Source: Bacilli bacterium (GTDB lineage Bacteria; Bacillota_I; Bacilli_A; RF39; UBA660). Taken from it: a stretch of 64,000 nt of DNA. This document shows, in pieces, positions 1 through 64,000 of this stretch. A program made the position numbers and the translations under genes. Location: NCBI GenBank assembly GCA_017409785.1, contig JAFQSD010000004.1, positions 48,663 through 112,662 of the forward strand. Direction: 5' to 3'. Below the pieces are notes generated by a model. The model did not search any database and was not told the DNA's origin. It saw only the letters and a list, made by a program, of their open reading frames with translations. How positions within the stretch are numbered: position 1 is the first letter of the stretch; every line of letters begins with the position of its first letter.

Positions 1-863
1 CTTTATTAATTCTTTCTTCCACGCTTCTTATCTGGCAAGGCCATGTTAAATTAGTATTTGGAGATTTAGCCTTACATTCAAAACATTCCTTAAGTTCTGA
101 TAATGTAATTCTTTCATTACGTACAAAAGGCTGGGATAAAATATTTGAACTAATTAAGGCTTATGCCTTACATTTCTTTACGTTCAAAGATAATATAACA
201 AATATTTTTATGTTGATAATAAATGCAGTCTTACTATTATTTTCAGTTACAGAAAAAGATAAAAAAGAACGTAAAAATATTCTTTTATTAACAGGAACTA
301 TGGATATTTTATATTTAATATATTATGGAGTAATAGGAGGAATGTATCTTTTCTCTATGCCATGGGAAGAAGCAATCGTTTTTGCTGGATATGAAAGATA
401 CATGACGACAATAACTCTAATTATAATAGGTATAGTTTTATTATATCTACTAGGTTATAGTGAAAGAAAAAACAATTATAAATTATTAATGATTCCAAGT
501 ATTATATTAATGTTAATACCATTATTTATTTTTAAAGGTAATACTAATGCTCTAATGGGGCAAGATTGGTATCAAGGTACAAAAGTAAATAGATATGATA
601 TGATTTTAGAAGAGTACAATATTAAGAAAACAACAGCCACATATTATATTTATTCACCATCTTCTAAAGATGATTTTAGTTACTTACATTTTGTATCTAA
701 ATATAAATTAAATAGTGGTAACGTAGAAATGATTTATTCTAAAGAAGACTTAAATTTAACAAATCCAGGGATTTTAATATTCTTTGATGAAGATAAAGAA
801 TTAATGAAAGAAGCCAAAGAAAAAGGTTGGATTAATAAAACAGAATTAATATATGAAAAATAG
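1..863 (+). CDS. 5'-truncated membrane protein (polytopic N-terminal region plus soluble C-terminal domain); function unknown
   Basis: Frame 3 is open from the window edge (no stop from nt 3 to the ATG at 210), so the listed 210..863 ORF is probably the 3' part of a longer gene. It has hydrophobic segments and sits next to a glycan locus. Confidence 0.35.
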   Translation, partial: LLILSSTLLIWQGHVKLVFGDLALHSKHSLSSDNVILSLRTKGWDKIFELIKAYALHFFTFKDNITNIFMLIINAVLLLFSVTEKDKKERKNILLLTGTMDILYLIYYGVIGGMYLFSMPWEEAIVFAGYERYMTTITLIIIGIVLLYLLGYSERKNNYKLLMIPSIILMLIPLFIFKGNTNALMGQDWYQGTKVNRYDMILEEYNIKKTTATYYIYSPSSKDDFSYLHFVSKYKLNSGNVEMIYSKEDLNLTNPGILIFFDEDKELMKEAKEKGWINKTELIYEK

Positions 864-877
864 AAATAGGTGATAAA

Positions 878-2158
878 ATGCATAAATATATAAAAGAAAA
901 TATTAGTAAATTATTAACAATATTTATCCTATTACAACCAGTCTTAGACTTAATCACAGGAGTTTGTGTTAATTTATTAAATATTAATATTACATTAGGT
1001 ATAATAATAAGAATTCTATTTCTTGGATTATTAATGTATACAACAGTATTTATTTACAAGAAAAAGTTTTCTTTATATACATATTTGGCTTTAGCCATAT
1101 ATTCAATATTATATTTAATAGGTATTATAATTTATAAAGATGGAGTAGTATTCTATGAACTACAAGGATTATTAAAAGCTATATACTTTCCAATTGTATT
1201 AGTATCTTTATATGATTTAAAAGATGAATATCAAGTATCAAAACAAACTTTATTTAAAACATTATTTATTTACTTAGTATTAATATTAATTCCAAATGCT
1301 TTAGGTTTAGGATTTGAAAGTTATAAAATAACAAAATCCGGAAGTTTAGGATTCTTTAATGCAGCAAATGAAATAAGTGGAATTATTTCTTTATTAACAC
1401 CAATTATGTTTTTAATAATAAAAGATTTAAAAAATAAAATATTAAAAGTTGTTTATGTATTAATCTATTTAATTGTAATATTAACAATAGGAACAAAAAC
1501 TCCTTTATTAACTTTATTAATTACAATAGGATTTACATATCTTTATTATATGATTCATTGTATAAAGAAAAAAACATATAAACCATTAGCAATAACAGGT
1601 ATAGCAATAGTAGTTGCCTTAAGTAGTTTATTATTAATTCTTCCAAAAACAAACTTTTATAAAAATATAAAAGTTCACTTAGACTATTTAGAAGTTGATA
1701 ATGTTTTTGAAATATTTCAAGAATACGAATTAGTTGATCACTTCATTTTTAGTCAACGTCTAACATTTCTAGATAACAAAAGTATCGACTATATAGAATC
1801 ATCAACATATGAAAAAATCTTTGGTATAGGTTATACTGAAAAAGGAGAACAAACAAAACTAATAGAAATGGATTATTTTGATATCTTCTTTAGTCATGGT
1901 ATTGTAGGTGCCATAATTATAATAGGAATATATCTATATATTTTATATAAAGTTCTATCTACCGATAGAAAAATAGATTTTGAAAACTATATGGTAAAAT
2001 TAAGTATTTTCTTAATACTACTTTTATCATTCTTTACTGGACATATCATAACAGCCCCAGCTGTATCCATAATTGCTGTAATATTAATATTAGATAATAT
2101 GAAAGTTCCAAAATTAAAGAAAAAAGGCAAGAAGAAAAAAATAAAAGAGGTGATATAA
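878..2158 (+). CDS. O-antigen ligase/Wzy-like polytopic membrane protein
   Basis: 426 aa with about 10-12 hydrophobic helices and a large loop near the C-terminal third, the typical Wzy_C/O-antigen-ligase architecture. RBS ggtga precedes the ATG. It is embedded among glycosyltransferases. Confidence 0.5.
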   Translation: MHKYIKENISKLLTIFILLQPVLDLITGVCVNLLNINITLGIIIRILFLGLLMYTTVFIYKKKFSLYTYLALAIYSILYLIGIIIYKDGVVFYELQGLLKAIYFPIVLVSLYDLKDEYQVSKQTLFKTLFIYLVLILIPNALGLGFESYKITKSGSLGFFNAANEISGIISLLTPIMFLIIKDLKNKILKVVYVLIYLIVILTIGTKTPLLTLLITIGFTYLYYMIHCIKKKTYKPLAITGIAIVVALSSLLLILPKTNFYKNIKVHLDYLEVDNVFEIFQEYELVDHFIFSQRLTFLDNKSIDYIESSTYEKIFGIGYTEKGEQTKLIEMDYFDIFFSHGIVGAIIIIGIYLYILYKVLSTDRKIDFENYMVKLSIFLILLLSFFTGHIITAPAVSIIAVILILDNMKVPKLKKKGKKKKIKEVI

Positions 2159-3078
2159 TGCCAAAATTTAGTATTATCATTCCTGTCCATAATGTAGAAA
2201 AGTATTTAAAAAAATGCTTAGATAGCGTTATGAGCCAAACATATAAAAATTATGAAGTAATTGTTATTGATGATGGTTCAACTGATGATAGTAAAAAGAT
2301 TGCTAAAAAATATAAAGTAAATCTAATTGAAACAGAATTTGTTGGAGTAAGTGAAGCCAGAAATATGGCTATCAAAAAAGCTAAAGGTGATTACCTAGTA
2401 TTCTTAGATAGTGACGACTGGTGGGATGAAGAACTTTTAGAAAAACTAAATGAAAGTAGCGAAAATAATCCTGATTTAATTCGTTATCAAATGCGAACTG
2501 TAACTGATCAAGGAGAAATACATGATTATGAAGAGGAACCATTTGAAGGAAAAAAAGGAGAAGAAGCTTTCGAACTAGTAACTAAATTTCATTATGTAGA
2601 TGCAGCTTGCTGTTACGCTATAAAAAGAAGTTATTACGAAAAAGAAAACTTCAAATTTGCTAAAGGTAGAATTCACGAAGACTATGGCTTAATGCCATTA
2701 CTAATCATTAAAGCTAAAAAAGTAAATTGTCTTTCATATGTTGGATATAATTATTTCAGAAGAAGTGGAAGTATCATGACAAATGAAAATTATGATTGGA
2801 CAAAGAAAAAAGTAGAAGACTTTTTCTATCACTACAAATTTTTAATTAGTGAAATTAATAAAACAAAAGTTAATAGTAAATGTTTTAAAAGTTTTGCAGC
2901 TAACAGTATGATTTTAAAAATTTGTTCATTAAAAGGAAAAGATTATAAAAACTATAAAAAAGAGTTAAAAAAAGAAAAAGTATTTGATAATATTTTAACT
3001 GATACAACAGCAAGAAAAATAAAGAAAGTATTACTTCAAATATCACCAAAGTTATATTATAAAACTTTAGGAAAGTAG
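2158..3078 (+). CDS. family 2 glycosyltransferase (GT-A)
   Basis: N-terminal FSIIIPVHNVEKYL...YEVIVIDDGSTD and the DXD motif FLDSDD. Its start overlaps the upstream stop (TAATG). Confidence 0.8.
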   Translation: MPKFSIIIPVHNVEKYLKKCLDSVMSQTYKNYEVIVIDDGSTDDSKKIAKKYKVNLIETEFVGVSEARNMAIKKAKGDYLVFLDSDDWWDEELLEKLNESSENNPDLIRYQMRTVTDQGEIHDYEEEPFEGKKGEEAFELVTKFHYVDAACCYAIKRSYYEKENFKFAKGRIHEDYGLMPLLIIKAKKVNCLSYVGYNYFRRSGSIMTNENYDWTKKKVEDFFYHYKFLISEINKTKVNSKCFKSFAANSMILKICSLKGKDYKNYKKELKKEKVFDNILTDTTARKIKKVLLQISPKLYYKTLGK

Positions 3079-3086
3079 GTGCTAAA

Positions 3087-4043
3087 ATGGCAGATATAAG
3101 TATAATAGTTCCAATCTATAATGCAGAAAAATTTATAAAAAAATGTGTTGATTCATTACTAAACCAAACAAAGAAAGAATTAGAATTCATTTTAATTAAT
3201 GATGGTTCTACAGATAAGACTCATGATATTTTAAAAACATATAAAGATAAAAGAATAAAATATTTTAAAAATAAAAATCAAGGAATTGGTAAAACAAGAA
3301 ACTTTGGTATTGAAAAAGCAACTGGAAAATATATTATCTTTATCGATAGTGATGATTATATTGAACCAACAACATGTGAAGAACTATATAATAAAGCTAT
3401 TAAAGAAAAAGCTGACGTAGTAGTTTGTGATTTCTTTAAAGTCTATGATGATGGAAGTATTGAAGATATTAATCTACCAAGTTTTAAAACATCAAAATTA
3501 AAAGATAATCCAAATATTTTAATAGATATTAACTTATCTCCTTGGAATAAAATTTATAGTACAAAACTAATTAAAGATAATAATATTCGTTTTGCTGAAG
3601 GAATAAAATATGAAGATGTTCCATTTGTTTCAGAAGCTCTTGATAGAGCAAATAAAATAGCTAAACTAGATAAGAAATTAAATTATTATGTAATCCATGG
3701 TAATAGTGAAACAACAGTAAGAGATAAAAGAATCTTTGATATTCTAAAAATAGTTGATATGATTAGAAAGTATTTTAAAAATAAAACTTATATGAATGAT
3801 ATTGTAGATAAACTAACAGTTAGAATTGTAACTAATTATAATATCCAACAAAGACAACAAAAAGATATTAAAGTGGGTATGGAATTTATTGATGATGCTT
3901 TTGCTTATTTAAAGAAAGAAGTACCAGACTATAAAGATAATAAATACTATGAAAATAGAAGTTTTTTAAAACGAACAATTGAAAAAAATAAACTATTTTC
4001 AAAACTATATTGTCGTCTATATCACATGATTAAAAAATCATAA
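3087..4043 (+). CDS. family 2 glycosyltransferase (GT-A)
   Basis: ISIIVPIYNAEKFI...FILINDGSTD and the DXD motif FIDSDD. Confidence 0.8.
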   Translation: MADISIIVPIYNAEKFIKKCVDSLLNQTKKELEFILINDGSTDKTHDILKTYKDKRIKYFKNKNQGIGKTRNFGIEKATGKYIIFIDSDDYIEPTTCEELYNKAIKEKADVVVCDFFKVYDDGSIEDINLPSFKTSKLKDNPNILIDINLSPWNKIYSTKLIKDNNIRFAEGIKYEDVPFVSEALDRANKIAKLDKKLNYYVIHGNSETTVRDKRIFDILKIVDMIRKYFKNKTYMNDIVDKLTVRIVTNYNIQQRQQKDIKVGMEFIDDAFAYLKKEVPDYKDNKYYENRSFLKRTIEKNKLFSKLYCRLYHMIKKS

Positions 4044-4045
4044 GG

Positions 4046-4078
4046 TTATAAATTAAAATTTATAGCCTTTTTTTGTTG
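4046..4078 (+). terminator. rho-independent terminator (weak, G-U containing stem)
   Basis: ggttataaa/tttatagcc stem followed by a T7 run. Confidence 0.4.
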
Positions 4079-4202
4079 AAAAATAAGCCAAAAGTTTTAC
4101 AAACATTTTTAGATATGTTAAAATTAAATTGTCTATTATCGATAATTCGTACAAAGGTAAAACTAAGATAATAGTTTTAAATTAGGGAAAGAGGTAGAAA
4201 AA

Positions 4203-5210
4203 ATGAAAAAAGACATATTTAAAGACAAGGTATTATTAATTACAGGAGGTACAGGATCATTTGGTAATGCTGTTTTAAGAAGATTCTTAGACAGTAGTTT
4301 AAAAGAAATTAGAATTTTCTCAAGAGATGAAAAGAAACAAGAAGATATGAGAATTCAATATAATAATGAAAAATTAAAATTCTATATCGGAGATGTTAGA
4401 AACTATAGAAGTATTGAAGATGCAATGGATGGAGTAGACTATGTATTCCATGCAGCAGCGTTAAAACAAGTTCCATCATGTGAATTCTTTCCAATTCAAG
4501 CAGTTGAAACAAACATTTTAGGAACAAACAATGTATTAGAAGCAGCAATTAATCACAATGTTAAAAAAGTTATCGTACTAAGTACAGATAAAGCAGCATA
4601 TCCAATCAATGCTATGGGTATGAGTAAAGCATTAATGGAAAAAGTAGCTGTAGCAAAAGGTAGAAACCTAAGAGATGACCAAACAGTTATTTGTAGAACA
4701 AGATATGGAAATGTTATGGCATCACGTGGTTCAGTAATTCCACTATTCTGTGACCAAATTGCTCAAGGAAAACCGCTAACAATTACAAATCCAGAAATGA
4801 CAAGATTTATGATGACTTTAGAAGATGCTGTAGACTTAGTAATTTACGCATTTGAAAATGGTAATCAAGGAGACTTATTCGTACAAAAAGCACCAGCTGC
4901 TACAATTGATGTATTAGCTCAAGCAGTAAAAGAATTAAAAAATTCAGATGCTCCAATTCAACATATTGGTTCACGTCATGGTGAAAAACTATATGAAGTA
5001 TTAGTAACTAAAGAAGAAATGATTGGTGCAGAAGATTTAGGAGATTATTTCAGAATCCCTGCTGATAACAGAAACTTAAATTACGCTAAATATGAAAACA
5101 ACGGAGATAAAAAGCTAGATACAGTTGAAGAATATAATTCACACAATACTAAGAGATTAGATGTTGAAGGAATGAAAAAACTATTATTAAAATTAGATTT
5201 ATTTAAGTAG
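4203..5210 (+). CDS. fnlA: UDP-N-acetylglucosamine 4,6-dehydratase/5-epimerase (CapE/FnlA/WbjB family), first step to UDP-L-FucNAc
   Basis: LLITGGTGSFGNAVLRRFL extended-SDR Rossmann motif at the N-terminus; 335 aa; followed directly by FnlB and FnlC homologues. Confidence 0.8.
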   Translation: MKKDIFKDKVLLITGGTGSFGNAVLRRFLDSSLKEIRIFSRDEKKQEDMRIQYNNEKLKFYIGDVRNYRSIEDAMDGVDYVFHAAALKQVPSCEFFPIQAVETNILGTNNVLEAAINHNVKKVIVLSTDKAAYPINAMGMSKALMEKVAVAKGRNLRDDQTVICRTRYGNVMASRGSVIPLFCDQIAQGKPLTITNPEMTRFMMTLEDAVDLVIYAFENGNQGDLFVQKAPAATIDVLAQAVKELKNSDAPIQHIGSRHGEKLYEVLVTKEEMIGAEDLGDYFRIPADNRNLNYAKYENNGDKKLDTVEEYNSHNTKRLDVEGMKKLLLKLDLFK

Positions 5211-5217
5211 GTGAAAT

Positions 5218-6318
5218 ATGAAAGTACTAATTACTGGTTCTAATGGATTTATTGGAAAAAACTTAAGAACACATTTACAAGAAAAAGAAAATATTGAAAT
5301 CATCACTTATGATATTGATGATACATTTGAAAAGATTGAAAAAAATATTGATGACATTGAATTTATCTTCCATCTTGCTGGAGTAAATCGTCCTCAAACA
5401 CCAGAAGAGTTCTATCAAGGAAACTCTGATCTTACAAAGAAAATAGTAGATTTAATAAAAGATAAAAATATTCCATTATTAGTAACATCAACTATTCATG
5501 CAGATAAAGACAATGATTATGGAAAAAGCAAGAAAATTGCCGAAGAATATATTAAAGAAAATCTAAAGAATTATTATATTTATAGACTACATAATGTATT
5601 TGGAAAATGGTGTAGACCAAACTACAATTCTGTAGTTGCAACTTTCTGTCATAATATTGCAAATGATTTAGAAATTACAATTAATGATGAATCAACTGCT
5701 CTAGACTTAATTTATATTGATGATATTTGCTATGAATTCGAAAGATTATTAGCAGGTGAGAAACCTGGAGAAAAAGTAAAAGGAATTTGCTATATTAATC
5801 CACGTTACAATGTAACACTTGGATATATTGCAAAAAGATTATATGAATTCAAAGATAGTATGAATTCAATTTATGTTCCAAATACTGGGGATGACTTTAC
5901 TAAAAAGTTATATTCAACATATATTAGTTATTTACCAATGGAGAAAACTTATTGTTCAGCAACAAAGAATGTTGATGAAAGAGGAAGCTTTACAGAATTA
6001 GTAAGAACTAATGAATGTGGACAATTCTCAGTTTCATTTAGTAAACCAGGAATAGTAAGAGGAAATCACTATCACCATACAAAACTAGAAAGATTTATTG
6101 TTATTAAAGGAAAAGCAAAAATTGGTTTTAGAAGTGTAGTAGATGGATCATATTATGAATTTATCGTTGATGATTCAGACATCAAAGTAGTAACAATTCC
6201 AGTAGGATACACACACAATATTGAAAATATTGGTGATGACGAAATGATTTTAGCAATCTGGTGTAATGAATTATTTGATAAAGAAAAACCAGACACATAC
6301 TTTAAACCAGTAGCATAA
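5218..6318 (+). CDS. fnlB: Cap5F/FnlB/WbjC-type reductase (SDR N-domain plus cupin C-domain)
   Basis: N-terminal MKVLITGSNGFIGKNL Rossmann motif, about 366 aa, with a C-terminal His-rich cupin-like segment (GNHYHH). Position between the fnlA-like and 2-epimerase genes matches the cap5EFG/wbjBCD gene order. Confidence 0.7.
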   Translation: MKVLITGSNGFIGKNLRTHLQEKENIEIITYDIDDTFEKIEKNIDDIEFIFHLAGVNRPQTPEEFYQGNSDLTKKIVDLIKDKNIPLLVTSTIHADKDNDYGKSKKIAEEYIKENLKNYYIYRLHNVFGKWCRPNYNSVVATFCHNIANDLEITINDESTALDLIYIDDICYEFERLLAGEKPGEKVKGICYINPRYNVTLGYIAKRLYEFKDSMNSIYVPNTGDDFTKKLYSTYISYLPMEKTYCSATKNVDERGSFTELVRTNECGQFSVSFSKPGIVRGNHYHHTKLERFIVIKGKAKIGFRSVVDGSYYEFIVDDSDIKVVTIPVGYTHNIENIGDDEMILAIWCNELFDKEKPDTYFKPVA

Positions 6319-6339
6319 CAGTAAAAAAGGAGAATGAAC

Positions 6340-7461
6340 ATGGAAAAATTAAAAGTAATGGTTGTTGTAGGAACAAGACCAGAAATTATCAGATTATCAG
6401 AAGTAATCAAAGCAATTGATAAGTATTTTAATCTAGTATTAGTTCATACAGGACAAAACTATGATTATACACTTAATGAAATTTTCTTTAAAGAATTTGG
6501 TTTAAGAAAACCAGATTATTATCTAGATGCTCCTGGTAAGCATTTAGGAGAAACAGTAGGAAATATTATTTCTAAAACTTATGAAGTTATTCAACAAGAA
6601 AAACCAGATGCATTATTAGTATTAGGAGATACAAATAGTTGTTTAGCAGCATATTCTGCAAAAAGATTAAAAGTACCTATATTCCATATGGAAGCTGGTA
6701 ACAGATGTTTTGACTTTAATGTTCCAGAAGAAATTAATAGAAGAGTAGTTGATCATGTAAGTGATGTTAACTTAGCTTACACAGAAAATGCTAGACGTTA
6801 CTTAATTAATGAAGGAATTAAAAATGACTTCTTATATGTAACTGGTTCACCAATGAAAGAAGTTTTATTCAAGAATATGGATGGAATCAAAGCTTCAACT
6901 GCTTTAAAAGACTTAGGAATTGAAAAAGGAAAATACTTTGTAGTAAGTGCTCACAGAGAAGAAAATGTTGATATTCCTAAAAACTTCGAAAGTTTAATGA
7001 ATAGTTTAAATAAAGTTGCAGAAACATATCAAATGCCAATTATTTTCTCAACACATCCAAGAACTGCAAAGAGAATCAAGGAAAGTAAAATTAAACTTAA
7101 TCCATTAATCAGAAACTTAGAACCACTTGGATTCTTTGATTATGTAAATCTTCAAATGAATGCATATTGCGTACTTTCAGATAGTGGAACAATTCCAGAA
7201 GAAAGCGACATTTTAAACTTCCCTGGTATTTCAATGAGAACAAGTACTGAAAGACCAGAAGCATTAGATGCTGGAAGTATTGTACTAGGTGGTATTAATG
7301 AAAGAGACATTCTAAATGCAATTGAACTAGCAGTAAATGCTAAAGAAGAAAGATCAGAAAACCTAGTTAGAGATTATAAAGATACAAACGTATCACTAAA
7401 AGTAGTTAAAATCATTCAAAGCTACTATAATATCGTAAATATCAGAACATGGAAAAAATAA
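6340..7461 (+). CDS. fnlC: UDP-N-acetylglucosamine 2-epimerase (non-hydrolysing; Cap5G/FnlC/WecB family)
   Basis: VMVVVGTRPEIIRLSEVI and DSGTIPEE motifs. The start was moved to ATG 6340 because RBS AAGGAG sits 7 nt upstream. Confidence 0.75.
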   Translation: MEKLKVMVVVGTRPEIIRLSEVIKAIDKYFNLVLVHTGQNYDYTLNEIFFKEFGLRKPDYYLDAPGKHLGETVGNIISKTYEVIQQEKPDALLVLGDTNSCLAAYSAKRLKVPIFHMEAGNRCFDFNVPEEINRRVVDHVSDVNLAYTENARRYLINEGIKNDFLYVTGSPMKEVLFKNMDGIKASTALKDLGIEKGKYFVVSAHREENVDIPKNFESLMNSLNKVAETYQMPIIFSTHPRTAKRIKESKIKLNPLIRNLEPLGFFDYVNLQMNAYCVLSDSGTIPEESDILNFPGISMRTSTERPEALDAGSIVLGGINERDILNAIELAVNAKEERSENLVRDYKDTNVSLKVVKIIQSYYNIVNIRTWKK

Positions 7462-7484
7462 ATACTAAATAAGCGAGGTACATT

Positions 7485-8534
7485 ATGGGAAAATTAAAAG
7501 ACATTGCAAGAAAAATAAAAAATAAAGTATTTTATGCAAGTAAACAAGACTTAATAGATTCAAATAAACAATACCATGACTATATAAAACTATTAGAAAG
7601 AAAGTTATGGGAAAATAATGTAAATACTAATATTCTACTTTATGAATTACATCTTGCAAAAGGTATAAAAAAAGAAAATTTTAACCCTTTAGTTTCAATA
7701 ATAATACCTGTTTATAATGGAAGTAATTATTTAGAAGAAGCAATTAATTGTGCTTTAAACCAAACATATAAAAATATAGAAATCATAGTTGTAAATGATG
7801 GAAGTACAGATGATGGTAAAAGTAGAAGAATTGCTAAGAAATATTCTAAACAAATAAAATATTATGAGAAAGAAAATGGCGGAGTATCAACCGCCTTAAA
7901 CTATGGAATAAAAAAGATGACAGGCGATTATTTCGCCTGGCTTTCTCATGATGATTTAATCGAACCTAATCACATTGAAAAATTAGTAGAATATGTTTCT
8001 ATCAAAGGAAATGAAAAAACTATTCCATATTCAGCTTTCAAAATAATTGATGAAAATGATGTTATTAGAATTGATGAAACTATGTCAGCACAATTACATT
8101 GTTTTGACTACAAAACATCACTTTTAAAAAATGACTATACATTATTAAAAGGAGAAATAAATGGAGGAAGTGTTTTAATTCCAAAAGAAGCATTTGATAA
8201 ACATGGTTTATTTGCAGAAGACCAACGTATAACACAAGAAAGAGATATGTGGTCAAGACTAATTACAGAATATAAATTTGTATGTATTCCATATGATACT
8301 GCTATGATTAGAACACACTCTCAACAAGTAACAAATACTAATCCCAGAATAAAGATAGAATCTGATCAAAAAAATCTAGAAATTATCAAAGGAATTTCAG
8401 ATGAAAGAATAAAAAAACTAGAAATGAATAAACAATCATTTTATCAAGTTCTAAAAGCTCATTATAAAGAAAATTGTAATTATGAAATGGCTGAAGAAAT
8501 TCAAAAATTAATAGATGAAACAACTAACAATTAA
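7485..8534 (+). CDS. family 2 glycosyltransferase
   Basis: VSIIIPVYNGSNYL...IEIIVVNDGSTDD and KENGGVSTALNYGIKKMTGDYFAWLSHDD. It is a paralogue of the first domain of the 10126 gene. Confidence 0.75.
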   Translation: MGKLKDIARKIKNKVFYASKQDLIDSNKQYHDYIKLLERKLWENNVNTNILLYELHLAKGIKKENFNPLVSIIIPVYNGSNYLEEAINCALNQTYKNIEIIVVNDGSTDDGKSRRIAKKYSKQIKYYEKENGGVSTALNYGIKKMTGDYFAWLSHDDLIEPNHIEKLVEYVSIKGNEKTIPYSAFKIIDENDVIRIDETMSAQLHCFDYKTSLLKNDYTLLKGEINGGSVLIPKEAFDKHGLFAEDQRITQERDMWSRLITEYKFVCIPYDTAMIRTHSQQVTNTNPRIKIESDQKNLEIIKGISDERIKKLEMNKQSFYQVLKAHYKENCNYEMAEEIQKLIDETTNN

Positions 8535-8548
8535 ATGGAGGGTTTGAC

Positions 8549-10117
8549 ATGAAAAAAATCAAGGTTCTTGAAGTAAATAACTACGACTTACCTGGAAAAA
8601 GATTTAATGGTTATGATATGATTCAAGATATTGCTGATGAGAATATTGATATAAAACAAGCAGTAATATATAAAGAATCAGATAATAAAAATGTCGTTAA
8701 AATTTTAAATAATCAGAATCATTACATTACTTATGAAACACTTGAAAGTGTTGAAAGAGAACAAGCAATTCATAATGTATTCTCAATTACAACACCATTA
8801 CTACATACAATGAAAGAATATCAAGAAGCAGATATCATTCATTTTCATATGTTTCATAATACAAAGTTATCAATATATGGATTAAAGAAAATTGCTTCAG
8901 AAAAGAAAGTTATTTTATCGATTCATGATCCATGGTTTTTAACAGGACGTTGTGTTCATTTTTATGAATGCAACAAATGGCAAAAAGGTTGTCAAAACTG
9001 CCATAATCTAAATAATATGTTTCCACTATTAAAAGATAATTGTTCCTCACTTTGGAACTTAAAAAAACAAACATTTGCTGATATAGATGTTGACTTAGTA
9101 TGCTCTAGTGATTGGATGCTAGATATGGTTAAATCTTCACCTATATTAAAAAATCAAACTAATCATAAAATTCCTCTAGGAATTGATTATAAAAAATTCT
9201 CATCAATTTCATATAAAGATGCAAGAAAAAAACTAGGTATTGAAGATGAAGAAATAGTTCTATTCTTCAGAGCGCAAAATGAATTTAAAGGAACCCCATA
9301 TATTGTAGAAGCAATGAAAATGCTAAATACAAAAAAGAAGATCACATTAATGACTTGTGATAATGAGGGATTAATAAATGATTTAGAAGGTAAATATAAA
9401 ATCATTGAATTAGGAAAACTAAAAGATAAAGAAATGATTTGTGCTATGAATGCCTGTGATATTTTCTTAATGCCTTCAATAGGAGAAAGTTTTGGTATGA
9501 TGGCTATTGAAGCTATGTCATGTGCTAAACCAGTAATTGTTTTTAATAATTCAGCATTACCTTCAGTAACACATGCACCAAAGTGTGGATATCTTGTAAA
9601 TGATAAAGATTCAACTGATTTAATGAAAGCCATTAAGTATTTATCAGAAAATGAAAAAGAAAGATTATCTCGTGGTAAGTTAGGTCAAAAAATTGTAAAA
9701 GAAGAATATGACATCAACGAGTATAATTCTAAAATAAAAGATTTATATATATCAGTTTCAAAAAGAAAACATAAAGTACCAGAACTACAAAAACTAACTG
9801 AGAATGATAATACAAATAAATTAAAAGCATACTTAAATAAATTAACAATCAGATTATTTGGTAATAATAAAAAAATAACAAAAGGTTTGCTTTATCAAAT
9901 TGATAAAACAAAATTAGATAAAGAACCAATCAAATATGATGATATAAATGTTCATATAATTCTAGAAGACTATATGACTAAATTAGAAAAAATAATAAAT
10001 ACAGAAAAAAACATCGTAAAGAGTAATAGCAAACTTAGAAGAATCGTCTTCTATCTAATACATGATAAACAAGCATTATTAGATAAGTTTTCACAAAGAT
10101 TTAAGAAGAAAGATTGA
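8549..10117 (+). CDS. GT-B fold glycosyltransferase (GT4-like)
   Basis: C-terminal EX7E-type motif IGESFGMMAIEAMSCAKPVIVFN, 522 aa. It also has an unusual Cys cluster, CVHFYECNKWQKGCQNCH. Confidence 0.65.
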   Translation: MKKIKVLEVNNYDLPGKRFNGYDMIQDIADENIDIKQAVIYKESDNKNVVKILNNQNHYITYETLESVEREQAIHNVFSITTPLLHTMKEYQEADIIHFHMFHNTKLSIYGLKKIASEKKVILSIHDPWFLTGRCVHFYECNKWQKGCQNCHNLNNMFPLLKDNCSSLWNLKKQTFADIDVDLVCSSDWMLDMVKSSPILKNQTNHKIPLGIDYKKFSSISYKDARKKLGIEDEEIVLFFRAQNEFKGTPYIVEAMKMLNTKKKITLMTCDNEGLINDLEGKYKIIELGKLKDKEMICAMNACDIFLMPSIGESFGMMAIEAMSCAKPVIVFNNSALPSVTHAPKCGYLVNDKDSTDLMKAIKYLSENEKERLSRGKLGQKIVKEEYDINEYNSKIKDLYISVSKRKHKVPELQKLTENDNTNKLKAYLNKLTIRLFGNNKKITKGLLYQIDKTKLDKEPIKYDDINVHIILEDYMTKLEKIINTEKNIVKSNSKLRRIVFYLIHDKQALLDKFSQRFKKKD

Positions 10118-10125
10118 GGTAAAGT

Positions 10126-11910
10126 ATGAGTACAAAAGTAACAATAATTATACCTGTATATAAAGGTAAAAAATATATGAGAGAAGCAATTGATAGTGCA
10201 CTTGCTCAAACTTATAAAAATCTAGAAATATTAGTTATTAATGATGGTAGTCCTGATAATGGTGCTACTGATAAAATAGCAAGATCTTATGGTGATAAAG
10301 TTCGCTATATTTATAAAGAAAATGGTGGAGTATCAACAGTACTTAACATGGCTTTAAAAGAAATGACAGGAGATTATTTCTCATGGCTTTCCCATGATGA
10401 TGTATATTATCCAGAAAAAATAGAAGAAGAAGTTAAGTATCTAGAAGAACATAACTTAGTTGGTAAGAAAGCCATACTATACTCAGATTACGATTTAATA
10501 GATAAAGATAGCATCTTAATTACAAAATCAATAAAACCACATAAAGAAACAGTTGAAAAACCAGAATATGCCTTATTAAGAGGACATATTAATGGAATAA
10601 CTTTATTAATTCCAAAAAGAGCATTTGATGAATGTGGAAACTTTGATGAAAAACTAAGATGTGCTCAAGATTATGAACTTTGGTATAGAATGATGAAAGC
10701 AGGATATGACTTTATTCATATTCCAAAAATATTAGCTAAATCAAGAGTTCATGAAAATCAAGTAACAAACACTAATCCAAAAGTAGAATCAGAAGGAAAT
10801 AAATTCTGGATTGATATTACAGATGATATTCCTTATGAAAGTAAAGTAAGACTTGAAGGTAGTGAATATAATTACTATAAAGAAATGGAAAAATTCTTAA
10901 GAGAAACTACATATAAAAAAGCAGCAGATCATTGCTTGAAAAAAACACATGAAATGGAAAAACAAGCAGAAAAACAAGTTCCAAAAACTAAAGTATCAGT
11001 AATTTTACCATTTTATAATAATATTGATTTAGTAGTTCGCTCAGTTAATTCAGTACTAGACCAAACACATAAAAACTATGAATTATTATTAATTAATAAT
11101 GGTTCAAAAGATGATATTAGTGAAATTGAAAATTTAATTAAGAAGAATAAACAAATTAAATTAATTAACCTTAAACAAAATAAAGGTGAATCTAATGCTA
11201 AAAATGTAGGTATTGATAATGCAAAAGGAGAATACATTGCATTCTTAGATTGTTATTCAGAATTTCTACCTACAAAACTAGAAGTTCAATTAAAACAAAT
11301 GCTAGCATCAAGTAGTAAAATAGGACATACGTCATACTATAAAACTACTTCAGACAAGAATGAAGTTATTAATACTGGTATAGAAAACGGTGATGTTGTT
11401 TCTAAAATTATTTGGTCATGTGAAATATCTCCATCAACAGTTATGGTTGATAGAAAATATATTGAAGAAAATAATATTCGCTTCGAAACAAAAAATGAAA
11501 CTGCAGGAGATGAATGTTTCTATCTAACAATTCTAGCAAATAATACATTATTAGGAATTGATGAAGCGCTATCAACAGTTCCTTCACAAAAAGAAGAACA
11601 AAGTACAGAAGAACAATTAGATAGACTAAAAAATATTATGCGTTTTGTTTTAAATAATTCAAAACTACAAAAGTATAACTATGAGTTAGCTGGTTTAGCA
11701 AATAATTATATTAAAACAGCAACAGCACTTTCAAAAGAAAATGCTGATGATGAAATTGGAGCATATATTGATAGCCCAACAAGTCAAAAAATAAAGAACT
11801 CTAAATTAGTTAAACTAACTAAAAGAACAATTTCTTCATTTAAAGATGATGGATTTAGAAGTACATTTAAAAAGATTCAAAGAAAAGTAAAAAATAAATT
11901 AAAAAAATAA
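10126..11910 (+). CDS. two-domain family 2 glycosyltransferase
   Basis: Two GT-A N-terminal signatures, VTIIIPVYKGKKYM...ILVINDGSPD and VSVILPFYNN...LLLINNGSKDD, each with a downstream DXD-like motif. Confidence 0.75.
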   Translation: MSTKVTIIIPVYKGKKYMREAIDSALAQTYKNLEILVINDGSPDNGATDKIARSYGDKVRYIYKENGGVSTVLNMALKEMTGDYFSWLSHDDVYYPEKIEEEVKYLEEHNLVGKKAILYSDYDLIDKDSILITKSIKPHKETVEKPEYALLRGHINGITLLIPKRAFDECGNFDEKLRCAQDYELWYRMMKAGYDFIHIPKILAKSRVHENQVTNTNPKVESEGNKFWIDITDDIPYESKVRLEGSEYNYYKEMEKFLRETTYKKAADHCLKKTHEMEKQAEKQVPKTKVSVILPFYNNIDLVVRSVNSVLDQTHKNYELLLINNGSKDDISEIENLIKKNKQIKLINLKQNKGESNAKNVGIDNAKGEYIAFLDCYSEFLPTKLEVQLKQMLASSSKIGHTSYYKTTSDKNEVINTGIENGDVVSKIIWSCEISPSTVMVDRKYIEENNIRFETKNETAGDECFYLTILANNTLLGIDEALSTVPSQKEEQSTEEQLDRLKNIMRFVLNNSKLQKYNYELAGLANNYIKTATALSKENADDEIGAYIDSPTSQKIKNSKLVKLTKRTISSFKDDGFRSTFKKIQRKVKNKLKK

Positions 11911-11919
11911 TACTATGTA

Positions 11920-11946
11920 AAAAAGTACTATTAAGTACTTTTTTAC
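11920..11946 (+). terminator. rho-independent terminator
   Basis: aaaagtact/agtactttt perfect stem with a 4-nt loop and a T-run. Confidence 0.55.
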
Positions 11947-11981
11947 TTGTAAAGTAAAGACCATATATATAGTAACTAAAT

Positions 11982-12019
11982 TAGTCAAATTGACTATAAC
12001 AAACACAATATGATATAAT
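11982..12019 (+). promoter_or_regulatory. sigma-A-type promoter with palindrome over the -35
   Basis: TAGTCAA-T-TTGACTA palindrome (11982-11996) containing TTGACT, then an 18-nt spacer and TATAAT (12014-12019). It lies upstream of the ABC permease. Confidence 0.35.
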
Positions 12020-12053
12020 CAACGAGAGAGAATTTATAAAGAGAGGTATTATA

Positions 12054-12866
12054 ATGACAGCAATAAAGAACATAATGGCTAACTTTAAAAAATATAAATT
12101 TTTGATGGGTCAATTAATATTAAGAGATTTTAAAATAAAATATAAGAGATCAGTTTTAGGAGTTGTTTGGAGTTTATTATATCCAATCCTAATGATGTCT
12201 GTAATGGCATTAGTTTTCTCAAATATGTTTAGATTTCAAGTTGAGGGAACAAGTTATTTAGTATATTTATTAACAGGAATTATTATGTTCCAATACTTTA
12301 GTGAAGCATCAAACTTAGCAATGACATCAGTAGTTTATAACTTCCCATTAATTAATAAAATATATATCCCTAAATATATTTTCCCATTAGCAAAATGTTT
12401 ATTCGTAGGTATTAACTTTGTATTATCATTAATACCATGGTTCTTAATAATAATATTAACTCAATTTGGATTAGGTAATTATCCAGCATCAATTAATTTA
12501 TATTATTTAATATTACCACTTATCTTTTTATGTTTATTACTATTCACAGTAGGAATGGGATTCTTCTTATCATGTGTATCAGTATTCTTAAGAGATGTAT
12601 TTTATATTTATGGAATTGTATTAACAATTTGGCAATATTTCACACCAATATTCTATAGTATTGAAATTATTCCAGCAAAACTACAATTCTTATTTGAATT
12701 TAATCCGTTATATCAATACTTAACTGCAACAAGATCAATAGTATTATATGGACAATGTCCATCTGCATTAAACTTAATTCTATGTGTAGTATATGCATTA
12801 ATCGCAATGCTAGTAGGTTGTATTGTATTTAAGAAAAATCAAGATAAATTCATTTACTATATTTAG
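12054..12866 (+). CDS. ABC-2 type polysaccharide/teichoic acid export permease (Wzm/TagG-like)
   Basis: 270 aa with 6 TM helices, immediately upstream of the cognate ATPase. Confidence 0.75.
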   Translation: MTAIKNIMANFKKYKFLMGQLILRDFKIKYKRSVLGVVWSLLYPILMMSVMALVFSNMFRFQVEGTSYLVYLLTGIIMFQYFSEASNLAMTSVVYNFPLINKIYIPKYIFPLAKCLFVGINFVLSLIPWFLIIILTQFGLGNYPASINLYYLILPLIFLCLLLFTVGMGFFLSCVSVFLRDVFYIYGIVLTIWQYFTPIFYSIEIIPAKLQFLFEFNPLYQYLTATRSIVLYGQCPSALNLILCVVYALIAMLVGCIVFKKNQDKFIYYI

Positions 12867-12881
12867 GAGAGGAGAAATAAT

Positions 12882-13619
12882 ATGATAAAATTAGAAAATA
12901 TTTCCATGAAATTTAATCTAGGAATTGAAAAGAATTATTCAATTAAAGAAGCATTTATTTCTATCTTCGATAAGAAACGTCGTCCAAAGAAAACAGACTT
13001 TTGGGCATTAAATGACGTATCATTTGAAATCAAACAAGGCGAAGTAATTGGACTAATTGGAAGTAACGGAGCTGGTAAAAGTACTCTATTAAAAGTAGTT
13101 AGTGGAGTTATGAAACCAACTAAAGGAAAAGTTACAGTAAATGGTCAAGTATCTCCAATGATTGAATTAGGAGCTGGATTTGACTTTGAACTAACAGCAA
13201 GAGAAAACATCTATTTAAATGGTGCCATTTTAGGATATTCAAAAAAATTCATTGATGAAAAATTTGATGAAATAGTTGAATTCTCTGAATTAAGAGATTT
13301 CTTAGATGCTCCTGTTAAAAACTTCTCATCAGGTATGATTGCAAAACTAGCATTCTCAATCGCAACAGTTGTTGATCCAGAAATCTTAATTGTTGATGAA
13401 ATTCTATCTGTAGGAGATATCAAATTCCAAGAAAAAAGTAAAAATAAAATGATGGAAATGATCAAAGGTGGAACAACAGTACTATACGTATCACACTCAT
13501 TAGAATCAATCGAAGAATTATGTGATAGAGTAGTATGGTTAGAACACGGTAAATTAATTAAGATTGGTAATACCAAAGAAATTTGTAAAGAATACTATAA
13601 AAAACAATTAAATAAATAA
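12882..13619 (+). CDS. ABC transporter ATP-binding protein (Wzt/TagH-like, short form)
   Basis: Walker A GSNGAGKST, signature LSSGM, Walker B ILIVDE. 245 aa, so it lacks a C-terminal glycan-binding domain. Confidence 0.85.
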   Translation: MIKLENISMKFNLGIEKNYSIKEAFISIFDKKRRPKKTDFWALNDVSFEIKQGEVIGLIGSNGAGKSTLLKVVSGVMKPTKGKVTVNGQVSPMIELGAGFDFELTARENIYLNGAILGYSKKFIDEKFDEIVEFSELRDFLDAPVKNFSSGMIAKLAFSIATVVDPEILIVDEILSVGDIKFQEKSKNKMMEMIKGGTTVLYVSHSLESIEELCDRVVWLEHGKLIKIGNTKEICKEYYKKQLNK

Positions 13620-13647
13620 AAGAGAACTAATTTAGTTCTCTTTTTTC
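13618..13647 (+). terminator. rho-independent terminator
   Basis: agagaacta/tagttctct stem followed by tttttt. Confidence 0.65.
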
Positions 13648-13696
13648 AATTATGTGAAAATGTGGTGATATCTAGTAATTTTCACAATTTTGTGGT

Positions 13697-14662
13697 ATGA
13701 TAAGCATATGTCGAGGAGATGATGTAATCTTGAGAAAATGCGTTATTATCATAAATCCCGAAAGTGGAAAGAAGAAAAAATTAAAAAATTATAATATATT
13801 TTATGACACATTAAGAAAATATGGTTACGATACTGAAATAATATTTACCAAAAGAAAAGGTCATGCTACTGAAATTGTTCAAGAATTAGACAAGAATATT
13901 GACCTTGTTATCAGCGCCGGAGGAGACGGAACACTAAATGAAGTTGTAACTGGTAACATGCAAAGAAAACACAAACTATTAATAGCTAATCTACCTTTAG
14001 GTACAACTAATGATGTAGGTAATATGTATGGTTATACAAAAGATATTAAAAGTAATCTAGAAATATTATTAGAAGGAAAACCTAAAAAGATTGATGTTTG
14101 CTATATTAATGATACTGCTTTTGTATATGTAGCTTGTTTAGGAGACTACATTGATATGGCTTACAATACACCACGACAATTAAAGAAAAAATATGGAAAA
14201 CTTGCTTATATTTTATATGGATTAAAACAATTAAGACCTAAAATTCATTCTTATAACATAAAATATAAAGTAAATGGTAGAGAGCATGAAGGAAAATATT
14301 CATTCTTCTTTATCACTAATTCATCACGTGTAGCAGGAGTTTCTGATATTTATTATGATGTTAAACTAGATGATAATAAATTTGAAGTAGCTTTCGCAGA
14401 TGTCAAAAACTACCGAGATTTAGTAAAGATGTTTATATTAATGAATGTTGTAGATATTAAAGATATTCCAGGAATAACATATTACAAAACAAATAATTTA
14501 GAAATTGAATTTTATGATAATCCTAAAACATCATGGTGTGTTGATGGAGAAGAATATACAAATCCAGTACACAAATATAAATTTAGGGTAGAAAAAGACA
14601 TGAAAATGTTAATGCCTAGAAAAAATATTAAAGAATTATTTGAAGAGGAAAATGTTGAGTAA
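13697..14662 (+). CDS. DagK/YegS-family lipid kinase
   Basis: VISAGGDGTLNEVV catalytic motif; 321 aa. The start is uncertain because the RBS is weak. Confidence 0.7.
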   Translation: MISICRGDDVILRKCVIIINPESGKKKKLKNYNIFYDTLRKYGYDTEIIFTKRKGHATEIVQELDKNIDLVISAGGDGTLNEVVTGNMQRKHKLLIANLPLGTTNDVGNMYGYTKDIKSNLEILLEGKPKKIDVCYINDTAFVYVACLGDYIDMAYNTPRQLKKKYGKLAYILYGLKQLRPKIHSYNIKYKVNGREHEGKYSFFFITNSSRVAGVSDIYYDVKLDDNKFEVAFADVKNYRDLVKMFILMNVVDIKDIPGITYYKTNNLEIEFYDNPKTSWCVDGEEYTNPVHKYKFRVEKDMKMLMPRKNIKELFEEENVE

Positions 14663-15476
14663 TATGAAAAAAGTAAAAAAGGAAAAGAAACCAAGTTTTA
14701 CTAAGAGACTATTAGAAGGAAAAGAAAAATCCACAATCATAACTTACTTAGTATTACGTCTATTAGTAATAGTTTGTATGGTTGGACAAGCTATGCATAA
14801 AAACTGGGAAAATGTATTTTTATGTATGTTAACACTAGTAATGTTCACAGTACCAACACTATTAGAAAAAAAACTTAAAATAGATTTTCCATCTACTTTA
14901 GAAATTATTGTATATTTATTCATTTTTGCTGCAGAAATATTAGGTGAAATTCAAAACTTCTATGGAATATTTGAAACATGGGACACAATGCTACATACGT
15001 TAAATGGGTTTCTCTGCGCAGCAGTAGGATTCTCACTTATCGATATAATCAATAGAGAGGAAAGATTTAATATTAAATTATCTCCATTATTTCTATCGTT
15101 AGTAGCATTCTGTTTCTCAATGACAGTAGGAGTTATGTGGGAATTCTTCGAATTCACCGCAGATAGATACTTCTTATTTGATATGCAAAAAGATAGAGTA
15201 GTAGATGTAGTTTCCTCAGTATCATTAAATGATAAAAATGAAAATAAAGTTGAAATAATAGATAATATAGATAAAACAATAATCTATACAAAAGATAATG
15301 AACAAATAGTAATTGAAGATGGCTATTTAGAATTAGGAGTAATTGATACAATGAAAGATTTATTTGTAAACTTCATTGGAGCAGTAGTATTTTCAATATT
15401 TGGTTTTCTCTATGTAATAAATAGAGAAAAATATAAAGGATTAGAGAAAATAATTCCTAGAGTAAAAAGAGATTAA
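14652..15476 (+). CDS. integral membrane protein, function unknown
   Basis: Several TM helices. The track ORF begins with TTG at 14640 inside the upstream gene, so the first ATG was taken as the start. Confidence 0.4.
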   Translation: MLSNMKKVKKEKKPSFTKRLLEGKEKSTIITYLVLRLLVIVCMVGQAMHKNWENVFLCMLTLVMFTVPTLLEKKLKIDFPSTLEIIVYLFIFAAEILGEIQNFYGIFETWDTMLHTLNGFLCAAVGFSLIDIINREERFNIKLSPLFLSLVAFCFSMTVGVMWEFFEFTADRYFLFDMQKDRVVDVVSSVSLNDKNENKVEIIDNIDKTIIYTKDNEQIVIEDGYLELGVIDTMKDLFVNFIGAVVFSIFGFLYVINREKYKGLEKIIPRVKRD

Positions 15477-15536
15477 TATAATTTCTTTTTTTATCAAATG
15501 TGATATCATATTAGATAGAATAAGAGGTAGTTGTAA

Positions 15537-16208
15537 ATGAAGAAAGTAAATAAAGAAAAGACGGAGAAAAAATTAACTATAAAATTAATACTATGTATTG
15601 TATATTTAATAGTTATAACAATTTTATTTGTCTGTTCATACCAACTTTTCCAATCCAAATATAGTGCTAAACCTTGGGGAGAAGTTGAAAGTGTAGATGA
15701 ATATTCATATATCAATGTATCCAGAATGTCAGAAAAATTCGCTTATTATGAAAAAGAAAATATAGGAATTCACTTTGTAATAGAAAAAGAATCAACTGGA
15801 GTATGGCATACATATTTAATCGCAATTGATGAAAATGATTATGATAAATATAAAGAAATAATTGACTATACATATGAACGAACAAAAGAAGAACCAAAAC
15901 CATTAAAAGTATATGGTTATCCAGAAATAATTAAATCAGACCTAAAAGGTTTAGCTATAAAAAATATAGTTAATTTCGTACCAGCAGAAAATGAAGTAAC
16001 CATTACAGAAGATAACTTTGAAACATATTTAACTAATAGTTACTTAGATACAACTAAAGAAAAACAAGATTATTTTAGTATCATTTTATTTATAACACTA
16101 ATCTTATTATTTATTATGATAGCTTTATTCTTATTCACAGTATTTGATAAGAATAAAGTAATAAGTTTACCAAAAGTAAAAAAAGAAAAACTAAATAATA
16201 AAAACTAA
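15537..16208 (+). CDS. membrane-anchored hypothetical protein (N-terminal and C-terminal TM helices)
   Basis: RBS aagaggtag; hydrophobic stretch after a Lys-rich N-terminus and again near the C-terminus. Confidence 0.4.
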   Translation: MKKVNKEKTEKKLTIKLILCIVYLIVITILFVCSYQLFQSKYSAKPWGEVESVDEYSYINVSRMSEKFAYYEKENIGIHFVIEKESTGVWHTYLIAIDENDYDKYKEIIDYTYERTKEEPKPLKVYGYPEIIKSDLKGLAIKNIVNFVPAENEVTITEDNFETYLTNSYLDTTKEKQDYFSIILFITLILLFIMIALFLFTVFDKNKVISLPKVKKEKLNNKN

Positions 16209-16250
16209 TAAATTCCATATATCCTCATATACTACTAAAAGGAGGAATAT

Positions 16251-17489
16251 ATGGAATTTTTTGAATTAACAGAAAAAGAATATCAAAACTACTGGGAAAA
16301 TCATCCATTAAAAACTTTTCTATCTTCTATAGAAATAGGTAAACTAAGACAAAAAAGAAACTGGAATGTTAATTATGTAGGAATAAAAGAAAATAATAAT
16401 ATATATGGCGCAGCCATGCTTTTAAGTAAGAAAAAACATCTTAACAAATACGAATTCTATAGTCCTAGAGGATTCTTAATAGACTATAATAATAAAGAAT
16501 TATTAGACTTCTTTACCAAAGAAATTATTAAATATATAAAAAATAAAAATGGCTATATATTAAGAATAGACCCATATATCATTAATAAAGAAAGAGATAT
16601 AAATGGAGATATAGTTGAAAATGGACAAGACAATAAAATGATTATAGAACACCTAAATAACTTAGGTTTTAATAAAATTAAAACATCCAAGAACGAACAA
16701 GTATCATGGATGTTTTCATTAGATTTAGCTGGTAAAACAGAAGAACAAATTTTAAATGAAATGAAACCAAATACTAGAAATATAATAAAAAAAGTAGAGA
16801 AAAATGGCATTCGAATAAAAGAACTAGAATTTAATGAATTACCAGTATTTAGTGATATTCTAAATAAAACAGCAAAAAGAAAAGATTTTCATCCACGAAG
16901 TATAGAATATTATGAAGATATGTATAATCTTTTTCATCATAAAAATGAAGTTAAGTATTATATAACTGAATTAAATATAAATGAATATGTCGAAATACTA
17001 ACCAAAGATCTAGCAGAAAAACAAGAAAAACTAAAATCTAAAAATATGAAAAAAACTAGAAGAGAAGAATTAGAAAAAGATATCCAAACAATAGAAAGAA
17101 AAATAAAAGAAGCAAAAGATATAAAAGATAAAACAAAAAGTGATATAATAACTTTATCAGGATCTATGTTTATGTTCATTAAACCAGAAATAGTATACTT
17201 ATCAAGTGGTAACTATGAAGAATACTTAAAGTTTAATTCACAGTATCTCTTACAATGGGAAGTAATAAAGTATGGATTAAACAATGGTTATAAAAAACAT
17301 AACTTTTATGGTATCCCAGAAAATATAAATAACCATCCTGATAATTATGGTATTTATGAATTTAAAAAGGGTTTTAATGGATATGTTGAGGAATTAATAG
17401 GAGAGTATGAACTACCAATTACAAATTACTATTACTTACATAAATTATTCCAAAAGCTCAAGGAGGTAAAATATGCATTACACTTATAA
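16251..17489 (+). CDS. FemAB-family aminoacyltransferase (peptidoglycan interpeptide bridge formation)
   Basis: About 410 aa. The N-terminal region resembles FemX/FemA (..TFLSS..WNVNYVGIKENNNIYGAAMLL..), with a central charged coiled-coil insertion as in FemA/FemB. Confidence 0.65.
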   Translation: MEFFELTEKEYQNYWENHPLKTFLSSIEIGKLRQKRNWNVNYVGIKENNNIYGAAMLLSKKKHLNKYEFYSPRGFLIDYNNKELLDFFTKEIIKYIKNKNGYILRIDPYIINKERDINGDIVENGQDNKMIIEHLNNLGFNKIKTSKNEQVSWMFSLDLAGKTEEQILNEMKPNTRNIIKKVEKNGIRIKELEFNELPVFSDILNKTAKRKDFHPRSIEYYEDMYNLFHHKNEVKYYITELNINEYVEILTKDLAEKQEKLKSKNMKKTRREELEKDIQTIERKIKEAKDIKDKTKSDIITLSGSMFMFIKPEIVYLSSGNYEEYLKFNSQYLLQWEVIKYGLNNGYKKHNFYGIPENINNHPDNYGIYEFKKGFNGYVEELIGEYELPITNYYYLHKLFQKLKEVKYALHL

Positions 17490-17721
17490 AACAAAAGGAA
17501 CATGTTCTACACAAATTGATTTCGATATCAAGGATAATAAAATATATAATGTTGAATACACAAGAGGTTGTAATGGGAATCTAAAAGCAATTGCTTCACT
17601 AGTAGAAGGACAAGAAGTAGATGAAGTAATAAAAAAATTAAGTGGTATTACTTGTGGATTTAAAAATACATCTTGTGGTGATCAACTAGCAAAAGCACTA
17701 GAAGAAATAAAAGTAAAATAG
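17473..17721 (+). CDS. TSCPD-domain small protein (TIGR03905-like)
   Basis: 82 aa with motifs TRGCNGNLKA and KNTSCGDQLA. It overlaps the end of the FemAB gene. Confidence 0.55.
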   Translation: MHYTYKTKGTCSTQIDFDIKDNKIYNVEYTRGCNGNLKAIASLVEGQEVDEVIKKLSGITCGFKNTSCGDQLAKALEEIKVK

Positions 17722-17724
17722 TAC

Positions 17725-17752
17725 TTTACACACCACAAATATATGTTATAAT
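17725..17752 (+). promoter_or_regulatory. candidate promoter, TTTACA-16-TGtTATAAT
   Basis: Seen directly; located 4 nt after the upstream stop codon. Confidence 0.35.
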
Positions 17753-17758
17753 GAATTC

Positions 17759-17877
17759 ATCAACGGACTTACCATATGCTGATGAATAGACAATTTGGAC
17801 GATAATTTATATTTTTAGGTAAGAAAAATATATCTATTCGGGAATACTTTGCGAAAGCAAGGTATTCCCTTTTTTTT
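17759..17877 (+). ncRNA. candidate small RNA (about 120 nt) between promoter and terminator
   Basis: Promoter at 17725-17752, an internal hairpin tcatca..tgatga, and a strong terminator. It has no ORF with an RBS. Confidence 0.25.
17840..17877 (+). terminator. strong rho-independent terminator (13-bp stem, GAAA tetraloop, T8)
   Basis: gggaatactttgc GAAA gcaaggtattccc tttttttt. Confidence 0.75.
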
Positions 17878-17965
17878 GTCCCTAAAGGAGGTGTTATCAA
17901 AATAAATATTTAATTAAAACAAAAAAACAATAAACAAAAATAAAAAAAAGGAAGGAGAAAGAAAT

Positions 17966-18901
17966 ATGAAAAATGAAATAATAATATTTGAAGATCAAAA
18001 TGTAAAATTAGAAGTAAATATGAAAGATGAGACAGTATGGTTAAACCAAGAACAAATTAGCATACTTTTTGGTAAGGCAAAATCAACTATAAATGAACAT
18101 ATAAAAAATATTTATAGTGAAGGAGAATTGATAGAAGAAGAAACGTTAAGTAAATTCGGAAATTCCGAATTAAGCACTAAACCAACAAATTATTACAATT
18201 TAGATGTAATTATAAGTGTAGGCTATAGAGTAAAGTCACAACGAGGAATCGCATTTAGAAAATGGGCAACAAAAGTATTAAAAGATTACATGATGAAAGG
18301 ATATGCAGTAAATAAACAACGACTTGAGTATCTAGAAAAAACAGTTAAATTAATAGATATTGCCAATAGAATGGATGATAGGCTAGAAAGTAATGAAGCT
18401 AAAGAAATACTAAGAGTAATTGGTACTTATTCTAAAGCCCTTAATGTCTTAGATGATTATGATCATCGTACTTTACAAAAGTTAAAAGGGAAAAATAGTA
18501 ATCTAAGAATAGAATATAATGAATGTTTAGAGGTAATAAACAAATTACGTTTTAACGAAGAAAGTGATTTATTTGCCTTAGAAAAAAATAAAGGACTTGA
18601 ATCTATAATCAACAATATTTATCAAACTTTTGGTGGACAAGAAGTATATCCATCCATAGAGGAAAAAGCTGCTAATTTTATTTATATGATAGTAAAAAAC
18701 CATGTTTTTATTGATGGAAATAAACGTATAGCAGCAACACTATTTATATATTTTCTACAATTCTATAACATACTTTATATAAATGAAAAACAAGTCATTG
18801 ATAATAATACATTAGTTGCTTTAACACTTTTAATAGCAGAATCAAATCCAAAAGAAAAAGATATAATAGTTGATTTAATAATGAACTTCCTTACAAATTA
18901 A
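17966..18901 (+). CDS. RhuM-family protein with C-terminal Doc/Fic domain
   Basis: The N-terminal region matches the RhuM virulence-protein family. The C-terminal region carries the Doc-type motif HVFIDGNKR. Confidence 0.6.
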   Translation: MKNEIIIFEDQNVKLEVNMKDETVWLNQEQISILFGKAKSTINEHIKNIYSEGELIEEETLSKFGNSELSTKPTNYYNLDVIISVGYRVKSQRGIAFRKWATKVLKDYMMKGYAVNKQRLEYLEKTVKLIDIANRMDDRLESNEAKEILRVIGTYSKALNVLDDYDHRTLQKLKGKNSNLRIEYNECLEVINKLRFNEESDLFALEKNKGLESIINNIYQTFGGQEVYPSIEEKAANFIYMIVKNHVFIDGNKRIAATLFIYFLQFYNILYINEKQVIDNNTLVALTLLIAESNPKEKDIIVDLIMNFLTN

Positions 18902-18972
18902 AAAGAATAGTTTAGTTTTACCAATATTTTTGATATAATTAATTTGAATTATTTTAAAGGTAGGCGAACGAT

Positions 18973-20637
18973 ATGAAATACGATATTTGTGTCTTTGGAG
19001 GATGTGCTCTAGACCAATTTTATTATAAAAGTGAAAAGGGAGAAATCCCAGAATGTCCATCTCTAGTTTTACCAGGTGGAAAAGGTTCTAACCAAGCAGT
19101 AGCAGCAGCTCGTGCAGGAGCTAAAGTTACAATGGTTAGTCGTTTAGGAAAAGATTCAATTGGCCAAAGAATATTAGAAAACCTTGTATACAACAACATT
19201 ACTACAAATAATATTGAAGTAGTAGATGGTTTAAGTAATGATTATGCCAAAATTGTTATTGATGAAAAGACTAAAGATAATGATATTGAAAGATTTGCAG
19301 GAGCAATAGATAGTTTTACTCCAGATATCATTGATCGATATAAAAAAGTATTTCTTCAATCAAAAATGATAGTTGCACAACTAAAAGTACCAAAAGAAGT
19401 AAGTGTTGAATTAATTAACTTCTGCTTTGACAATAATGTCCCATTAATATTAACTCCTTGTCGTCCACAAAGATTAGTAATATCTGAACCAGGAAATAAG
19501 GATTTACTTGATAAGATTACATACATAACTGCTAATAAAAAAGAATGTGAAACAATTTTTGAAACAACAGATATCGATTCTTGTCTAGCAATGTATCCTA
19601 ATAAATTAATCGTAACATTAGGTCCTGATGGAGTAGCATATCATGATGGAGAGAAAGTGGTTAGAATTCCTGCTATTGAAGTTGATAGAGTAGAAGATAC
19701 AACAGGAGCAGGAGATACATTTAATGGAAACTTTGCGGCATCTTTAATTAAAGGATATACAATTTATGAATCAGTAGTAAAAGCTCAATACGCATCAAGT
19801 ATGAAAATTAGAGTAAAAGGTGCTCAAGATGGAATGCCTTATGAAGAAGAATTAGAAAAATACATGATGAATTATTATCTTGATGATCATAATTACACAA
19901 GAGAATTTGATCTAGCATATAATGCTATCGAAGATGCAACATCAACTATTAATAAAAAGAATTTAGTAAAAATTAAATTCCGCGAAAAAGCAGATTCAAC
20001 ATTCGTTACAGAATCAGACCTAATCGTTGAAAAATTATTAATTGACCATATTAGAGATAGTTTCCCTGATGACAATTTTGTTACAGAAGAATTCAATAAC
20101 GAAAATGCAATTCAAAATCGTACATGGATAATTGATCCGATTGATGGAACTGCTCACTATATGAAAAAGTCAATTTTCTGGGGAATTCAATTAGCATTTG
20201 TAGATAAAGGAGAAATTCAATTCTCAATTATGTATTTACCAAAATTAGATGAAATGTTTTATGCAATAAAAGGTAAAGGTGCATATCTAAATCATAAAAA
20301 GATTAACTTGGGAAATACAGTACCACTAAATCAAAGTACAATTGAATTCTGTGGTTCTTGTCATAAAAAGTTCTATGAAAAACAACGTATTTTTGAAAAG
20401 TTATTAAATAACCCAGTTCATCCAGCAAACTTTATGCATATTAACGCATGTTGTTTTGCTTTCTCAAACCTTTTAACAGGAAGAACAAATACTCTTGTGT
20501 TATCTACAACAAAACCATGGGATATTATTCCAGGTGTATTTATGACACAAGAAGCAGGATTAAAACAATTCTCAATTACTGGATTAACTGTATATTCGAA
20601 TACAGAAGATATTGAAAAATTCATTTTAGAAGACTAA
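18973..20637 (+). CDS. fusion protein: PfkB/ribokinase-family sugar kinase plus inositol-monophosphatase (FIG) fold phosphatase domain
   Basis: N-terminal half has GGKGSNQA and DTTGAGDTFNG (ribokinase signatures). C-terminal half has WIIDPIDGT and a WD..G motif (IMPase/CysQ family). Confidence 0.7.
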   Translation: MKYDICVFGGCALDQFYYKSEKGEIPECPSLVLPGGKGSNQAVAAARAGAKVTMVSRLGKDSIGQRILENLVYNNITTNNIEVVDGLSNDYAKIVIDEKTKDNDIERFAGAIDSFTPDIIDRYKKVFLQSKMIVAQLKVPKEVSVELINFCFDNNVPLILTPCRPQRLVISEPGNKDLLDKITYITANKKECETIFETTDIDSCLAMYPNKLIVTLGPDGVAYHDGEKVVRIPAIEVDRVEDTTGAGDTFNGNFAASLIKGYTIYESVVKAQYASSMKIRVKGAQDGMPYEEELEKYMMNYYLDDHNYTREFDLAYNAIEDATSTINKKNLVKIKFREKADSTFVTESDLIVEKLLIDHIRDSFPDDNFVTEEFNNENAIQNRTWIIDPIDGTAHYMKKSIFWGIQLAFVDKGEIQFSIMYLPKLDEMFYAIKGKGAYLNHKKINLGNTVPLNQSTIEFCGSCHKKFYEKQRIFEKLLNNPVHPANFMHINACCFAFSNLLTGRTNTLVLSTTKPWDIIPGVFMTQEAGLKQFSITGLTVYSNTEDIEKFILED

Positions 20638-20653
20638 TATTTGGAGGTAGTGT

Positions 20654-22474
20654 ATGAAAAAATATATCAATGAAGACTTAATTAAAATATTAATAAGTAT
20701 AATCTTATTTATAGTTTCCTTATTTATTGAGGCTGCAGAAGTAAACTTAGCATTACTCGCAATTTCATATGCTATCATAAGTACTGGAATATATATAAAT
20801 GCTTATCACCACGTAAAGAAAAAAATATTCTTTGATGAAAACTTGCTTATGATTATTGCCACACTATGTGCTTTTGCCATCGGTAGTAATGAAGAAGCAG
20901 TAATGGTTATGTTATTATTCCATATTGGAGAATATTTATCTGATTTGGCAGTAAATAACAGTAAAAAATCAATTACAAAATTAATGGACTTAAGAGTAGA
21001 AAAAGCAAATAAATTAATAAATGGTGAAATAGTAGAAGTAGATATTAAAAAAGTTGAAGAAGATGATTTATTACTTGTTAAGCCAGGAGAAAAAATACCA
21101 TTAGATGGTATTGTAATAGAAGGAGAGTCACATCTAGATACATCATCATTAACAGGAGAATCAAAACCAAGAAAAGTATCAATTAATGATAAAGTCATAA
21201 GTGGTTGTATAAATAAAGATAATATTCTAACTATTAAAGCAACATCTACGTATAAAACATCAACAGCATCTAAAATAATAGATATTATTGAAAAATCTTC
21301 TTCTAAGAAAGCTGAAACAGAAAAATTTATTACAAAGTTTTCTAAGGTGTACACACCTATAATAGTTGTATGTGCAATACTTCTTGTAGTAATTCCAACA
21401 CTTCTTGGACAAGAATTTAATACATGGTTATATAGAGCCTTAGTATTCTTAGTAACTTCTTGTCCATGTGCTTTAGTAATTTCTATTCCTCTAGCATATT
21501 TTTGTGGAATAGGTAAGGCATCACGTGAAGGAATATTAATAAAAGGTAGTAAAGAATTAGAAAACTTAGAAAACCTAGATTACATAATTTTTGATAAAAC
21601 AGGTACAATAACAGAAGGCGTGTTCGAAGTAACAGAAATCTATACAGTAGATATAAAAGAAAATAAATTACTTCAAATTGCTGCTTCTGCCGAAGAATAT
21701 TCACTTCATCCAATTGCAACTGCAATAAAAGAAAAAAATGAATCTAAACTTTTACCAGTAGAAAAATATAAAGAAATTAGTGGTAAAGGAATATCCTGCG
21801 AAGTAGATGGAAAAAAAGTATTAATTGGTAATGAACAATTATTAAAAGATAATAAAGTAATGACTCTACCAGTTTCAGAAAACTCATCAATTGTTCATAT
21901 CGCAATTGATAAAGAATATGCAGGATATATTGTAATATCTGATAAAGTTAAGAAGAGTAGTTCACATATTATAAAACTATTAAAATATATAAATAAAGAT
22001 TTAGTAATACTATCTGGAGATATCGAATCAACTGTTAAAAAAGTTGCCAAAAAAGTAGGTATTAATAATTACTTCGCATCACTTCTTCCAGAAGATAAAG
22101 TAAACAAAGTAAAAGAATACAAGAAAGAAGGAAAAGTTCTTTTTGTAGGTGATGGAGTAAATGATGCTCCTGTATTAAAAATATCTGACATTGGTGTATC
22201 TATGGGACAAGTTGGTAGTGATGCTGCAATTGAAGCAAGTGATATGGTTATCATGAAAGATGACTTATCTAAAATAGAAACTGCAATTAAAATCGCAGCT
22301 TATACCAAAAAGAAAGTTAAGCAAACAATGACTTTTGCACTACTAATAAAATTTGTAATATTAATACTTGGTGCTTATGGAATAAGTACTATCTGGATGG
22401 CAGTATTTGCCGATGTAGGAGTAACATTCCTATGTATTTTAAACGTTCTAACTATCATGTGGAAAAAATTTTAA
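20654..22474 (+). CDS. P1B-type heavy-metal translocating P-type ATPase (no N-terminal HMA domain)
   Basis: CPC in a TM helix (SCPCALV), DKTGTIT phosphorylation motif, GDGVNDAP; 606 aa. Confidence 0.8.
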   Translation: MKKYINEDLIKILISIILFIVSLFIEAAEVNLALLAISYAIISTGIYINAYHHVKKKIFFDENLLMIIATLCAFAIGSNEEAVMVMLLFHIGEYLSDLAVNNSKKSITKLMDLRVEKANKLINGEIVEVDIKKVEEDDLLLVKPGEKIPLDGIVIEGESHLDTSSLTGESKPRKVSINDKVISGCINKDNILTIKATSTYKTSTASKIIDIIEKSSSKKAETEKFITKFSKVYTPIIVVCAILLVVIPTLLGQEFNTWLYRALVFLVTSCPCALVISIPLAYFCGIGKASREGILIKGSKELENLENLDYIIFDKTGTITEGVFEVTEIYTVDIKENKLLQIAASAEEYSLHPIATAIKEKNESKLLPVEKYKEISGKGISCEVDGKKVLIGNEQLLKDNKVMTLPVSENSSIVHIAIDKEYAGYIVISDKVKKSSSHIIKLLKYINKDLVILSGDIESTVKKVAKKVGINNYFASLLPEDKVNKVKEYKKEGKVLFVGDGVNDAPVLKISDIGVSMGQVGSDAAIEASDMVIMKDDLSKIETAIKIAAYTKKKVKQTMTFALLIKFVILILGAYGISTIWMAVFADVGVTFLCILNVLTIMWKKF

Positions 22475-22513
22475 AGGAGGAAGAATAATATTTTATTCTT
22501 CTTTGGTGTTTAT

Positions 22514-23704
22514 ATGAAGAAAAAAATAATAATAATTGTCATAATTACATTAGTATTAATTTCCATGATTATAGGTGGTATTTTCTTCTATAATAAATGG
22601 AGAATAGCTAATGCTAAAATATTAGTGGAACTAAATGATAACCTACAAGTTGAAGTATATAGTGAAAGTAAATTATCTGACTTTATAAAATCAATAAATG
22701 GTAAGATTCAAGATGATTTTACTATTAATACTGAAAAGGTAGGGAAGAAACCAATTAATTTTAAATATATAAATGATGATAATATAGAAGTTTCATATTC
22801 ATTTGAAATAGAAGTTGTTGATACAAAAGCTCCATATATTTTCTCTTCAAGTTCATTGTCAGTAACAAAAGGTTATTCTGGAAACTTAGCTGAAGAACTA
22901 TTTTGTGGTGATAATTATGATGATGTACCAGTCTGTGAAATTACGGGAACATATAATGCTAATGTGCCAGGAACATACCCTCTAACATTTACAGGAAAAG
23001 ATTCATCTGGAAATGTTTCAACAACTAATTTTAATTTGATTGTAAAAGAAAAGTCATCAACAACAGCTTCTTCAACATATCAAAACTTTTCCGATATAGT
23101 TGCCAAACATAAAACTGAAAATACTAAGATAGGTTTAGATGTATCTAAATGGCAAGGAGACATAAACTTCCAACAAGTAAAAGACGCTGGAGTAGAATTT
23201 GTTTTTATAAGAATTGGAACTCAAAAAGGAATTGGTGGAGAATATGTTATTGATCCAAAATTTGAACAAAATATAAAAGGATTCCAAAGTGTTGGAATCC
23301 CTGTTGGAGTATATTTTTATACTTATGCTAATAGTAATAAAGCATCACTTGCTGATGCTAAATGGGTTATAGAAAACTTAAAACCATACAAGATAGAATT
23401 ACCAGTAGTATTTGACTGGGAAAACTGGTCTTTCTATCAAGAATTTGATAAAAGTTTCTATAACCTAACACAAATGGCTAATACATTTCTAAGTACTATA
23501 GAAAAAGCAGGCTATAAAGCCATGCTATACAGTAGTAAAAATTATCTAGAAAATGTCTGGTTTGAAACAAACTATCCAGTATGGCTAGCTCATTATACAG
23601 AAAAAACTACATATCAAGGAAAATATGATGTATGGCAATTATGTAGTAATGGAAGAGTTCCAGGAATAAAAGGAAACGTTGATATAAATGTTATGTATAA
23701 TTAA
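22514..23704 (+). CDS. membrane-anchored GH25 muramidase (lysozyme/autolysin)
   Basis: N-terminal TM helix and a C-terminal GH25 signature, GLDVSKWQGDINFQQVK..VEFVFIRIG. Confidence 0.7.
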   Translation: MKKKIIIIVIITLVLISMIIGGIFFYNKWRIANAKILVELNDNLQVEVYSESKLSDFIKSINGKIQDDFTINTEKVGKKPINFKYINDDNIEVSYSFEIEVVDTKAPYIFSSSSLSVTKGYSGNLAEELFCGDNYDDVPVCEITGTYNANVPGTYPLTFTGKDSSGNVSTTNFNLIVKEKSSTTASSTYQNFSDIVAKHKTENTKIGLDVSKWQGDINFQQVKDAGVEFVFIRIGTQKGIGGEYVIDPKFEQNIKGFQSVGIPVGVYFYTYANSNKASLADAKWVIENLKPYKIELPVVFDWENWSFYQEFDKSFYNLTQMANTFLSTIEKAGYKAMLYSSKNYLENVWFETNYPVWLAHYTEKTTYQGKYDVWQLCSNGRVPGIKGNVDINVMYN

Positions 23705-24399
23705 ATATACTTTAATATCTTCACAATATGATTACCACTCTTAGTAGTTTTAATAATTCCAATATATTTAAACTTACCAATCTTTCTTATACTAAAAGTA
23801 TCATTTTCTTTTAACGTATAAGAAAGATTTTTTAATAGTTCATTATTTAATAAAATTTCTTTATCTTTAACTTTCTCCTTAATCACGGCACGACTAGTGC
23901 CAGATAAATGAGATACAATTGTATCTATTCTTTCACTAGATACAATTAATTCAAGTTCTTCATAAGCACGTTCATAATCTTTTAAATAATCAAGATCTAA
24001 TTCAATAAGTTCAATTTTACTATTACGAACTTTAGTAAAATTCATTTCAAAATAATTTTGAAAAAGTTTTAAAATATAAATAAAATATCTACCATCATTA
24101 AGAATAATATCTCCATACATTTCTTTACTAATATTTAAAGAATACATTGTACCTAAAATATCTTGATGACGTAATTCATTAGAACATTTAATTTCATATA
24201 ATAAAACTTCGGGTTCTCGATCTAAATAATAAATTATCTTTTCGCTATCTCGGTTAGGAGAAAAAACATTAAGTCTGTTTTTTCCAAACTTTCTTTTAAC
24301 CTCTTTGGCTTCACTTAAATCTAAAAAGAAAGTTGGTTGACCATTATCAAGTCTAGTTACATTCTTTTGAATCTCATACATAAAATACCTCTTAAACAC
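23701..24399 (-). CDS. S4-domain RNA-binding protein (YlmH-like)
   Basis: 232 aa. The C-terminal S4-like segment and general similarity to YlmH are a weak assignment. Confidence 0.35.
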   Translation of the reverse strand: MFKRYFMYEIQKNVTRLDNGQPTFFLDLSEAKEVKRKFGKNRLNVFSPNRDSEKIIYYLDREPEVLLYEIKCSNELRHQDILGTMYSLNISKEMYGDIILNDGRYFIYILKLFQNYFEMNFTKVRNSKIELIELDLDYLKDYERAYEELELIVSSERIDTIVSHLSGTSRAVIKEKVKDKEILLNNELLKNLSYTLKENDTFSIRKIGKFKYIGIIKTTKSGNHIVKILKYI

Positions 24400-24433
24400 T
24401 CGCTATTATATCAAATAAAATGTTATAATTAAA

Positions 24434-24844
24434 GTGGTGATTATAATGAAAGTAATAACTGTAAAGCAACCATTCGCAACACTTATAGCAGAAGGTCTAA
24501 AAGAATATGAATTTAGAACATGGAGAACTAAATTTAGAGGTGATATTTTAATACATGCCGGTAAGGGAATAGATAAAAAGGCTATGGAAAGATATAAACA
24601 TTTAAATTTAGATTATCCATCAGGAAAAATAATAGCAAAAGCAACTATCACAGACTGTGTTTATGTAGATGATAATTTAAAAGAAGAATTACAAGAAAAA
24701 GATCCATTAGTATATTATGGTATACTTCAAAAAGATAGTGATTGGGATGGTTATGGATTTAAATTAGAAAACATAGAAAAGATAGAACCAATAGAAATAA
24801 ATGGAAAACTAAGTCTATGGGACTATGATTATAAAGACGAGTAA
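24434..24844 (+). CDS. ASCH-domain protein
   Basis: KVITVKQPFATLIAEGLKEYEFRTWRTKFRGDILIHAG is a typical ASCH/PUA-like N-terminus. Confidence 0.55.
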   Translation: MVIIMKVITVKQPFATLIAEGLKEYEFRTWRTKFRGDILIHAGKGIDKKAMERYKHLNLDYPSGKIIAKATITDCVYVDDNLKEELQEKDPLVYYGILQKDSDWDGYGFKLENIEKIEPIEINGKLSLWDYDYKDE

Positions 24845-24858
24845 TCGTCTTTTTTTTG
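24834..24858 (+). terminator. rho-independent terminator
   Basis: agacga gtaa tcgtct followed by a T8 run. Confidence 0.5.
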
Positions 24859-24879
24859 TAAACATAAATTGTGGAAAAC

Positions 24880-24906
24880 TTGACAAAGAGGTGGGGGGGG
24901 TACAAT
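24880..24906 (+). promoter_or_regulatory. promoter TTGACA-15-TACAAT with a G8 homopolymer in the spacer
   Basis: TTGACA at 24880-24885, G8 at 24893-24900 and TACAAT at 24901-24906, about 25 nt upstream of ATG 24932. Confidence 0.45.
24893..24900 (+). repeat. poly-G (G8) homopolymeric tract
   Basis: Seen directly. It is exceptional in a roughly 70% A+T sequence. Confidence 0.9.
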
Positions 24907-24931
24907 TTTACTAGAATAGGAGTTGCAGAAA

Positions 24932-25615
24932 ATGGAAAAATCAAGAAAAACTAAAGTTTTATTAATTATTGCATTAGTATTAGCAATAACAGGAATGTCT
25001 TTAGGATTTGCAGCTTTCTCATCAACTTTAACTATCTCATCAAGTGCGACTGTAACACCTAATAGTGATGATTTTAACCTTACGATATATGGTATTAGTG
25101 ATTATGTGGCTTGGGGAGATTTTCTAAATAGTTTAGACTTTTCACTTCTTTCTACTACAATATCTTCTCCAACACTTAACCCTACATCATCGTCGGCCGA
25201 AACAACTGCTACAACAGCAATTATAAATAATGATACAATGACATTATCAAATATAAGTGTAACATTCTCAAAGCCAAGTATAGAAACAGCTAATTATTAT
25301 TTTGTACTAAAAAACACAGGAAAATATACTGCATATATGAATTTAAATGAAAGTGAAATAGGAGAATTATGTACATGGGAAGAAAATACAACGGAAAGTT
25401 TAGCAGAACAAGCATGTAATTCTATATATTGGAATATATATACCATAGATAATCAGGGAAATCAAATAGAATTCGGCACAAGTCCAATATTACCAAATGA
25501 TTGGCAAATGCTATTGATTGAATTCAAATATCCAGAGGGTTCAGTCTTACCAGATGGAAATATTAAATATGAAGTAAGAGAATTAAAACTCCCATATACG
25601 ACAACACCACAATAA
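24932..25615 (+). CDS. secreted protein with SipW-cognate-like (TasA/camelysin-type) signal peptide
   Basis: N-terminus K-rich, hydrophobic, then G-SLGFAAFSSTLTISSSATV, compared with the TasA/CalY G-GT-AAF-D class. It has a paralogue at 27505. Confidence 0.45.
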   Translation: MEKSRKTKVLLIIALVLAITGMSLGFAAFSSTLTISSSATVTPNSDDFNLTIYGISDYVAWGDFLNSLDFSLLSTTISSPTLNPTSSSAETTATTAIINNDTMTLSNISVTFSKPSIETANYYFVLKNTGKYTAYMNLNESEIGELCTWEENTTESLAEQACNSIYWNIYTIDNQGNQIEFGTSPILPNDWQMLLIEFKYPEGSVLPDGNIKYEVRELKLPYTTTPQ

Positions 25616-25640
25616 AAACACCAATTAGGTGTTTTTATTT
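25616..25640. terminator. bidirectional rho-independent terminator
   Basis: aaaacacc aatta ggtgtttt, flanked by A-runs and T-runs; it sits between convergent genes. Confidence 0.55.
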
Positions 25641-26074
25641 TATAAAAATTCTTTAATTTCTTCTACGTATTCTTCTTGCATATCTACATATTCTTTCATG
25701 ATTTCTTTTACATTAGGATCTTCATCTTTTTGATTAATAAGTCTTCTTCCTTCAATAATTCCCATATTTAATCCCTGAAGTAACATCTCTGCAAGTTTTG
25801 AATCACTTCCATCATTCATAGTTCGCATTTGAATACCAGACCATGTCATAACTTTATTCATCGCATTTGTTTCATGAGGATCATCATCACTATATTTATC
25901 ATATACTTTATTAATTCTTTCTTCTAAGTCCTCATATTCTTCTAGTAAATCTTCACAAACTTTTTTAAATTTTTTATCTTCAATTTTTTCTAAGATAAAT
26001 TTAACTGCATCACTTCCCATACAACAACCTTTATTTAATTCATCTAAAATATCAATATTATTTTCTTCTTTCAT
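25640..26074 (-). CDS. small acidic cytoplasmic protein, function unknown
   Basis: The start was moved to the second ATG, where the GGAGGG RBS is correctly spaced. Confidence 0.4.
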   Translation of the reverse strand: MKEENNIDILDELNKGCCMGSDAVKFILEKIEDKKFKKVCEDLLEEYEDLEERINKVYDKYSDDDPHETNAMNKVMTWSGIQMRTMNDGSDSKLAEMLLQGLNMGIIEGRRLINQKDEDPNVKEIMKEYVDMQEEYVEEIKEFL

Positions 26075-26179
26075 AATTCCCTCCATTTATAGTATTTACA
26101 CAATTTACAAAAAAATACATTTATAAAATATTAAAAAAAAACAATTATGATATACTTAAGTAAAGTAGAGGAGAAGACT

Positions 26180-26638
26180 ATGAAAAAGAAAATATTACTA
26201 GTTTTATTATTAATTGGAACATTATTTATAACAGGATGTACTGCGAAAGAAAAATTAGAACCAAATAATTTTAAAAAAATTATGGAGAAAAAAGAATTTG
26301 TTGTAGTAGATAACACAGGAATTGCTTTATCTGAAATTGGAAATGTTGAATTAAGCTATACCGCATCTCCGCAAGACCAACGATATACAATTGAATATTA
26401 TTCATTTGATGGAGAAGTATCTGCCCAAGGATTCTATGCTAAGAAACAAGCTGAATTAGGTTCAACAGGTTCACAAGTATATACAGAACTAAATCTTGGA
26501 AATTATTCAAAATATACAATGATTTATAATGGAAAATTCACTGCTATATCACGTGTTTCTAACACAGCTGTCTATGTAACAGCCGACAAAATATATGAAG
26601 AAGAAATAAAACAATTATTATTGGATATTGGTTACTAA
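26180..26638 (+). CDS. lipoprotein
   Basis: MKKKILLVLLLIGTLFITGC: signal peptide plus an LITGC lipobox. The start was trimmed to the ATG after RBS gaggag. Confidence 0.6.
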   Translation: MKKKILLVLLLIGTLFITGCTAKEKLEPNNFKKIMEKKEFVVVDNTGIALSEIGNVELSYTASPQDQRYTIEYYSFDGEVSAQGFYAKKQAELGSTGSQVYTELNLGNYSKYTMIYNGKFTAISRVSNTAVYVTADKIYEEEIKQLLLDIGY

Positions 26639-26700
26639 AAAGACTCAACTTGACAAATGTATAAAATACGCATATCATATTAACGAATGGAGTTGATATT

Positions 26701-27375
26701 ATGGAATTAACTAATCCTTTATATAAAAATATGGGAGCACACGTTGTTGATACTATTTTTACAATTGATAAAGGTAGAATTAAAGTCCTTTTAATTAAAA
26801 GAAATAACGAACCATATAGAGGAAGTTGGGCTTTAGTAAGTGGAGCTATGTATAATAATGAACTTATTGAAACTGCAGCTTTACGTGAATTAAAAGAAAA
26901 AACAAATATCTCAGATATTGAATTAACTTTTATAGGGGTAGATGATGATACTGATAGATCACCACTATTAAGAATGTTTGCTTTTATTCATATCGGTCTT
27001 GTTGATTTTCAAAATATAAAATTTTTAAAAGAAACAGAAAAAACAATGGATGCAGATTGGTTTGACATTAATGATATTCCAGAACTTGCTTATGACCACA
27101 ATAAGATTTTAGATTATGCTATTGAAAAATTAAAAACAATGATTAATTCATCAAATATTTTAAAAAGAATTTATCCTAATGGATTTACAATCCCAGAAAT
27201 TCATAAAGTTTATGAATCAACATTAGGAGTAGAAATAGATAGACGTAACTTTAGAAAAAAACTTCTAACTCAAAAAATAATTCTTGATACAAATGAAACA
27301 ATAACTTTTGAAGGTAAGAAGCCAGCCAAAAAATATATATTTAATGATGAATTACCAGATAAAAAATTATTCTAG
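26701..27375 (+). CDS. NUDIX hydrolase with C-terminal extension (possibly NrtR-like)
   Basis: Nudix box GAMYNNELIETAALRELKEKTNI, plus an additional roughly 80-aa C-terminal domain. Confidence 0.65.
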   Translation: MELTNPLYKNMGAHVVDTIFTIDKGRIKVLLIKRNNEPYRGSWALVSGAMYNNELIETAALRELKEKTNISDIELTFIGVDDDTDRSPLLRMFAFIHIGLVDFQNIKFLKETEKTMDADWFDINDIPELAYDHNKILDYAIEKLKTMINSSNILKRIYPNGFTIPEIHKVYESTLGVEIDRRNFRKKLLTQKIILDTNETITFEGKKPAKKYIFNDELPDKKLF

Positions 27376-27405
27376 AGAAGAACTTAAATTGTTCTTCTTT
27401 TTTTG
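27376..27405 (+). terminator. rho-independent terminator
   Basis: gagaagaac ttaaatt gttcttc followed by a T8 run. Confidence 0.55.
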
Positions 27406-27449
27406 ACAAAAACTAATATTAAAATAATGTAAAGTAAGACTAAGGAAAG

Positions 27450-27478
27450 TTGAAAAAAAACGTATAGAAAGGTACAAT
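27450..27478 (+). promoter_or_regulatory. promoter TTGAAA-17-TACAAT (A8 in the spacer)
   Basis: Seen directly. It is homologous to the 24880 promoter but has poly-A instead of poly-G. Confidence 0.35.
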
Positions 27479-27504
27479 TATATTATAGAATTGGGGAAAT
27501 TAAT

Positions 27505-28371
27505 ATGGAAAGAAATAGACAAACAAAAATGATTACCATTATTGCATTAGTGATAGCCGTAGCAGGAATGTCTTTAGGATTTGCAGCATTTTCATCAACA
27601 TTAACTATTTCATCAAGTGCAACAGTTGCACCAGATAGTTCAAACTTTAAAGTTGGATTTTATGCCAGCACAACGTCTACTTTAGCAAGTGAAGCTCAAG
27701 ATCATGTTTATCCAAGTACAAATGGAAGTGCTAGTGCTACTTCACTATATATATCAGAAGGAACTACATCAATTTCTGGATTAAAAGCCAACTTTACCGC
27801 ACCGGGAGAATCAGTTACTTATAGTTTTTATGTTGGGAATAGTGGAGAGTATGATGCTTATTTAAGAGCAATTAACTTTAATAATGTAACTGGAGCAAGT
27901 TCAAATAAAGTTTGTACTGCTGGAACAGATGCAACTGATTCTTTAGTACAAGCTGCATGTAATGATATTTCAATTAGTGTAAATGTTCATGATATAACAG
28001 CAACATCTACAAGTTCCAGTATATCAGGTAAAGTATTATACAAAAAAACATTTGCACCAATTACAATAACTATTGAATATGCTGCAAATGGAAATAGAGC
28101 AGATGGACCATTCTCAGTATCTTTTGGAGATATTTCTATAGATTATAGTACTATTGACAATAATGTAAATACAATAACCTTTACAATTAACGATGAAATA
28201 TATTACGCCGAACAAGGAATGACTCATCTGGATTGGTTTGAAAGTTCATATAATACGTTGTATGATGATATAACAATATTGTTCTGTGATGGTGAAAATA
28301 AAATAATTAATGAAACCGATGTTCTTATAAATAACGAAGAATATTATCTTGGTGATTCATACTGCATTTAA
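27505..28371 (+). CDS. secreted protein with SipW-cognate-like signal peptide (paralogue of 24932)
   Basis: Its N-terminus MERNRQTKMITIIALVIAVAGMSLGFAAFSSTLTISSSATV is almost identical to that of the 24932 protein. The mature parts diverge. Confidence 0.45.
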   Translation: MERNRQTKMITIIALVIAVAGMSLGFAAFSSTLTISSSATVAPDSSNFKVGFYASTTSTLASEAQDHVYPSTNGSASATSLYISEGTTSISGLKANFTAPGESVTYSFYVGNSGEYDAYLRAINFNNVTGASSNKVCTAGTDATDSLVQAACNDISISVNVHDITATSTSSSISGKVLYKKTFAPITITIEYAANGNRADGPFSVSFGDISIDYSTIDNNVNTITFTINDEIYYAEQGMTHLDWFESSYNTLYDDITILFCDGENKIINETDVLINNEEYYLGDSYCI

Positions 28372-28388
28372 AATAAAAAGAATGCTAA

Positions 28389-29639
28389 CTAAGCATTCTT
28401 TTTATTTTGTATAATTGTTACTGTACTATGTGATAGATCTAAAGACTTAATAGTCTCAACAAAATCCTCATAACTAAATTCTTCTATATCACTAACTGTA
28501 TCAGGATATGGATAATTAAACTCTACTATATTACTTACAAAAGGCATAACAGTATCTACTAAATTTTCACTACGAAGTACAATCTTTAAAATAGTATCTT
28601 TTTTATCAATTTCAAATATCTCTTCATTAAAAGTATTAAGTTTCAAACAAGTATCCTTTATACGTTTTTCTAATTCTTTAGAATTATTACTATAAGATCC
28701 AATTGATATTAAAACAAAGCCATCAATCATAAAGTCACTACAAGAAAGAGTAGTAGTAATTATTTTATCTTCAACTAAACTCTTATAAAGTGGAGAAGTC
28801 ATTCCAAAACACATATCAAAGAAATAGTGTAAATAGAAATCTAATTTTAATCTTTCCTTAACAGTAAATTTACTTAGATTAACTTTATAAGTAACTTCAG
28901 TGTAATCTTCTCCAGTAGGAAACTCTAAAATATCTCTTTCTTTAATTACTTCATCTTTTTCATTAACTTGTATTAATTTCATATCACAACTTTTAATATC
29001 TAATTCATTGTAAATATTTTCTATAAGTTTTAACACTTTATCTTTATCAAAACTTCCTGCGATTACAATAAACTGATTACTAGGTTGATAAAATGCTTTA
29101 TAACAAGTCATAACATCTTCTAAAGTAGTATTAGAAACTTCTTCTAATGTTCCCCCAATACTTCTAACTTTAATATTTTCTAAACAGTTATTTAATGTCA
29201 TTTGATTAGAATGATAAAATTTATTATCCATACGTCCTTTTATTTCTTGAAGAATTGGTTTCTTAATTTTTTCTAATCTTTCTTCGTTAAATACAGGAGC
29301 ATAGATTCCTCTAATCATTGTTTCAATTCCAAATTCAACGTCTTCGATTGCTTCAAAATAATACTTGGTCATATTGTAATAAGTTGAAGCATTTGTTGCC
29401 ATTTGTTTTTCTCCAAGTAATTTTAAAAAGTTACCTCTTGCATTTTCTTCAACAATATAATGTTCTAGTATATGAGCAACACCATCTTGTATATGATATT
29501 CTTTACCATCTAATAAAAAATCTTTTGTCTTACCACCAAATAAAGTTACATGTTGAAATAAAGTAGAGTGTCTTCTTTTATCAGAGTACAAATAAATAGT
29601 TAATCCATTATCTAATTTAATAGTTTCTATATTATTCAT
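28389..29639 (-). CDS. M16-family zinc peptidase (catalytic subunit, HxxEH)
   Basis: HILEH inverted zinc-binding motif. The start was set at MNNIETIKLDNGL, which overlaps the upstream stop (ATGAATAA). Confidence 0.7.
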   Translation of the reverse strand: MNNIETIKLDNGLTIYLYSDKRRHSTLFQHVTLFGGKTKDFLLDGKEYHIQDGVAHILEHYIVEENARGNFLKLLGEKQMATNASTYYNMTKYYFEAIEDVEFGIETMIRGIYAPVFNEERLEKIKKPILQEIKGRMDNKFYHSNQMTLNNCLENIKVRSIGGTLEEVSNTTLEDVMTCYKAFYQPSNQFIVIAGSFDKDKVLKLIENIYNELDIKSCDMKLIQVNEKDEVIKERDILEFPTGEDYTEVTYKVNLSKFTVKERLKLDFYLHYFFDMCFGMTSPLYKSLVEDKIITTTLSCSDFMIDGFVLISIGSYSNNSKELEKRIKDTCLKLNTFNEEIFEIDKKDTILKIVLRSENLVDTVMPFVSNIVEFNYPYPDTVSDIEEFSYEDFVETIKSLDLSHSTVTIIQNKKNA

Positions 29640-30897
29640 GATCTTCCTCCTCAATAAAGTAAATTGTATCAAGTTTGAATCTTTCCACAAATTTAGAAAT
29701 ATCTTCAGCACTAACACTTAATGCTTCTTTATAACTATCTTCCATATTTTTATCAATATCTAATGTTTCTAATACAACATCATTTAATAAAGTAAATTTA
29801 TCATCTAAACTCTTAATTAATGAAACACGTCTACGTTCTTTAATGTTTTCTAAATAGTCACGAATCTTATTTGGATCTTTAATATCTTCCATAACTTCTT
29901 TAATCTTCTCAATAACAATATCTTTATTTTTCTTATTGATATAGGCAGTAACTTCAAAAACACCAAATCTTAAATAAGCAAGTGCTTTAGAAGAATAAAC
30001 TAAATCATTTTCATCTCTTAATTTTTTATTAAGCATTCTAGAAGATAGGGAAGTAAGTAGTCCTCTAACTAAACTTAACTTTGTAAAATCATCTTCACTC
30101 ATATCTTTAATCTTATAGTAGAATGAAACAGATGAATCCTTAAAGTTTTTCTTTTCTTCAACATAATTAACATCATTTTCTCCAACACTTAAGAAATGAC
30201 TATATCTTTTTTCTATTACTTCAACATTAGATAAATTTTTATAAAGATACTTATCAGCCAAAGTGTTTATTTTTTTCTCATCAACATTTCCAAAAATAAA
30301 TACTGCAGGATGATATGCATTAATAACTTCTTTATATAATTCATATAAATTTTGTGGATTAATTTCATCTAATTGATATCTATGATTCTCAATAGTCCTT
30401 GATAAAATTCCTTCATCATCAATTAATTCTAATCCTTTAACAGCTTGGTATGGTCTAAGATTCTTCATCGCATTTTCAATACTCATATCAAGATTCTTCT
30501 TTTCGCGTTCCACTTCAAATGCATCAAATCCATTATCAATAACTTTAGGGTTATAAATCATTTCTTGAAAAAACTCAAATTGTTCTTCTAAATTATCAAA
30601 CCCTAATGCTTCTGTATCAGGAATAATCATACTAAAACATAAACACATATTTGTTCCAACAGTCATCTTCGTACAACTAGTATTCAATATGTATTTCTTT
30701 TTTCTATTCTTTTGAAATTCTTCTTCAGTATGATATGTATTATTCATATACATTAATAAATTAGGTAGAATAGAAAACTTAGTTAAATTTTCTTCATCAT
30801 CATAATATGGGAATAATACTCTAACAATTATTGTCTGAAAATCTTTATTCTTAATTATTACCGGTCTTTTAGGTATCTTTAATTCCATATACTTCAC
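29632..30897 (-). CDS. M16-family peptidase-like protein lacking HxxEH (non-catalytic partner)
   Basis: Same size and fold-level similarity; no HxxEH motif; translationally coupled to the downstream catalytic subunit. Confidence 0.55.
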   Translation of the reverse strand: MKYMELKIPKRPVIIKNKDFQTIIVRVLFPYYDDEENLTKFSILPNLLMYMNNTYHTEEEFQKNRKKKYILNTSCTKMTVGTNMCLCFSMIIPDTEALGFDNLEEQFEFFQEMIYNPKVIDNGFDAFEVEREKKNLDMSIENAMKNLRPYQAVKGLELIDDEGILSRTIENHRYQLDEINPQNLYELYKEVINAYHPAVFIFGNVDEKKINTLADKYLYKNLSNVEVIEKRYSHFLSVGENDVNYVEEKKNFKDSSVSFYYKIKDMSEDDFTKLSLVRGLLTSLSSRMLNKKLRDENDLVYSSKALAYLRFGVFEVTAYINKKNKDIVIEKIKEVMEDIKDPNKIRDYLENIKERRRVSLIKSLDDKFTLLNDVVLETLDIDKNMEDSYKEALSVSAEDISKFVERFKLDTIYFIEEEDHE

Positions 30898-30940
30898 CTC
30901 TAATAAAATTATAGCAAAAAGAAAAGGACTAGTAAAAGTC

Positions 30941-32356
30941 CTATTTCTTTAAATCACTAAATAATACCATCATAGGAAGTATCTCTAATCTTCCAAGTAA
31001 CATTCCAATTGATAAAACAATTTTTGATAATATACTAAAGTCTGCAAAATTAGAAATATCAAAGCATAAACCAACGTTAGCAAAAGTAGTAAAAGTAGCA
31101 TTAACAGCTTGACTAAAATTAACCTTATCAAAACTTACTATAAACATTATTACTACTATAAATATTGCATACAGAAGTAAATATAAACATGTACTTCTAA
31201 CTGTATCTTCATCAACTTTCTTACCTTCAAAAGTAATTGTTCTAACACTACTAGGATGAATTGCTTTTAATAATTCACGTTTAATAGTTTTTAATAAAAT
31301 AACAAGTCTTGATATTTTAAATCCTCCACATGTACTACCAGCACAAGCACTTATTAACATCAAAACTAACATTAAAATTCTTGCTGCTGTAGGATAAACA
31401 TTTATATCTCCAACAGCAAAGCCTGTACTTGTCATAATTGAACTTACATGGAAGAATGATTCTGTGAATGCTTGACCTAAATTTTTAAACATACTCATAG
31501 TATTAATAAATATAAACAAAACTGAGAAAACAAATATCATAATATAAGCTTTCAATTCTTCACTTTTTAATGCATTCTTTACATCTTTCATTATAATCAA
31601 GAAATATATATTAAAATTAACTCCAAATAAGAACATAAATATTGCAACTACATATTTATTGAATGTAGAAAAAGTTGCCGCACTTGAATTTAATGTAGCG
31701 AATCCACCAGTACCTGCTGTAGAAAATGCAGTTAATAAACTATCAAAAAATGGTAAACCGCCAATTATTAATAGAATTATTTCTATAACAGTAAGACCGA
31801 TATAAATGCCATATAAATAGAATAATGTTTTTTTTATTCCTGGAACCAATTTTGCAACACTTGGACCAGGCATCTCTGCTTTTAATACATGCATAGACTT
31901 ATCATTATTAGCTAGAGGTATAACAGCCATAACAAAGGCTAAAACTCCCATACCACCAATAAAGTGCATAAATGAACGCCAAAACAAAATGCTTTTATCA
32001 AGAACTTCAACATCTTTAAATATTGTTGCACCTGTTGTTGTTAGCCCTGAAACAGCTTCGAATAATGCATCAATCAAACTAGAAGAATTACTAATCCATA
32101 AAGGAAGTGCACCAATAATACTAATTATTATCCAAGCTAAGGCAACTATAATAAATCCATCTTTAGCATATAATGTTTTATTATTTAATTTAATTGAATT
32201 AAGTAAACTCCCAATTCCTAAACTAATAATAGCTGGAATAAAGAAAGGAATAACGCTTTCTTTATAAATAATTGCAACTATCATTGGTAACATCATTAAT
32301 ACTGCAAATGCAATTAAATCATTAAAAATATATTTATATATTAACTTATTCTTCAT
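30941..32356 (-). CDS. trkH: TrkH/KtrB-family potassium uptake membrane protein
   Basis: 471 aa, polytopic, downstream of trkA on the same strand. Confidence 0.75.
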   Translation of the reverse strand: MKNKLIYKYIFNDLIAFAVLMMLPMIVAIIYKESVIPFFIPAIISLGIGSLLNSIKLNNKTLYAKDGFIIVALAWIIISIIGALPLWISNSSSLIDALFEAVSGLTTTGATIFKDVEVLDKSILFWRSFMHFIGGMGVLAFVMAVIPLANNDKSMHVLKAEMPGPSVAKLVPGIKKTLFYLYGIYIGLTVIEIILLIIGGLPFFDSLLTAFSTAGTGGFATLNSSAATFSTFNKYVVAIFMFLFGVNFNIYFLIIMKDVKNALKSEELKAYIMIFVFSVLFIFINTMSMFKNLGQAFTESFFHVSSIMTSTGFAVGDINVYPTAARILMLVLMLISACAGSTCGGFKISRLVILLKTIKRELLKAIHPSSVRTITFEGKKVDEDTVRSTCLYLLLYAIFIVVIMFIVSFDKVNFSQAVNATFTTFANVGLCFDISNFADFSILSKIVLSIGMLLGRLEILPMMVLFSDLKK

Positions 32357-32359
32357 AAA

Positions 32360-33712
32360 CTACCTCAAAATATCATTGATATCTCTTATCTTGTCATTTG
32401 TATCAATAACAACAATAATATCATTTTCTTTAATTTCATCATTACCAGTAGGGAATATAATATTTCTACCACGCATAATTGCAATAATTAATGCACCATC
32501 TATAAAGTCTATGTCTCTAATTCTTGTATTAAGTGCTTTAAAATCATCTTTAACATTAAATTCTAACATTTCAAATAAGTCACTATTAATTTTATAAATA
32601 GCTTCACAACTACTTCTATCACTATTTTGCATTGCTCTAATATATTTAACAATATGATGAGTAGCAATCTTATGTGGAGTAATAACAGTATCGATATGAG
32701 TCTTCTCAACAATACCATCTAAATTTATATGATTAATCTTTGTAATAATCTTAGGAACATTTTGCATAGCAGCAAACATTGAATATACAATATTTTCTTC
32801 ATCTATACTTGTAAGCGCAACAAATGCATCACAAGATTCAATTCCTTCTTCGAATAATACATTTTGATCAGACACATCACCATTTATAATTAATGCATCT
32901 GGTAATTTTTCACTTAATACCTCACATCTTTCAGGATTAATTTCAATAATCTTTACATGCATTCCCATATCAATTAAACTTTTAGCTAAATAAATTGCAG
33001 TGTTAGAACCACCACTTATAATAACTTTCTTAGTTTTTTCTTGAATTAATTCAGATGATATTAAGAATTTATTAATAGATTTATTAGTTCCACTAACAAA
33101 AATAGTATCATTAGCTTGTAACTTAGTATTACCACTAGGTACAATTACTTTTTTATCTCTTTCAATAGCACTAATAATTAAATCTTTTACTTTTTTAGAT
33201 ATACTATTAACAGTAACCTTATCTAAAGGACTATTTTCTTTTACTTTAAATGACACTAACTGAACTCTTCCTTTTAAAAATGTAGTAGCATCCATAGCAC
33301 TAGGAATACTTAAAGCTCTAGCTATTTGATTAGCAGTTAATGCCTCTGGGTTTATAAGCATTGATAAACCCAACTCATCTTTTAATAAGTTAACTGAATT
33401 TGAATATTCAGGAGTTCTAATTCTAGCAATTGTATTCTTAGCTCCTAATTTTTTACCAAGTAAACTACACATTACATTTTGTTCATCATGTTGCATAACA
33501 CTTATTAATAAATCAGCATCTTTAATTCCAGCTTCAGTTAATACATTAGCATCAAGTCCACTACCTAAAATATAATTAACATCTTCATTATTAATAACAT
33601 CCATACTAGTAGTAAAATCAGTATCAACTAATGTAACTTCATTACCATCTTTTACTAAGTTTTTAACAAGGTATTCTCCTAATTTACCAATACCAACAAT
33701 AATTATCTTCAT
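32360..33712 (-). CDS. trkA: TrkA potassium uptake regulatory protein (tandem RCK)
   Basis: MKIIIVGIGKLGEYL Rossmann motif and a second repeat (KVIISGGSNTAIYLAKSL); 450 aa. Confidence 0.8.
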   Translation of the reverse strand: MKIIIVGIGKLGEYLVKNLVKDGNEVTLVDTDFTTSMDVINNEDVNYILGSGLDANVLTEAGIKDADLLISVMQHDEQNVMCSLLGKKLGAKNTIARIRTPEYSNSVNLLKDELGLSMLINPEALTANQIARALSIPSAMDATTFLKGRVQLVSFKVKENSPLDKVTVNSISKKVKDLIISAIERDKKVIVPSGNTKLQANDTIFVSGTNKSINKFLISSELIQEKTKKVIISGGSNTAIYLAKSLIDMGMHVKIIEINPERCEVLSEKLPDALIINGDVSDQNVLFEEGIESCDAFVALTSIDEENIVYSMFAAMQNVPKIITKINHINLDGIVEKTHIDTVITPHKIATHHIVKYIRAMQNSDRSSCEAIYKINSDLFEMLEFNVKDDFKALNTRIRDIDFIDGALIIAIMRGRNIIFPTGNDEIKENDIIVVIDTNDKIRDINDILR

Positions 33713-33851
33713 TTAATATCACCATAACTAATTATAACAAACATCCAATAATTATTCATTATAAAAAATAATTGTTGTACAAGATAAATATTTTTATTGT
33801 ATAATTAATTAAAGAGTACATTTATATAAGATAACTAAGTAGGTGTAGTAA

Positions 33852-34379
33852 ATGAAAAAAATCTATATTATTTTAACTTATACAGGAACAATCCTTTCTA
33901 AAATAGTAAAGATATATACAAGAAGAGAGTATTCTCATGTATCTATATCTTTAAATGAAGATCTAACTAAAATGTATAGTTTTGGAAGATTAAATCCTTA
34001 TAATCCATTTAGTGGAGGATTTGTTCATGAAGAAATAGATAAAGGAACATTTAAAAGATTTAAGAAAACTAAAACAAAAATTTATTCATTAGAAATATCA
34101 GAAGAACAGTATGAAAAATTAGAAAGTATTATTGAACAAATGCAAGCTAAGAAAAATCTATACAAATTTAATGTTATTGGACTATTAGGAATAATGTTAA
34201 ATGTAAAAATAAAAAGAGAAAAGTATTTCTACTGTGCTGAATTTGTTAAATATGTCTTAGAACAATCACAAGTTTTAGAGTTACCAGAACTAGTAAAACC
34301 AGAAGACTTTGAAAACGTATCTGGTATATCTGAAATATATAGGGGAGTACTAAGAGAATATCGTATTGAAGATAATTAG
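33852..34379 (+). CDS. YiiX-like permuted papain-fold (NlpC/P60 superfamily) protein, putative
   Basis: YSHVSISL (His) and a C-terminal YCAEFVKYVL (Cys) arrangement; 175 aa. The assignment is weak. Confidence 0.3.
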   Translation: MKKIYIILTYTGTILSKIVKIYTRREYSHVSISLNEDLTKMYSFGRLNPYNPFSGGFVHEEIDKGTFKRFKKTKTKIYSLEISEEQYEKLESIIEQMQAKKNLYKFNVIGLLGIMLNVKIKREKYFYCAEFVKYVLEQSQVLELPELVKPEDFENVSGISEIYRGVLREYRIEDN

Positions 34380-34409
34380 AAGATATATAACATATCTTCT
34401 TTTTTTTAC
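34378..34409 (+). terminator. rho-independent terminator
   Basis: agaagatat ataacat atcttct followed by a T8 run. Confidence 0.55.
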
Positions 34410-34460
34410 CTAGATTTGTTATAATAAAATATAGATATATCATTAATAGGAGGATTTATT

Positions 34461-35003
34461 ATGAATGAAAATTACATAATACTACATGGTAGTTTTGGTT
34501 CAGCAACAGGAAATTGGTTTCCCTGGCTAAAAGAGCAACTAGAACTTAAAGGAAAATCAGTTGTTGTACCACAAATGCCAGTAGGAGTAGGAATTCAAAA
34601 TTATGATAACTGGGCAAATGAATTTTCTAAGTTAACAATTAATGAAAATACAACAATTATTGCTCACAGTATTGCACCAATATTTGTCTGTAAATATTTA
34701 ATTTTAAATAAAGTAAAAGTAAAAAAATTAATTTTTGTCTGTGGATTTAATAATTACTTAGGAATAGATAAAGACTTTGATTCAGTAAATGAACCAATGT
34801 ACATTACTAATTATCAAGATATAAAAAATTACTGTAATAATATAGTTTGTTATTATTCGGATAATGATCCATATGTAAAGTTTGAAGTAGAAAAAGAATT
34901 TGCTGATGCAATTGCTAACCAGCAATATGTCATAGCAAACGCTGGTCATATCAATGCAGAAACAGGCTATACAGAGTTTACAGAAATATTAAATGAATTA
35001 TAG
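34461..35003 (+). CDS. YdeN/RBBP9-family serine hydrolase (alpha/beta fold)
   Basis: ILHGSFGS near the N-terminus and IIAHSIAP at the nucleophile elbow; 180 aa. Confidence 0.5.
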   Translation: MNENYIILHGSFGSATGNWFPWLKEQLELKGKSVVVPQMPVGVGIQNYDNWANEFSKLTINENTTIIAHSIAPIFVCKYLILNKVKVKKLIFVCGFNNYLGIDKDFDSVNEPMYITNYQDIKNYCNNIVCYYSDNDPYVKFEVEKEFADAIANQQYVIANAGHINAETGYTEFTEILNEL

Positions 35004-35012
35004 GAGAAACAT

Positions 35013-36035
35013 ATGTTAATTAAAGTTTTAATATTAGTTTTATTGATAGGAATAAATGGAATATTTTCAGCTACAGAAATAGCCTTCTTATCATTAAATA
35101 AATATAAATTAAATAAAGAGGTAAAAAAAGAAAATAAGAAAGCCAAGAAAATAGTAAGTCTACTAAATGACTCATCAACATTCTTATCAGCTATTCAAGT
35201 AGCTATAACTTTATCAGGCTTTCTAGCTAGTGCTTTTGCTGCAGATAGCTTTGCTAGTGAAATAGCAAGTTATATGGAAGTATCATTTATCTCAGAAGCA
35301 GCCCTAACAAATATTTTAATTGTTGTAATTACAATTATTCTTTCATACTTTACTTTAGTATTTGGAGAATTAGTACCTAAAAAGATTGGTTTAGCTAATC
35401 CAGAAAAAATATCATATGCTATGGTAGGTGTAATTTGTTTTGTAATAACATTCTTTAAACCATTCATCTTAATTTTAAAGGCATCAACTAATTTAATTGA
35501 AAAATTACTAAAAATTAAACCTCAAAAAGAAGAAGTAGAAGATGAATTAAAAGATACAATAGTTGATTCTAACTTAGAAGAACTTGAAAAGAAAATGTTA
35601 TTAAAAGTATTTGAGTTTAATGATGTAACTATTAAAGATGTAATGACTAAAAAAGAAAAAGTTGTTTACATCGATGTAAATGATTCAAAAGAAACTGTTG
35701 CTAATAAAGTACGTAAATCTAAATTCACAAGATTCCCTGTTATTAAAGGTGAAAAAGTTCTAGGAATCATCAACATCAAAGATGTAATTTTAGATTCTGA
35801 TCGAGAAAAAGAATATAGTGTTTATAGATACTTAAGAAAAGTAGAAAAATTAGATGCAAAAACTATTATTGATGATGCATTCTTATTATTAAATGGAAAC
35901 TATGAAGCCATGGCTATTGTAAAAGAAAATGGTGAATATATTGGAATTGTTACTGTAGAAGATATACTAGAACACATAGTTGGAAATGTATTTGATGAAT
36001 ATGATATGCAAGAAGAAGTAAAAAAGGATAACTAA
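35013..36035 (+). CDS. DUF21 (CNNM/CorC-family) membrane protein with CBS pair
   Basis: N-terminal 4-TM DUF21-like region followed by two CBS-like segments; 340 aa. Confidence 0.65.
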   Translation: MLIKVLILVLLIGINGIFSATEIAFLSLNKYKLNKEVKKENKKAKKIVSLLNDSSTFLSAIQVAITLSGFLASAFAADSFASEIASYMEVSFISEAALTNILIVVITIILSYFTLVFGELVPKKIGLANPEKISYAMVGVICFVITFFKPFILILKASTNLIEKLLKIKPQKEEVEDELKDTIVDSNLEELEKKMLLKVFEFNDVTIKDVMTKKEKVVYIDVNDSKETVANKVRKSKFTRFPVIKGEKVLGIINIKDVILDSDREKEYSVYRYLRKVEKLDAKTIIDDAFLLLNGNYEAMAIVKENGEYIGIVTVEDILEHIVGNVFDEYDMQEEVKKDN

Positions 36036-36505
36036 TGGATATCTTTGAATTATTAAACGAATTAAATATCAACTATGAAGTAATATCACATCAAGCAGTA
36101 TCTACAGTAGAAGAAGCAAAGCATCTAGAAAATATGATTGAAGGAATAGGTTGTAAAAACTTATTTCTTACAGATAAAAAAGGAAAGTATTTCTTATTTA
36201 CACTTTATGAAGATAAGAAAGCAAATCTAAAGGAACTAGCAAAACAACTAAATGTTTCTAAATTATCATTTGCTAGTTTCGAAGATTTAAAAGAAATTTT
36301 AAATCTAGAACCAGGGAGTGTAACTCCCTTAAGTATCATTAATGATAAAGATAATAAAGTTACATTAGTAATTGATGAAGACATTATTACAGAAAAAATA
36401 TTAGTACATCCAAATACTAATACTAAGACAATGTCTATTAATTTTAAAGATATAGAAAAAATCTTTAACTATACAAACCATAAATACATTATATATAAGG
36501 ACTGA
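36035..36505 (+). CDS. YbaK/ProX-family aminoacyl-tRNA deacylase
   Basis: 156 aa with ..CKNLFL..KK..Y..GSVTPL pattern; overlapping start (TAATG). Confidence 0.55.
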   Translation: MDIFELLNELNINYEVISHQAVSTVEEAKHLENMIEGIGCKNLFLTDKKGKYFLFTLYEDKKANLKELAKQLNVSKLSFASFEDLKEILNLEPGSVTPLSIINDKDNKVTLVIDEDIITEKILVHPNTNTKTMSINFKDIEKIFNYTNHKYIIYKD

Positions 36506-36509
36506 TTAT

Positions 36510-36821
36510 ATGGACTTAAAAGATCAATTTAAATATTTAGTTGGTGGTTATTATGGCATAACATTTATGGATGATTATCCATTAAAAGTTTATGTTTTAA
36601 AGGATATCGAAAACTACATTAAAGATTTTATTGAAATAAACCCAATTGATAATTTTAATTACAAAGAAGAAGCAAAAAAGTATGAAGAAGAATTAACAGA
36701 AATAACTAAGTTACAAGATGCATTATTAGTTCTAAATAAGATAAATGCTTCAATGGAACTAGTCTTACTTGTAAAAAAACGTCTAAAAAAATTAAATCAA
36801 CAAAAAAATAATCTTTTATAG
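36510..36821 (+). CDS. hypothetical protein
   Basis: ORF only. Confidence 0.3.
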   Translation: MDLKDQFKYLVGGYYGITFMDDYPLKVYVLKDIENYIKDFIEINPIDNFNYKEEAKKYEEELTEITKLQDALLVLNKINASMELVLLVKKRLKKLNQQKNNLL

Positions 36822-36870
36822 ATAATAAATATGTGTTAGAATTAAAATGAATAGAATAGGGAGTGATTAT

Positions 36871-37539
36871 ATGACTGAAAATAAATATATATGTTCAAAT
36901 CGTTCAAAAGATTACAAGAAACACATTGAAAAGATAATTCAAGAGTCAAAAAAAGAAATTCTAGATTTTTTTGAAGTTAAAGATGATGGAAGATTTAACT
37001 ATACAATTTATGTATATGATACAATTGAAGCACTAAAAAATGGACTACATGCTAGAGGATTTAAAGATGATCCTGAATATATGTGTGCTTGTTTTAAAGA
37101 TGAAGATAAATCTTTAAATTTTTATGAGCCGGTAGAAGAAGAATCAGAAAATGAATGGACAAAAGAAGAATATGACTTAGTAATATTCCATGAATTAATT
37201 CATGCTGTTGAACACACAATTTATGGTGAACAACCAGAATGGTTAAGTGAGGGAATAGCTAAATACCTAGATGGAACATACTCACAAGGTATTAAGTTCT
37301 TATTACAAAATTATATTAATAATCTTCCAATCCCAGAAATGCGTGAGTTAGAAGAAGAATTTGGCTTCCATGATTATGATAGTTATGACTACGCATACAT
37401 CATGGTAAGTTATTTAATAGAAACTATGGGTAAAAAACGTTTCCTAAAATTCCTACACAATGCTCATGAGGTAACAGAATTAAGTAAAAATCTTCTTGAA
37501 AAATCAATAAAGTATTATGAGGAGTACTTTGCTGAATAA
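36871..37539 (+). CDS. putative HExxH metallopeptidase-like protein
   Basis: FHELIHAVEH motif. The start was set at the ATG preceded by agggagtg. Confidence 0.4.
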   Translation: MTENKYICSNRSKDYKKHIEKIIQESKKEILDFFEVKDDGRFNYTIYVYDTIEALKNGLHARGFKDDPEYMCACFKDEDKSLNFYEPVEEESENEWTKEEYDLVIFHELIHAVEHTIYGEQPEWLSEGIAKYLDGTYSQGIKFLLQNYINNLPIPEMRELEEEFGFHDYDSYDYAYIMVSYLIETMGKKRFLKFLHNAHEVTELSKNLLEKSIKYYEEYFAE

Positions 37540-38222
37540 TGAGTAAAGATAACAAAAAATATCATATCTTTGAATTAAATGTAGGGAAGTTAAATATTGT
37601 ATGTGTAATACTATTTATACTAATGATTATAATATCATCTGTTCTTTATAAAGGTGATTTAGCACAAGACTTCTATGAAGTAAATCTAATGCTATTACTT
37701 GTTGCTGATGTGGCAACAATGTTAATTCATGAACTATTACATAGTCTTTCCTATGTTCTTTGTGGAGGAGACTTTAAAAAAATAGTTTATGGAGCATACC
37801 TAGAAAAAGGTGTATTATACTGCTTATGTAAGCAAAATATATCTAGAAAGAATATTTTAAATTCATTAATGGTTCCATTATTTTATCTTGGTATTATCCC
37901 ATATATAATCGCCATTATATTTGAATTACCATTTTTGCTATTCTTAGCAATACTAAACATTGTTGGTGCAGCAGGAGATATAATGATGTTTATTTATATT
38001 ATACAACTAGATAAATCAATTGAATTCTCAGAATTTGATAATCCAATTAGATTTGCTATTTACACAGATAAAGAAATAAATGTTAAATTCTTTGGACTAG
38101 ATTATATAGAAACAAGTAAAACACTTCCTAGAAAAGAACTAAAAAAATTAACAGTTAGTAAGGGAAGTTATATAGCTTTAGCAGTACTGATAGTATTAAC
38201 AGTATTAAGTATAATTCTATAA
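37539..38222 (+). CDS. DUF3267-like membrane zincin (HExxH in membrane context)
   Basis: IHELLHSL between TM helices; the start overlaps the upstream stop. Confidence 0.4.
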   Translation: MSKDNKKYHIFELNVGKLNIVCVILFILMIIISSVLYKGDLAQDFYEVNLMLLLVADVATMLIHELLHSLSYVLCGGDFKKIVYGAYLEKGVLYCLCKQNISRKNILNSLMVPLFYLGIIPYIIAIIFELPFLLFLAILNIVGAAGDIMMFIYIIQLDKSIEFSEFDNPIRFAIYTDKEINVKFFGLDYIETSKTLPRKELKKLTVSKGSYIALAVLIVLTVLSIIL

Positions 38223-38225
38223 TAA

Positions 38226-38255
38226 AAAGATATCGCATAAGATATCTTTTTTTCT
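38226..38255 (+). terminator. rho-independent terminator
   Basis: aaagatatc gcataa gatatcttt followed by tttttc. Confidence 0.55.
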
Positions 38256-38343
38256 TTAAAAAACAATGTCGAATAGTAGTAAAAAACAAAAAACTATAGT
38301 ATAATTAAAAATGTATAATAGGAATACTATTGGAGGGAAAAAA

Positions 38344-40947
38344 ATGAAAGAATATATGACAGTAGATAGTATTGAAACATTAGAAAATGCTCTTTCAAGA
38401 GTAAGAAAAGCTCAAGAAAAATTTTCTAAGTATTCTCAAGAACAAGTAGATAAAATATTCCAAGCTGCTGCTATAGCTGCTAATAAAGCAAGAATCCCTC
38501 TTGCAAAAATGGCAGTTGAAGAAACTGGTATGGGAGTTATCGAAGATAAAATTATTAAAAATCATTATGCATCAGAATATATTTATAATAAATATCGTAA
38601 TGAAAAAACATGTGGAGTTGTTGAAGAAGATTCTGCTTATGGAATAAAAAAAGTTCTAGAACCAATCGGTTTAATAGGAGCAGTTATTCCAACTACAAAT
38701 CCAACTTCAACTGCCATATTTAAAACATTAATAGCACTAAAAACTAGAAATGGTATTATTATTAGTCCACATCCACGTGCAAAGAATTCAACAATTACTG
38801 CTGCAAAGATTGTATTAGAAGCTGCAGTAGCAGCTGGCGCACCTGAAGATATTATATCTTGGATTGATGTACCATCATTAGAATTAACTAATCATTTAAT
38901 GCACTCAGTTGATACAATTCTAGCAACAGGTGGACCAGGAATGGTAAAATCAGCTTATTCTAGTGGAAAACCAGCTTTAGGTGTAGGTGCAGGAAATACT
39001 CCAGTTATCATAGACACATCAGCAGATATCATTTTAGCAGTAAACTCAATTATTCATTCTAAGACATTTGATAACGGAATGATTTGTGCATCAGAACAAT
39101 CTGTACTTGTTATAGATGATATATATCAAGCAGTAAAAGATGAATTCCAAAAAAGAGGCTGCTATTTCTTAAATGATAATGAACTAGAACGTGTTAGAAA
39201 AACAATCATTATTAATGGTGCTCTTAATGCAAAGATAGTTGGACAAACAGCACATACTATTGCTGAATTAGCAGGAGTAAATGTACCAAAGACAACAAAA
39301 ATATTAATTGGAGAAGTAGAATCAGTTGATTTATCTGAAGAGTTCGCTCATGAAAAACTGTCTCCAGTTCTTGCTATGTATAAAGTAAATGACTTTAACG
39401 AAGCAATAAGAAAAGCAAGAAAACTAATAGATGATGGTGGACTTGGCCACACTTCATCATTATATATAAATACAATAACAGAACCTGAAAAAATAGAAAA
39501 ATTCTATAATAACATGAAAACATGTAGAGTTTTAATTAATACCCCATCATCTCAAGGTGGAATAGGTGACTTATACAACTTTAAACTAACTCCATCATTA
39601 ACCTTAGGATGTGGTTCTTGGGGAGGAAACTCAGTATCAGAAAACGTAGGAATCAAACAATTATTAAACATCAAAACAGTAGCTGAGAGGAGAGAAAATA
39701 TGTTATGGTTTAGAGCACCTGAAAAGGTTTATATAAAAAGAGGTTGCTTACCAGTTGCCTTAGAAGAATTAAAAACAGTATTAAATAAGAAAAAAGTATT
39801 TATTGTAACAGACACATTCTTATTCCAAAATGGTTATACAAAACCAATTACAGATAAATTAGAAGAAATGGGAATTGCTTATGCAACATTCTCTAATGTT
39901 GAACCAGATCCAACATTAGCTTGTGCTATTGAAGGAACTAAAGCAATGAATATGTTTAACCCAGATTGTATTATTGCAATTGGTGGTGGTTCAGCAATGG
40001 ACGCTGCTAAAATTATGTGGGTAATGTACGAACATCCTGAAGTTGATTTCATGGATATGGCCATGAGATTTATGGATATCAGAAAAAGAGTATACACATT
40101 CCCCAAAATGGGTGAAAAAGCATACTTTATTGCTATTCCAACTTCTGCTGGAACAGGTTCTGAAGTTACACCATTCGCAGTAATTACTGATGAAAAAACA
40201 GGAACTAAGTATCCACTTGCAGATTATGAACTTATGCCAAATATGGCTATAGTTGATGCGAATACAATGATGAATGCACCAAAAGGATTAACATCTGCAT
40301 CAGGAATTGACGCTGTTACTCACGCTCTTGAAGCTTATGCTTCAATGATGGCAACAGACTATACAGATAGTCTAGCAATTGGCGCATTAAAAACAATTTT
40401 TGAATATCTACCAAGAGCTTATGATAATGGTCCAAACGATCCTGAAGCAAGAGAAAAAATGGCCAATGCAGCTACGATGGCAGGTATGGCTTTCGCTAAT
40501 GCTTTCTTAGGAGTATGTCACTCAATGGCTCATAAACTTGGAGCATTTCATCATATTCCACATGGTATTGCTAATGCTTTAATGATTGAAGAAGTATTAA
40601 GATTTAATGCCGCAGAAGTTCCAACAAAAATGGGAACATTCCCACAATATGATCATCCACATACATTAAGACGCTATGCAGAAATTGCAGAAGCCCTAAA
40701 CTTAGGTGGAACAACAGATAAAGAAAAACTAGAAAATTTAATTAAAGCTATAAATGCTTTAAAAGAAAGAATAGGCATTAAGAAAACAATTAAAGACTAT
40801 GATGTTGCTGAAAGTGATTTCTTAGAAACATTAGATGAAATGACAGAACAAGCATTTGATGATCAATGTACAGGTGCCAACCCAAGATTACCATTACTAG
40901 AAGAAATTAAGAAAATGTACTTAAATGCTTACTATGGAGGTAAATAA
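38344..40947 (+). CDS. adhE: bifunctional acetaldehyde-CoA/alcohol dehydrogenase
   Basis: About 867 aa with an ALDH N-domain and an Fe-ADH C-domain (GGGSAMDAAK). The start was set at MKEYMTVD with RBS ggaggg. Confidence 0.9.
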   Translation: MKEYMTVDSIETLENALSRVRKAQEKFSKYSQEQVDKIFQAAAIAANKARIPLAKMAVEETGMGVIEDKIIKNHYASEYIYNKYRNEKTCGVVEEDSAYGIKKVLEPIGLIGAVIPTTNPTSTAIFKTLIALKTRNGIIISPHPRAKNSTITAAKIVLEAAVAAGAPEDIISWIDVPSLELTNHLMHSVDTILATGGPGMVKSAYSSGKPALGVGAGNTPVIIDTSADIILAVNSIIHSKTFDNGMICASEQSVLVIDDIYQAVKDEFQKRGCYFLNDNELERVRKTIIINGALNAKIVGQTAHTIAELAGVNVPKTTKILIGEVESVDLSEEFAHEKLSPVLAMYKVNDFNEAIRKARKLIDDGGLGHTSSLYINTITEPEKIEKFYNNMKTCRVLINTPSSQGGIGDLYNFKLTPSLTLGCGSWGGNSVSENVGIKQLLNIKTVAERRENMLWFRAPEKVYIKRGCLPVALEELKTVLNKKKVFIVTDTFLFQNGYTKPITDKLEEMGIAYATFSNVEPDPTLACAIEGTKAMNMFNPDCIIAIGGGSAMDAAKIMWVMYEHPEVDFMDMAMRFMDIRKRVYTFPKMGEKAYFIAIPTSAGTGSEVTPFAVITDEKTGTKYPLADYELMPNMAIVDANTMMNAPKGLTSASGIDAVTHALEAYASMMATDYTDSLAIGALKTIFEYLPRAYDNGPNDPEAREKMANAATMAGMAFANAFLGVCHSMAHKLGAFHHIPHGIANALMIEEVLRFNAAEVPTKMGTFPQYDHPHTLRRYAEIAEALNLGGTTDKEKLENLIKAINALKERIGIKKTIKDYDVAESDFLETLDEMTEQAFDDQCTGANPRLPLLEEIKKMYLNAYYGGK

Positions 40948-40948
40948 T

Positions 40949-41695
40949 ATGGAACTAATTGCTCAAAGAAAAAATAAAGAAATTTATGTAGATAACGATA
41001 AAGTAATAAAATTATTTGTAGAAGACCATTCTCAATCAGATATATTAAATGAAGCTCTAAATCAATCTAGAGTTGATGAATATTCAAATCTTAATGTTCC
41101 AAAACTAATTGAAGTAAGAAAACTTGAAAATCGTTGGGCAATTGTATCTGAAAGAGTTGAAGGAAAAACAATTTCACAAATGATGAAAGAGCAACCAGAA
41201 AAAACAGATGAATATTTAAATTTATTTGTAGATGTTCAATTAACAATTCTTTCTAATGAAGTTCCATTACTAAATAGAATTAAAGAAAAATTCACAAGAA
41301 AACTAGAAAATGCAACAAATATAGATGAAAATACAAAGTATGAATTACTACAAAGATTACAAGGAATGAAAAACCATAATAAACTTTGTCATGGTGATTA
41401 TCATCCAAGTAATGTTATTGTTAAAGAAGATGGAACAGTTTATGTTATTGACTGGGCACACGTTACTCAAGGAAATGCCTCAGCAGATGCTGCAAGAACA
41501 TTCCTTCTATTCTCAATTGATAATAATGAAGAACTTGCTGAAAAGTATTTAAATCTTTTCGCAAATAAAAGTGGCATTGAAAAAAGTCATATTCAACGTT
41601 GGATACCAATTGTTGCTGCCACACAAATGACAAAAAATATCCCTGAAGAGCAAGAGTTCTTAAGTAAATGGATTAACGTAGTAGACTTTGAATAA
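40949..41695 (+). CDS. aminoglycoside-phosphotransferase/choline-kinase-fold kinase
   Basis: CHGDYHPSNVIV catalytic loop and VIDWAH. RBS ggagg lies inside the end of adhE, leaving a 1-nt gap. Confidence 0.6.
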   Translation: MELIAQRKNKEIYVDNDKVIKLFVEDHSQSDILNEALNQSRVDEYSNLNVPKLIEVRKLENRWAIVSERVEGKTISQMMKEQPEKTDEYLNLFVDVQLTILSNEVPLLNRIKEKFTRKLENATNIDENTKYELLQRLQGMKNHNKLCHGDYHPSNVIVKEDGTVYVIDWAHVTQGNASADAARTFLLFSIDNNEELAEKYLNLFANKSGIEKSHIQRWIPIVAATQMTKNIPEEQEFLSKWINVVDFE

Positions 41696-41725
41696 GAAGA
41701 TAGATTTCTATCTTCTTTTTTTTGT
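41694..41725 (+). terminator. rho-independent terminator
   Basis: gaagataga ttt ctatcttc followed by a T9 run. Confidence 0.65.
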
Positions 41726-41801
41726 AAAAAATCTGTCCAATACAAAATTTAGTCTCCATAAATTTTTATTTAATGTTATAATCAAACTATGAGGTGATCG
41801 T

Positions 41802-42200
41802 ATGAAGCAAGTAACAAAGCTGATGATAAAAGACTACAAGATCAAGGAGCTAGGTTACGACTTCATGGGATTTCATTTAAATAAAAAAGATATGGCAACA
41901 TTTCATCACTTAATAATACCGAACCGAAAAGGTGGTCCGTATGCGCGATGGAATGGTGCCATTTTAAATGGAGATACATCTCATCCATACCTACACTTAA
42001 TAGAAGCAGTAGACTATGAAAAATTTTGTTATATTACCAGTGAAATGATTGACATGAATGTCAAAGGTTTTTTAGATCCTGTTAATATCCAACATATTAA
42101 TCTAGTACTACGCCAATTTGAAGAAGAACATGGAAAAGATAGAGGTAAGGGTGGAAAATATTTAATTAAAGAAGAGTACAAAAAGAGAATTCTCCAATGA
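41802..42200 (+). CDS. hypothetical protein (weak HIT-like features)
   Basis: FHHLIIPNRK and SHPYLHLIE histidine-rich segments; unassigned. Confidence 0.3.
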   Translation: MKQVTKLMIKDYKIKELGYDFMGFHLNKKDMATFHHLIIPNRKGGPYARWNGAILNGDTSHPYLHLIEAVDYEKFCYITSEMIDMNVKGFLDPVNIQHINLVLRQFEEEHGKDRGKGGKYLIKEEYKKRILQ

Positions 42201-42293
42201 ATTGTCTTTTTTTGCTGCATACAGGGGAAAGGAGAATAAGTGTAAAACTGTATACAATTAGTAAATAAAAATAATAAAAATATAGGAGTAAAT

Positions 42294-43433
42294 ATGAAAA
42301 AACAAGTAGAAAATAGTGATTTAAGATTAATGATTTTTAAAAGTGCAACAGATTTAGGAAATAAAATAGATGAGCACTTACTTGAAATGTATGGACTTGA
42401 TAAAGATGAATACACCTTTGCTGTACCAATAAAAGAAAACTTTTTTGAAGATGGTCATTTTAAAGTAGAAATAGAAGAAACTGTTAGAGGAAAAGATATG
42501 TTTATGCTAACAGATGTTGGAAATTATTCATTAGAATATAAAATGCATGGTTTTATAAATCATACAAGTCCAAATGATTTACTAATGGAATTAAAAGATG
42601 GAATAGGGGCATGTAATTGTCATGCTAAGAATATAAACATCATCATGCCACTACTTTATGCAGGAAGACAACATAGAAGAAATACTAGAGAAAATTTAAT
42701 GTGTGGAATGATGTTAAGAGAATTAGATTCTATCAGTAGAATAAAAAGCTTTATAACATTTGATGCTCATGATCAAGGTGTAGAACATGCAATTCATAAT
42801 ATGGAATTTGATAATTTCTTCCCAACAAATACAATTCTTGAAAGGTTTATTAATGACATGAGTATGAATAGATTAAAGAAGATTGTCTTTGTGGCTCCAG
42901 ACAATGGTGCCACAGGTAGAAGAAATGTCTATCTAAATTCATTTAACTCTAAATATATTCATCGTGAAGCAGGAAGTTTTATTAAACAAAGAGACTATAA
43001 TAATCTTGTGGATGGAAAATATCCAGTTATAGCCCATGACTACTGTGGAAATGAAGAACTAGATGGCTATACAGCCATAGTTAGTGATGATATGATTTCT
43101 AGTGGTGGCTCAATGTTTGATGTAATTGATGAATTAAAAAAACGTGGAGTAAAATATATTTACCTAATGACAACATATGCATTATTTACTAAAGGTATTG
43201 AAAAGTTTGAACAATATTATAAAGACGGTAAATTTGATGGACTATATACAACAAATTTATCATATATACCAGAAGAGTATAAAACATCAAAATGGTTACA
43301 TGTATGTGACTGCTCAAAAGATGTAGCTGAAATAATCTATAATATTCATAATGACCAATCAATATCATCTATATTAAGAGATAAATCATATCCAGTAAAA
43401 CTAGTAGAAAAGAAATTTGAAAGAGATAAATAG
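42294..43433 (+). CDS. ribose-phosphate pyrophosphokinase (Prs) family protein, long divergent paralogue
   Basis: FEDGHFKVEIEETVRGKDMFML, INIIMPLLYAGRQHRR and IVSDDMISSGGS match conserved Prs blocks. Extra insertions bring it to 379 aa. Confidence 0.6.
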   Translation: MKKQVENSDLRLMIFKSATDLGNKIDEHLLEMYGLDKDEYTFAVPIKENFFEDGHFKVEIEETVRGKDMFMLTDVGNYSLEYKMHGFINHTSPNDLLMELKDGIGACNCHAKNINIIMPLLYAGRQHRRNTRENLMCGMMLRELDSISRIKSFITFDAHDQGVEHAIHNMEFDNFFPTNTILERFINDMSMNRLKKIVFVAPDNGATGRRNVYLNSFNSKYIHREAGSFIKQRDYNNLVDGKYPVIAHDYCGNEELDGYTAIVSDDMISSGGSMFDVIDELKKRGVKYIYLMTTYALFTKGIEKFEQYYKDGKFDGLYTTNLSYIPEEYKTSKWLHVCDCSKDVAEIIYNIHNDQSISSILRDKSYPVKLVEKKFERDK

Positions 43434-43460
43434 GATGTACATTGTACATCTTTTTTTCTT
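43434..43460 (+). terminator. rho-independent terminator
   Basis: ggatgtaca ttg tacatc followed by a T7 run. Confidence 0.5.
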
Positions 43461-43494
43461 ATGTTATAATATATACCACTAGAGGAGGCAGCCT

Positions 43495-44385
43495 ATGTTT
43501 AAAACAGATATTAACTTAAACTTATATAAAACATTCTATGAACTATCAAAATATAAGAGTTTTTCTGAAACCGCAAAACAGACTTATATGTCACAATCAG
43601 CAATTAGCAAATCAATTAAAAAGTTAGAGGAAGAACTAGGAACAACACTTTTTGTCAGAAAGAAAAACGGCGTAGACTTAACAGAAAAAGGTGAAGAACT
43701 TCTTTTCTTCGTAGAACAATCATTTAATAGTTTAGTAACAGCTGAAAGAAGAATGTTAGAAACAAATAATTTAGACCGTGGAAAACTTTCTATTGGTATG
43801 CCTTCAAATATAGGTTCATTCTATTTATTTGATCATATTATTAAATTTCATAATGATTATCCAAATATTGAAGTTACTATAATAACTGGTTCAACTACCA
43901 AACTATTAAGTTTACTAGAGTCACACGAAGTAGACTTTGTAATTGATACACCACCATTTAAAAATTTAGATAAAAATAAAACAATTATTAAATTAGATAC
44001 AGTAAATTATTGTTTTATTTCTAAAGATAAAAGTAATATTACAAGTGTTAAAGACTTAGAAGATAAACAATTAATTCTTCCAATTCCAAAAACAGAAAAT
44101 AGAAATAAACTCGATTTAGTTTTTAAAGAAACAAATACTGAAGTCCAAAACGTTTTAAACATCCACACAACAGAAATGATAATTGCTGCCGTTAAAAGAA
44201 ATTTAGGTATTGGTTACGTTATCGAAGACTTAGTTAAATATGAACTAGAAAATAATGAATTATATAAAGTACCAATTAAAGAAGAATTACAAAAAATAGA
44301 CATCGATTTAATATATGATTATAACTATCTTACAACAGCCTCAATTAAGTTCTTAAAAAACTACATGAATATAGATATGAAATAA
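43495..44385 (+). CDS. LysR-family transcriptional regulator
   Basis: N-terminal HTH (FSETAKQTYMSQSAISKSIKKLEEELG) and a C-terminal substrate-binding domain; 296 aa. Confidence 0.8.
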   Translation: MFKTDINLNLYKTFYELSKYKSFSETAKQTYMSQSAISKSIKKLEEELGTTLFVRKKNGVDLTEKGEELLFFVEQSFNSLVTAERRMLETNNLDRGKLSIGMPSNIGSFYLFDHIIKFHNDYPNIEVTIITGSTTKLLSLLESHEVDFVIDTPPFKNLDKNKTIIKLDTVNYCFISKDKSNITSVKDLEDKQLILPIPKTENRNKLDLVFKETNTEVQNVLNIHTTEMIIAAVKRNLGIGYVIEDLVKYELENNELYKVPIKEELQKIDIDLIYDYNYLTTASIKFLKNYMNIDMK

Positions 44386-44462
44386 AGTCATAATTAGTAT
44401 GAATAAAGGATATTAGACATAATGTCCTTTTTATTTTACACTGAATTTGAGGTGGAAATAAT

Positions 44463-45446
44463 ATGTTTAAAAAAATCGGAGTCTTTAAAGACTTTACTGA
44501 TGGTACTATAAAATGTGTTTATGAAAATAACACAAAGAAAGTGATAGAAATATCACTATTATTTAACAAAGAAGATAAAAATGTAGTGTGTGCACCAACT
44601 CATCATTTTTGTAATATGGGTTGTAAAATGTGTCATCTAACTAATAAAGGATTAAATAAAAAAATGAATCCAATTACACAAGAAGACTTTATGGCTGTCT
44701 TATTAGATGCTCTAAGTTATTTCAATAACTCTAAGAAAAAATTAATAATTTCTTTTATGGGAGTAGGAGAGCCATTACTTAATATAGATTTAATCAAAGA
44801 TATTTATCTAAATGAAAAACAAATTAAAGAAAAATATAATTATAGTGAAATAGGTTATGCTGTATCAACAATGATGCCTAATAGAAATGTTGATAGATTA
44901 ATTCAACTTGTTAATCTTTACAACATTCCATTAAAACTTCATTTCTCATTACATACACCAGACGATAAAAAAAGATATGACCTAATTCCAAATACTAAAG
45001 TAAGTATTGATGAAGCTATGCAACTACTAGAGTCATACAGAAGTGAAGTAATGAAAAACAAAAAAATAATGAAAAAGTATGAAAAACTTCATAGTACTAA
45101 TGATCCGGTTGAAATACATTATACTTTAATCAAAAATGTAAATGATAGTGATGATCTATTGAATAAATTAATTAAAATAGAAAAGAAATATCAAATATGT
45201 ATAAAGTTTATTCGCTTTAATCCAATCAATGAATTGGAAAGAAGTTCATCAGAAGAAAAATGGATAGAAACTTTATCAAAAGAGATACCAAACTTAAGAG
45301 TAAAATCATACTCACCTCCAGGTAGAGAAGTAGGTTCATCTTGTGGAGAATTTACTAAACATTATTATCATCAAGAAATAGAGACAGAAGAAGAATTACA
45401 AGAATTTTTAAAATGGAAAGAAAAACATGAACTAATAGAAGAATAG
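44463..45446 (+). CDS. RlmN/Cfr-family radical SAM enzyme, minimal form lacking the N-terminal accessory domain
   Basis: C-x6-CNMGCKMC (extra Cys plus CxxxCxxC), ISFMGVGEPLLN, HFSLHTPDD, CIKFIRFNP and a C-terminal GSSCGEF all align with RlmN blocks. Only about 43 aa precede the first Cys. Confidence 0.6.
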   Translation: MFKKIGVFKDFTDGTIKCVYENNTKKVIEISLLFNKEDKNVVCAPTHHFCNMGCKMCHLTNKGLNKKMNPITQEDFMAVLLDALSYFNNSKKKLIISFMGVGEPLLNIDLIKDIYLNEKQIKEKYNYSEIGYAVSTMMPNRNVDRLIQLVNLYNIPLKLHFSLHTPDDKKRYDLIPNTKVSIDEAMQLLESYRSEVMKNKKIMKKYEKLHSTNDPVEIHYTLIKNVNDSDDLLNKLIKIEKKYQICIKFIRFNPINELERSSSEEKWIETLSKEIPNLRVKSYSPPGREVGSSCGEFTKHYYHQEIETEEELQEFLKWKEKHELIEE

Positions 45447-45455
45447 GAGAATATT

Positions 45456-45791
45456 ATGCTAGAATTTTTATTTAACACAACAATGTCAGGAACTGCTTTA
45501 GTAGCTCCTCCATTTACAACAACAATGACCATAAGTGAAGATGGAAACAATGATGACTTAGCTACAACAACAGCAGCACTTTATACAACTACATCAGTAG
45601 GAGCAAGTATCTATATGAATATAGATGAGATAAAACAAGTATTTGATGCAATTGCTTGTTTAGAATCATATAGTCAATCTGAATTACAAGAATTAGACAA
45701 TTTACTCCAAGCTAAATCATTGGAATTTGATTTACCAGCACAAGAATTGCTTGATAAACCAAAAGTATTTATGAAAAACTATACAAAATAA
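45456..45791 (+). CDS. small acidic protein with Thr-rich N-terminus, unknown
   Basis: GGAG RBS, 9 nt after the radical SAM stop; 111 aa. Confidence 0.35.
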   Translation: MLEFLFNTTMSGTALVAPPFTTTMTISEDGNNDDLATTTAALYTTTSVGASIYMNIDEIKQVFDAIACLESYSQSELQELDNLLQAKSLEFDLPAQELLDKPKVFMKNYTK

Positions 45792-45836
45792 ATAATTTAT
45801 GTTATAATATGAAAGCGCTTAAGGGAGAGGAATATT

Positions 45837-46352
45837 ATGGCAGATTTAAGAGATATATATTTTGTAGTAGGAAAAAACTTATTTGAAAAAGATTTTGATC
45901 ATCAAACAACTGAACAAAAGAAAAAGTTAGTTGAAGGTTCGTTAAAAACATATGTAGCATCAAAAATAGTAAGAGAAAGTACTGAACAAGCATTTAAACT
46001 AAGTGAAAATCCAAATGTATCTTTAGATGAATTAGTTGAATTACTAGGTGAATTAATTCCTGAAGAAAAACATTTTGATACAATGAGACATTTAACTCAC
46101 TTTATGTTAAATATTGCTGGAGAAATGCAAGGTTGGTCAATTACTTGGTGGGATGAACAATTTATTGATAATCCATTAATTAAGTTTAATGAAGAAGGTA
46201 AAATTGATTCATTAACTACTCATAAATCATCATCATATGTACAAACTTTTAAATTTGTACATGACGTTTTTACAAGTTCATTTATGAATGAAAAAAATCA
46301 AAACAAACAATATACTTTGAAAGATACAAGAAAACAAGAAAGTAACGCTTAG
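45837..46352 (+). CDS. hypothetical protein
   Basis: RBS aagggagagg and its own TGtTATAAT promoter. Confidence 0.35.
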   Translation: MADLRDIYFVVGKNLFEKDFDHQTTEQKKKLVEGSLKTYVASKIVRESTEQAFKLSENPNVSLDELVELLGELIPEEKHFDTMRHLTHFMLNIAGEMQGWSITWWDEQFIDNPLIKFNEEGKIDSLTTHKSSSYVQTFKFVHDVFTSSFMNEKNQNKQYTLKDTRKQESNA

Positions 46353-46423
46353 TTGCTTTCTTTTCTTTTATTGAAAATAAAAGAAAAATATGTTAGTATA
46401 TAAGGCATTTAAGGGGGATATAT

Positions 46424-49354
46424 ATGAACTTTGAAATATTATTAAGTAAATTATTAAGACTGCCACTAAATAAAGCGTTAGATATATATAATGAGTATCT
46501 AAAAAATAATCAAGATAACTTTGCTAATAATTTACGCGCCTCAAACTTACTTATGGAAAAAACACAAACAAGAAAAAGAATTAAAGATGAATGTTTTGAA
46601 ACTGCACTTATGGCTTTGGCTTTCATGTCACAAAAGAAGAACCAATTAGCGGATATGATGCTTGAAGAGACAAAGCCATACCCTATGATTGTTTGGATGG
46701 AAGTAATAGGAGAAATGGATGATGAAGGAATAAAAGGTGTATTAAAAAATTATGCAGATAAATTACCTCCTCCAATAATTGAGACATTAATTTTAAATTT
46801 ATCAGAGTCAAAGCAAGCAGTAGCAATAAATAAGTATAAAAATAGATTGGATTCAAAAAGTGAAATGTTTTATTCATTTTATTTATGTTTATCTAAAGAA
46901 GCACAACAAGAACTTGATAGACTGACTAATAAAGCTGTAAAAGTAAATCCACTACTACAATTGAGTGATCAAGAACCGTCTCAAATAAAAAAAAGCTTAA
47001 TTGTAAATAAAGAATTATATAAAGAGATTCCAATGGATGATATTATTGAAGTTCTTTTATTAAATGTAAATTCATCAGAAGATATTTTTGACATATTAAA
47101 GACTTATGAAGATAGACAAACAGAAATATCTGATATGCGATTTAAATTATTAGTTGGTAGACTAAAAGTATTATTAAATGAAGAAACATATAACCATAGA
47201 TTTGAAAATGCAGAAGAAATATTTAATAAACTAAAATCTCGTTTTAAAAGATTAGGTTTAAAAGACTCACTTGCTATCTTAGATGCCAAAGTAGATGGTT
47301 ATTATTCTTGTGAACATGGTAATGAAATAATTTATGAATTTTTAGATATTGCATATGAAAACGAAAACCTAAGAGACTTTGTAAATGAAAAAACAATCTC
47401 AGCACTGGTTGAAAGATTTGTAAATGATTGCAGAAGTAAAGAATATACAGTTGAAGACTTCCGAAGATTAGTTGAAAAAACTACAACGACTAAGCCTTAT
47501 AAGTTAATAAAAGATGATTATATTGAAGCAATAATTGCCTGTGGTTCATTAATGAAAAACCACATAATATCAGATCAAGATCCTCATTTTTTAGAATTAC
47601 GTAGAAGATTTATTTCTATGCTAAATGATCAAGTAGAAAAAGATGGAACTTTAACAGAAGAAGTTAATTTCAATGGATTATTCTATCGTTTAATAAAAGG
47701 TAGTGTTGATTTTGATAAGGTCTTTAATACTAAAACATATAAAGGCTTAATATATCTAACAAAATCTGGACGAGTATTTAATAATCCAGACTTGATCACA
47801 AAATATTTATCAGACGAGCAAATAAGAAAATTAGATATATCACCAGTTCTACATTTAAAGAAAGAGCTAATTAATGAAGCTAATAGAAAACATAAAGAAG
47901 TAAAGCCTAATAGTGAATTAGATCCTCGCTATGCAGTATCAGATTTTAAAGAAAGAATGATGCTTCAATTACTTTGTTATTTTGGTGAAACTAGAGCAAG
48001 ACATATTATCAAATCAGCTATGAAACCAACTAGAATGGAAAACATTTTTGATAGTCTTAATTACAAAGATATTAAGATTGATGAAAATGGTAAACCAATT
48101 GTAAATCAAGAATTAGTTGATTTCTTATTCGGAAGAGGTAGTGTAGCAGAAAAGAACACAGTTATGAATAGAATAATTCGAGAAGAATTATTAGATTTCG
48201 GAAGATTTGTTCCTGAAATATGTAATAACTACGAAGAGGTAAAAAAAGCTTGTCATGGAATTATAACTGTAAAAAGAGCAATGGCTCATTTTGAAGATAT
48301 AGTTCTTCCTATTGAGTTAAAACCAAATGAACGAGAATTTAAACCGGCATTAAAAGAAATGCGTATTACTAAAGAAGATACTTTAGCCAAGGGAGTTTCC
48401 TTATGTCATGATGCCAAAAAAAGAACATCATCAACTATACCAAAAGTAAAAGGAAAATTAGGAGACTTTACATATGAAATACTAGATGTAAAAGATCCGT
48501 TTGCTTTAGCGGTAGGATACTTATCACATTGTTGTTTTGTTGTTGATGGTATTTCATATTCAGCATTAAAACATTCAATGCAATCTGTAAACGGAAGAAC
48601 ATTTGTTGTTTATCATAAAGGCAAATTTTTAACACAAAGTTGGATGTGGAGAAATGGCGATGTTGTTTGTTTCGACAGTGTTGAATCAGGAAGTAGTATT
48701 CATGGTGCCTACAATGATGATATAAAATTAGTAGATGTCTACAAACATGTCGCGGATGAAATAATGGATATTTCAAAATGTAATGAAACGGATGCAGAAA
48801 GAGTTAAAGTAGTCACAGTAGGGGCATCAGATTATATCTTCAAAGGACTACCACAAGTCGAAGGAAAAGTTCCAAGACCACAAGAAAGAGATGTATATGT
48901 TTACGATTCATCAACGCAAGGAATTCTTGCAGGAGAAATGCCTAAAAAGCCAAATTATGATCCTGTATCAATTAGATACAAAGACCCAAGAAAAAGAGTG
49001 CATAAGTTCTTAAGTATTGAAGAAGCAGATGTTGATGATTTAGATGAAGCATTATTAAAACTACAATCAATTAAATATGAGTCTACTGGTAGTGAAGAAG
49101 TAGAAGATATTACTACAATGAACCAACTATTTGTTGGCCAAGACTGGTATATAAAAACAACAAAAGATGGCACTGTCGAAGTAGAAATATTAGGTGAGGA
49201 AGATGCTTCACTTGAAGAATGTAAACGATATGCTGAACTGTTAGGAATAGAATTTGAAATGGAACACAAAGAATTAAATGATGGTTACCAATTATCAAAA
49301 GACGATGTAGTAAAACAGCTACGAAAGACAAAATTAGAAAGTAGGAGGGGATAA
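46424..49354 (+). CDS. large (976 aa) cytoplasmic protein of unknown function
   Basis: No P-loop or known nuclease motif is visible. The C-terminal third has a Cys/His/Asp-containing segment (..GYLSHCCFVVDG..VVYHKG..RNGDVV..). Strong RBS aaggggga. Confidence 0.5.
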   Translation: MNFEILLSKLLRLPLNKALDIYNEYLKNNQDNFANNLRASNLLMEKTQTRKRIKDECFETALMALAFMSQKKNQLADMMLEETKPYPMIVWMEVIGEMDDEGIKGVLKNYADKLPPPIIETLILNLSESKQAVAINKYKNRLDSKSEMFYSFYLCLSKEAQQELDRLTNKAVKVNPLLQLSDQEPSQIKKSLIVNKELYKEIPMDDIIEVLLLNVNSSEDIFDILKTYEDRQTEISDMRFKLLVGRLKVLLNEETYNHRFENAEEIFNKLKSRFKRLGLKDSLAILDAKVDGYYSCEHGNEIIYEFLDIAYENENLRDFVNEKTISALVERFVNDCRSKEYTVEDFRRLVEKTTTTKPYKLIKDDYIEAIIACGSLMKNHIISDQDPHFLELRRRFISMLNDQVEKDGTLTEEVNFNGLFYRLIKGSVDFDKVFNTKTYKGLIYLTKSGRVFNNPDLITKYLSDEQIRKLDISPVLHLKKELINEANRKHKEVKPNSELDPRYAVSDFKERMMLQLLCYFGETRARHIIKSAMKPTRMENIFDSLNYKDIKIDENGKPIVNQELVDFLFGRGSVAEKNTVMNRIIREELLDFGRFVPEICNNYEEVKKACHGIITVKRAMAHFEDIVLPIELKPNEREFKPALKEMRITKEDTLAKGVSLCHDAKKRTSSTIPKVKGKLGDFTYEILDVKDPFALAVGYLSHCCFVVDGISYSALKHSMQSVNGRTFVVYHKGKFLTQSWMWRNGDVVCFDSVESGSSIHGAYNDDIKLVDVYKHVADEIMDISKCNETDAERVKVVTVGASDYIFKGLPQVEGKVPRPQERDVYVYDSSTQGILAGEMPKKPNYDPVSIRYKDPRKRVHKFLSIEEADVDDLDEALLKLQSIKYESTGSEEVEDITTMNQLFVGQDWYIKTTKDGTVEVEILGEEDASLEECKRYAELLGIEFEMEHKELNDGYQLSKDDVVKQLRKTKLESRRG

Positions 49355-49355
49355 T

Positions 49356-50045
49356 ATGTTAATTGCTGAAAATATAAAACAACATTTAGCAGAAGCAACA
49401 ATATCAGGAAGAAGATATTATGAAGAACATCCTGAATGTCGTATTCATCATGAAGTTGCAGAATTAATCCCTGATGACATAGATGTTGATAATCTAATCA
49501 TTGCTTATAAAATATGTTTAGATAATTATGAAAAACATCAAGGAAACGTTTTACCATTTATTGCAACTATTCCTCAGTATGTTCGTAAAGGTACTACGCA
49601 AGAATTTGCTAAAGAATTTAGAAAAAAATATATTACAGATATTCTTGGACTACCACCACAACCAGAACTAGAAACAGACTATGGCTATGTAGAAACTGAA
49701 CCATATGTAATAGATATTTCTAATAAAAATAAATATGCCGTACTAGCAGCACTATATAACTATTCAACACCTTATGGTATGGGATTTGCTCAATATGATC
49801 CATATGCATGGGATGAAGAAATTGGTAAACTTGCATTTGAAAAATTTGGTGAAGTATTAGCTGACGGTTCTATTTTCTTTGGCTGGGTTCAAGGGCGACT
49901 AATGCGCTGTAAGTTTAAAGATAATTTAGTTTATGTTGAAGCATACAATCGTGAAAACATTGATGGACTAGGTCAATTAGCAGTAAGTTCTGTACCTAAT
50001 CTAAATCAAAAAGAAAAGCCTATTCAAAAAGTAAAAAAAGATTAA
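49356..50045 (+). CDS. hypothetical protein (229 aa)
   Basis: Starts 2 nt after the upstream stop, with RBS aggagggg. Confidence 0.4.
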   Translation: MLIAENIKQHLAEATISGRRYYEEHPECRIHHEVAELIPDDIDVDNLIIAYKICLDNYEKHQGNVLPFIATIPQYVRKGTTQEFAKEFRKKYITDILGLPPQPELETDYGYVETEPYVIDISNKNKYAVLAALYNYSTPYGMGFAQYDPYAWDEEIGKLAFEKFGEVLADGSIFFGWVQGRLMRCKFKDNLVYVEAYNRENIDGLGQLAVSSVPNLNQKEKPIQKVKKD

Positions 50046-50075
50046 TAATATGATATACTAAAAATGGTGAATAAA

Positions 50076-50702
50076 ATGATTAATCAAGACATCAAAAAAT
50101 ATATAGAAAAAAATATCTATCCAGAATATCAAAAAAATGATAGTGGTCATAACATAGACCACATTAAATATGTTTTAGAAAGAAGTTTAAAGTTTGCTAA
50201 AACAGTTCCAGATATTAATCTAGACATGGTATATGTAATTGCAGCATTTCATGATATTGGTCATCATATAGATGCTAAAAACCATGAACAAGTATCTTCA
50301 GAAATACTGGAAAAAGATGAATTCATCAAAGATTATTTTACAAAAGATGAACTTAAAACAATGGTAGAAGCAGTAGTTGATCACAGAGCTAGTTTAGAGT
50401 ATATTCCACGTTCAATTTATGGAAAAATAGTCTCATCAGCAGATAGAAATACTGATATAGATATTCCTCTAAAACGTACATATTCTTATCGTTTAGAGCA
50501 TTTTCCAAATGCTACATTAGATGAAATCATTGAAGAATCACGTCAACATATTATTGATAAGTTTGGTTCAAATGGCTATGCCAAAGATAAAATATATTTT
50601 GAGGATGAAGATTATAATAATTTCTTAAAAGAAGTAGAATTATTCGCAGAAGATAAAGAACTTTTTAGAAAAAGATTTATTGAAGTAAATAATATTAAAT
50701 AA
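50076..50702 (+). CDS. HD-domain phosphohydrolase (YpgQ/YedJ-like small HD protein)
   Basis: H..H...AAFHDIGH...DHR...SSADR motif spacing of the HD superfamily; start taken at the second ATG. Confidence 0.6.
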   Translation: MINQDIKKYIEKNIYPEYQKNDSGHNIDHIKYVLERSLKFAKTVPDINLDMVYVIAAFHDIGHHIDAKNHEQVSSEILEKDEFIKDYFTKDELKTMVEAVVDHRASLEYIPRSIYGKIVSSADRNTDIDIPLKRTYSYRLEHFPNATLDEIIEESRQHIIDKFGSNGYAKDKIYFEDEDYNNFLKEVELFAEDKELFRKRFIEVNNIK

Positions 50703-50718
50703 CAAAGTAGGTGATACA

Positions 50719-51318
50719 ATGTCCAAAATAAGTAATGTCCTAACTTTTATGCAATACTTAAGTACAGGTAAAAAATATAGTATTCAAGAATTATCTGAAA
50801 AATTAGAAGTATCACCACGTATGATTAGAGTCTATAAAGAAGAACTAGAAAAAGCAGGAATTTATGTAGATACAATAATGGGTCCATATGGAGGATATGT
50901 CTTAAATCAATCTATTAGAATGCCTGTTAGAAAATTTAAAAAGAAAGATTATGAACTACTAGAAAAATATATCAGTGAAGAAAAAGATTTAGATAGAAAA
51001 GAAAAATTAATTCTATTAAAAGATAAGATTCAAGGAGTATATGCAGGTAGTAAACAAGAAGCACGTGAGTTAAATCTAAAAGATGAAACTCAAAGTAAAT
51101 ATAATTTACTAACACGTGCCATCAAAGAAAGAAAAAAAGTAAAAATATTATATTATTCTTATAATAAAGGAGAAAATGAAAGAGTCATATGTCCAGCAGA
51201 AATGTTTTTATTTCAAGATGGTTGGTATGTCGCAGCATTCTGTCTTGTAAAGAATGATATCCGTCATTTTGAATTAAAAAGAATAATAAAATATGAATTA
51301 TTAAATGAAACTTTTTAA
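50719..51318 (+). CDS. HTH-WYL domain transcriptional regulator
   Basis: N-terminal HTH (YSIQELSEKLEVSPRMIRVYKEELEKAGI) and C-terminal WYL core (FQDGWYVAAFCLVKNDIRHFELKRI). Confidence 0.6.
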   Translation: MSKISNVLTFMQYLSTGKKYSIQELSEKLEVSPRMIRVYKEELEKAGIYVDTIMGPYGGYVLNQSIRMPVRKFKKKDYELLEKYISEEKDLDRKEKLILLKDKIQGVYAGSKQEARELNLKDETQSKYNLLTRAIKERKKVKILYYSYNKGENERVICPAEMFLFQDGWYVAAFCLVKNDIRHFELKRIIKYELLNETF

Positions 51319-51332
51319 GTAGACTAAATACT

Positions 51333-51376
51333 TCCTACTCAAGTGCTACTATGTACTTGAAAGGAAGTGTTTTTTT
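51333..51376 (+). terminator. compound hairpin terminator
   Basis: acttcc...caagtgctactatgtacttg...ggaagt followed by a T7 run. Confidence 0.45.
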
Positions 51377-52300
51377 ATGAAACCAAACATGCATGATAAT
51401 TTTAAATTACTTGAAGAAAGAGTATTAGACTCTTTAGAAAAAACAGACTTAGAAAGGATTAAATATCATCTAGAAAGAATAAAAACACCAACGATAACAA
51501 CAGGAGTAGGTGGTTCAAGTGTAGCAAGTAATTTTGCAGCTAAAGTACTAAGTACCAAGAATGGTATAATAGCAGAACACCAAGAACCACGTGATATGTT
51601 ATATAAGCCACTACAAGGATATGACAATGTATTAGCTTGTAGTTATGGTGGAAGAAACTATGGAGTAAAAACATCATTTGCCAATGATTTAAATAAGTAC
51701 TTACTATCAAGAAATATATCTGATAATGAAGGAGTAAATAATTTAACTTATGATGCTTCTTTACCGGATGAAGATAGTTTTATCTCATTAGCCGCAACAC
51801 TTATGCCAATGAGTGTAATGCTAGCATATTATAATGATAATGATATTTCAGTAATAAAAGAAATTTTAGAAACAGCAAGAAAATATAATGTTAATATAGA
51901 TAAAGTATATGAAATATTAACTGGCTATGACACATCAACTGCATCAATCTATTTAGATTCAACTTTGGCTGAAGCGGGATTAGCATCACCTGTGGTTCAT
52001 GATAAATATTCAATGTGTCATGGTAGAACAACTCTCTCATACCATCATGACCACTCCTTAATTCATCTAGATAGAGGTACCGAATTAGATAAACTATATA
52101 AAGAGGAACTACCACAATATTACAACGGAGTAATAACTCTTGAGGGTAAGTTTGATGATCCAATAGTGGATGACTTTTATCTAACATATCAAGCAATGCT
52201 TTTATCAAAAGCAATGGCAGAATCTAAGGGTAGAGACCTATCTAGAATGGCATATTCCCCAGCAGTAAAAAAACTATATCGCTATAGTGGCGAAATGTAG
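51377..52300 (+). CDS. SIS-domain-like protein, putative
   Basis: TGVGGSSVASNFAAKVLS resembles the SIS phosphosugar-binding loop (compare GmhA GNGGSAADAQHFAAE). The assignment is weak. Confidence 0.3.
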   Translation: MKPNMHDNFKLLEERVLDSLEKTDLERIKYHLERIKTPTITTGVGGSSVASNFAAKVLSTKNGIIAEHQEPRDMLYKPLQGYDNVLACSYGGRNYGVKTSFANDLNKYLLSRNISDNEGVNNLTYDASLPDEDSFISLAATLMPMSVMLAYYNDNDISVIKEILETARKYNVNIDKVYEILTGYDTSTASIYLDSTLAEAGLASPVVHDKYSMCHGRTTLSYHHDHSLIHLDRGTELDKLYKEELPQYYNGVITLEGKFDDPIVDDFYLTYQAMLLSKAMAESKGRDLSRMAYSPAVKKLYRYSGEM

Positions 52301-52305
52301 TAAAA

Positions 52306-52334
52306 TTGACAATTATACTAAACTATGTTATAAT
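52306..52334 (+). promoter_or_regulatory. consensus sigma-A promoter TTGACA-17-TGtTATAAT
   Basis: Seen directly at 52306-52311 and 52329-52334. Confidence 0.6.
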
Positions 52335-52402
52335 CTAGCCGTAGTAAATCAATTCGACCATTCGCGTTTTACTACCAGACAAACCTAGAGTTTGAAGGAA
52401 TA

Positions 52403-52447
52403 ATGAAGAGCCTTAAGAATCTCCTCATGAATGGCAAAAAACCGTAA
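52403..52447 (+). CDS. candidate leader peptide MKSLKNLLMNGKKP
   Basis: RBS aagga 4 nt upstream; 14 codons; contains the anti-SD-like ctcctc and is followed by hairpin agcaaaa/ttttgct. Confidence 0.3.
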   Translation: MKSLKNLLMNGKKP

Positions 52448-52534
52448 GCAAAATTATGGTTGTTTTTGCTAATTCATGAAAGGAGGTTCTTTTTTTGATA
52501 CAACCAGACAATTATATAAAAAGGAGAGAAGTAT

Positions 52535-54220
52535 ATGAAGTTATTTAAAGAAGTAATAAAAAACAATTTAAAATTAATGATAGTTTATTTTATACTTGGA
52601 ATAACATTTACATTCTTGGGGCTATATGCCACAAATTATTTTCAAGTAATAATTGACTCATTTGGAACAAATGAAATAACACTAGGAATGATAATATTTT
52701 ATGGAATAGTTTTATTAATAAATGCCATCATTGGATACATTGACAACTATCCAGACAGAGTTTTATTTAACAAACTTTATTTAGAATTCAAAAAGCAATC
52801 TATGAAAAAACTAAAGACAATAGATTATCAAGAATATCAAAAAATAGGAACAGGGAGATTATCACAACAAGTAGAAGAGGGTGCAACAGCAGCAAGAGAT
52901 GCAATCTATTTCTTCTGGTTAAAGTTACTAAGGGAACTTTTACCAGGGGCTATTATAAGTTTATTCTTCATAGGTAGAATTGAGTTCAAAGTGTTATTAA
53001 TAGTTTTAATTGGATACATATTTGTAATCATCCTAACAAACATTGTTCTAAAGGTTCTATACAATTTAAAAGAAAAAATAAACATCAATCAAGAGTTATT
53101 AAATAAACATTTAATTCGTGGTTTCATGGAATTAGTAGTTTTTAGAACTAACAAAAAGTATGATGTTGAATTAGAAAAAATAGATCTAGAAATAACTGAC
53201 ATTACTAAAGGAAAAACTAAAATAAAATTAGTTCATGAAATATTTTTCACAGCTTTTGAAATTCTAGTTACAATAATCAAAATAATAATGTTAGTATATG
53301 CAGTTATTTCAAAAAATCTGACAATAGGTGAAATAGTAGTTTTAATAACTCTATTAGGCAAAGCCTATGAACCAATTGCAATATTCAATGTTGAATACAT
53401 AGACTACAAATTAAACATAGTATCATTAAAACGCTATTTAGAATTCTTAGATTTACCAGATGTTTCAAATATGTATGAAGGAAAAACATTAAAAAATATT
53501 TCTGGTAATGTAGTCTTAAATGATGTAACATTTGCCTACAAAGAAAAACAAGTGCTAGAAAATATTAATCTTGAAATAAAAGAAAATTCAACTGTCGCAT
53601 TTGTTGGTGAAACAGGAAGTGGAAAGTCAACAATCATAAAATTAATTGCTGGACTAATAAAACCTCAATCAGGAAATGTATTAATAGATAATAAAGATCT
53701 AACTAAAATAAAATTAGATTCATACTATGATTACTTATCTTATTTATCACAAGATTCACCTATCTTTGACGGAACGCTAAAAGAAAACATTGTTTTTGAC
53801 AAAAATGTATCAGATGAGAAAATAATAGAAGTATTAAAACTTGTTGAATTAGAAAAGTTTTATTCAAAATTAAAAAATGGTTTAGAGACTGAACTAGGAG
53901 AAAAAGGAATCTTAATTTCTGGAGGAGAACGTCAAAGAATAGCTCTTGCGAGACTTTTCTTTGATGATTCAAAAATAATAATTTTAGATGAAGCAACATC
54001 AGCAATGGACAACATAACAGAAGAAAAAGTAATGAATTCAATCATGAAAAAACTAGAAAATAAAACTTTCATCATAATTGCTCATCGACTAAACACAATA
54101 AGGAATGTAGATAAAATCTTTGTTCTAAGAAATGGCTCAATAACTGACACAGGGACATACAAATCATTACAAAAAAATAGTGAATATTTCGAAGAACTAT
54201 CATTGAAAAAAGTAAACTAA
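52535..54220 (+). CDS. ABC exporter, fused permease-ATPase (type I exporter family)
   Basis: 6-TM N-domain, Walker A GETGSGKST, signature LSGGERQRIALAR, Walker B IIILDEATS; 561 aa. Confidence 0.85.
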   Translation: MKLFKEVIKNNLKLMIVYFILGITFTFLGLYATNYFQVIIDSFGTNEITLGMIIFYGIVLLINAIIGYIDNYPDRVLFNKLYLEFKKQSMKKLKTIDYQEYQKIGTGRLSQQVEEGATAARDAIYFFWLKLLRELLPGAIISLFFIGRIEFKVLLIVLIGYIFVIILTNIVLKVLYNLKEKININQELLNKHLIRGFMELVVFRTNKKYDVELEKIDLEITDITKGKTKIKLVHEIFFTAFEILVTIIKIIMLVYAVISKNLTIGEIVVLITLLGKAYEPIAIFNVEYIDYKLNIVSLKRYLEFLDLPDVSNMYEGKTLKNISGNVVLNDVTFAYKEKQVLENINLEIKENSTVAFVGETGSGKSTIIKLIAGLIKPQSGNVLIDNKDLTKIKLDSYYDYLSYLSQDSPIFDGTLKENIVFDKNVSDEKIIEVLKLVELEKFYSKLKNGLETELGEKGILISGGERQRIALARLFFDDSKIIILDEATSAMDNITEEKVMNSIMKKLENKTFIIIAHRLNTIRNVDKIFVLRNGSITDTGTYKSLQKNSEYFEELSLKKVN

Positions 54221-54309
54221 TATGTTACTATTAAATTGCAAGGAAACTTGTACAAAAAAAGGATACATTTGAGTGCCTCAAACGTATTCCTTTCTTGGAA
54301 CATAAGGAT

Positions 54310-54343
54310 GAGTCTAACTTATGTTAGACTCTGTTTTTATTTT
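54310..54343 (+). terminator. rho-independent terminator
   Basis: gagtctaac ttat gttagactc followed by tgtttttatttt. Confidence 0.7.
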
Positions 54344-54382
54344 AGAAGTAATAATATCACAACTAATAATAGAAGGAGTATT

Positions 54383-54463
54383 ATGGAGTATAAAGAACAT
54401 TCTCTTTTACTCATAATAATCACCTCCTTTCTTGAATTTCTCCAAGAAAGAAAACATTCCTAA
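54383..54463 (+). CDS. candidate 26-aa hydrophobic small protein MEYKEHSLLLIIITSFLEFLQERKHS
   Basis: RBS gaaggag 4-5 nt upstream; located after a terminator and before a weak hairpin plus T-run. Confidence 0.25.
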   Translation: MEYKEHSLLLIIITSFLEFLQERKHS

Positions 54464-54680
54464 ATGTATCCGAAAACGTATGTTATCAACCTCAAAATGA
54501 AATGACAAACTGCCAAATATTAAAATTAAGAGAATTATGAATATAGAAAAATCAGTCATATTAGGCTGATTTTTTCTTTCTATAAAAAAACTATCTTTAA
54601 ATAACTAAAATATTAATAAACTAATATTCTAAAATAAACAATTATGATATAATGTAGTCTACTAAGAAAGAGGTGTTCAT

Positions 54681-55625
54681 ATGAAAGTGTTATTATTCAC
54701 TCACAAAAATGATATTGATGGTATGGGAAATGCCATATTAGCTCAACTTGCTTTTGATGAAGTTAATTATGTTTTATGCGGAACATTTGACTTAACAGAT
54801 TTAGTTGAAAAATACTATAAAGATGGAAGTATTTATGATTACGATCGAGTATATGTTACAGATTTATGTTTACAAGATCCAATTCTTTCAAAGATAGCTC
54901 AAGATGAAAAAATATCTAAAAAAATTCAAGTATTTGATCATCACAAAACGTTTGCAGAACCAAAGTATACAAATCATCCATTCATAACAGTGCAATTAGA
55001 AAATGAAAAAGGTCTATGTTGTGGAACAAGTATTTTCTATAATCACTTATTACAAGAAGGACTACTTGCCTCAGACAACCAAGCAATTGCCGAATTTGTT
55101 GAATTAACAAGACAACATGATACATGGGAATGGAGAAATATATATAATAATGAAAAGTCTCGTGAATTATCAATTCTATTTGATGCTCTAGGTTGTGATG
55201 GCTATATTTCATTAATGACTGAAAAATTAAGAAATAAAGAAACAAAAGTTTTTGATTATGATTCTATGGAAAGAACTTTAATTGATAATCGTAAACAGCA
55301 AATAGCTGAGAAATGTAAATTCTATGCAGATAGAATTCATTATAGAGAAATATTAGGAATGAAAGCAGGAATTGTTTTTATAACATATGAATACCGAAAT
55401 GAACTTGCTGAATATTTTAGAGAAAATAAATTTGATATGGACTTTACAATGATGATTGCTTTTGATCCAGGTGTAGTAGCATATAGAAGTGTTAAAGAAG
55501 GAGTACATGTTAGACCAGTAGCTGAACTATTTGGTGGTAAAGGTCATGAAAAAGCAGCTACTAATCCAATAACTGATGAAATGTTAACTGAAATATTAAA
55601 AATATTAACAGAAGAAAAGAAATAA
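54681..55625 (+). CDS. DHH/DHHA1-family phosphoesterase (NrnA-like)
   Basis: DHH motif (QVFDHHKT) and DHHA1 GGKGHEKAA near the C-terminus; 314 aa. Confidence 0.65.
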   Translation: MKVLLFTHKNDIDGMGNAILAQLAFDEVNYVLCGTFDLTDLVEKYYKDGSIYDYDRVYVTDLCLQDPILSKIAQDEKISKKIQVFDHHKTFAEPKYTNHPFITVQLENEKGLCCGTSIFYNHLLQEGLLASDNQAIAEFVELTRQHDTWEWRNIYNNEKSRELSILFDALGCDGYISLMTEKLRNKETKVFDYDSMERTLIDNRKQQIAEKCKFYADRIHYREILGMKAGIVFITYEYRNELAEYFRENKFDMDFTMMIAFDPGVVAYRSVKEGVHVRPVAELFGGKGHEKAATNPITDEMLTEILKILTEEKK

Positions 55626-55660
55626 TAGTGTGATATAATAAAAAAGAATAGAGGTGACTT

Positions 55661-56554
55661 ATGAAAAATATAAATAATGGAGCAGAATTCTTAAACTTAG
55701 TATTTAAGGATATGACTGACTCAATAAAGTCAAAATCAAACGAACCATCAAAAAGAATTACAGAATATTTAGAAAGACTTGAAAGAATCCATGGAGAAGC
55801 ATTAACTGATGAACGTAAACTAGAAGCATTAAAAGCATTCTACTATGACAAATACATAATTAAGTCTTTACCAGAAAGTTACATTAAATATCGTAAGGGA
55901 TATTTTCATGATTTAGGTTTAGTAGACAAAGAAGAATTAACAGAAGAAGATTTAGGCTTAGTATTAGGATGTATAAAATATGAACAAAGAAAGTCATTAG
56001 ATAATTGGTTAGATTATTTGTTTGATCCAAGTAATAATCAACCAACTTGGTTTAAATATTATGTCTTTCAAGGAATATCTAAAGTAGGTGTATTTTATCC
56101 AATATTAGGTGATTTTACAAAAAGAAGTGCTTCAACAACAGCTCCATTTATTCCTGTAGAACCAGAAGTTATTAATAATATGTATTCACTAGTTTCTAAA
56201 GTTTTAGATAGTGAACCTCTTACTCCAGAAGAACAAGAAATAACTGCTCATGGTTTAAACTTTAGAAATCTTTATAGTAATTTATATACAAAAGGAAAGA
56301 AGAAAGTATCACAATCACAACTTATAGATGATGATGTTCCAGTACACGAAGGACCAGCAATACCAGATTATAATTCATCTGATTCAAGTGCTAATGTATA
56401 TCAAAATCATCAAACAGATGAAAATGGAGTACATATAGGTTCTGCCATACCGGATTATAATTCATCAAGTTATGACTTCGATTCAATACCTCAAGAAGAT
56501 GATGATTTTTTTCTACCTCCATTCGAAGAAGAAAAACCAGCATTTAAAAAATAA
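55661..56554 (+). CDS. hypothetical protein with tandem C-terminal IPDYNSS repeats
   Basis: ORF plus RBS; internal duplicated segment (GPAIPDYNSS / GSAIPDYNSS). Confidence 0.35.
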   Translation: MKNINNGAEFLNLVFKDMTDSIKSKSNEPSKRITEYLERLERIHGEALTDERKLEALKAFYYDKYIIKSLPESYIKYRKGYFHDLGLVDKEELTEEDLGLVLGCIKYEQRKSLDNWLDYLFDPSNNQPTWFKYYVFQGISKVGVFYPILGDFTKRSASTTAPFIPVEPEVINNMYSLVSKVLDSEPLTPEEQEITAHGLNFRNLYSNLYTKGKKKVSQSQLIDDDVPVHEGPAIPDYNSSDSSANVYQNHQTDENGVHIGSAIPDYNSSSYDFDSIPQEDDDFFLPPFEEEKPAFKK

Positions 56555-56563
56555 GGAGATAAA

Positions 56564-57436
56564 ATGACAAAAGTATATTTCACAAAAATTTTAGAACCAC
56601 AAAGTTTAGTAAACATATATAATAAATTAGGAGTAGAATTAACTGGTAATGTAGCTGTAAAACTACACTCTGGTGAAGAAGGTAATCAAAACTACTTAAA
56701 ACCAGAATTTGTTAAAGAATTGATTAATTATGTAAATGGTACAGTAGTAGAATGTAACACTGCTTATCCAGGTAAAAGAAATACTACCAAGAAACATGAA
56801 AAATTAATGGAGAAACATGGTTGGAGTAAATACTTCAATGTAGACATTTTAGATAAAGAACAAGAACTGGTTTTATATAATGAAAATGGAAAAATTATTA
56901 AAAAGAACATTGTAGGAAAAAATATGGAAAACTATGATTCAATGCTAGTTCTTTCACATTTTAAAGGACATCCTATGGGAGGCTTTGGAGGAGCATTAAA
57001 AAATATGTCTATTGGTCTTGCCTCAAGTAAAGGAAAAAAATATATCCATACTGGTGGTAAAGAAAAAAGCACTTATTTAGATTTATTTAGTGCAGACCAT
57101 GACTCATTCCTAATGGCTATGGGTGATGCTTGCAAAACAATAACAGATTACTACAAAGATAAGATTATTTATATAAATGTAATGGTAAATATGTCAGTAG
57201 ACTGTGATTGTTGTGCTAAAGCTAAAGATCCATGTATGCAAGATATTGGAATTCTAGCATCAACTGATCCAGTAGCCTTAGACCAAGCTTGTATTGATTT
57301 AGTTTATAATTCTACCGATCCAGGAAGAGATGAACTTGTAGAAAGAATAGAATCAAAAAATGGTTTATTAACTATTAAAGCCTCAGAAGAACAAGGTGTA
57401 GGTTCAAGAGAATATGAACTTATAAATATAGACTAA
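56564..57436 (+). CDS. DUF362-like Cys-rich protein (putative Fe-S protein)
   Basis: 290 aa with a Cys cluster VDCDCCAKAKDPC and general DUF362 resemblance. Confidence 0.45.
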   Translation: MTKVYFTKILEPQSLVNIYNKLGVELTGNVAVKLHSGEEGNQNYLKPEFVKELINYVNGTVVECNTAYPGKRNTTKKHEKLMEKHGWSKYFNVDILDKEQELVLYNENGKIIKKNIVGKNMENYDSMLVLSHFKGHPMGGFGGALKNMSIGLASSKGKKYIHTGGKEKSTYLDLFSADHDSFLMAMGDACKTITDYYKDKIIYINVMVNMSVDCDCCAKAKDPCMQDIGILASTDPVALDQACIDLVYNSTDPGRDELVERIESKNGLLTIKASEEQGVGSREYELINID

Positions 57437-57470
57437 AACAGGAAAAAAATTCCTGTTTTTATATTTTTAT
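57437..57470 (+). terminator. rho-independent terminator
   Basis: aacaggaa aaaaa ttcctgtt followed by tttat. Confidence 0.65.
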
Positions 57471-57502
57471 AGTATAATAAAAATGAATTGTTGGAGGTAC
57501 CT

Positions 57503-58639
57503 ATGAATAAAGAAATATATTTTGATAATAATGCCACAACTAAAGTAGATGAATCAGTACTAAATGAAATGTTACCATATCTAAAAGAACAATATGGTAA
57601 TCCGAGTAGTACATACTCATTTGGCAAAAATATAAAAGATAAAATTACTAATATTAGAAAGAACATTGCCAAACTTATAAACGCAGATTATCAAGAAATA
57701 ATCTTCACAAGTTGTGCAAGTGAAAGTAATACAACTGCAATTATGAATGCAGTAAAATCTAATCCAAATAAAAAACATATTATAACTACTAAAGTAGAGC
57801 ATGCATCTATTCTTGAAACATGTAAACACCTAGAAAAAGAAGGATATAGAATTACTTACTTAAATGTTGATAGTCAAGGAAAATTAGATTTAAAAGAATT
57901 AGAAAGTTCTATTACTGAAGATACATTATTGATTTCAATAATGATGGCCAACAACGAATTAGGTAATATTTACCCAATAAAAGAAATAGGACAAATAGCT
58001 AAAAACAACAATATTTTATTTCATTGTGATGCGGTGCAGGCCATAGGTAAAGTAATAGTTGATGTTAAAGAAATGAATATAGATACTTTATCTTTATCAG
58101 GTCATAAAATTCATGCTCCAAAAGGAATAGGTGTTTTATACGTAAAAAAAGACATAGAATTTAATCCTTTAATATTTGGACATCAAGAAAACAATCGTCG
58201 TGGAGGAACAGAGAATGTTCCATATATCATTGCTATTGGTAAAGCAATAGAAAACATATTAAATGATCCAGAATCAAATATAAACATAAAGAAACTACGA
58301 GATGACTTAGAACAAAAAATTATAACTAATATAGAAGACGTTAAAATATATGGAGATAAAGAAAATAGATTACCCAATACATTAAATGTTGCTTTCAAAG
58401 GAGTAAATGCAGAAGAATTATTATTAATGCTAGAATCATTTAATATTTTTGTTTCAACTGGTTCAGCTTGCAATTCTGAATTAGCAGAACCATCACATGT
58501 ATTAGTTGCATGTAATGCAGACTTAGAAAACTATAGCCCAATTAGAATAAGTTTAGGAAAATATAATACTGAAGAAGAAATTGATTTCTTCTTAAAAAGA
58601 TTAATAACAATAGTAAATATGATTAGAAGGAGAAAATAA
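57503..58639 (+). CDS. cysteine desulfurase (NifS/IscS class V aminotransferase)
   Basis: PLP-lysine motif SLSGHKIHAPKG and a C-terminal SACNS region. The start was trimmed to ATG with RBS ggagg, because the track start is TTG. Confidence 0.8.
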   Translation: MNKEIYFDNNATTKVDESVLNEMLPYLKEQYGNPSSTYSFGKNIKDKITNIRKNIAKLINADYQEIIFTSCASESNTTAIMNAVKSNPNKKHIITTKVEHASILETCKHLEKEGYRITYLNVDSQGKLDLKELESSITEDTLLISIMMANNELGNIYPIKEIGQIAKNNNILFHCDAVQAIGKVIVDVKEMNIDTLSLSGHKIHAPKGIGVLYVKKDIEFNPLIFGHQENNRRGGTENVPYIIAIGKAIENILNDPESNINIKKLRDDLEQKIITNIEDVKIYGDKENRLPNTLNVAFKGVNAEELLLMLESFNIFVSTGSACNSELAEPSHVLVACNADLENYSPIRISLGKYNTEEEIDFFLKRLITIVNMIRRRK

Positions 58640-58640
58640 A

Positions 58641-59246
58641 ATGCCAGTAGTAGTAAATTTTAAAATATGTGATAATGCTAAAGAATGTGGTGGAGTAGCA
58701 GTATGCCCAACAGGAGCCTATACATATGATGAAGAAAAAGAAACAATTGTAATTGATAATGACAAATGCATTTCTTGTGGATTATGTGAAAGAGAATGTC
58801 CAATAGGTGCAATTATGGTTGCAAAGACCAAAGAAGAGTATGAAAAAATAAAAGAAGAAGTGGATAATGATCCACGTACAACAAAAGATTTATTTGTAGA
58901 TCGCTATGGAGCAGCACCACTATCAGAATTCTTTATGATTGAAGAAACCGATATAGAAGAAAAAACTAAAAGTCAAGGACTAACTCTAATAGAATTCTAC
59001 AACGATGATTCAATTCAATGTTTATTAAAATCTATTCCGATTAAAGAACTAACAAATTCTTTCCCAAAAGACACTTTGTTTTATAAAGTTGATGTTACAG
59101 AAGAAACAATGAATAAATATTCTATTGAAGAATTACCTGCATTACTAGTATTTAAAAATAAAGAACTTTTAGGAAAAATTGATGGTTACTTTGAAAATGA
59201 TCATAAAGAAGAATTAATAAGTAAATTAGCTGAATTTATTAAATAA
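58641..59246 (+). CDS. ferredoxin-like (2 x Cys cluster) protein with C-terminal thioredoxin-fold-like domain
   Basis: CDNAKECGGVAVCP and CISCGLCERECP. The C-terminal half lacks CxxC. Confidence 0.5.
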   Translation: MPVVVNFKICDNAKECGGVAVCPTGAYTYDEEKETIVIDNDKCISCGLCERECPIGAIMVAKTKEEYEKIKEEVDNDPRTTKDLFVDRYGAAPLSEFFMIEETDIEEKTKSQGLTLIEFYNDDSIQCLLKSIPIKELTNSFPKDTLFYKVDVTEETMNKYSIEELPALLVFKNKELLGKIDGYFENDHKEELISKLAEFIK

Positions 59247-59280
59247 TATGTTATAATATGAAACATTTAGGGGGATTCAT

Positions 59281-60075
59281 ATGAGCAAATTATATATTCA
59301 AAATTTAGCACCAATAATAACAGAGCGTTGCAATTTAAAATGTATGCATTGTATGCGTGGAACTGCAACATCAAAGGATATGAAAGATGAAGTTATAGAA
59401 CAACTAGGCCAAATAGATTCAATAGGAAATATAACTATCTGTGGAGGAGAACCTACTTTAGCTTTACCTACATTAGAAAAGTTACTAACATTTATTGTGG
59501 ACAATCATATTGGATTAGACACTCTAACAATGACAATAAATGGTACAAACTATAGTGAAGAATTATTAAGATTATTAGATTATATTGATGAATATATTCC
59601 TAAAAGAAAATATGATGTAAACGCTTTCTTTGGTATATCAAAAGATCCATTTCATGTAAGAGAATTAAAAGATAGAGGTCAAATTGATACATATGTAGAT
59701 AATGTAACTAAATATGTTGAAAGTCCACATTTTCTAGAATATCGTGAAATAGATAAAAAACTATTTAGAGAGGGTAGAGCAGAATCACTTGATCCAAGAA
59801 TTACTATACCTCTAAATCCATGGCCAATAATTTATACATATTTAAAAGAACATGATGTAACAGAAGTGGGACCATTAGTAGCAATTAACCCAGATGGAAT
59901 AGTTACTGAATGTGATGCTTCTTTAGAACATCAAAGAACATTATATAATTATGGAAATATTTTAGAAGAAGATTTAGAGTTAATTATAAAAAGAGTAGGA
60001 GAAGAAGTATCTCCAAGAACATGGTATAGAAAAACTGGAAAAATAATAAAAAAACAAATTAATTACAACAAGTAA
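59281..60075 (+). CDS. small radical SAM enzyme (PflA/NrdG-like minimal activase architecture)
   Basis: CNLKCMHC (CxxxCxxC) at residues 17-24 and a GGEP motif (ICGGEPTL); 264 aa. Confidence 0.6.
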   Translation: MSKLYIQNLAPIITERCNLKCMHCMRGTATSKDMKDEVIEQLGQIDSIGNITICGGEPTLALPTLEKLLTFIVDNHIGLDTLTMTINGTNYSEELLRLLDYIDEYIPKRKYDVNAFFGISKDPFHVRELKDRGQIDTYVDNVTKYVESPHFLEYREIDKKLFREGRAESLDPRITIPLNPWPIIYTYLKEHDVTEVGPLVAINPDGIVTECDASLEHQRTLYNYGNILEEDLELIIKRVGEEVSPRTWYRKTGKIIKKQINYNK

Positions 60076-60087
60076 AGATATCAAAAT

Positions 60088-60116
60088 TTGCAAAAACAAT
60101 AAACTTATGTTATAAT
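60088..60116 (+). promoter_or_regulatory. promoter TTGCAA-17-TGtTATAAT
   Basis: Seen directly. Confidence 0.5.
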
Positions 60117-60119
60117 TAA

Positions 60120-60340
60120 GCCAGTTAATTAAAAGACGACTCATTCAAAGTAATTATTTTATAATGTTTTATAGAGAGTTTGTGGTTATGTGGAAACAAA
60201 CAAAAATAAAATAATGAATTACAAGTGATGATTTTAATCGGAGAAGTCCGTTATCAAAATAAGGTAATAAACTATTATTACAAATAAAGGTGGTACCACG
60301 AGCATTTCGTCCTTTTGGATGAAGTGCTCTTTTTATTTTC
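60120..60340 (+). promoter_or_regulatory. T-box riboswitch leader (tyrosine specifier candidate UAC at 60220-60222)
   Basis: AGAGAG stem-I start, T-box core aaaGGTGGTACCacgag with a 7-nt UGGUACC bulge flanked by AAAGG/CCUUU and ACGA/UCGU helices, and an overlapping terminator gagcatttcgtcc/ggatgaagtgctc plus a T-run. It lies upstream of tyrS. Confidence 0.7.
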
Positions 60341-60356
60341 AAAGGAGGTGATTTGT

Positions 60357-60455
60357 ATGGATAGTGACTATTACTATTATTACTTTGATGATTGTAATTT
60401 AATTAACTATACAAATTATTTAGGAGGAAATAAAAATGAAAAAGAAATTATTTGA
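60357..60455 (+). CDS. candidate 32-codon Tyr-rich upstream ORF (MDSDYYYYYFDDCNLINYTNYLGGNKNEKEII)
   Basis: Strong RBS aaaggaggtg 7 nt upstream, directly after the T-box terminator; overlaps the tyrS RBS and start in another frame. Confidence 0.3.
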   Translation: MDSDYYYYYFDDCNLINYTNYLGGNKNEKEII

Positions 60456-61674
60456 TATTCTCAAAGAAAGAGGATACATAAAAGATTTAACACACGAACA
60501 AGAAATTATTGATTTATTGAATGGAGAACCATTTACATTTTACTTAGGAATTGATCCGACAGCAGATAGTCTACATATTGGTCATTTCTTTGCCTTAACA
60601 ATGTTTAGATGGTTACAAGATTTTGGACACAAAGGTATTGTCTTAGTTGGAGGAGCAACAGCCCTAATAGGAGATCCGACTGGAAAAAGTGATATGAGAA
60701 AAATGTTATCAAAAGAAGAAGTTGCTCACAACAAAGCTGAAGTAAAAGAATTAGTAAAACGTTTTGTAAAAACAGATGGAGATAATCCTGCAATTATTGT
60801 AGATAATGCAGATTGGATTTCTGATAAGAATTACATAGACTTTATGAGAGACATTGGAGTACACTTCAATGTCAACAATATGCTCCAAGCAGATTGTTAC
60901 AAAAAACGTCTAGAAAATGGTGGATTAACATTCCTAGAAATGGGCTACATGTTAATGCAAGCATTTGACTTTGTACATCTAAATAAAGAATTTGGTTGTA
61001 AACTACAAATAGGTGGTTCAGACCAATGGGGTAATATTATTGCTGGAGTAGACTTATCTAGAAAAATAGGATTTAGTGAAGGTAAAAAAATAGACCCATT
61101 ATTTGGTTTAGTATGTCCATTACTAATAAAAGCAGATGGAGAAAAAATGGGTAAAACAGCAACAGGTACACTATGGGTATCTAGAGATAAAACATCTACA
61201 TTTGAATTTTTCCAAGCATGGATGAATTCATTTGATGAAGATGTTGAAAGAAGTTTATCTTTCTTCACAAGAATGGAAATAGAAGATATAAAAGAACTTT
61301 GCAAAAAAGATATTAGAGAAGCAAAAAAACTTCTGGCTTTCGAAGTAACAAAATTAGTTCATGGTGAAGATGAAGCTATTAAAGCCAGAAAAACATCAGA
61401 AGAACTATTTAGTAATAAAGGTATTTCTGATAACATGCCAAGTATAACTTTATCTAAAGATAAATTAGATATTAATATAGTCGACTTATTAGTAGAAACA
61501 AATCTAGTAACATCTAAATCTGAAGCAAGAAGACTAATAGAACAAAATGGTATAAGTATAAATCAAATAAAAGTAAATAGTGTTAATGATTTAATAACAA
61601 AAGAAAGTTTAACTGAAAACTTTATAATTATTCAAAAAGGTAAAAAAGTATTTTTAAAAGTTATATTTGAATAA
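60436..61674 (+). CDS. tyrS: tyrosyl-tRNA synthetase
   Basis: HIGH (LHIGHF), KMSKS-like KMGKT, and an N-terminus collinear with TyrS. Confidence 0.9.
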   Translation: MKKKLFDILKERGYIKDLTHEQEIIDLLNGEPFTFYLGIDPTADSLHIGHFFALTMFRWLQDFGHKGIVLVGGATALIGDPTGKSDMRKMLSKEEVAHNKAEVKELVKRFVKTDGDNPAIIVDNADWISDKNYIDFMRDIGVHFNVNNMLQADCYKKRLENGGLTFLEMGYMLMQAFDFVHLNKEFGCKLQIGGSDQWGNIIAGVDLSRKIGFSEGKKIDPLFGLVCPLLIKADGEKMGKTATGTLWVSRDKTSTFEFFQAWMNSFDEDVERSLSFFTRMEIEDIKELCKKDIREAKKLLAFEVTKLVHGEDEAIKARKTSEELFSNKGISDNMPSITLSKDKLDINIVDLLVETNLVTSKSEARRLIEQNGISINQIKVNSVNDLITKESLTENFIIIQKGKKVFLKVIFE

Positions 61675-61716
61675 ATATAAATAATATTGTATGATTATAT
61701 ACAAGGAGGAGATAGT

Positions 61717-61764
61717 ATGAAGAAAACGAACATTTCAATTCAAACTATCTCTTTTATTTTCTAG
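61717..61764 (+). CDS. candidate 15-aa leader peptide MKKTNISIQTISFIF
   Basis: RBS aaggagga 6 nt upstream; the stop codon TAG abuts the 5' arm of the following terminator. Confidence 0.3.
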   Translation: MKKTNISIQTISFIF

Positions 61765-61799
61765 ACTTATTATTCCCTTAGGATAATAAGTCTTTTTTT
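61764..61799 (+). terminator. intrinsic terminator / attenuator upstream of pyrH
   Basis: gacttattat ...loop... ataataagtc followed by a T7 run. Confidence 0.6.
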
Positions 61800-61811
61800 A
61801 TAGGAGGATAT

Positions 61812-62516
61812 ATGAAATATAAAAGAATATTATTAAAATTAAGTGGAGAATCATTAGCTGGTTCTAAAGGAACAGGAATAGATTTTGATAAAGTATTAGA
61901 TGTTTGTAGAGAAATTACTGAAGTTGCTAAAAAAGGAGTAGAAGTAGCTATAGTGGTTGGTGGAGGAAACTTCTGGAGAGGAAGAAGTAATCAACAAATG
62001 GATAGATGTACATCTGACTATATTGGTATGCTAGGAACTACAATGAATGCACTGGCAATAGGAGATGCTTTTAAACAATTAAATCAACCTGTAAGAGTTC
62101 AAACAGGAGTAGAAATGCGACAAATAGCAGAATACTATATCAAAGATAGAGCAATCAAACATCTAACTAATAATAGAGTTGTAGTATTTGGTTGTGGAAC
62201 TGGTTCACCATTCTTTTCAACTGATACAGCAGCTGCCCTAAGAGCGGCAGAAATAAATGCAGATGCCCTTTTAAAAGCAACAAACGTAGATGGAATCTAT
62301 ACAAAAGATCCAAAGAAATATGAAGATGCTGAAAAGATAGATGAAATAACATATATGGAAGTATTAAATAAAAAACTAAATGTCATGGATACAACAGCAA
62401 CATCACTATGTATGGATAATAATATTCCAATCATAGTATTTGATATAAATACAAACGGTAATTTAAAAAAAGTAGTAGAAGGTAAAAAGATAGGAACTAT
62501 TGTAGAAAACAAATAA
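61812..62516 (+). CDS. pyrH: UMP kinase
   Basis: ILLKLSGESL, VVGGGN and the FGCGTGSPFFSTD motif; 234 aa. Confidence 0.9.
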   Translation: MKYKRILLKLSGESLAGSKGTGIDFDKVLDVCREITEVAKKGVEVAIVVGGGNFWRGRSNQQMDRCTSDYIGMLGTTMNALAIGDAFKQLNQPVRVQTGVEMRQIAEYYIKDRAIKHLTNNRVVVFGCGTGSPFFSTDTAAALRAAEINADALLKATNVDGIYTKDPKKYEDAEKIDEITYMEVLNKKLNVMDTTATSLCMDNNIPIIVFDINTNGNLKKVVEGKKIGTIVENK

Positions 62517-62549
62517 CTTTCATGATATATTAAAAACAGGAGTGATACT

Positions 62550-63176
62550 ATGGAAAATAAAAATATATCTGAAACAAAACAAAAAACAAAATTTAATCCA
62601 GGAAGTATCTTATTACTTATAGGATTATTATTAATAGCAGTAGGAGTAGCTTTAACAACCTTTGTACCACAAGAAGAACCAAATACTGAAACACCAAACC
62701 AACCTTCAGAAGAAACTCTTCCAGAAACAGAAACTGAAGTAGGGCAATTAATTGAACTTTCAAAAGAAACTGAAGAAATAACATATGATGAGAATCTACG
62801 TATTAAATTTATTGGAACAAAGAGTTCTGATATGGAAAATGCTTATAAATATAAAGCAGAGATTTATTTAAATGGAGAACTATTAAGTCATAATTTCTAC
62901 ACAGGACAAAATATTTATTCAAGTAATTATGGTGCGTATGTAAAAATTTATAAACTAGAGGGAACATATATTATAAGTTCATTTATTGCTAAACAATGTA
63001 ATGGAAATGATGTTTTAGTATTTACTTCTGATAAAACAGAGATGACTCCATACTTAGATGTGACTTTAGGTGTTGACCAAGAAAATAGTAAATACACTAT
63101 TTCTAAATGTGGTGATTGCATGGATGTAACAACATGCCAAGAAAAGACACTAGAAGTACCAAAATTGACAAAATAA
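62550..63176 (+). CDS. membrane-anchored/secreted hypothetical protein
   Basis: N-terminal TM helix (ILLLIGLLLIAVGVAL), then a Pro/Glu/Thr-rich linker and a Cys-containing domain. Confidence 0.4.
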   Translation: MENKNISETKQKTKFNPGSILLLIGLLLIAVGVALTTFVPQEEPNTETPNQPSEETLPETETEVGQLIELSKETEEITYDENLRIKFIGTKSSDMENAYKYKAEIYLNGELLSHNFYTGQNIYSSNYGAYVKIYKLEGTYIISSFIAKQCNGNDVLVFTSDKTEMTPYLDVTLGVDQENSKYTISKCGDCMDVTTCQEKTLEVPKLTK

Positions 63177-63193
63177 ACAAACTATTATATAAT
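63165..63193 (+). promoter_or_regulatory. consensus promoter TTGACA-17-TATAAT
   Basis: Seen directly; it overlaps the upstream stop codon. Confidence 0.5.
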
Positions 63194-63239
63194 TAGAACC
63201 ATCACAAAACCAGTGCGAGGAAGAAGTAGAAAAGTAAAA

Positions 63240-63484
63240 GCATTTTAGAGAACTCTGTTAGGTGAAAAAGAGGATGTAATGACTTTTTGAACATGGCCCT
63301 CAAGGGTGAATGGCTGAAACTTTAGTAAGTCATTACAGGTGTGCCTGTTACAGCACAAGCCTATAACTATGCAAAAGACATAAGTAGGTTAGCGAGTTTA
63401 GTACAGTAATGCACTATTAAATAAGAGTGGTAGCGTGATATATATTCACCTCTTAGGATTTTTTCCTAAGAGGTTTTTTGTTTA
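63240..63484 (+). promoter_or_regulatory. T-box riboswitch leader (methionine; AUG specifier candidates at 63274-63276 or 63279-63281)
   Basis: AGAGA stem-I start; antiterminator AAGAG-UGGUAGC-GUGA..UCAC-CUCUU with the 7-nt bulge; terminator cctcttagg/cctaagagg plus a T-run; lies upstream of metG. Confidence 0.6.
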
Positions 63485-63503
63485 TAAGAAAGGAAGGGAT
63501 ACA

Positions 63504-64000
63504 ATGAAGAATATATTAATAGGAATATCTTGGCCATTTGCAAACGGAGATTTGCATATAGGCCATGCAGCAAGTAGTTTGCCAGGAGATGTTATCGCAA
63601 GATATCATCGATTAAAAGGAAATAATGTAATATTAGTATCAGGGAGTGATTGCCATGGCACTCCAATTGATGTTAAAGCATTACAAGAAAACAAAAGTGC
63701 CAAAGAAATAGTCGATCTTTGTCATGAAAATTTTACAAGAGACTGGAAAAATCTAGGAGTAAGTTTTGATCTCTATAACAGAACAGATGATGAATACCAT
63801 AAAAACTTTGTAAAAAAACAATTTAAAAAATATTATGAATATGGTTATCTTTATGAACAACAAGAAGAACAACTATTCTGTAGTCATTGTAATTTATTTT
63901 TAGCTGATCGTTACATAGTAGGAGTATGTCCGAAATGTGGTTCTAATATTAAAGGAGATGAATGTGAGAAATGTGGAAGTCTTTTAGAAATAAAAGATGT
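63504..64000 (+). CDS. metG: methionyl-tRNA synthetase (3'-truncated by the window end)
   Basis: HIGH motif (DLHIGHA) and zinc knuckle CPKCGS...CEKCGS; the ORF runs off the window. Confidence 0.8.
   Translation, partial: MKNILIGISWPFANGDLHIGHAASSLPGDVIARYHRLKGNNVILVSGSDCHGTPIDVKALQENKSAKEIVDLCHENFTRDWKNLGVSFDLYNRTDDEYHKNFVKKQFKKYYEYGYLYEQQEEQLFCSHCNLFLADRYIVGVCPKCGSNIKGDECEKCGSLLEIKD

What the first reader, a model, noticed from the sequence alone, without database searches (positions are those of the whole stretch)
18973..20637. Single polypeptide fusing a ribokinase-family kinase to an inositol-monophosphatase-fold phosphatase
Seen: residues 1 to about 300 have the ribokinase signatures GGKGSNQA and DTTGAGDTFNG. 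Residues from about 320 to 554 have the IMPase/CysQ/FBPase (FIG) fold signatures, namely an EE metal site, WIIDPIDGT and a C-terminal WD..G. Established: both are common stand-alone enzymes. A kinase and a phosphomonoesterase acting in one chain suggests a phosphorylate, rearrange or transfer, then dephosphorylate route, as used in some sugar-nucleotide and compatible-solute pathways, or a futile-cycle control element. Inference only: the substrate cannot be read from the sequence. It sits between a Doc/Fic-type protein and a metal ATPase, with no obvious pathway partners.
Basis: partly seen in the sequence, partly recalled or inferred. Interest (0 to 1): 0.5.

Follow-up and report, generated by a model that had tools for sequence, protein, structure and literature searches.

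The report
Ribokinase-like kinase fused to phosphatase
This is a real, recurrent and so far unnamed two-enzyme protein of uncultured gut Bacilli, in which a remodelled ribokinase-type kinase is joined to an inositol-monophosphatase-type phosphatase, probably to add one phosphate to a ribose-type sugar phosphate and remove another.

Summary
Window 18973-20637 (+) is one uninterrupted 554-aa ORF with a PfkB/ribokinase domain (residues 4-289, E 3e-47) and an IMPase-fold domain (312-536, E 1e-34).

It is not an assembly artefact. The identical protein is on 8 independent contigs. 187 full-length homologues (38-100% identity) keep every catalytic residue of both halves in at least 98% of sequences.

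NCBI names it only 'hypothetical protein [Bacilli bacterium]'. No curated family reaches its cutoff, and no paper describing it was found.

The kinase is not an ordinary ribokinase. Its clade keeps the catalytic residues and most ribose ligands. It replaces ribose ligands Asn14 and Glu143 and lid residue Ile112 with Ala/Ser, Lys138 and Arg107. Lys138 and Arg107 align with two residues of the sulfonate-binding triad of sulfofructose kinase YihV, which implies an anionic group on the sugar.

The same kinase clade occurs alone, fused to IMPase, and fused to an unrelated PHP phosphoesterase. This supports functional coupling of kinase and phosphatase. Gene neighbourhoods are not conserved.

Best inference (about 0.3): alpha-(deoxy)ribose-1-phosphate is converted to the 1,5-bisphosphate and then to the 5-phosphate. 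The substrate remains untested.

The parts
18931..18939 (+). Extended -10-like element TGATATAAT, 34 nt upstream of the start codon. It is a possible own promoter.
   Evidence: Read directly from the sequence. The consensus scan did not list it because it has no -35 partner. It is not evidence of function.
18959..18964 (+). Shine-Dalgarno-like GGTAGG, 8 nt before the ATG
   Evidence: Sequence reading
18973..20637 (+). Complete 554-aa ORF of the kinase-phosphatase fusion protein (= NCBI MBQ2910500.1)
   Evidence: 187 full-length homologues were found.
18982..19839 (+). PfkB/ribokinase-fold kinase domain (residues 4-289)
19012..19014 (+). Asp14, the counterpart of RbsK Asp16 (a ribose ligand). 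It is conserved.
   Evidence: 186/187. The ligand list is from PMC9604405.
19075..19098 (+). GGKGSNQA motif (residues 35-42), containing the counterparts of RbsK ribose ligands Gly42, Lys43 and Asn46
19237..19242 (+). Asn89-Asp90, a clade signature that replaces Thr/Ser-Gly of canonical ribokinases in a lid strand
   Evidence: 186/187 conserved.
19291..19293 (+). Arg107, a clade signature at the position of RbsK Ile112. It aligns with YihV Asn109 of the sulfonate triad.
   Evidence: 186/187 conserved. The YihV triad is from PMC8006165.
19384..19386 (+). Lys138, a clade signature at the position of the RbsK ribose ligand Glu143. It aligns with YihV Arg138 of the sulfonate triad.
   Evidence: HMMER alignment to 1gqt.. 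187/187 conserved.
19453..19467 (+). TPCRP (residues 161-165), a clade signature that replaces NPAPA of canonical ribokinases. It adds Arg164.
   Evidence: Arg164 is conserved in 184/187.
19696..19731 (+). DTTGAGDTFNGN (residues 242-253): the anion hole and catalytic base Asp248 (RbsK Asp255). Asn253 is clade-specific.
19843..19959 (+). Inter-domain linker, residues 291-329, predicted as two helices. Tyr308 and Glu311 are conserved.
   Evidence: AF2 model: helices 291-302 and 309-329, pLDDT about 83-93. Alignment A1.
19906..20580 (+). Inositol-monophosphatase-fold phosphatase domain (residues 312-536). The fold continues to the C-terminus at 20634.
20086..20091 (+). Glu372-Glu373 metal-site motif
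   Evidence: Conserved in 185 and 184 of 187
20125..20151 (+). WIIDPIDGT (residues 385-393), the metal-binding and catalytic motif
   Evidence: Asp388 186/187, Asp391 187/187, Thr393 186/187
20518..20535 (+). WD(I/V)xPG (residues 516-521). It holds the third metal-binding Asp517. Pro520-Gly521 replace the usual Ala-Ala-Gly.

Best explanation
The gene encodes a bifunctional enzyme in which both halves are catalytically active and work on one metabolite pool.

The N-terminal half belongs to a separate clade of ribokinase-like kinases. It still binds a ribofuranose and phosphorylates its 5-OH. The pocket end that holds the anomeric position in ribokinase is rebuilt with Lys138, Arg107 and usually Arg164, so it should accept a negatively charged substituent there. 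The most likely substrate is alpha-D-ribose-1-phosphate or 2-deoxyribose-1-phosphate, the products of nucleoside phosphorylases. The kinase would make (deoxy)ribose-1,5-bisphosphate.

The C-terminal Mg-dependent IMPase/FBPase-type domain would then remove the 1-phosphate to give (deoxy)ribose-5-phosphate. The net effect is an ATP-driven, irreversible relocation of the phosphate, that is, a bypass of phosphopentomutase.

Shown: the fusion is real and recurrent; the catalytic residues of both halves are conserved; the pocket signature is specific to the clade; the signature residues align with the YihV anion pocket; the kinase has been fused to phosphatases of two different folds.

Inferred: the identity of the substrate, the order of the two reactions, and which phosphate is removed.

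Confidence is about 0.65 for 'coupled kinase and phosphatase acting on an anionic ribofuranosyl substrate'. It is about 0.3 for the specific ribose-1-phosphate route. The figure given below is for the specific route.
For: (1) The fusion is real and under selection. The exact protein is on 8 contigs. 187 full-length homologues at 38-100% identity keep all kinase and phosphatase catalytic residues in at least 98% of sequences.

(2) The kinase half has the ribokinase fold. It keeps the counterparts of RbsK ligands Asp16, Gly42, Lys43, Asn46 and Asp255. It replaces ligands Asn14 and Glu143 and lid residue Ile112 with Ala/Ser, Lys138 and Arg107. The ligand list is from PMC9604405.

(4) The same kinase clade is fused to a different phosphoesterase fold, PHP. 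Its best models are RNase AM and 3',5'-nucleoside-bisphosphate phosphatase, and its metal ligands are intact. These PHP fusions sit at two or more tree positions. One protein has the reverse order, IMPase then a degenerate kinase. Repeated fusion to phosphatases argues for a shared pathway.

(5) The IMPase half is closest to the dual IMPase/FBPase TM1415. That enzyme type removes the 1-phosphate from a furanose bisphosphate.

(6) A bacterial ribose-1-phosphate kinase has been postulated but never identified (PMC9700705).

(7) Weak context hints: a pyrimidine-nucleoside phosphorylase gene lies 3-7 kb from the fusion gene in L083 and L090; DeoC lies nearby in L177; pyrB-pyrI follow a stand-alone kinase in L119-121.
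Against: No biochemical data exist. The gene neighbourhood is not conserved, and nucleoside phosphorylase is near in only 2 of about 15 distinct contexts.

The clade has no special sequence affinity to the archaeal ribose-1-phosphate kinases. Canonical ribokinases score higher against those models (105-121 bits) than this clade does (50-65 bits).

Genuine stand-alone kinases and one fusion with a degenerate IMPase half (P0150) show that the phosphatase is dispensable in some lineages.

A kinase plus phosphatase costs one ATP for a step that phosphopentomutase performs for free. Whether these genomes lack deoB could not be checked.

The PHP partners do not clearly keep the 5'-phosphate cavity of RNase AM.
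Confidence: 0.3

Rival explanations
1. Antagonistic pair or homeostat. The two halves add and remove a phosphate on the same compound, and so set the level of a phosphorylated ribosyl metabolite such as ribose-1,5-bisphosphate. This would work like eukaryotic PFK-2/FBPase-2 or the archaeal NADP phosphatase/NAD kinase MJ0917.
For: A kinase fused to an IMPase-fold phosphatase with opposing activities has a known precedent: NCBIfam NF010678 'bifunctional NADP phosphatase/NAD kinase' and Kawai et al. 2005, as cited in PMC4518329. Variants in which one half is degenerate (P0150, P0189) fit a regulatory or structural role for the partner domain. The lack of operon partners fits a stand-alone control element.
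Against: Both active sites are strictly conserved in 187 homologues, which would impose a constant ATP drain unless the enzyme is regulated. IMPase-family enzymes are not known as 5-phosphatases of ribose phosphates (my own knowledge). No regulatory domain or motif was found.
Confidence: 0.15
2. Salvage of RNA-breakdown nucleotides. The kinase phosphorylates the 5'-OH of nucleoside 3'(2')-monophosphates to nucleoside 3',5'-bisphosphates. The phosphatase then removes the 3'(2')-phosphate, CysQ-like, to give 5'-NMP.
For: Both partner folds have members that are 3',5'-bisphosphate nucleotidases. CysQ belongs to the IMPase superfamily (74 bits here). NF041577/Cv1693-type enzymes belong to the PHP family (88-94 bits for the PHP partners; PMC9410882). 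An aromatic residue aligns with the base-stacking Phe161 of RNase AM. Nucleotide-related neighbours appear in some loci: NT5C, guanylate kinase, PnuC and NUDIX.
Against: The counterpart of RbsK Asp16 (Asp14) is invariant, and it would repel a 3'-phosphate if Asp16 binds the 2'/3'-hydroxyls as I recall. The changed residues sit at the far end of the furanose, not at the 3' position. The hydrophobic lid residues that cover the ring in RbsK (Ala98, Ile100, Ile110; PMC9604405) are kept, which leaves little room for a base. The IMPase half is nearer to IMPase/FBPase/SuhB than to CysQ.
Confidence: 0.12
3. Ordinary ribokinase joined to an unrelated housekeeping IMPase/SuhB-type phosphatase. The fusion only co-expresses two independent activities.
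For: The best family hits are ribokinase (206 bits) and IMPase/HisN/SuhB types. IMG labels relatives 'ribokinase' or 'myo-inositol monophosphatase'. The kinase also occurs alone.
Against: The score is below the ribokinase equivalog cutoff (206 against 299.65), whereas canonical ribokinases reach 325-361. The ribose ligand Glu143 is conserved in E. coli RbsK, in 25 generic ribokinases and in Leishmania ribokinase, but it is Lys in all 187 members. There is no rbs transporter context. Repeated independent fusion of this kinase clade to two phosphatase folds is hard to explain without coupling.
Confidence: 0.1
4. Phosphofructokinase plus fructose-1,6-bisphosphatase in one chain. The kinase would phosphorylate fructose-6-phosphate, or another hexulose phosphate or sulfosugar, at O1. 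The IMPase/FBPase-type half would reverse or regulate that step.
For: The anion sub-pocket positions are those used by sulfofructose kinase. The IMPase half is closest to the dual IMPase/FBPase TM1415. The reverse-order relative P0189 scores best on the archaeal FBPase/IMPase model (145 bits).
Confidence: 0.06
5. Inositol route: a myo-inositol kinase plus an inositol monophosphatase.
Confidence: 0.03
6. Artefact: two adjacent genes joined by a frameshift or an assembly error.
For: One related locus (L177) shows the opposite error, a fusion gene split by a frameshift. So sequencing errors do occur in this family.
Against: The identical 554-aa protein is on 8 independent contigs. 187 full-length homologues have a conserved structured linker.
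Confidence: 0.01

Closest known systems
Bacterial ribokinase RbsK (EC 2.7.1.15; PDB 1RKD; NCBIfam TIGR02152)
   Different: It falls below the equivalog cutoff (206 against 299.65 bits). The ribose ligands Asn14 and Glu143 and the lid residue Ile112 are replaced by Ala/Ser, Lys and Arg. NPAPA becomes TPCRP. There is no rbs operon. It is fused to a phosphatase.
Sulfofructose kinase YihV (PDB 7AG6)
   Different: Identity is only about 21%. YihV lacks the ribokinase GGKGxNQA motif and uses an in-trans Lys27. It acts on a hexulose, sits in the yih sulfoglycolysis operon and is not fused to a phosphatase.
Archaeal ribose-1-phosphate kinases (TK2029, Pcal_0041, Halxa_1682; NCBIfam NF041134, NF053626) of the pentose bisphosphate pathways
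   Same: They are PfkB-family kinases that phosphorylate the 5-OH of a ribose already carrying a 1-phosphate. They work in pathways that also include a dedicated phosphatase. This is the proposed chemistry here.
   Different: There is no specific sequence relationship: 50-57 bits, lower than ordinary ribokinases score. The archaeal pathway continues through R15P isomerase, not through a fused phosphatase.
T. maritima TM1415 and archaeal MJ0109-type dual IMPase/FBPase (PDB 2P3N)
   Different: Identity is about 26%. The protein has WDxxPG in place of WDxAAG. Its substrate is unknown. It is fused to a kinase.
MJ0917 NADP phosphatase/NAD kinase (NCBIfam NF010678)
   Same: It is one chain combining an IMPase-fold phosphatase with a kinase acting on the same metabolite family.
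   Different: The kinase fold differs (NAD kinase, not PfkB). The domain order is phosphatase first. The two activities are directly opposed on NAD(P).
ADP-heptose pathway HldE/HldA kinase plus GmhB phosphatase
   Same: A PfkB kinase makes a sugar bisphosphate, and a phosphatase then removes the other phosphate. This 'phosphate relocation' logic is the one proposed here.
   Different: The phosphatase is a HAD-family enzyme and a separate protein. The substrate is a heptose. HldE is fused to a nucleotidyltransferase instead.

Membership tests
Ribokinase (NCBIfam TIGR02152 / NF008353 equivalogs) | Whole-protein score at or above the curated cutoff | tested here: not met
   206.3 bits against 299.65, and 146.9 against 341. 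The controls pass: E. coli RbsK scores 360.8 and 553.1, and a generic metagenomic ribokinase scores 325.1 on TIGR02152.
Ribokinase (NCBIfam TIGR02152 / NF008353 equivalogs) | PfkB fold with the GGKGxNQA and DTxGAGD motifs and the catalytic Asp | tested here: met
Ribokinase (NCBIfam TIGR02152 / NF008353 equivalogs) | Full set of ribose ligands: Asn14, Asp16, Gly42, Lys43, Asn46, Glu143, Asp255 (PMC9604405) | tested here: not met
   Asp16, Gly42, Lys43, Asn46 and Asp255 are kept. Asn14 is Ala/Ser. Glu143 is Lys138 in 187/187.
Ribokinase (NCBIfam TIGR02152 / NF008353 equivalogs) | Phosphorylates free D-ribose | not testable with these tools
   This needs an enzyme assay.
Inositol monophosphatase / SuhB (Pfam PF00459; NCBIfam NF008027) | IMPase fold with the EE, DPxDGT and WD metal-binding motifs | tested here: met
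Inositol monophosphatase / SuhB (Pfam PF00459; NCBIfam NF008027) | Equivalog score cutoff | tested here: not met
   82.4 bits against 332
Inositol monophosphatase / SuhB (Pfam PF00459; NCBIfam NF008027) | Acidic inositol-binding residue (human Glu213; the Glu of SuhB 'FFEIG') | tested here: not met
   The HMMER alignment to SuhB-type chains puts Leu510 opposite that Glu. The role of Glu213 is from my own knowledge.
CysQ 3'(2'),5'-bisphosphate nucleotidase (TIGR01331) | Equivalog score cutoff | tested here: not met
   74.1 bits against 228.8. The PDB CysQ chain 3b8b matches only at 1.8e-07.
Histidinol-phosphatase HisN (TIGR02067) | Equivalog score cutoff | tested here: not met
   114.2 bits against 275.15. 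This is the best IMPase-type model but far below its cutoff.
Archaeal ribose-1-phosphate kinases (NF041134, NF053626) | Equivalog score cutoff, and a closer match than that of ordinary ribokinases | tested here: not met
   50.5 and 56.7 bits against cutoffs of 500 and 330. Ordinary ribokinases score 85-121 bits. This lowers 'it is one of them', not 'it works like them'.
Sulfofructose kinase YihV family | K27(in trans)-N109-R138 sulfonate triad and the yih operon context (PMC8006165) | tested here: inconclusive
   Positions 109 and 138 are occupied by Arg107 and Lys138. The in-trans Lys could not be mapped. No sulfoglycolysis genes are nearby.
Bifunctional NADP phosphatase/NAD kinase (NF010678) | NAD kinase domain joined to an IMPase-fold domain | tested here: not met
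   There is no NAD_kinase domain in the fusion protein. This model is not among the 25 NCBIfam families shown for the fusion protein (27 matched).
Anti-phage defence proteins (PADLOC-DB) | Match to any defence-system model | tested here: not met
   No hit for the fusion protein or for P0152. Only the upstream RhuM/Fic neighbour matches (PDC-S23).

The most novel reading that the evidence does not exclude
This clade would be the long-postulated bacterial ribose-1-phosphate kinase. Fused to an IMPase-type or PHP-type phosphatase, it would form a previously undescribed two-step 'phosphate-walk' from (d)ribose-1-P through the 1,5-bisphosphate to (d)ribose-5-P. That route would replace phosphopentomutase in nucleoside use by uncultured gut Bacilli. 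The stand-alone kinases would supply ribose-1,5-bisphosphate for other uses. The gene would spread in part as cargo of serine-recombinase cassettes.
Probability: 0.3. Interest if true: 0.7.

Novelty: new variant of a known kind. Interest (0 to 1): 0.52.

Why it matters
Both folds are textbook enzymes, but this architecture has no name, no curated family and no literature. It nevertheless recurs in at least 187 sequence variants from animal-gut metagenomes.

The clade-specific remodelling of the ribokinase sugar pocket gives a concrete and cheaply testable substrate prediction. If the ribose-1-phosphate reading is right, it would identify a bacterial ribose-1-phosphate kinase, which has been postulated but never found. 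It would also add a new way of feeding nucleoside-derived pentose into metabolism, and it would correct the 'ribokinase' and 'inositol monophosphatase' labels that pipelines give these genes.

Even if that reading is wrong, one result stands. The same kinase has been fused to two unrelated phosphatase folds. That is a clean 'Rosetta-stone' case pointing to an unknown kinase-phosphatase pathway in poorly understood gut Bacilli.

Tried and rejected
(1) The genome-contig scan with the full alignment was swamped by ordinary ribokinases through the PGGK[GA][AS]NQA pattern. It returned no fusion member. No GTDB taxonomy beyond 'Bacilli bacterium' / 'Bacillota bacterium' was obtained.

(2) I looked for a conserved operon partner in 11 exact-protein look-ups and 80 metagenome loci. 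None was found. Recurrent neighbours are housekeeping genes (SecA, UvrB, RpoD, Alr, RecX, PrsA foldase) or are specific to one lineage.

(3) I considered a cell-wall ribofuranose idea: a PMT/ArnT-type GT-C next to the gene in L086 and L088, a polysaccharide cluster in the window, and a PRPP-synthetase-like gene 22 kb away. I dropped it because the association holds in only 2 contexts and no UbiA-type phosphoribosyltransferase was seen.

(4) I considered an NAD/nicotinamide-riboside idea (PnuC in L091, an NrtR-like NUDIX in the window). These are single occurrences, so I dropped it.

(5) Membership in the archaeal ribose-1-phosphate kinase families was tested and rejected.

(6) A defence-system affiliation was tested and rejected for the fusion protein itself.

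(7) The 'stand-alone kinase followed by a separate IMPase gene' in L177 turned out to be a frameshifted fusion gene. The other stand-alone loci were re-verified with tblastn.

(8) The 5'-phosphate cavity of RNase AM was not confirmed in the PHP partners.

Pocket geometry and the distance between the two active sites could not be measured. The afdb50 library was unavailable.
Full report
**1. Observation**

Window 18973-20637 (+) is a single uninterrupted ORF of 554 codons. Pfam places a PfkB carbohydrate-kinase domain at residues 4-289 (E 3.2e-47) and an Inositol_P domain at 312-536 (E 9.7e-35).

The junction (residues 291-329) is clean in-frame sequence. The AlphaFold2 model, built on 30 homologues, predicts it as two helices. 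That model has mean pLDDT 91.9 and pTM 0.82.

The exact protein is encoded on 8 independent contigs from ENA and Logan assemblies. It equals NCBI MBQ2910500.1, 'hypothetical protein [Bacilli bacterium]'. A first database search returned 120 clusters of full-length two-domain homologues. A frameshift or assembly join is therefore excluded.

**2. Surroundings**

The region has about 27% G+C. Upstream lie FemAB, a TSCPD protein and a RhuM+Fic protein at 17966-18901. Downstream lie a P1B-type heavy-metal ATPase at 20654-22474, a GH25 muramidase and a YlmH-like protein.

The gene has an extended -10-like TGATATAAT (18931-18939) and a GGTAGG ribosome-binding site. No terminator-like site separates it from the flanking genes; the only strong one lies at 17840-17869.

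The rest of the window holds a surface-polysaccharide cluster (1-13.6 kb), TrkAH, AdhE, a divergent PRPP-synthetase-like gene (42294-43433), and tRNA synthetases. No nucleoside phosphorylase, pentomutase, rbs transporter or inositol gene was found among the ORFs that were scanned.

**3. Contexts elsewhere**

Eleven exact-protein look-ups and 80 metagenome loci were examined. There is no conserved operon. The gene is often flanked by oppositely oriented or unrelated housekeeping genes.

Recurrent but lineage-limited neighbours are:
- a PBP5-type carboxypeptidase, VanY and a pyrimidine-nucleoside phosphorylase (L083, L090, L095, L099, L108);
- SecA with ComF and RecD2 (L091, L110, L111);
- a PMT-type glycosyltransferase (L086, L088).

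In L083 and L095 the PBP5 gene is split exactly at codon 216 by a 3.2-kb insert. The insert consists of a small ORF, the fusion gene and a serine recombinase. In L092 a serine recombinase also follows the fusion gene. The gene can therefore travel as cassette cargo, which may explain the scrambled contexts.

**4. The kinase half is a distinct clade, not a plain ribokinase**

A column-by-column comparison with E. coli RbsK and 25 generic ribokinases gives a sharp signature (E. coli numbering):

| RbsK position | Canonical ribokinases | This clade |
|---|---|---|
| 14 | Asn (Ser) | Ala/Ser |
| 95-96 | Thr/Ser-Gly | Asn89-Asp90 |
| 112 | Ile/Val | Arg107 |
| 143 | Glu | Lys138 |
| 166-170 | NPAPA | TPCRP (with Arg164) |
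| 260 | Ala | Asn253 |
| 285 | Ala/Ser | Lys278 |

Asp16, Gly42, Lys43, Asn46, the NxxE motif, the GAGD anion hole and the catalytic Asp255 are all kept. The Glu143-to-Lys138 and Ile112-to-Arg107 correspondences also appear in the HMMER alignment to 1gqt. In the 187 homologues, Lys138 is invariant and Arg107, Asn89 and Asp90 are each 186/187.

The published ribose ligands of RbsK are Asn14, Asp16, Gly42, Lys43, Asn46, Glu143 and Asp255 (PMC9604405). From my recollection of the 1RKD structure, Asn14 and Glu143 contact O1 of bound alpha-ribofuranose. This was not verified here.

**5. Meaning of the signature**

E. coli sulfofructose kinase YihV binds the sulfonate of its substrate with Lys27 (in trans), Asn109 and Arg138. 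It holds the ring hydroxyls with Asp13, which the alignment places opposite RbsK Asp16 (PMC8006165).

The two new basic residues therefore occupy an established anion sub-pocket, at the end of the furanose opposite the acceptor hydroxyl. For a ribofuranose phosphorylated at O5, that end is C1. By my own inference, C1-O-PO3 of alpha-ribose-1-phosphate is isosteric with C5-CH2-SO3 of beta-sulfofructose when the acceptor CH2OH groups are superposed. The lid residues that cover the ring in RbsK (Ala98, Ile100, Ile110; PMC9604405) are retained, which argues against a bulky base on that face.

This mapping rests on sequence alignment at about 20-25% identity.

**6. The phosphatase half**

No curated equivalog is reached:

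| Model | Score (bits) | Cutoff (bits) |
|---|---|---|
| HisN | 114 | 275 |
| SuhB/IMPase | 82 | 332 |
| CysQ | 74 | 229 |
| FBPase/IMPase | 61 | 264 |

The residue aligned with the Glu of SuhB 'FFEIG' is Leu510. The usual WDxAAG motif is WDxxPG here.

**7. Evidence that the two halves are coupled**

An exhaustive HMMER search of 1.84 billion representatives shows that the IMPase-fused family is compact, with only a few 50%-identity clusters. The nearest other kinases carrying the signature include proteins of 603-617 aa whose C-terminal half is a PHP domain (P0152, P0159, P0165; P0298).

Those PHP domains match best to RNase AM and to 3',5'-nucleoside-bisphosphate phosphatase (88-101 bits), and less well to phosphoribosyl-cyclic-phosphate diphosphodiesterase. 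All are below the cutoffs. They keep the RNase AM metal ligands (PMC9410882), but not clearly its 5'-phosphate cavity.

A neighbour-joining tree of kinase domains has no support values. It puts all Lys138 kinases in one clade apart from ribokinases. The IMPase fusions form the crown, with stand-alone forms interspersed. The PHP fusions sit at two or more basal positions.

Other variants:
- P0189 has the reverse order, an active-looking IMPase followed by a degenerate kinase.
- P0150 is a fusion whose IMPase half has lost the EE and DPIDGT motifs.
- Nineteen metagenome loci carry genuine stand-alone kinases, with no IMPase coding in any frame.
- L097 and L098 retain only a stub of the IMPase half.
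- L177 is a frameshifted fusion gene.

Repeated fusion of one kinase clade to two unrelated phosphatase folds is the strongest argument that kinase and phosphatase act in one pathway. The losses show that the phosphatase can be supplied otherwise or dispensed with.

**8. Mechanism**

My best-supported reading is that the kinase adds a 5-phosphate to a ribofuranose that already carries an anionic group at C1. The most likely substrate is alpha-(deoxy)ribose-1-phosphate from nucleoside phosphorolysis. The phosphatase then removes the 1-phosphate, giving (deoxy)ribose-5-phosphate.

Both partner folds contain enzymes that strip a non-5 phosphate from a 5-phosphorylated furanose: FBPase and CysQ in the IMPase superfamily, and Cv1693 and the cyclic-phosphate dihydrolase in the PHP family. 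A bacterial ribose-1-phosphate kinase has been postulated for the R5P to R1P to R15P to PRPP bypass but is unidentified (PMC9700705).

Against this reading:
- There is no sequence affinity to the archaeal R1P kinases.
- There is no conserved linkage to nucleoside phosphorylases.
- The route costs ATP.
- There is no biochemistry.

I put about 0.65 on 'coupled kinase plus phosphatase on an anionic ribofuranosyl substrate' and about 0.3 on the specific ribose-1-phosphate route. The rivals are:

| Rival | Confidence |
|---|---|
| Antagonistic homeostat, like PFK-2/FBPase-2 or MJ0917 | 0.15 |
| 3'(2')-NMP to pNp to 5'-NMP salvage | 0.12 |
| Plain ribokinase plus an unrelated IMPase | 0.10 |
| PFK plus FBPase | 0.06 |
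| Inositol kinase plus IMPase | 0.03 |
| Artefact | 0.01 |

**9. Comparison with what is known, and novelty**

The protein works like known kinase/phosphatase pairs that relocate or balance a phosphate: HldE plus GmhB, MJ0917, PFK-2/FBPase-2, and the archaeal pentose bisphosphate pathways. It is not a member of any curated family tested; the membership table gives the details.

Four literature searches found no description of a PfkB-IMPase or PfkB-PHP fusion, or of a bacterial R1P kinase/R15P phosphatase. The library searched covers open-access papers only, so an unindexed report cannot be excluded.

I rate it a new variant of a known kind. It is a solid, testable enzymology lead and not a categorically new system.

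Noticed in passing
L083:6620-11011 (also L084, L085) and L095:53-4474: A PBP5-type D-Ala-D-Ala carboxypeptidase gene is split exactly at codon 216. The two fragments match residues 1-216 and 216-383 of the intact orthologue in L090. The split is caused by a 3.2-kb insert carrying a small membrane ORF, the kinase-IMPase fusion gene and a 268-aa serine recombinase. It resembles a small 'skin-like' intervening element or mobile cassette. L092 also has a serine recombinase right after the fusion gene.
   Followed up: partly
window 17966-18901 (+): The RhuM+Fic/Doc protein directly upstream is a full-length match (399 bits) to the PADLOC candidate defence family PDC-S23. A homologue also lies about 6 kb from the fusion gene in L083.
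   Followed up: partly
P0150 (566 aa) and P0189 (523 aa), from the representative search: Decayed variants of the architecture. P0150 keeps the kinase, but its IMPase half has lost the EE and DPIDGT motifs. P0189 has the reverse order, with an intact IMPase/FBPase-like domain followed by a PfkB domain. That PfkB domain lacks GGKGxN and DTTGAGD but keeps YPNKLI, QxK and ND.
   Followed up: partly
L115, L116, L117 (stand-alone kinase loci) and L092:13441-14241: A 263-266-aa ADP-ribosyltransferase-like protein (Pfam ADPrib_exo_Tox in L092) sits immediately upstream of the stand-alone kinase in three loci. It lies 4 kb from the fusion gene in L092. It has no PADLOC hit.
   Followed up: no
L119, L120, L121: A stand-alone kinase of this clade (342 aa) lies directly upstream of, and on the same strand as, aspartate carbamoyltransferase genes. 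These were identified as pyrB and pyrI from their sequence motifs. This is a possible link to pyrimidine metabolism.
   Followed up: no
window 19804-19806 (Lys278): The clade has an invariant Lys where RbsK has Ala285. From my recollection, that residue is part of the monovalent-cation site next to the anion hole. The Lys might replace the activating K+ ion. This is speculation.
   Followed up: no
window 1-13619: A surface-polysaccharide gene cluster. It holds an O-antigen-ligase-like protein, several GT2 and one GT4 glycosyltransferases, a Polysacc_synt_2 dehydratase (4203-5210), a Polysacc_synt_C protein (5218-6318), a UDP-GlcNAc 2-epimerase (6334-7461) and an ABC-2 exporter (12054-13619).
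   Followed up: no
window 40925-43433: An APH-family small-molecule kinase (40925-41695) lies about 0.6 kb upstream of a divergent PRPP-synthetase-like protein (42294-43433; Pribosyltran_N only 51 bits), with a short unannotated ORF (41802-42200) between them. The function is unclear. There is no PADLOC hit for the Prs-like protein.
   Followed up: no
window 46424-49354 (+): A 976-aa ORF with no Pfam match at E 1e-4. It is followed by a 229-aa ORF that also has no match.
   Followed up: no
L177:8001-9643: A fusion-gene homologue (about 60% identity) is interrupted by a single frameshift at about residue 338. Gene callers report it as a 333-aa 'kinase' plus a 181-aa 'IMPase'. This is a caution for counting stand-alone forms.
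   Followed up: yes

What the first reader, a model, noticed from the sequence alone, without database searches (positions are those of the whole stretch)
24880..24906. G8 homopolymer inside the -35/-10 spacer of a secreted-protein promoter: candidate phase-variation switch
Seen: TTGACA (24880-24885), then a 15-nt spacer ending in G8 (24893-24900), then TACAAT (24901-24906), about 25 nt upstream of the ATG of a secreted protein (24932). The window is roughly 70% A+T, and I see no other G-run of this length. The paralogous gene at 27505 has the same promoter skeleton (TTGAAA-17-TACAAT) but an A8 run instead. Established: homopolymeric tracts in the promoter spacer drive slipped-strand phase variation of surface proteins (Neisseria porA/opc, Haemophilus hif, Mycoplasma vlp). 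Inference: a 15-nt spacer is suboptimal and G9/G10 would give 16/17 nt, so this copy may be in a low-expression phase while its paralogue is constitutively well spaced.
Basis: partly seen in the sequence, partly recalled or inferred. Interest (0 to 1): 0.7.

Follow-up and report, generated by a model that had tools for sequence, protein, structure and literature searches.

The report
Variable poly-G tract in surface-protein promoter
Eight G's sit between the two recognition boxes of the promoter of a hypervariable exported protein in an uncultured ruminant-gut bacterium, and related assemblies carry 9 or 10 G's there, so it is probably a slippage-driven expression dial of a well-known kind, seen in a new organism and gene family.

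Summary
TTGACA (24880-24885), a 15-nt spacer ending in G8 (24893-24900) and TACAAT (24901-24906) lie 25 nt upstream of ATG 24932. G8 is the only G or C run of 6 or more in 64 kb of 27% G+C DNA (about 0.02 expected).

The same promoter, otherwise unchanged, carries G8, G9 or G10 in close relatives, giving spacers of 15, 16 and 17 nt. Two other species-level lineages (about 84% identical flanks) keep an uninterrupted G9 or G10 at the same place. The two hexamers are the conserved islands across orthologues and paralogues. Paralogues have 17-nt spacers and no G tract.

The gene encodes an exported beta-sandwich protein of a large uncharacterised family. Its N-terminal 47 residues are almost invariant and the rest is hypervariable.

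The best reading is a homopolymeric-tract promoter-spacer contingency locus, as in N. meningitidis porA and T. pallidum tp0126, here in an uncultured Bacilli commensal.

Three things are not shown: switching within a clone, the transcription start, and the effect of tract length on expression. Two cautions apply. A neighbouring terminator T-run is equally polymorphic, and consensus tract lengths are stable within lineages.

Verdict: a new member of a known kind, of moderate interest.

The parts
24833..24857 (+). Intrinsic terminator of the upstream ASCH-domain gene: hairpin 24833-24852 plus a T8 tail at 24850-24857. It isolates the downstream gene transcriptionally. The T-run is itself polymorphic (T6-T8) among lineages.
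24880..24885 (+). -35 hexamer TTGACA, a perfect consensus match
   Evidence: conserved across orthologues and paralogues
24886..24900 (+). Promoter spacer AAGAGGT + G8, 15 nt here. It is 16 nt (G9) or 17 nt (G10) in related assemblies.
24893..24900 (+). G8 homopolymeric tract abutting the -10 hexamer. It is the proposed slippage-prone element.
24901..24906 (+). -10 hexamer TACAAT (5 of 6)
   Evidence: invariant T, A..A.T columns
24918..24922 (+). Shine-Dalgarno sequence AGGAG, 9 nt before the ATG
24932..25615 (+). CDS of 227 aa: basic N-terminus, hydrophobic helix, invariant GFAAF motif and conserved STLTISSSATVTPNSDDF segment, then a hypervariable beta-sandwich with two invariant Cys. It matches no Pfam or NCBIfam family.
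27450..27478 (+). Promoter of the paralogue, TTGAAA-17-TACAAT, with no G tract
27505..28371 (+). Paralogous CDS of 288 aa, same family

Best explanation
The G tract is a hypermutable simple-sequence repeat inside the spacer of a sigma-A-type promoter (TTGACA - 7 nt + Gn - TACAAT). This promoter drives a monocistronic gene for an exported, antigenically hypervariable beta-sandwich protein.

Proposed mechanism. Slipped-strand mispairing during replication adds or removes single G's. Each step changes the distance and the angular register between the -35 and -10 hexamers. G10 gives the canonical 17 nt (full strength), G9 gives 16 nt (intermediate), and G8, the state in this window, gives 15 nt (weak or off). 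The locus would then act as a heritable, reversible 'volume control' (contingency locus) for a surface protein.

Shown: the tract, its position, its length polymorphism among close relatives, its retention across three species-level lineages, conservation of the hexamers, and the nature of the product.

Inferred: that these hexamers are the working promoter, that 15 nt means low expression, and that switching is frequent and reversible within clonal populations.
For: 1. The tract is exceptional. It is the only G or C run of 6 or more in 64 kb at 27% G+C, against about 0.02 expected, and the window holds no other notable SSR.

2. Its length differs among near-identical sequences. G8 is in the window and L001. 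G9 is in L002, which is 99.8% identical with the tract as its only indel. G10 is in L006-L009, which are 98.2% identical, with the tract and the terminator T-run as the only indels in 3.7 kb.

3. Lengths agree between independent assemblies. L098 (ENA) and L099 (Logan) both give G9; L006 and L008 both give G10. This argues against assembler noise.

4. An uninterrupted tract is retained at the same position in two other lineages with flanks about 84% identical. One has G9 in L003, L101, L098 and L100, which differ from each other by 0.4-6%. The other (L016) has G10, although its adjoining spacer bases differ (AAGAGGT, AAGAGAT, AAATGACGT).

5. TTGACA and TACAAT/TAAAAT are the conserved islands in 14 aligned upstream regions. 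Paralogues have exactly 17-nt spacers, which suggests the family's preferred geometry.

6. Observed spacers run from 15 to 19 nt and cluster at 16-17. That is the range over which spacing matters.

7. The product fits the usual cargo of contingency loci. It has an N-terminal export or anchor helix and two invariant Cys. Its mature domain is unalignable (about 45%) between lineages whose promoter and signal peptide are 96-97% identical.

8. An intergenic A9 run at 26133-26141 is invariant in all 7 sequences where it could be scored.

9. Experimental precedent for the same architecture exists. In T. pallidum tp0126 a poly-G lies between -35 and -10 with an optimum at 17 nt. In N. meningitidis porA transcription falls when the 17-nt spacing is reduced (PMC7864442).
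Against: - No read-level data are available, so heterogeneity within a population is unshown.
- Consensus length is stable within lineages. G10 appears in four samples of one strain. G9 appears in four sequences of the second lineage that differ by up to 6%. This suggests either a modest switching rate or strong selection for 16-17 nt.
- The adjacent terminator T-run varies just as much (T6-T8) with no proposed function, so polymorphism alone does not prove a purpose.
- G8 itself is documented only in the window and in L001, which are 100% identical over 6.7 kb and may come from one sample. Seven further contigs carrying the identical protein could not be displayed.
- Alleles of the same gene exist with a fixed 18-nt spacer and G6, GGAGGG or GGTTGG, so the tract is dispensable.
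- The transcription start is not mapped.
- Mismatch-repair status is unknown.
Confidence: 0.62

Rival explanations
1. Neutral homopolymer polymorphism. A GG that normally precedes the -10 box expanded by chance. The tract now drifts in length like any intergenic homopolymer. Any effect on expression is incidental, not an evolved switch, and the consensus stays where the promoter still works.
For: - The neighbouring terminator T-run is as polymorphic (T6-T8) as the G tract.
- Tract length is constant within lineages (G9 in four sequences up to 6% apart, G10 in four samples).
- Tract-less or G6 alleles with an 18-nt spacer serve the identical gene body.
- An apparent series GGTTGG, GGAGGG, G6 among alleles suggests origin by point mutation.
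Against: - A G8-G10 run in a 27% G+C genome is about 50-fold less likely than chance allows.
- It should decay by interruption, yet it is kept uninterrupted in three lineages about 16% apart.
- It sits exactly where +/-1 nt matters.
- The cargo is a hypervariable exported protein.
- The A9 control does not vary.
Confidence: 0.2
2. The tract is real and variable but acts by a mechanism other than -35/-10 spacing. It could set the distance to an activator or repressor site, or alter local DNA structure. That would resemble the T. pallidum tprE/G/J poly-G or the B. pertussis fim poly-C. Alternatively the working promoter lies elsewhere.
For: - The transcription start is unmapped.
- In the L016 lineage the same hexamers are 19 nt apart with G10, and in allele group 2 they are 18 nt apart. 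The system therefore tolerates non-canonical spacing.
- PMC7864442 describes poly-G tracts upstream of tpr genes that do not lie cleanly between hexamers.
Against: - Only 74 nt lie between the terminator and the ATG. The TTGACA/TACAAT pair is the only good sigma-A match there, and it is conserved in position relative to the RBS in orthologues and paralogues.
- Shifting the -35 frame to restore 16-17 nt in the G8 allele gives hexamers matching 1 of 6 (read directly from the sequence).
- No known RNA element is present.
Confidence: 0.1
3. The length differences are sequencing or assembly artefacts at a difficult poly-G. The true tract has one length.
For: - Poly-G runs are error-prone on Illumina two-colour chemistry (own knowledge).
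- G8 is seen in only one strain or sample.
- One Logan contig (L017) breaks inside the tract.
Against: - Lengths are reproducible. G10 appears in four assemblies of one lineage, and G9 in five assemblies from different studies and assemblers.
- ENA and Logan assemblies agree for L098/L099 and for L006/L008.
- Length tracks flanking haplotype.
Confidence: 0.06

Closest known systems
Neisseria meningitidis porA promoter poly-G tract
   Same: A poly-G run lies between the -35 and -10 hexamers of the promoter of a major surface protein. Single-G changes move the spacing away from 17 nt and grade transcription from high to none (summarised in PMC7864442). Here there are three lengths giving 15, 16 and 17 nt.
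   Different: porA belongs to a Gram-negative pathogen and encodes an outer-membrane porin, and its switching and expression have been measured. Here the host is an uncultured Gram-positive-type Bacilli commensal, the protein family is unrelated and uncharacterised, and nothing has been measured.
Treponema pallidum tp0126 (OmpW homologue) promoter poly-G
   Same: The poly-G lies between the -35 and -10 sequences. Transcription is optimal when the tract brings the spacing to 17 nt. Length varies within and between isolates (PMC7864442).
   Different: tp0126 is in a spirochaete and encodes an outer-membrane beta-barrel. It was tested experimentally by fragment-length analysis and GFP reporters. 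No such data exist here.
Mycoplasma hyorhinis vlp genes (poly-A tract in the promoter spacer)
   Same: A multigene family of variable surface proteins with a highly conserved promoter and signal-peptide 5' module and a divergent mature region. A homopolymer in the -35/-10 spacer switches individual genes on and off (own knowledge, not re-checked here).
   Different: Vlps are lipoproteins with a lipobox Cys and tandem-repeat bodies. This protein has no Cys near the end of the signal sequence and a globular beta-sandwich body. Only one promoter module of the family, not all paralogues, carries the tract.
T. pallidum tprE/G/J/L and Bordetella pertussis fim2/fim3 promoter homopolymers
   Same: G or C tracts in promoter regions of surface-protein genes modulate transcription according to their length.
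   Different: Those tracts lie upstream of or overlapping the -35, or between an activator site and the -10, and act together with a regulator (CRP homologue Tp0262, or BvgA). Here the tract lies cleanly within the core spacer and no regulator site is evident.
TasA, archaeal bundling pilin (7ueg) and Sulfolobus thread (7pnb) donor-strand filament subunits, as a comparison for the protein

Membership tests
Homopolymeric-tract (SSR) promoter-spacer phase-variable / contingency locus | Uninterrupted mononucleotide tract long enough to slip (about 7-8 nt or more) | tested here: met
   G8 at 24893-24900. It is the only G or C run of 6 or more in 64 kb, against about 0.02 expected.
Homopolymeric-tract (SSR) promoter-spacer phase-variable / contingency locus | Tract lies between the -35 and -10 hexamers of the gene's own promoter | tested here: met
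   In silico only. TTGACA-15-TACAAT lies between a terminator and the RBS. The hexamers are conserved across 14 orthologous and paralogous upstream regions. The transcription start is not mapped.
Homopolymeric-tract (SSR) promoter-spacer phase-variable / contingency locus | Tract length differs among closely related strains while the flanks stay the same | tested here: met
   G8, G9 and G10 occur with identical flanks at 98.2-99.8% overall identity. G9 and G10 occur in two more lineages.
Homopolymeric-tract (SSR) promoter-spacer phase-variable / contingency locus | High-frequency, reversible length switching within a clonal population | not testable with these tools
   No reads are available. 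The only hint is a Logan contig (L017) that ends inside the tract. Consensus lengths are stable within lineages.
Homopolymeric-tract (SSR) promoter-spacer phase-variable / contingency locus | Expression level depends on tract length | not testable with these tools
   Inferred from the general 17 +/- 1 nt spacing rule and from the porA and tp0126 precedents (PMC7864442).
Homopolymeric-tract (SSR) promoter-spacer phase-variable / contingency locus | Controlled gene encodes a surface-exposed or host/phage-interaction product | tested here: inconclusive
   The protein has a basic N-terminus plus a hydrophobic helix (residues 2-37), an invariant GFAAF motif, two invariant Cys and a beta-sandwich body. 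The mature domain is hypervariable. Localisation has not been shown.
Mycoplasma Vlp-type variable lipoproteins | Lipoprotein signal peptide with a lipobox Cys | tested here: not met
   The signal region MEKSRKTKVLLIIALVLAITGMSLGFAAFSS contains no Cys. The first Cys is C147.
TasA / camelysin (Peptidase_M73) and SipW-cognate signal family | Sequence-profile match to Pfam Peptidase_M73 or the NCBIfam SipW-cognate signal model | tested here: not met
   No such hit at E <= 0.01, at E <= 10 in NCBIfam, or at E <= 1 for any of 56 family members in Pfam. The PDB sequence search was also empty.
TasA / archaeal bundling-pilin / thread donor-strand filament subunits | Fold similarity to solved subunits | tested here: inconclusive
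   [not shown]
TasA / archaeal bundling-pilin / thread donor-strand filament subunits | Filament formation by donor-strand complementation | not testable with these tools
   The only support is the near-invariant N-terminal segment STLTISSSATVTP. This is suggestive, not a test.

The most novel reading that the evidence does not exclude
The gene family (over 2,000 clusters at 50% identity, no annotation) may encode subunits of an unrecognised donor-strand-type surface fibre or coat of uncultured gut Bacilli. Its invariant N-terminal strand would be the assembly interface and its body would be under diversifying selection. Expression of the syntenic copy would be set by interchangeable promoter/5' cassettes that move by recombination between alleles and species. 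One cassette is fixed (18-nt spacer) and one carries a hypermutable poly-G 'volume control'. That would make it a modular, transferable phase-variation cassette rather than a locally evolved repeat.
Probability: 0.2. Interest if true: 0.65.

Novelty: new member of a known kind. Interest (0 to 1): 0.45.

Why it matters
SSR-driven phase variation has been catalogued almost entirely in cultured pathogens. A recent review names as an open question whether that restriction is real or a database bias (PMC11868660).

This locus is a clean promoter-spacer poly-G candidate in an uncultured, low-G+C Bacilli commensal of the ruminant gut. It could be recognised, and cross-checked, from metagenome assemblies alone. 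It suggests that contingency loci can be mined from MAGs by comparing homopolymer lengths across samples.

It also flags a large, unannotated family of hypervariable exported proteins as likely targets of host, phage or community selection.

The mechanism itself is textbook, so a specialist would find this satisfying rather than surprising.

Tried and rejected
- **Exact-pattern scans for the promoter with a variable gap.** Genome contigs gave one locus, L003. Metagenome contigs and viral contigs gave none.
- **ASCH-anchored search of metagenome contigs.** It returned 80 loci, but none carries a family gene beside ASCH. This was useless for tract statistics, although it shows the gene is accessory.
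- **Known RNA or riboswitch in the leader.** None was found.
- **Antisense ORF 24759-24944 containing the C8 tract, which would mean coding-frame phase variation.** Rejected, because its frame is not preserved in the G9 and G10 alleles.
- **Other SSRs in the window that would indicate a multi-locus phasome.** None were found.
- **Protein identification.** Pfam, NCBIfam, the PDB sequence search and Foldseek against PDB gave nothing significant. The afdb50 library was unavailable.
- **Lipoprotein (Vlp-like) reading.** Rejected, because there is no lipobox Cys.
- **A8 of the paralogue promoter as an equivalent switch.** Rejected. It sits at the -35 end, is not conserved in L003, and A-runs of that length are common.

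Full report
**1. Observation**

The sequence reads exactly as described.
- TTGACA is at 24880-24885.
- The spacer AAGAGGT+GGGGGGGG is at 24886-24900. It is 15 nt, with G8 at 24893-24900.
- TACAAT is at 24901-24906, AGGAG at 24918-24922 and the ATG at 24932.

The window is 27.3% G+C. G8 is its only G or C homopolymer of 6 or more, and composition predicts about 0.02 such runs. Tandem Repeats Finder shows no other notable simple repeat.

A hairpin plus T8 (24833-24857) terminates the upstream ASCH-domain gene. The downstream neighbour is convergent. The gene is therefore monocistronic, and its promoter must lie in the 74 nt between the terminator and the ATG.

With a 15-nt spacer the site falls outside the 16-18 nt range of the consensus scanner and is not listed. 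With G9 or G10 it would score 11 of 12, equal to the best in that 8-kb scan.

**2. Source organism and neighbourhood**

The window is ordinary chromosome of an uncultured low-G+C 'Bacilli bacterium' from ruminant gut metagenomes. The protein is identical to MBQ2910505.1, and a relative is MAG RGIG8711 from water-deer colon.

Neighbouring genes are:
- a P-type ATPase and a GH25 lysozyme;
- a YlmH-like RNA-binding protein and an ASCH protein;
- an NrtR-like Nudix regulator;
- YfmH/YfmF-like M16 peptidases;
- Trk potassium transport genes, AdhE and glycosyltransferases.

**3. The cross-isolate test**

Public assemblies that encode the same or a 98%-identical protein were retrieved. The upstream regions were compared.

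With the same flanking promoter sequence, the tract lengths are:

| Sequence | Tract | Spacer | Relation to the window |
|---|---|---|---|
| window, L001 | G8 | 15 nt | 100% identical to each other over 6.7 kb, possibly one sample |
| L002 | G9 | 16 nt | 99.8% identical; the tract is the only indel |
| L006-L009 | G10 | 17 nt | one lineage in four assemblies, 98.2% identical; the tract and the terminator T-run are the only indels in 3.7 kb |

A second lineage has flanks only about 84% identical to the window. It carries G9 in L003, L101 and L098/L099, and TT+G9 (17-nt spacer) in L100. These sequences differ from one another by 0.4-6%.

A third lineage (L016) is about 83.5% identical to both. 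It is syntenic and its protein is 41% identical. It has TTGACA-AAATGACGT-G10-TAAAAT, a 19-nt spacer. The Logan contig from a related run (L017) ends inside the tract.

ENA and Logan assemblies agree on length where both exist (L098/L099 and L006/L008). This argues against assembler noise.

**4. Alleles without the long tract**

A second allele group in the window's own species has TTGACA-18-TACAAT. Immediately before the -10 box it has G6 (L004, L010, L012), GGAGGG (L011) or GGTTGG with TTTACT as the -35 (L005). None of these varies in length.

Non-syntenic paralogues have 17-nt spacers and no G tract. They are 27505 in the window, plus L013 and L014.

In the 14-sequence alignment the -35 and -10 hexamers and the RBS are the conserved islands. 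A GG before TACAAT is ancestral. This footprint supports the promoter assignment and suggests 17 nt as the family's preferred spacing.

**5. Controls and cautions**

- An intergenic A9 (26133-26141) is invariant in all seven sequences where it could be scored.
- The terminator T-run (24850-24857) varies T6-T8 among lineages, about as often as the G tract. Polymorphism alone therefore does not prove function.
- Consensus tract length is stable within lineages. That means either strong selection for 16-17 nt or only a moderate switching rate.
- G8 itself is seen only in the window and L001. Seven other contigs with the identical protein could not be displayed.

**6. The gene product**

The 227-aa protein has a basic N-terminus, a hydrophobic helix, an invariant GFAAF motif and the conserved stretch STLTISSSATVTPNSDDF. 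The rest is a divergent body with two invariant Cys.

AlphaFold2 with a 56-sequence alignment gives pLDDT 89.8. The model has an N-terminal helix (residues 2-37) and a beta-sandwich.

The family is large: 2,081 clusters at 50% identity with E <= 1e-3, and 576 with E <= 1e-30.

**7. Mosaic structure**

- Against L003, the promoter and signal-peptide segment is 96-97% identical, while the mature domain is about 45% (unalignable) and the flanks are 82-92%.
- Against L010, from the window's own species, the gene body is 100% identical but the promoter/5' segment (24817-24960) is only 70-77%.

The poly-G promoter/5' cassette and the gene body therefore have different histories, which implies recombinational exchange.

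The gene is also accessory. None of 80 ASCH-anchored metagenome loci has a family member beside ASCH.

**8. Mechanism**

Best explanation (confidence 0.62): a promoter-spacer homopolymer contingency locus.
- Slippage changes Gn by single steps.
- The spacer is 7+n nt, so G10 gives 17 nt (optimal), G9 gives 16 nt (intermediate) and G8 gives 15 nt (weak or off).
- The window would then be in the low-expression state.

The spacing-to-expression step rests on the established 17 +/- 1 nt rule for sigma-70/sigma-A promoters. It also rests on experimental precedents of the same architecture. In T. pallidum tp0126, transcription is optimal when the poly-G brings the spacing to 17 nt. In N. meningitidis porA, transcription is abrogated when the 17-nt spacing is reduced (PMC7864442).

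Rivals:
- neutral homopolymer drift with incidental effects (0.20);
- a tract acting through another promoter geometry or a regulator (0.10);
- sequencing or assembly artefact (0.06).

An antisense ORF across the tract is not conserved in frame, and no known RNA family matches the leader.

**9. Comparison and novelty**

The locus works like porA, tp0126 and the Mycoplasma vlp promoters. It meets the sequence-level criteria for that class: the tract, its position, and polymorphism between strains. The behavioural criteria (switching within a clone, expression that depends on tract length) cannot be tested here. It is not a Vlp-type lipoprotein, because it has no lipobox Cys. It did not match the TasA/Peptidase_M73 profiles.

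It is a new member of a known kind. The new elements are the host (an uncultured gut Bacilli commensal), the unannotated hypervariable protein family, and the apparently exchangeable promoter cassette.

[quoted passage not shown] That gives this example some value.

Interest: 0.45.

Noticed in passing
window 24817-24960 versus 24990-25650; L010, L004, L003: Mosaic alleles. The gene body is 100% identical between the window and L010, but their promoter and signal-peptide segment is only 70-77% identical. That same segment is 96-97% identical to L003, from a different species, whose mature domain is unalignable. The promoter/5' cassette and the gene body appear to recombine independently.
   Followed up: partly
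window 24845-25640; L018-L097: The gene is accessory. In 80 metagenome loci with an ASCH orthologue (50-91% identical), no family member lies beside ASCH. In L018 (91%) the ASCH terminator is followed directly by the convergent 144-aa gene.
   Followed up: partly
window 24850-24857: The T-run of the ASCH terminator varies T6, T7 or T8 among lineages, about as often as the G tract. It serves as a caution or control, and could also affect read-through into the promoter.
   Followed up: partly
L017 position 1 (Logan ERR10692760 contig): The contig starts inside the poly-G tract (GGGGGGTAAAAT...). The ENA assembly of the sister sample reads through as G10. This is consistent with a graph branch or a coverage drop at the tract.
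   Followed up: no
[not shown]
   Followed up: partly
window 46424-49354: A 976-aa ORF with no Pfam match at E <= 1e-5. It is preceded by one of the window's few G5 runs (46413-46417), probably part of its ribosome-binding site.
   Followed up: no
window 60127-60317: A T-box leader (RF00230, 93.1 bits) lies upstream of the ORF starting at 60436. It is the only Rfam gathering-level hit in the window.
   Followed up: no
window 28389-30897 (- strand): Two adjacent M16-family peptidase-like genes resemble the YfmH/YfmF pair associated with EF-P 5-aminopentanol modification. Both score below the NCBIfam cut-offs.
   Followed up: no
window 24759-24944 (- strand): A 61-aa antisense ORF spans the C8 complement of the tract. 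Its frame is broken in the G9 and G10 alleles, so it is spurious.
   Followed up: yes

What the first reader, a model, noticed from the sequence alone, without database searches (positions are those of the whole stretch)
24932..28371. Two paralogous secreted proteins with TasA/camelysin-like (SipW-cognate-like) signal peptides, but no sipW in the window
Seen: the two ORFs share an almost identical N-terminus (K/R-rich n-region, hydrophobic core, then G-SLGFAAFSSTLTISSSATV) and then diverge. They flank a small block (acidic protein on the - strand, lipoprotein, NUDIX hydrolase), and an M16 peptidase pair follows. Established: TasA/CalY-type matrix proteins carry a distinctive signal peptide (..GGGT-x-A-x-F-S/N-D..) cleaved by the dedicated signal peptidase SipW. 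Inference: these are matrix or fibre subunits or surface antigens processed by a SipW-like peptidase encoded elsewhere. Duplication plus divergent mature domains, and a poly-G promoter on one copy, fit antigenic or phase variation.
Basis: partly seen in the sequence, partly recalled or inferred. Interest (0 to 1): 0.5.

Follow-up and report, generated by a model that had tools for sequence, protein, structure and literature searches.

The report
Phase-variable TasA-like fibre subunit paralogs
Two related secreted proteins of an uncultured gut bacterium belong to a large unnamed family that is genetically tied to a dedicated SipW-type signal peptidase and probably builds TasA-like surface fibres, and one copy sits behind a poly-G promoter whose length differs between strains, so it is probably switched on and off.

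Summary
ORFs A (24932-25615) and B (27505-28371) are paralogs: 31% identical overall, with residues 21-41 identical. There is no signal peptidase in the window.

Neither N-terminus hits TIGR04088 or Peptidase_M73, while a TasA control does. hhalign against a TasA family profile gives 3% probability.

The underlying idea is largely right:
- In 48 of 80 related genome loci, a family member lies beside a signal peptidase I of the archaeal/SipW type. It is fused to about 9 membrane helices and followed by a DUF5305 protein, and often by a 500-590 aa paralog.
- This gene module was recently described for AbpX-type members of the TasA superfamily.
- The window's own MAG carries the module about 60 genes away (IJE53_06525 to 06535), next to a third paralog.
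- After the predicted GFA|AF cleavage site comes a near-invariant 14-residue amphipathic strand. This fits a donor strand.

The G8 tract lies in A's promoter spacer. It is G8, G9 or G10 in different assemblies. Such tracts are strongly enriched upstream of family genes in other genomes (P about 1e-36).

Verdict: a new, phase-variable variant of a known kind. Fibre formation itself is inferred, not shown.

The parts
24833..24852 (+). Terminator-like hairpin ending the upstream ASCH-domain gene. It isolates gene A as its own transcription unit.
   Evidence: Terminator scan.
24880..24906 (+). Promoter of A: TTGACA (24880-24885), a 15-nt spacer, then TACAAT (24901-24906). The spacer is 15 nt here, outside the 16-18 nt range the scan accepts. 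I predict this is a low or OFF state.
   Evidence: Sequence. Not reported by the 16-18 nt promoter scan. The same promoter has a 16-nt spacer in L003 and a 17-nt spacer in L088-L092.
24893..24900 (+). Poly-G tract (G8) inside the promoter spacer; the putative slipped-strand phase-variation switch.
   Evidence: It is the only G/C run of 6 or more in the window. The length is G8, G9 or G10 in different assemblies with identical flanks. Homologous tracts lie upstream of family genes in other genomes.
24932..25012 (+). Gene A, predicted signal peptide (residues 1-27): basic n-region MEKSRKTK, hydrophobic core, c-region G-F-A.
   Evidence: Across 275 family members, position -3 is G in 100% and position -1 is A in 98%. 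There is a single hydrophobic segment at residues 9-27. Cleavage is inferred, not shown.
25013..25060 (+). Gene A, near-invariant amphipathic segment AFSSTLTISSSATVTP (mature residues 1-16); the putative donor strand.
   Evidence: Even positions F2, L6, I8, S10, A12, V14 and P16 are 97-100% conserved, while odd positions 7, 13 and 15 vary. The segment is unstructured with low pLDDT in the monomer model.
25061..25615 (+). Gene A, variable beta-sandwich domain with two conserved Cys (mature C120 and C135); acidic, pI about 4.05.
   Evidence: AF2 pLDDT 92. Composition. It is a hypervariable island relative to the syntenic locus L008.
27450..27478 (+). Promoter of B: TTGAAA, 17-nt spacer, TACAAT. 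There is no homopolymer tract.
27505..27585 (+). Gene B, predicted signal peptide (residues 1-27, ..AGMSLGFA).
27586..27633 (+). Gene B, conserved amphipathic segment AFSSTLTISSSATVAP; the putative donor strand.
27634..28371 (+). Gene B, beta-sandwich core homologous to the 216-217 aa operon-type subunits, plus a C-terminal extension of about 70 aa with two extra Cys. The whole CDS (27491-28374) is cleanly absent in some strains.
   Evidence: Deletion shown.
28369..28409 (+). Terminator-like hairpin after B, shared with the convergent M16 peptidase gene.

Best explanation
A and B are two of at least three paralogous exported subunits of a fibre or matrix system of the TasA-superfamily type. 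The gene module most resembles the recently described AbpX loci.

Proposed mechanism, with each step marked shown or inferred:
1. Each precursor is exported by Sec through a 27-residue signal peptide (inferred from sequence).
2. It is cut at G-F-A|A-F by a dedicated signal peptidase I of the archaeal/SipW type that carries about 9 extra membrane helices and works with a DUF5305 partner. Shown: this peptidase exists in the same MAG about 60 genes upstream, next to a third paralog C, and is adjacent to family members in most related genomes. Inferred: that it is the enzyme that cuts A and B, and that this is the cleavage site.
3. Cleavage exposes a near-invariant 14-residue amphipathic strand, AFSxTLxISSSAxV, with an aromatic residue at position 2. 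This strand inserts into the beta-sandwich of a neighbouring subunit (donor-strand complementation). Because the strand is shared, paralogs with very different globular domains could use the same assembly route (inferred).
4. Transcription of A is switched by slipped-strand changes in a poly-G tract that sets the -35/-10 spacing. G8 gives 15 nt in this window, G9 gives 16 nt and G10 gives 17 nt. Shown: tract length varies between assemblies and is strongly associated with family promoters. Inferred: the effect on expression. B has a fixed 17-nt promoter but is present or absent between strains.
For: Family and conservation:
- There are 540 hits and 817 clusters at 50% identity, all unnamed.
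- The first 48 residues or so are near-invariant while the rest averages 22% column identity.

Peptidase linkage:
- 48 of 80 GTDB loci have the fused peptidase on the same strand, mostly directly downstream.
- The peptidase scores 89 bits on TIGR02228 (cutoff 51.9) and 62 bits on the SipW model NF046067 (below cutoff). The next gene is DUF5305 (54.6 bits). A 500-590 aa paralog often follows.

Same genome:
- P0332 (MBQ2910446.1, 'signal peptidase I') is flanked by IJE53_06525 (paralog C) and IJE53_06535 (DUF5305).
- A is IJE53_06825 and B is IJE53_06845. All are on a 218,435-bp contig.

Literature:
- AbpX loci combine the subunit, a 10-TM SPase I, DUF5305 and minor or tip subunits. [quoted passage not shown]
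- The TasA donor strand is residues 28-38, immediately after SipW cleavage (PMC9674648).
- TafD processes TafA, and TafG is a DUF5305 protein (PMC11821415).
- Here, mature A and B have pI 4.05, two Cys 15 residues apart and F at position 2. The peptidase has about 9 hydrophobic segments before the catalytic domain, and the DUF5305 protein has two.

Fold:
- The AF2 models are confident (pLDDT 92).

Phase variation:
- The tract is G8, G9 or G10 with identical flanks.
- 17 of 22 G/C runs of 7 or more in 1.31 Mb lie 32-86 nt upstream of family genes, inside TTGAC..-10 promoters (binomial P about 2e-36).
- Seven of ten tandem copies in L069 carry G9.
Against: - There is no sequence-level link to TasA: no TIGR04088 or M73 hit while the TasA control hits, and hhalign gives 3%.
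- The profile search of PDB sequences finds nothing relevant. Foldseek against the PDB finds nothing at E<0.001.
- Mature position 4 is N/S/T/A, not the acidic residue conserved in TasA and AbpX.
- The full-length AF2 model draws residues 2-37 as one helix. The mature-only model leaves the N-terminus unassigned rather than docked.
- No oligomer prediction could be run. Cleavage, polymerisation and ON/OFF switching are all untested.
- Tract lengths come from assembly consensus, not from reads.
- A second small-x-small site (S-S-A| after mature residue 12) cannot be excluded.
Confidence: 0.55

Rival explanations
1. Export, dedicated cleavage and phase variation are as in the best explanation, but the proteins act as monomeric secreted or surface-associated antigens or adhesins. 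They do not polymerise. The conserved N-terminal block would then be only a recognition element for the dedicated peptidase, or a cell-surface retention tag.
For: The peptidase linkage and phase variation do not by themselves require fibres. Fold matches are weak and include many carbohydrate-binding modules. The monomer model does not show a docked strand.
Confidence: 0.2
2. The N-terminus is an uncleaved signal-anchor. A and B would then be type II membrane proteins displaying a variable ectodomain, with the conserved GFAAFS..ISSSA block being a juxtamembrane stalk.
For: The hydrophobic stretch is long, about 19-21 residues. AF2 models residues 2-37 as one continuous helix. The organism is related to genomes labelled Mollicutes or Mycoplasma, where membrane-anchored variable antigens are common (the comparison is from my own knowledge).
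Against: The conserved adjacency to a signal peptidase argues for processing. Invariant G at -3 and A at -1 fit a cleavage site. pLDDT drops to 64 over residues 31-40, so the helix is not confident there. AF2 draws signal peptides as helices in general (my own knowledge).
Confidence: 0.1
3. One reading: A and B are bona fide TasA/camelysin (Peptidase_M73) family proteins carrying the TIGR04088 SipW-cognate signal peptide.
For: The local motif is similar: aromatic-A-A-F-S/N-S/D. A SipW-type peptidase is in the genome. hhalign's only aligned stretch pairs ISN..P..Y.F.IKN.G with TasA's LSNLKPGD...F.L.N.G.
Confidence: 0.03
4. A and B are type IV pilin-like or pseudopilin subunits, with an N-terminal hydrophobic helix retained in the mature protein and cleaved by a prepilin peptidase.
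For: The AF2 full-length model has a 'lollipop' shape, with a long N-terminal helix plus a beta domain. There was a weak chance hit to T2SS protein J (E 0.23).
Against: There is no G|F/M prepilin cleavage motif and no E at +5; the leader ends ..RKTK|VLL. The family is linked to signal peptidase I, not to an A24 prepilin peptidase. The helix is not confident beyond residue 30.
Confidence: 0.02

Closest known systems
AbpX-type loci of the TasA superfamily (bioRxiv 10.64898/2026.01.04.697558)
   Same: The gene module matches: a small subunit of about 217 aa, a dedicated SPase I with many extra TM helices (10 reported; about 9 hydrophobic segments here), a DUF5305 accessory protein, and larger minor or tip-like paralogs. 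The subunits also share an aromatic residue at mature position 2 of an amphipathic N-terminal strand, two Cys, and an acidic pI of about 4.
   Different: Mature position 4 is not acidic, so calcium-gated complementation is not indicated. No sequence or structure comparison with AbpX itself was possible. A and B are detached from the module. The family is expanded to at least 16 copies in some genomes and sits behind poly-G promoters. It is found in host-associated small-genome Bacilli rather than thermophilic archaea, Clostridia or Chloroflexota.
Bacillus subtilis tapA-sipW-tasA (TasA, Peptidase_M73; SipW; TIGR04088 signal)
   Same: There is a dedicated ER/archaeal-type SPase I next to fibre subunit genes. 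The aromatic-A|A-F cleavage context is similar. The segment right after cleavage is the donor strand in TasA (residues 28-38, PMC9674648). A second, larger protein shares the N-terminal strand, as TapA does.
   Different: There is no TIGR04088 or PF12389 match and hhalign gives 3%. The peptidase is fused to a polytopic domain of about 250 aa and is paired with DUF5305, which the Bacillus operon lacks. Regulation is by a homopolymer tract rather than SinR.
Archaeal donor-strand filaments: Saci_0406 threads (7pnb), AbpA bundling pili (7ueg), tafi TafA/TafD/TafG (PMC11821415)
Promoter-spacer homopolymer phase variation (for example Mycoplasma hyorhinis vlp poly-A; other contingency loci); named from my own knowledge
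   Same: A homopolymer lies between -35 and -10, so that gain or loss of one base changes the spacing. It serves multi-copy, tandemly arrayed surface protein genes with conserved 5' ends and hypervariable mature regions.
   Different: The tract is poly-G in a genome of about 27% GC. The proteins are not lipoproteins, and they belong to a peptidase-linked fibre-type family. No switching has been measured.

Membership tests
SipW-cognate signal peptide class (TIGR04088) | Match to the TIGR04088 HMM (cutoff 19 bits) | tested here: not met
   There is no hit at E<=10 for full-length A and B or for their first 60 residues. The TasA control scores 38 bits in the same search.
SipW-cognate signal peptide class (TIGR04088) | Genomic association with a SipW/archaeal-type signal peptidase I | tested here: met
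   48 of 80 related loci carry a TIGR02228-type peptidase beside a family gene. The same MAG has one next to paralog C.
TasA/camelysin family (Pfam Peptidase_M73, PF12389) | Match of the mature domain to PF12389 or NF046066 | tested here: not met
   There is no Pfam or NCBIfam hit. hhalign of the family profile against a 62-sequence TasA/CalY profile gives probability 3%.
TasA superfamily (structure-defined: TasA, AbpA, AbpX, threads, CanA, tafi) | Jelly-roll or beta-sandwich core resembling known members | tested here: inconclusive
TasA superfamily (structure-defined: TasA, AbpA, AbpX, threads, CanA, tafi) | N-terminal amphipathic donor strand directly after signal cleavage, with an aromatic residue at position 2 | tested here: met
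   With cleavage at GFA|A, F2 is 100% conserved and L6, I8, A12 and V14 are 98-99% conserved at even positions. The cleavage site itself is predicted, not measured.
TasA superfamily (structure-defined: TasA, AbpA, AbpX, threads, CanA, tafi) | Polymerisation by donor-strand complementation | not testable with these tools
   Only single-chain prediction was available. In the mature monomer model the first 22 residues are unassigned, with pLDDT 60-75.
AbpX-type module | Dedicated SPase I with about 10 TM helices, plus a DUF5305 accessory gene, in the locus | tested here: met
   Shown in L042 and L084: TIGR02228 89 bits, about 9 hydrophobic segments before the catalytic domain, and PF17231 54.6 bits. 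This holds for paralog C and for relatives. A and B themselves lie about 60 genes away.
AbpX-type module | Acidic residue at donor-strand position 4 (calcium site) | tested here: not met
   Position 4 is N 31%, S 25%, T 25% and A 13%.
AbpX-type module | Sequence or structural homology to AbpX itself | not tested
Simple-sequence contingency (phase-variable) locus | Hypermutable repeat placed where a length change alters expression | tested here: met
   G8 lies in the -35/-10 spacer and gives 15 nt. Other assemblies give 16 and 17 nt.
Simple-sequence contingency (phase-variable) locus | Repeat length polymorphism among otherwise identical sequences | tested here: met
   G8 in the window, L001 and L002; G9 in L003; G10 in L088-L092. 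Flanks are identical and the proteins are at least 90% identical.
Simple-sequence contingency (phase-variable) locus | Reversible ON/OFF switching within a population | not testable with these tools
   This needs read-level data or reporter assays.
Type IV pilin / pseudopilin | Class III signal (G|F/M.., E+5) and linkage to a prepilin peptidase | tested here: not met
   The motif is absent in all N-termini listed. The neighbouring peptidase is S26, not A24.

The most novel reading that the evidence does not exclude
The family is a set of interchangeable, individually phase-variable major subunits. All carry one universal donor strand, so the cell can change or mix the exposed globular domain of a donor-strand fibre without changing the assembly machinery. 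This would be antigenic variation by subunit switching, run by poly-G contingency promoters in uncultured, small-genome gut Bacilli. It would be a fibre-level analogue of Mycoplasma Vlp/Vsa or neisserial pilin variation, built on a TasA-like scaffold.
Probability: 0.3. Interest if true: 0.8.

Novelty: new variant of a known kind. Interest (0 to 1): 0.62.

Why it matters
The organisms are uncultured gut Bacilli. Their records are labelled Bacilli bacterium, Mycoplasma sp. CAG:877, uncultured Mollicutes and Ca. Faecisoma, and come from human, goat, deer, rabbit and chicken samples. Almost nothing is known about their surfaces.

The work has three consequences:
- It gives a name and a testable mechanism to a large, entirely unannotated family: more than 800 clusters at 50% identity, with up to 16 or more copies per genome.
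- It links that family to the emerging cross-domain module of dedicated SPase I plus DUF5305 for TasA-like matrix fibres.
- It suggests the fibres' composition is under stochastic ON/OFF control, which would bear on host immune evasion, phage receptor variation and biofilm formation in the gut.

It also provides a practical rule. Poly-G tracts in TTGAC..-10 spacers flag variable surface genes in these low-GC genomes.

Tried and rejected
- Pfam and NCBIfam scans of A, B and their N-termini gave no informative hit.
- PDB sequence search with the family profile returned only chance kinase hits.
- Foldseek against the PDB gave nothing below E 0.006.
- hhalign against a TasA/CalY profile gave probability 3%.
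- The window was searched for any S26 peptidase, the fused membrane domain or the whole fusion, by motif and by home-made HMMs. Nothing was found.
- The mature-only AF2 model was run to see whether the N-terminal strand self-complements. It stays unassigned, so this gives no support either way.
- The afdb50 fold library was not available.
- The type IV pilin reading was rejected: no class III motif, and the wrong peptidase family.
- A functional link with the intervening acidic protein, lipoprotein and NrtR genes and the M16 pair was considered. They are conserved syntenic housekeeping-type genes, are not found beside family members elsewhere, and the M16 genes are on the opposite strand. I treat them as bystanders.
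- Literature search for RF39 plus phase variation found nothing relevant.


Full report
**1. The observation**

The window is low-GC DNA, about 27%. It comes from a MAG deposited as 'Bacilli bacterium': B is 100% identical to MBQ2910509.1, locus tag IJE53_06845.

- ORF A (24932-25615, 227 aa) and ORF B (27505-28371, 288 aa) are present as described.
- They align over about 230 residues at 31% identity, E 2e-31. They are full-length paralogs whose first 48 residues are far more alike than the rest, with residues 21-41 identical.
- No third copy lies in the window.
- The genes between them are an acidic protein on the minus strand, a lipoprotein and a NUDIX protein. The NUDIX protein is an NrtR-type regulator. 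The M16 pair downstream is also confirmed.
- There is no S26 signal peptidase in the 64 kb.
- The poly-G tract is G8 at 24893-24900, the only G/C run of 6 or more in the window. It lies between TTGACA and TACAAT and gives a 15-nt spacer. B has TTGAAA-17-TACAAT with no tract.

**2.

- Neither protein, nor its first 60 residues, matches TIGR04088, TIGR04087/89/90 or Pfam Peptidase_M73 at E<=10.
- B. subtilis TasA, run as a positive control, hits TIGR04088 at 38 bits and NF046066 at 509 bits.
- A profile of 109 family members compared with a profile of 62 TasA/CalY proteins gives hhalign probability 3%.
- A and B therefore cannot be filed as TasA/camelysin family members.

**3. What the family is**

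- Homology searches give 540 hits in the 90% database and 817 clusters at 50% identity. All are unnamed and without Pfam domains.
- The N-terminus is almost invariant across this very diverse set: a basic n-region, a hydrophobic core, then G-[ML]-[ST]-[LIV]-G-F-A-A-F-S-x-T-L-x-I-S-S-S-A-x-V-x-P.
- The globular part averages 22% column identity. It keeps an N-x-G-x-Y-x-A-Y motif and two Cys.
- Genome hits are all host-associated MAGs labelled Bacilli bacterium, Mycoplasma sp. CAG:877, uncultured Mollicutes or Ca. Faecisoma.
- Some genomes carry many copies, for example at least 16 in RGIG8711 and in Lapin-030__bin25. These include tandem arrays of 3, 4 and 10 genes.

**4. The peptidase link**

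- In 48 of 80 genome loci, a family member lies next to a protein of about 375 aa, usually immediately upstream of it on the same strand.
- The C-terminal 110 residues or so of that protein are a signal peptidase I of the archaeal/ER (SipW) type. It scores 89 bits on TIGR02228 (cutoff 51.9) and 62 bits on the SipW model NF046067 (below cutoff). It has the GSMxP, HR and GDxN motifs.
- Its first 265 residues or so contain about nine hydrophobic segments.
- The next gene is a two-TM DUF5305 protein (PF17231, 54.6 bits). A 500-590 aa protein with a related N-terminus (VGFSAFQNKL..) often follows.
- Most loci without the peptidase come from the multi-copy genomes, where a given locus is one of many.

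**5. The window's own genome**

- A profile search with the fused peptidase returned P0332, 'signal peptidase I [Bacilli bacterium]', with the same contig fingerprint as B.
- Its neighbourhood (L084) is: a 216-aa family member C, then the peptidase, then DUF5305, then a serine recombinase.
- Exact look-up gives C = IJE53_06525 (MBQ2910445.1), the peptidase = MBQ2910446.1, DUF5305 = IJE53_06535, A = IJE53_06825 and B = IJE53_06845. All sit on a 218,435-bp contig.
- The module is therefore in the same MAG, about 60 genes from A and outside the window (no DNA overlap).
- B is 52% identical to C; A is 31-32% identical to both.

**6. Comparison with the literature**

- A 2026 preprint on AbpX defines a TasA superfamily comprising TasA, AbpA, AbpX, tafi, Saci_0406 threads and CanA.
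- It reports that abpX loci in archaea and bacteria encode the subunit, a dedicated SPase I with ten TM helices, a DUF5305 accessory protein, and minor and tip subunits.
- In Haloarcula, the peptidase TafD was shown to process TafA, and TafG is a DUF5305 protein.
- In TasA the donor strand is residues 28-38, the first residues after SipW cleavage.

**7. Fit of A and B to that picture**

- With cleavage at G(-3)-F-A(-1)|A-F (G 100%, A 98%), the mature protein starts A-F-S.
- Even positions F2, L6, I8, S10, A12 and V14 are 97-100% conserved. Odd positions 7, 13 and 15 vary. This is the signature of a beta-strand with one buried face.
- The TasA family consensus at the same place is G-T-W-A|A-F-N-D.
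- Mature A and B have pI 4.05, 25% Ser+Thr, and two Cys 15 residues apart.
- Position 4 is not acidic.

**8. Structure**

- AF2 models are confident (pLDDT 92.5 and 92.0): a beta-sandwich with two short helices.
- In the full-length model the signal peptide and the conserved block form one helix, with low confidence after residue 30. In the mature-only model the first 22 residues are unassigned.
- Foldseek against the PDB is non-significant.
- The fold evidence is suggestive only.

**9. Phase variation**

- The same promoter carries different tract lengths in different assemblies, with identical flanks and proteins at least 90% identical.

| Assemblies | Tract | Spacer |
|---|---|---|
| window, L001, L002 | G8 | 15 nt |
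| L003 | G9 | 16 nt |
| L088-L092 | G10 | 17 nt |

- Other strains have an interrupted tract (GAGGGGGG or GAGGAGGG) or none.
- Across 1.31 Mb of related loci there are 22 G/C runs of 7 or more. Seventeen lie 32-86 nt upstream of a family gene, on its strand, inside TTGAC[ACT]...TAnAAT/TATTAT promoters with spacers of 14-19 nt. The binomial P is about 2e-36.
- These come from three further species-level genomes: RGIG1688, RGIG8711 and Lapin-030__bin25.
- Three more such promoters precede other secreted-protein genes.
- The promoter scan, which accepts 16-18 nt spacers, finds B's promoter but not A's G8 version.
- I infer that A is in a low or OFF state in this window and ON in the G10 strains. 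This is untested.

**10. Signs of diversifying evolution**

- Against the syntenic locus of RGIG8711 (L008), the flanking DNA is 81-86% identical.
- The promoter, leader and signal/strand region of A is 93-98% identical.
- The mature part of A falls to about 45-60% identity and is not aligned by BLASTN.
- B varies between strains: 100%, 83% and 74% identical versions exist. Its CDS (27491-28374) is cleanly missing in the G10 strains, leaving the promoter behind.

**11. Conclusion**

A and B are detached, diversified copies of the subunit gene of a fibre module of the type 'dedicated SPase I plus DUF5305'.

| Claim | Status |
|---|---|
| Paralogy of A and B | shown |
| Family conservation pattern | shown |
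| Peptidase linkage, and its presence in the same MAG | shown |
| Tract polymorphism and enrichment | shown |
| Cleavage site | inferred |
| Donor-strand polymerisation | inferred |
| ON/OFF switching | inferred |

I rate it a new variant of a known kind, of above-average interest.

Noticed in passing
window 27491-28374 (compare L088/L089 5561-5579): The whole CDS of B is cleanly absent in strains whose A promoter has G10. The flanks align at 96-99% and B's promoter is left behind. B is thus a presence/absence polymorphism, and it is also much more variable between strains (100%, 83% and 74% identity) than A.
   Followed up: partly
L004:1891-1900, L007:20429-20439, L049:9451-9458: The same TTGACA-Gn-TA(C/A)AAT promoter design (G8 to G11) precedes genes for other secreted proteins with ordinary signal peptides. 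In these genomes, poly-G promoter switching therefore seems to be a general device for surface or secreted proteins, not restricted to this family.
   Followed up: partly
L014:4271-4278 and the downstream ORF: A G8 run precedes a gene whose product starts MNNKKQLLLSIGLVLILVLMIVGISYAAFKFTGTGQKANTITTGA... This is a different protein with a YAAF motif after its hydrophobic core, possibly another substrate class of the same peptidase. It has no NCBIfam hit.
   Followed up: partly
L084:12572-13516 (same MAG as the window, outside it): In the window's genome a serine recombinase gene follows DUF5305, at the position where relatives have the 500-590 aa family paralog. WXG100 genes and two C39-like peptidase genes lie downstream, and a TED/SpaA-domain protein lies further on. 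This may reflect a rearrangement of the module.
   Followed up: no
L069:3445-11403: There is a tandem array of ten family genes (213-232 aa) in one rabbit-gut MAG. Seven of them lie behind near-identical TTGACC-G9 promoters. The layout looks like a classic variable-antigen array.
   Followed up: partly
window 24800-25060 compared with L008: The promoter, 5' UTR and signal/strand-coding part of A are more conserved between species (93-98%) than the surrounding housekeeping DNA (81-86%). The mature part is essentially unalignable. This points to gene conversion of the 5' module or cassette replacement of the 3' part.
   Followed up: partly
window 26701-27375: The 'NUDIX hydrolase' between A and B is an NrtR-type regulator: a NUDIX domain plus an NrtR winged-helix domain (PF21906, 57 bits). 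It is probably an NAD-metabolism regulator unrelated to the finding.
   Followed up: partly
window 16251-18901: The neighbourhood includes a FemAB-family gene, a small TSCPD-domain ORF and a RhuM/Fic-domain gene, plus a GH25 muramidase with an N-terminal TM segment at 22514-23704. The FemAB and GH25 genes suggest that the organism makes peptidoglycan, despite the 'Mollicutes' labels on related MAGs.
   Followed up: no
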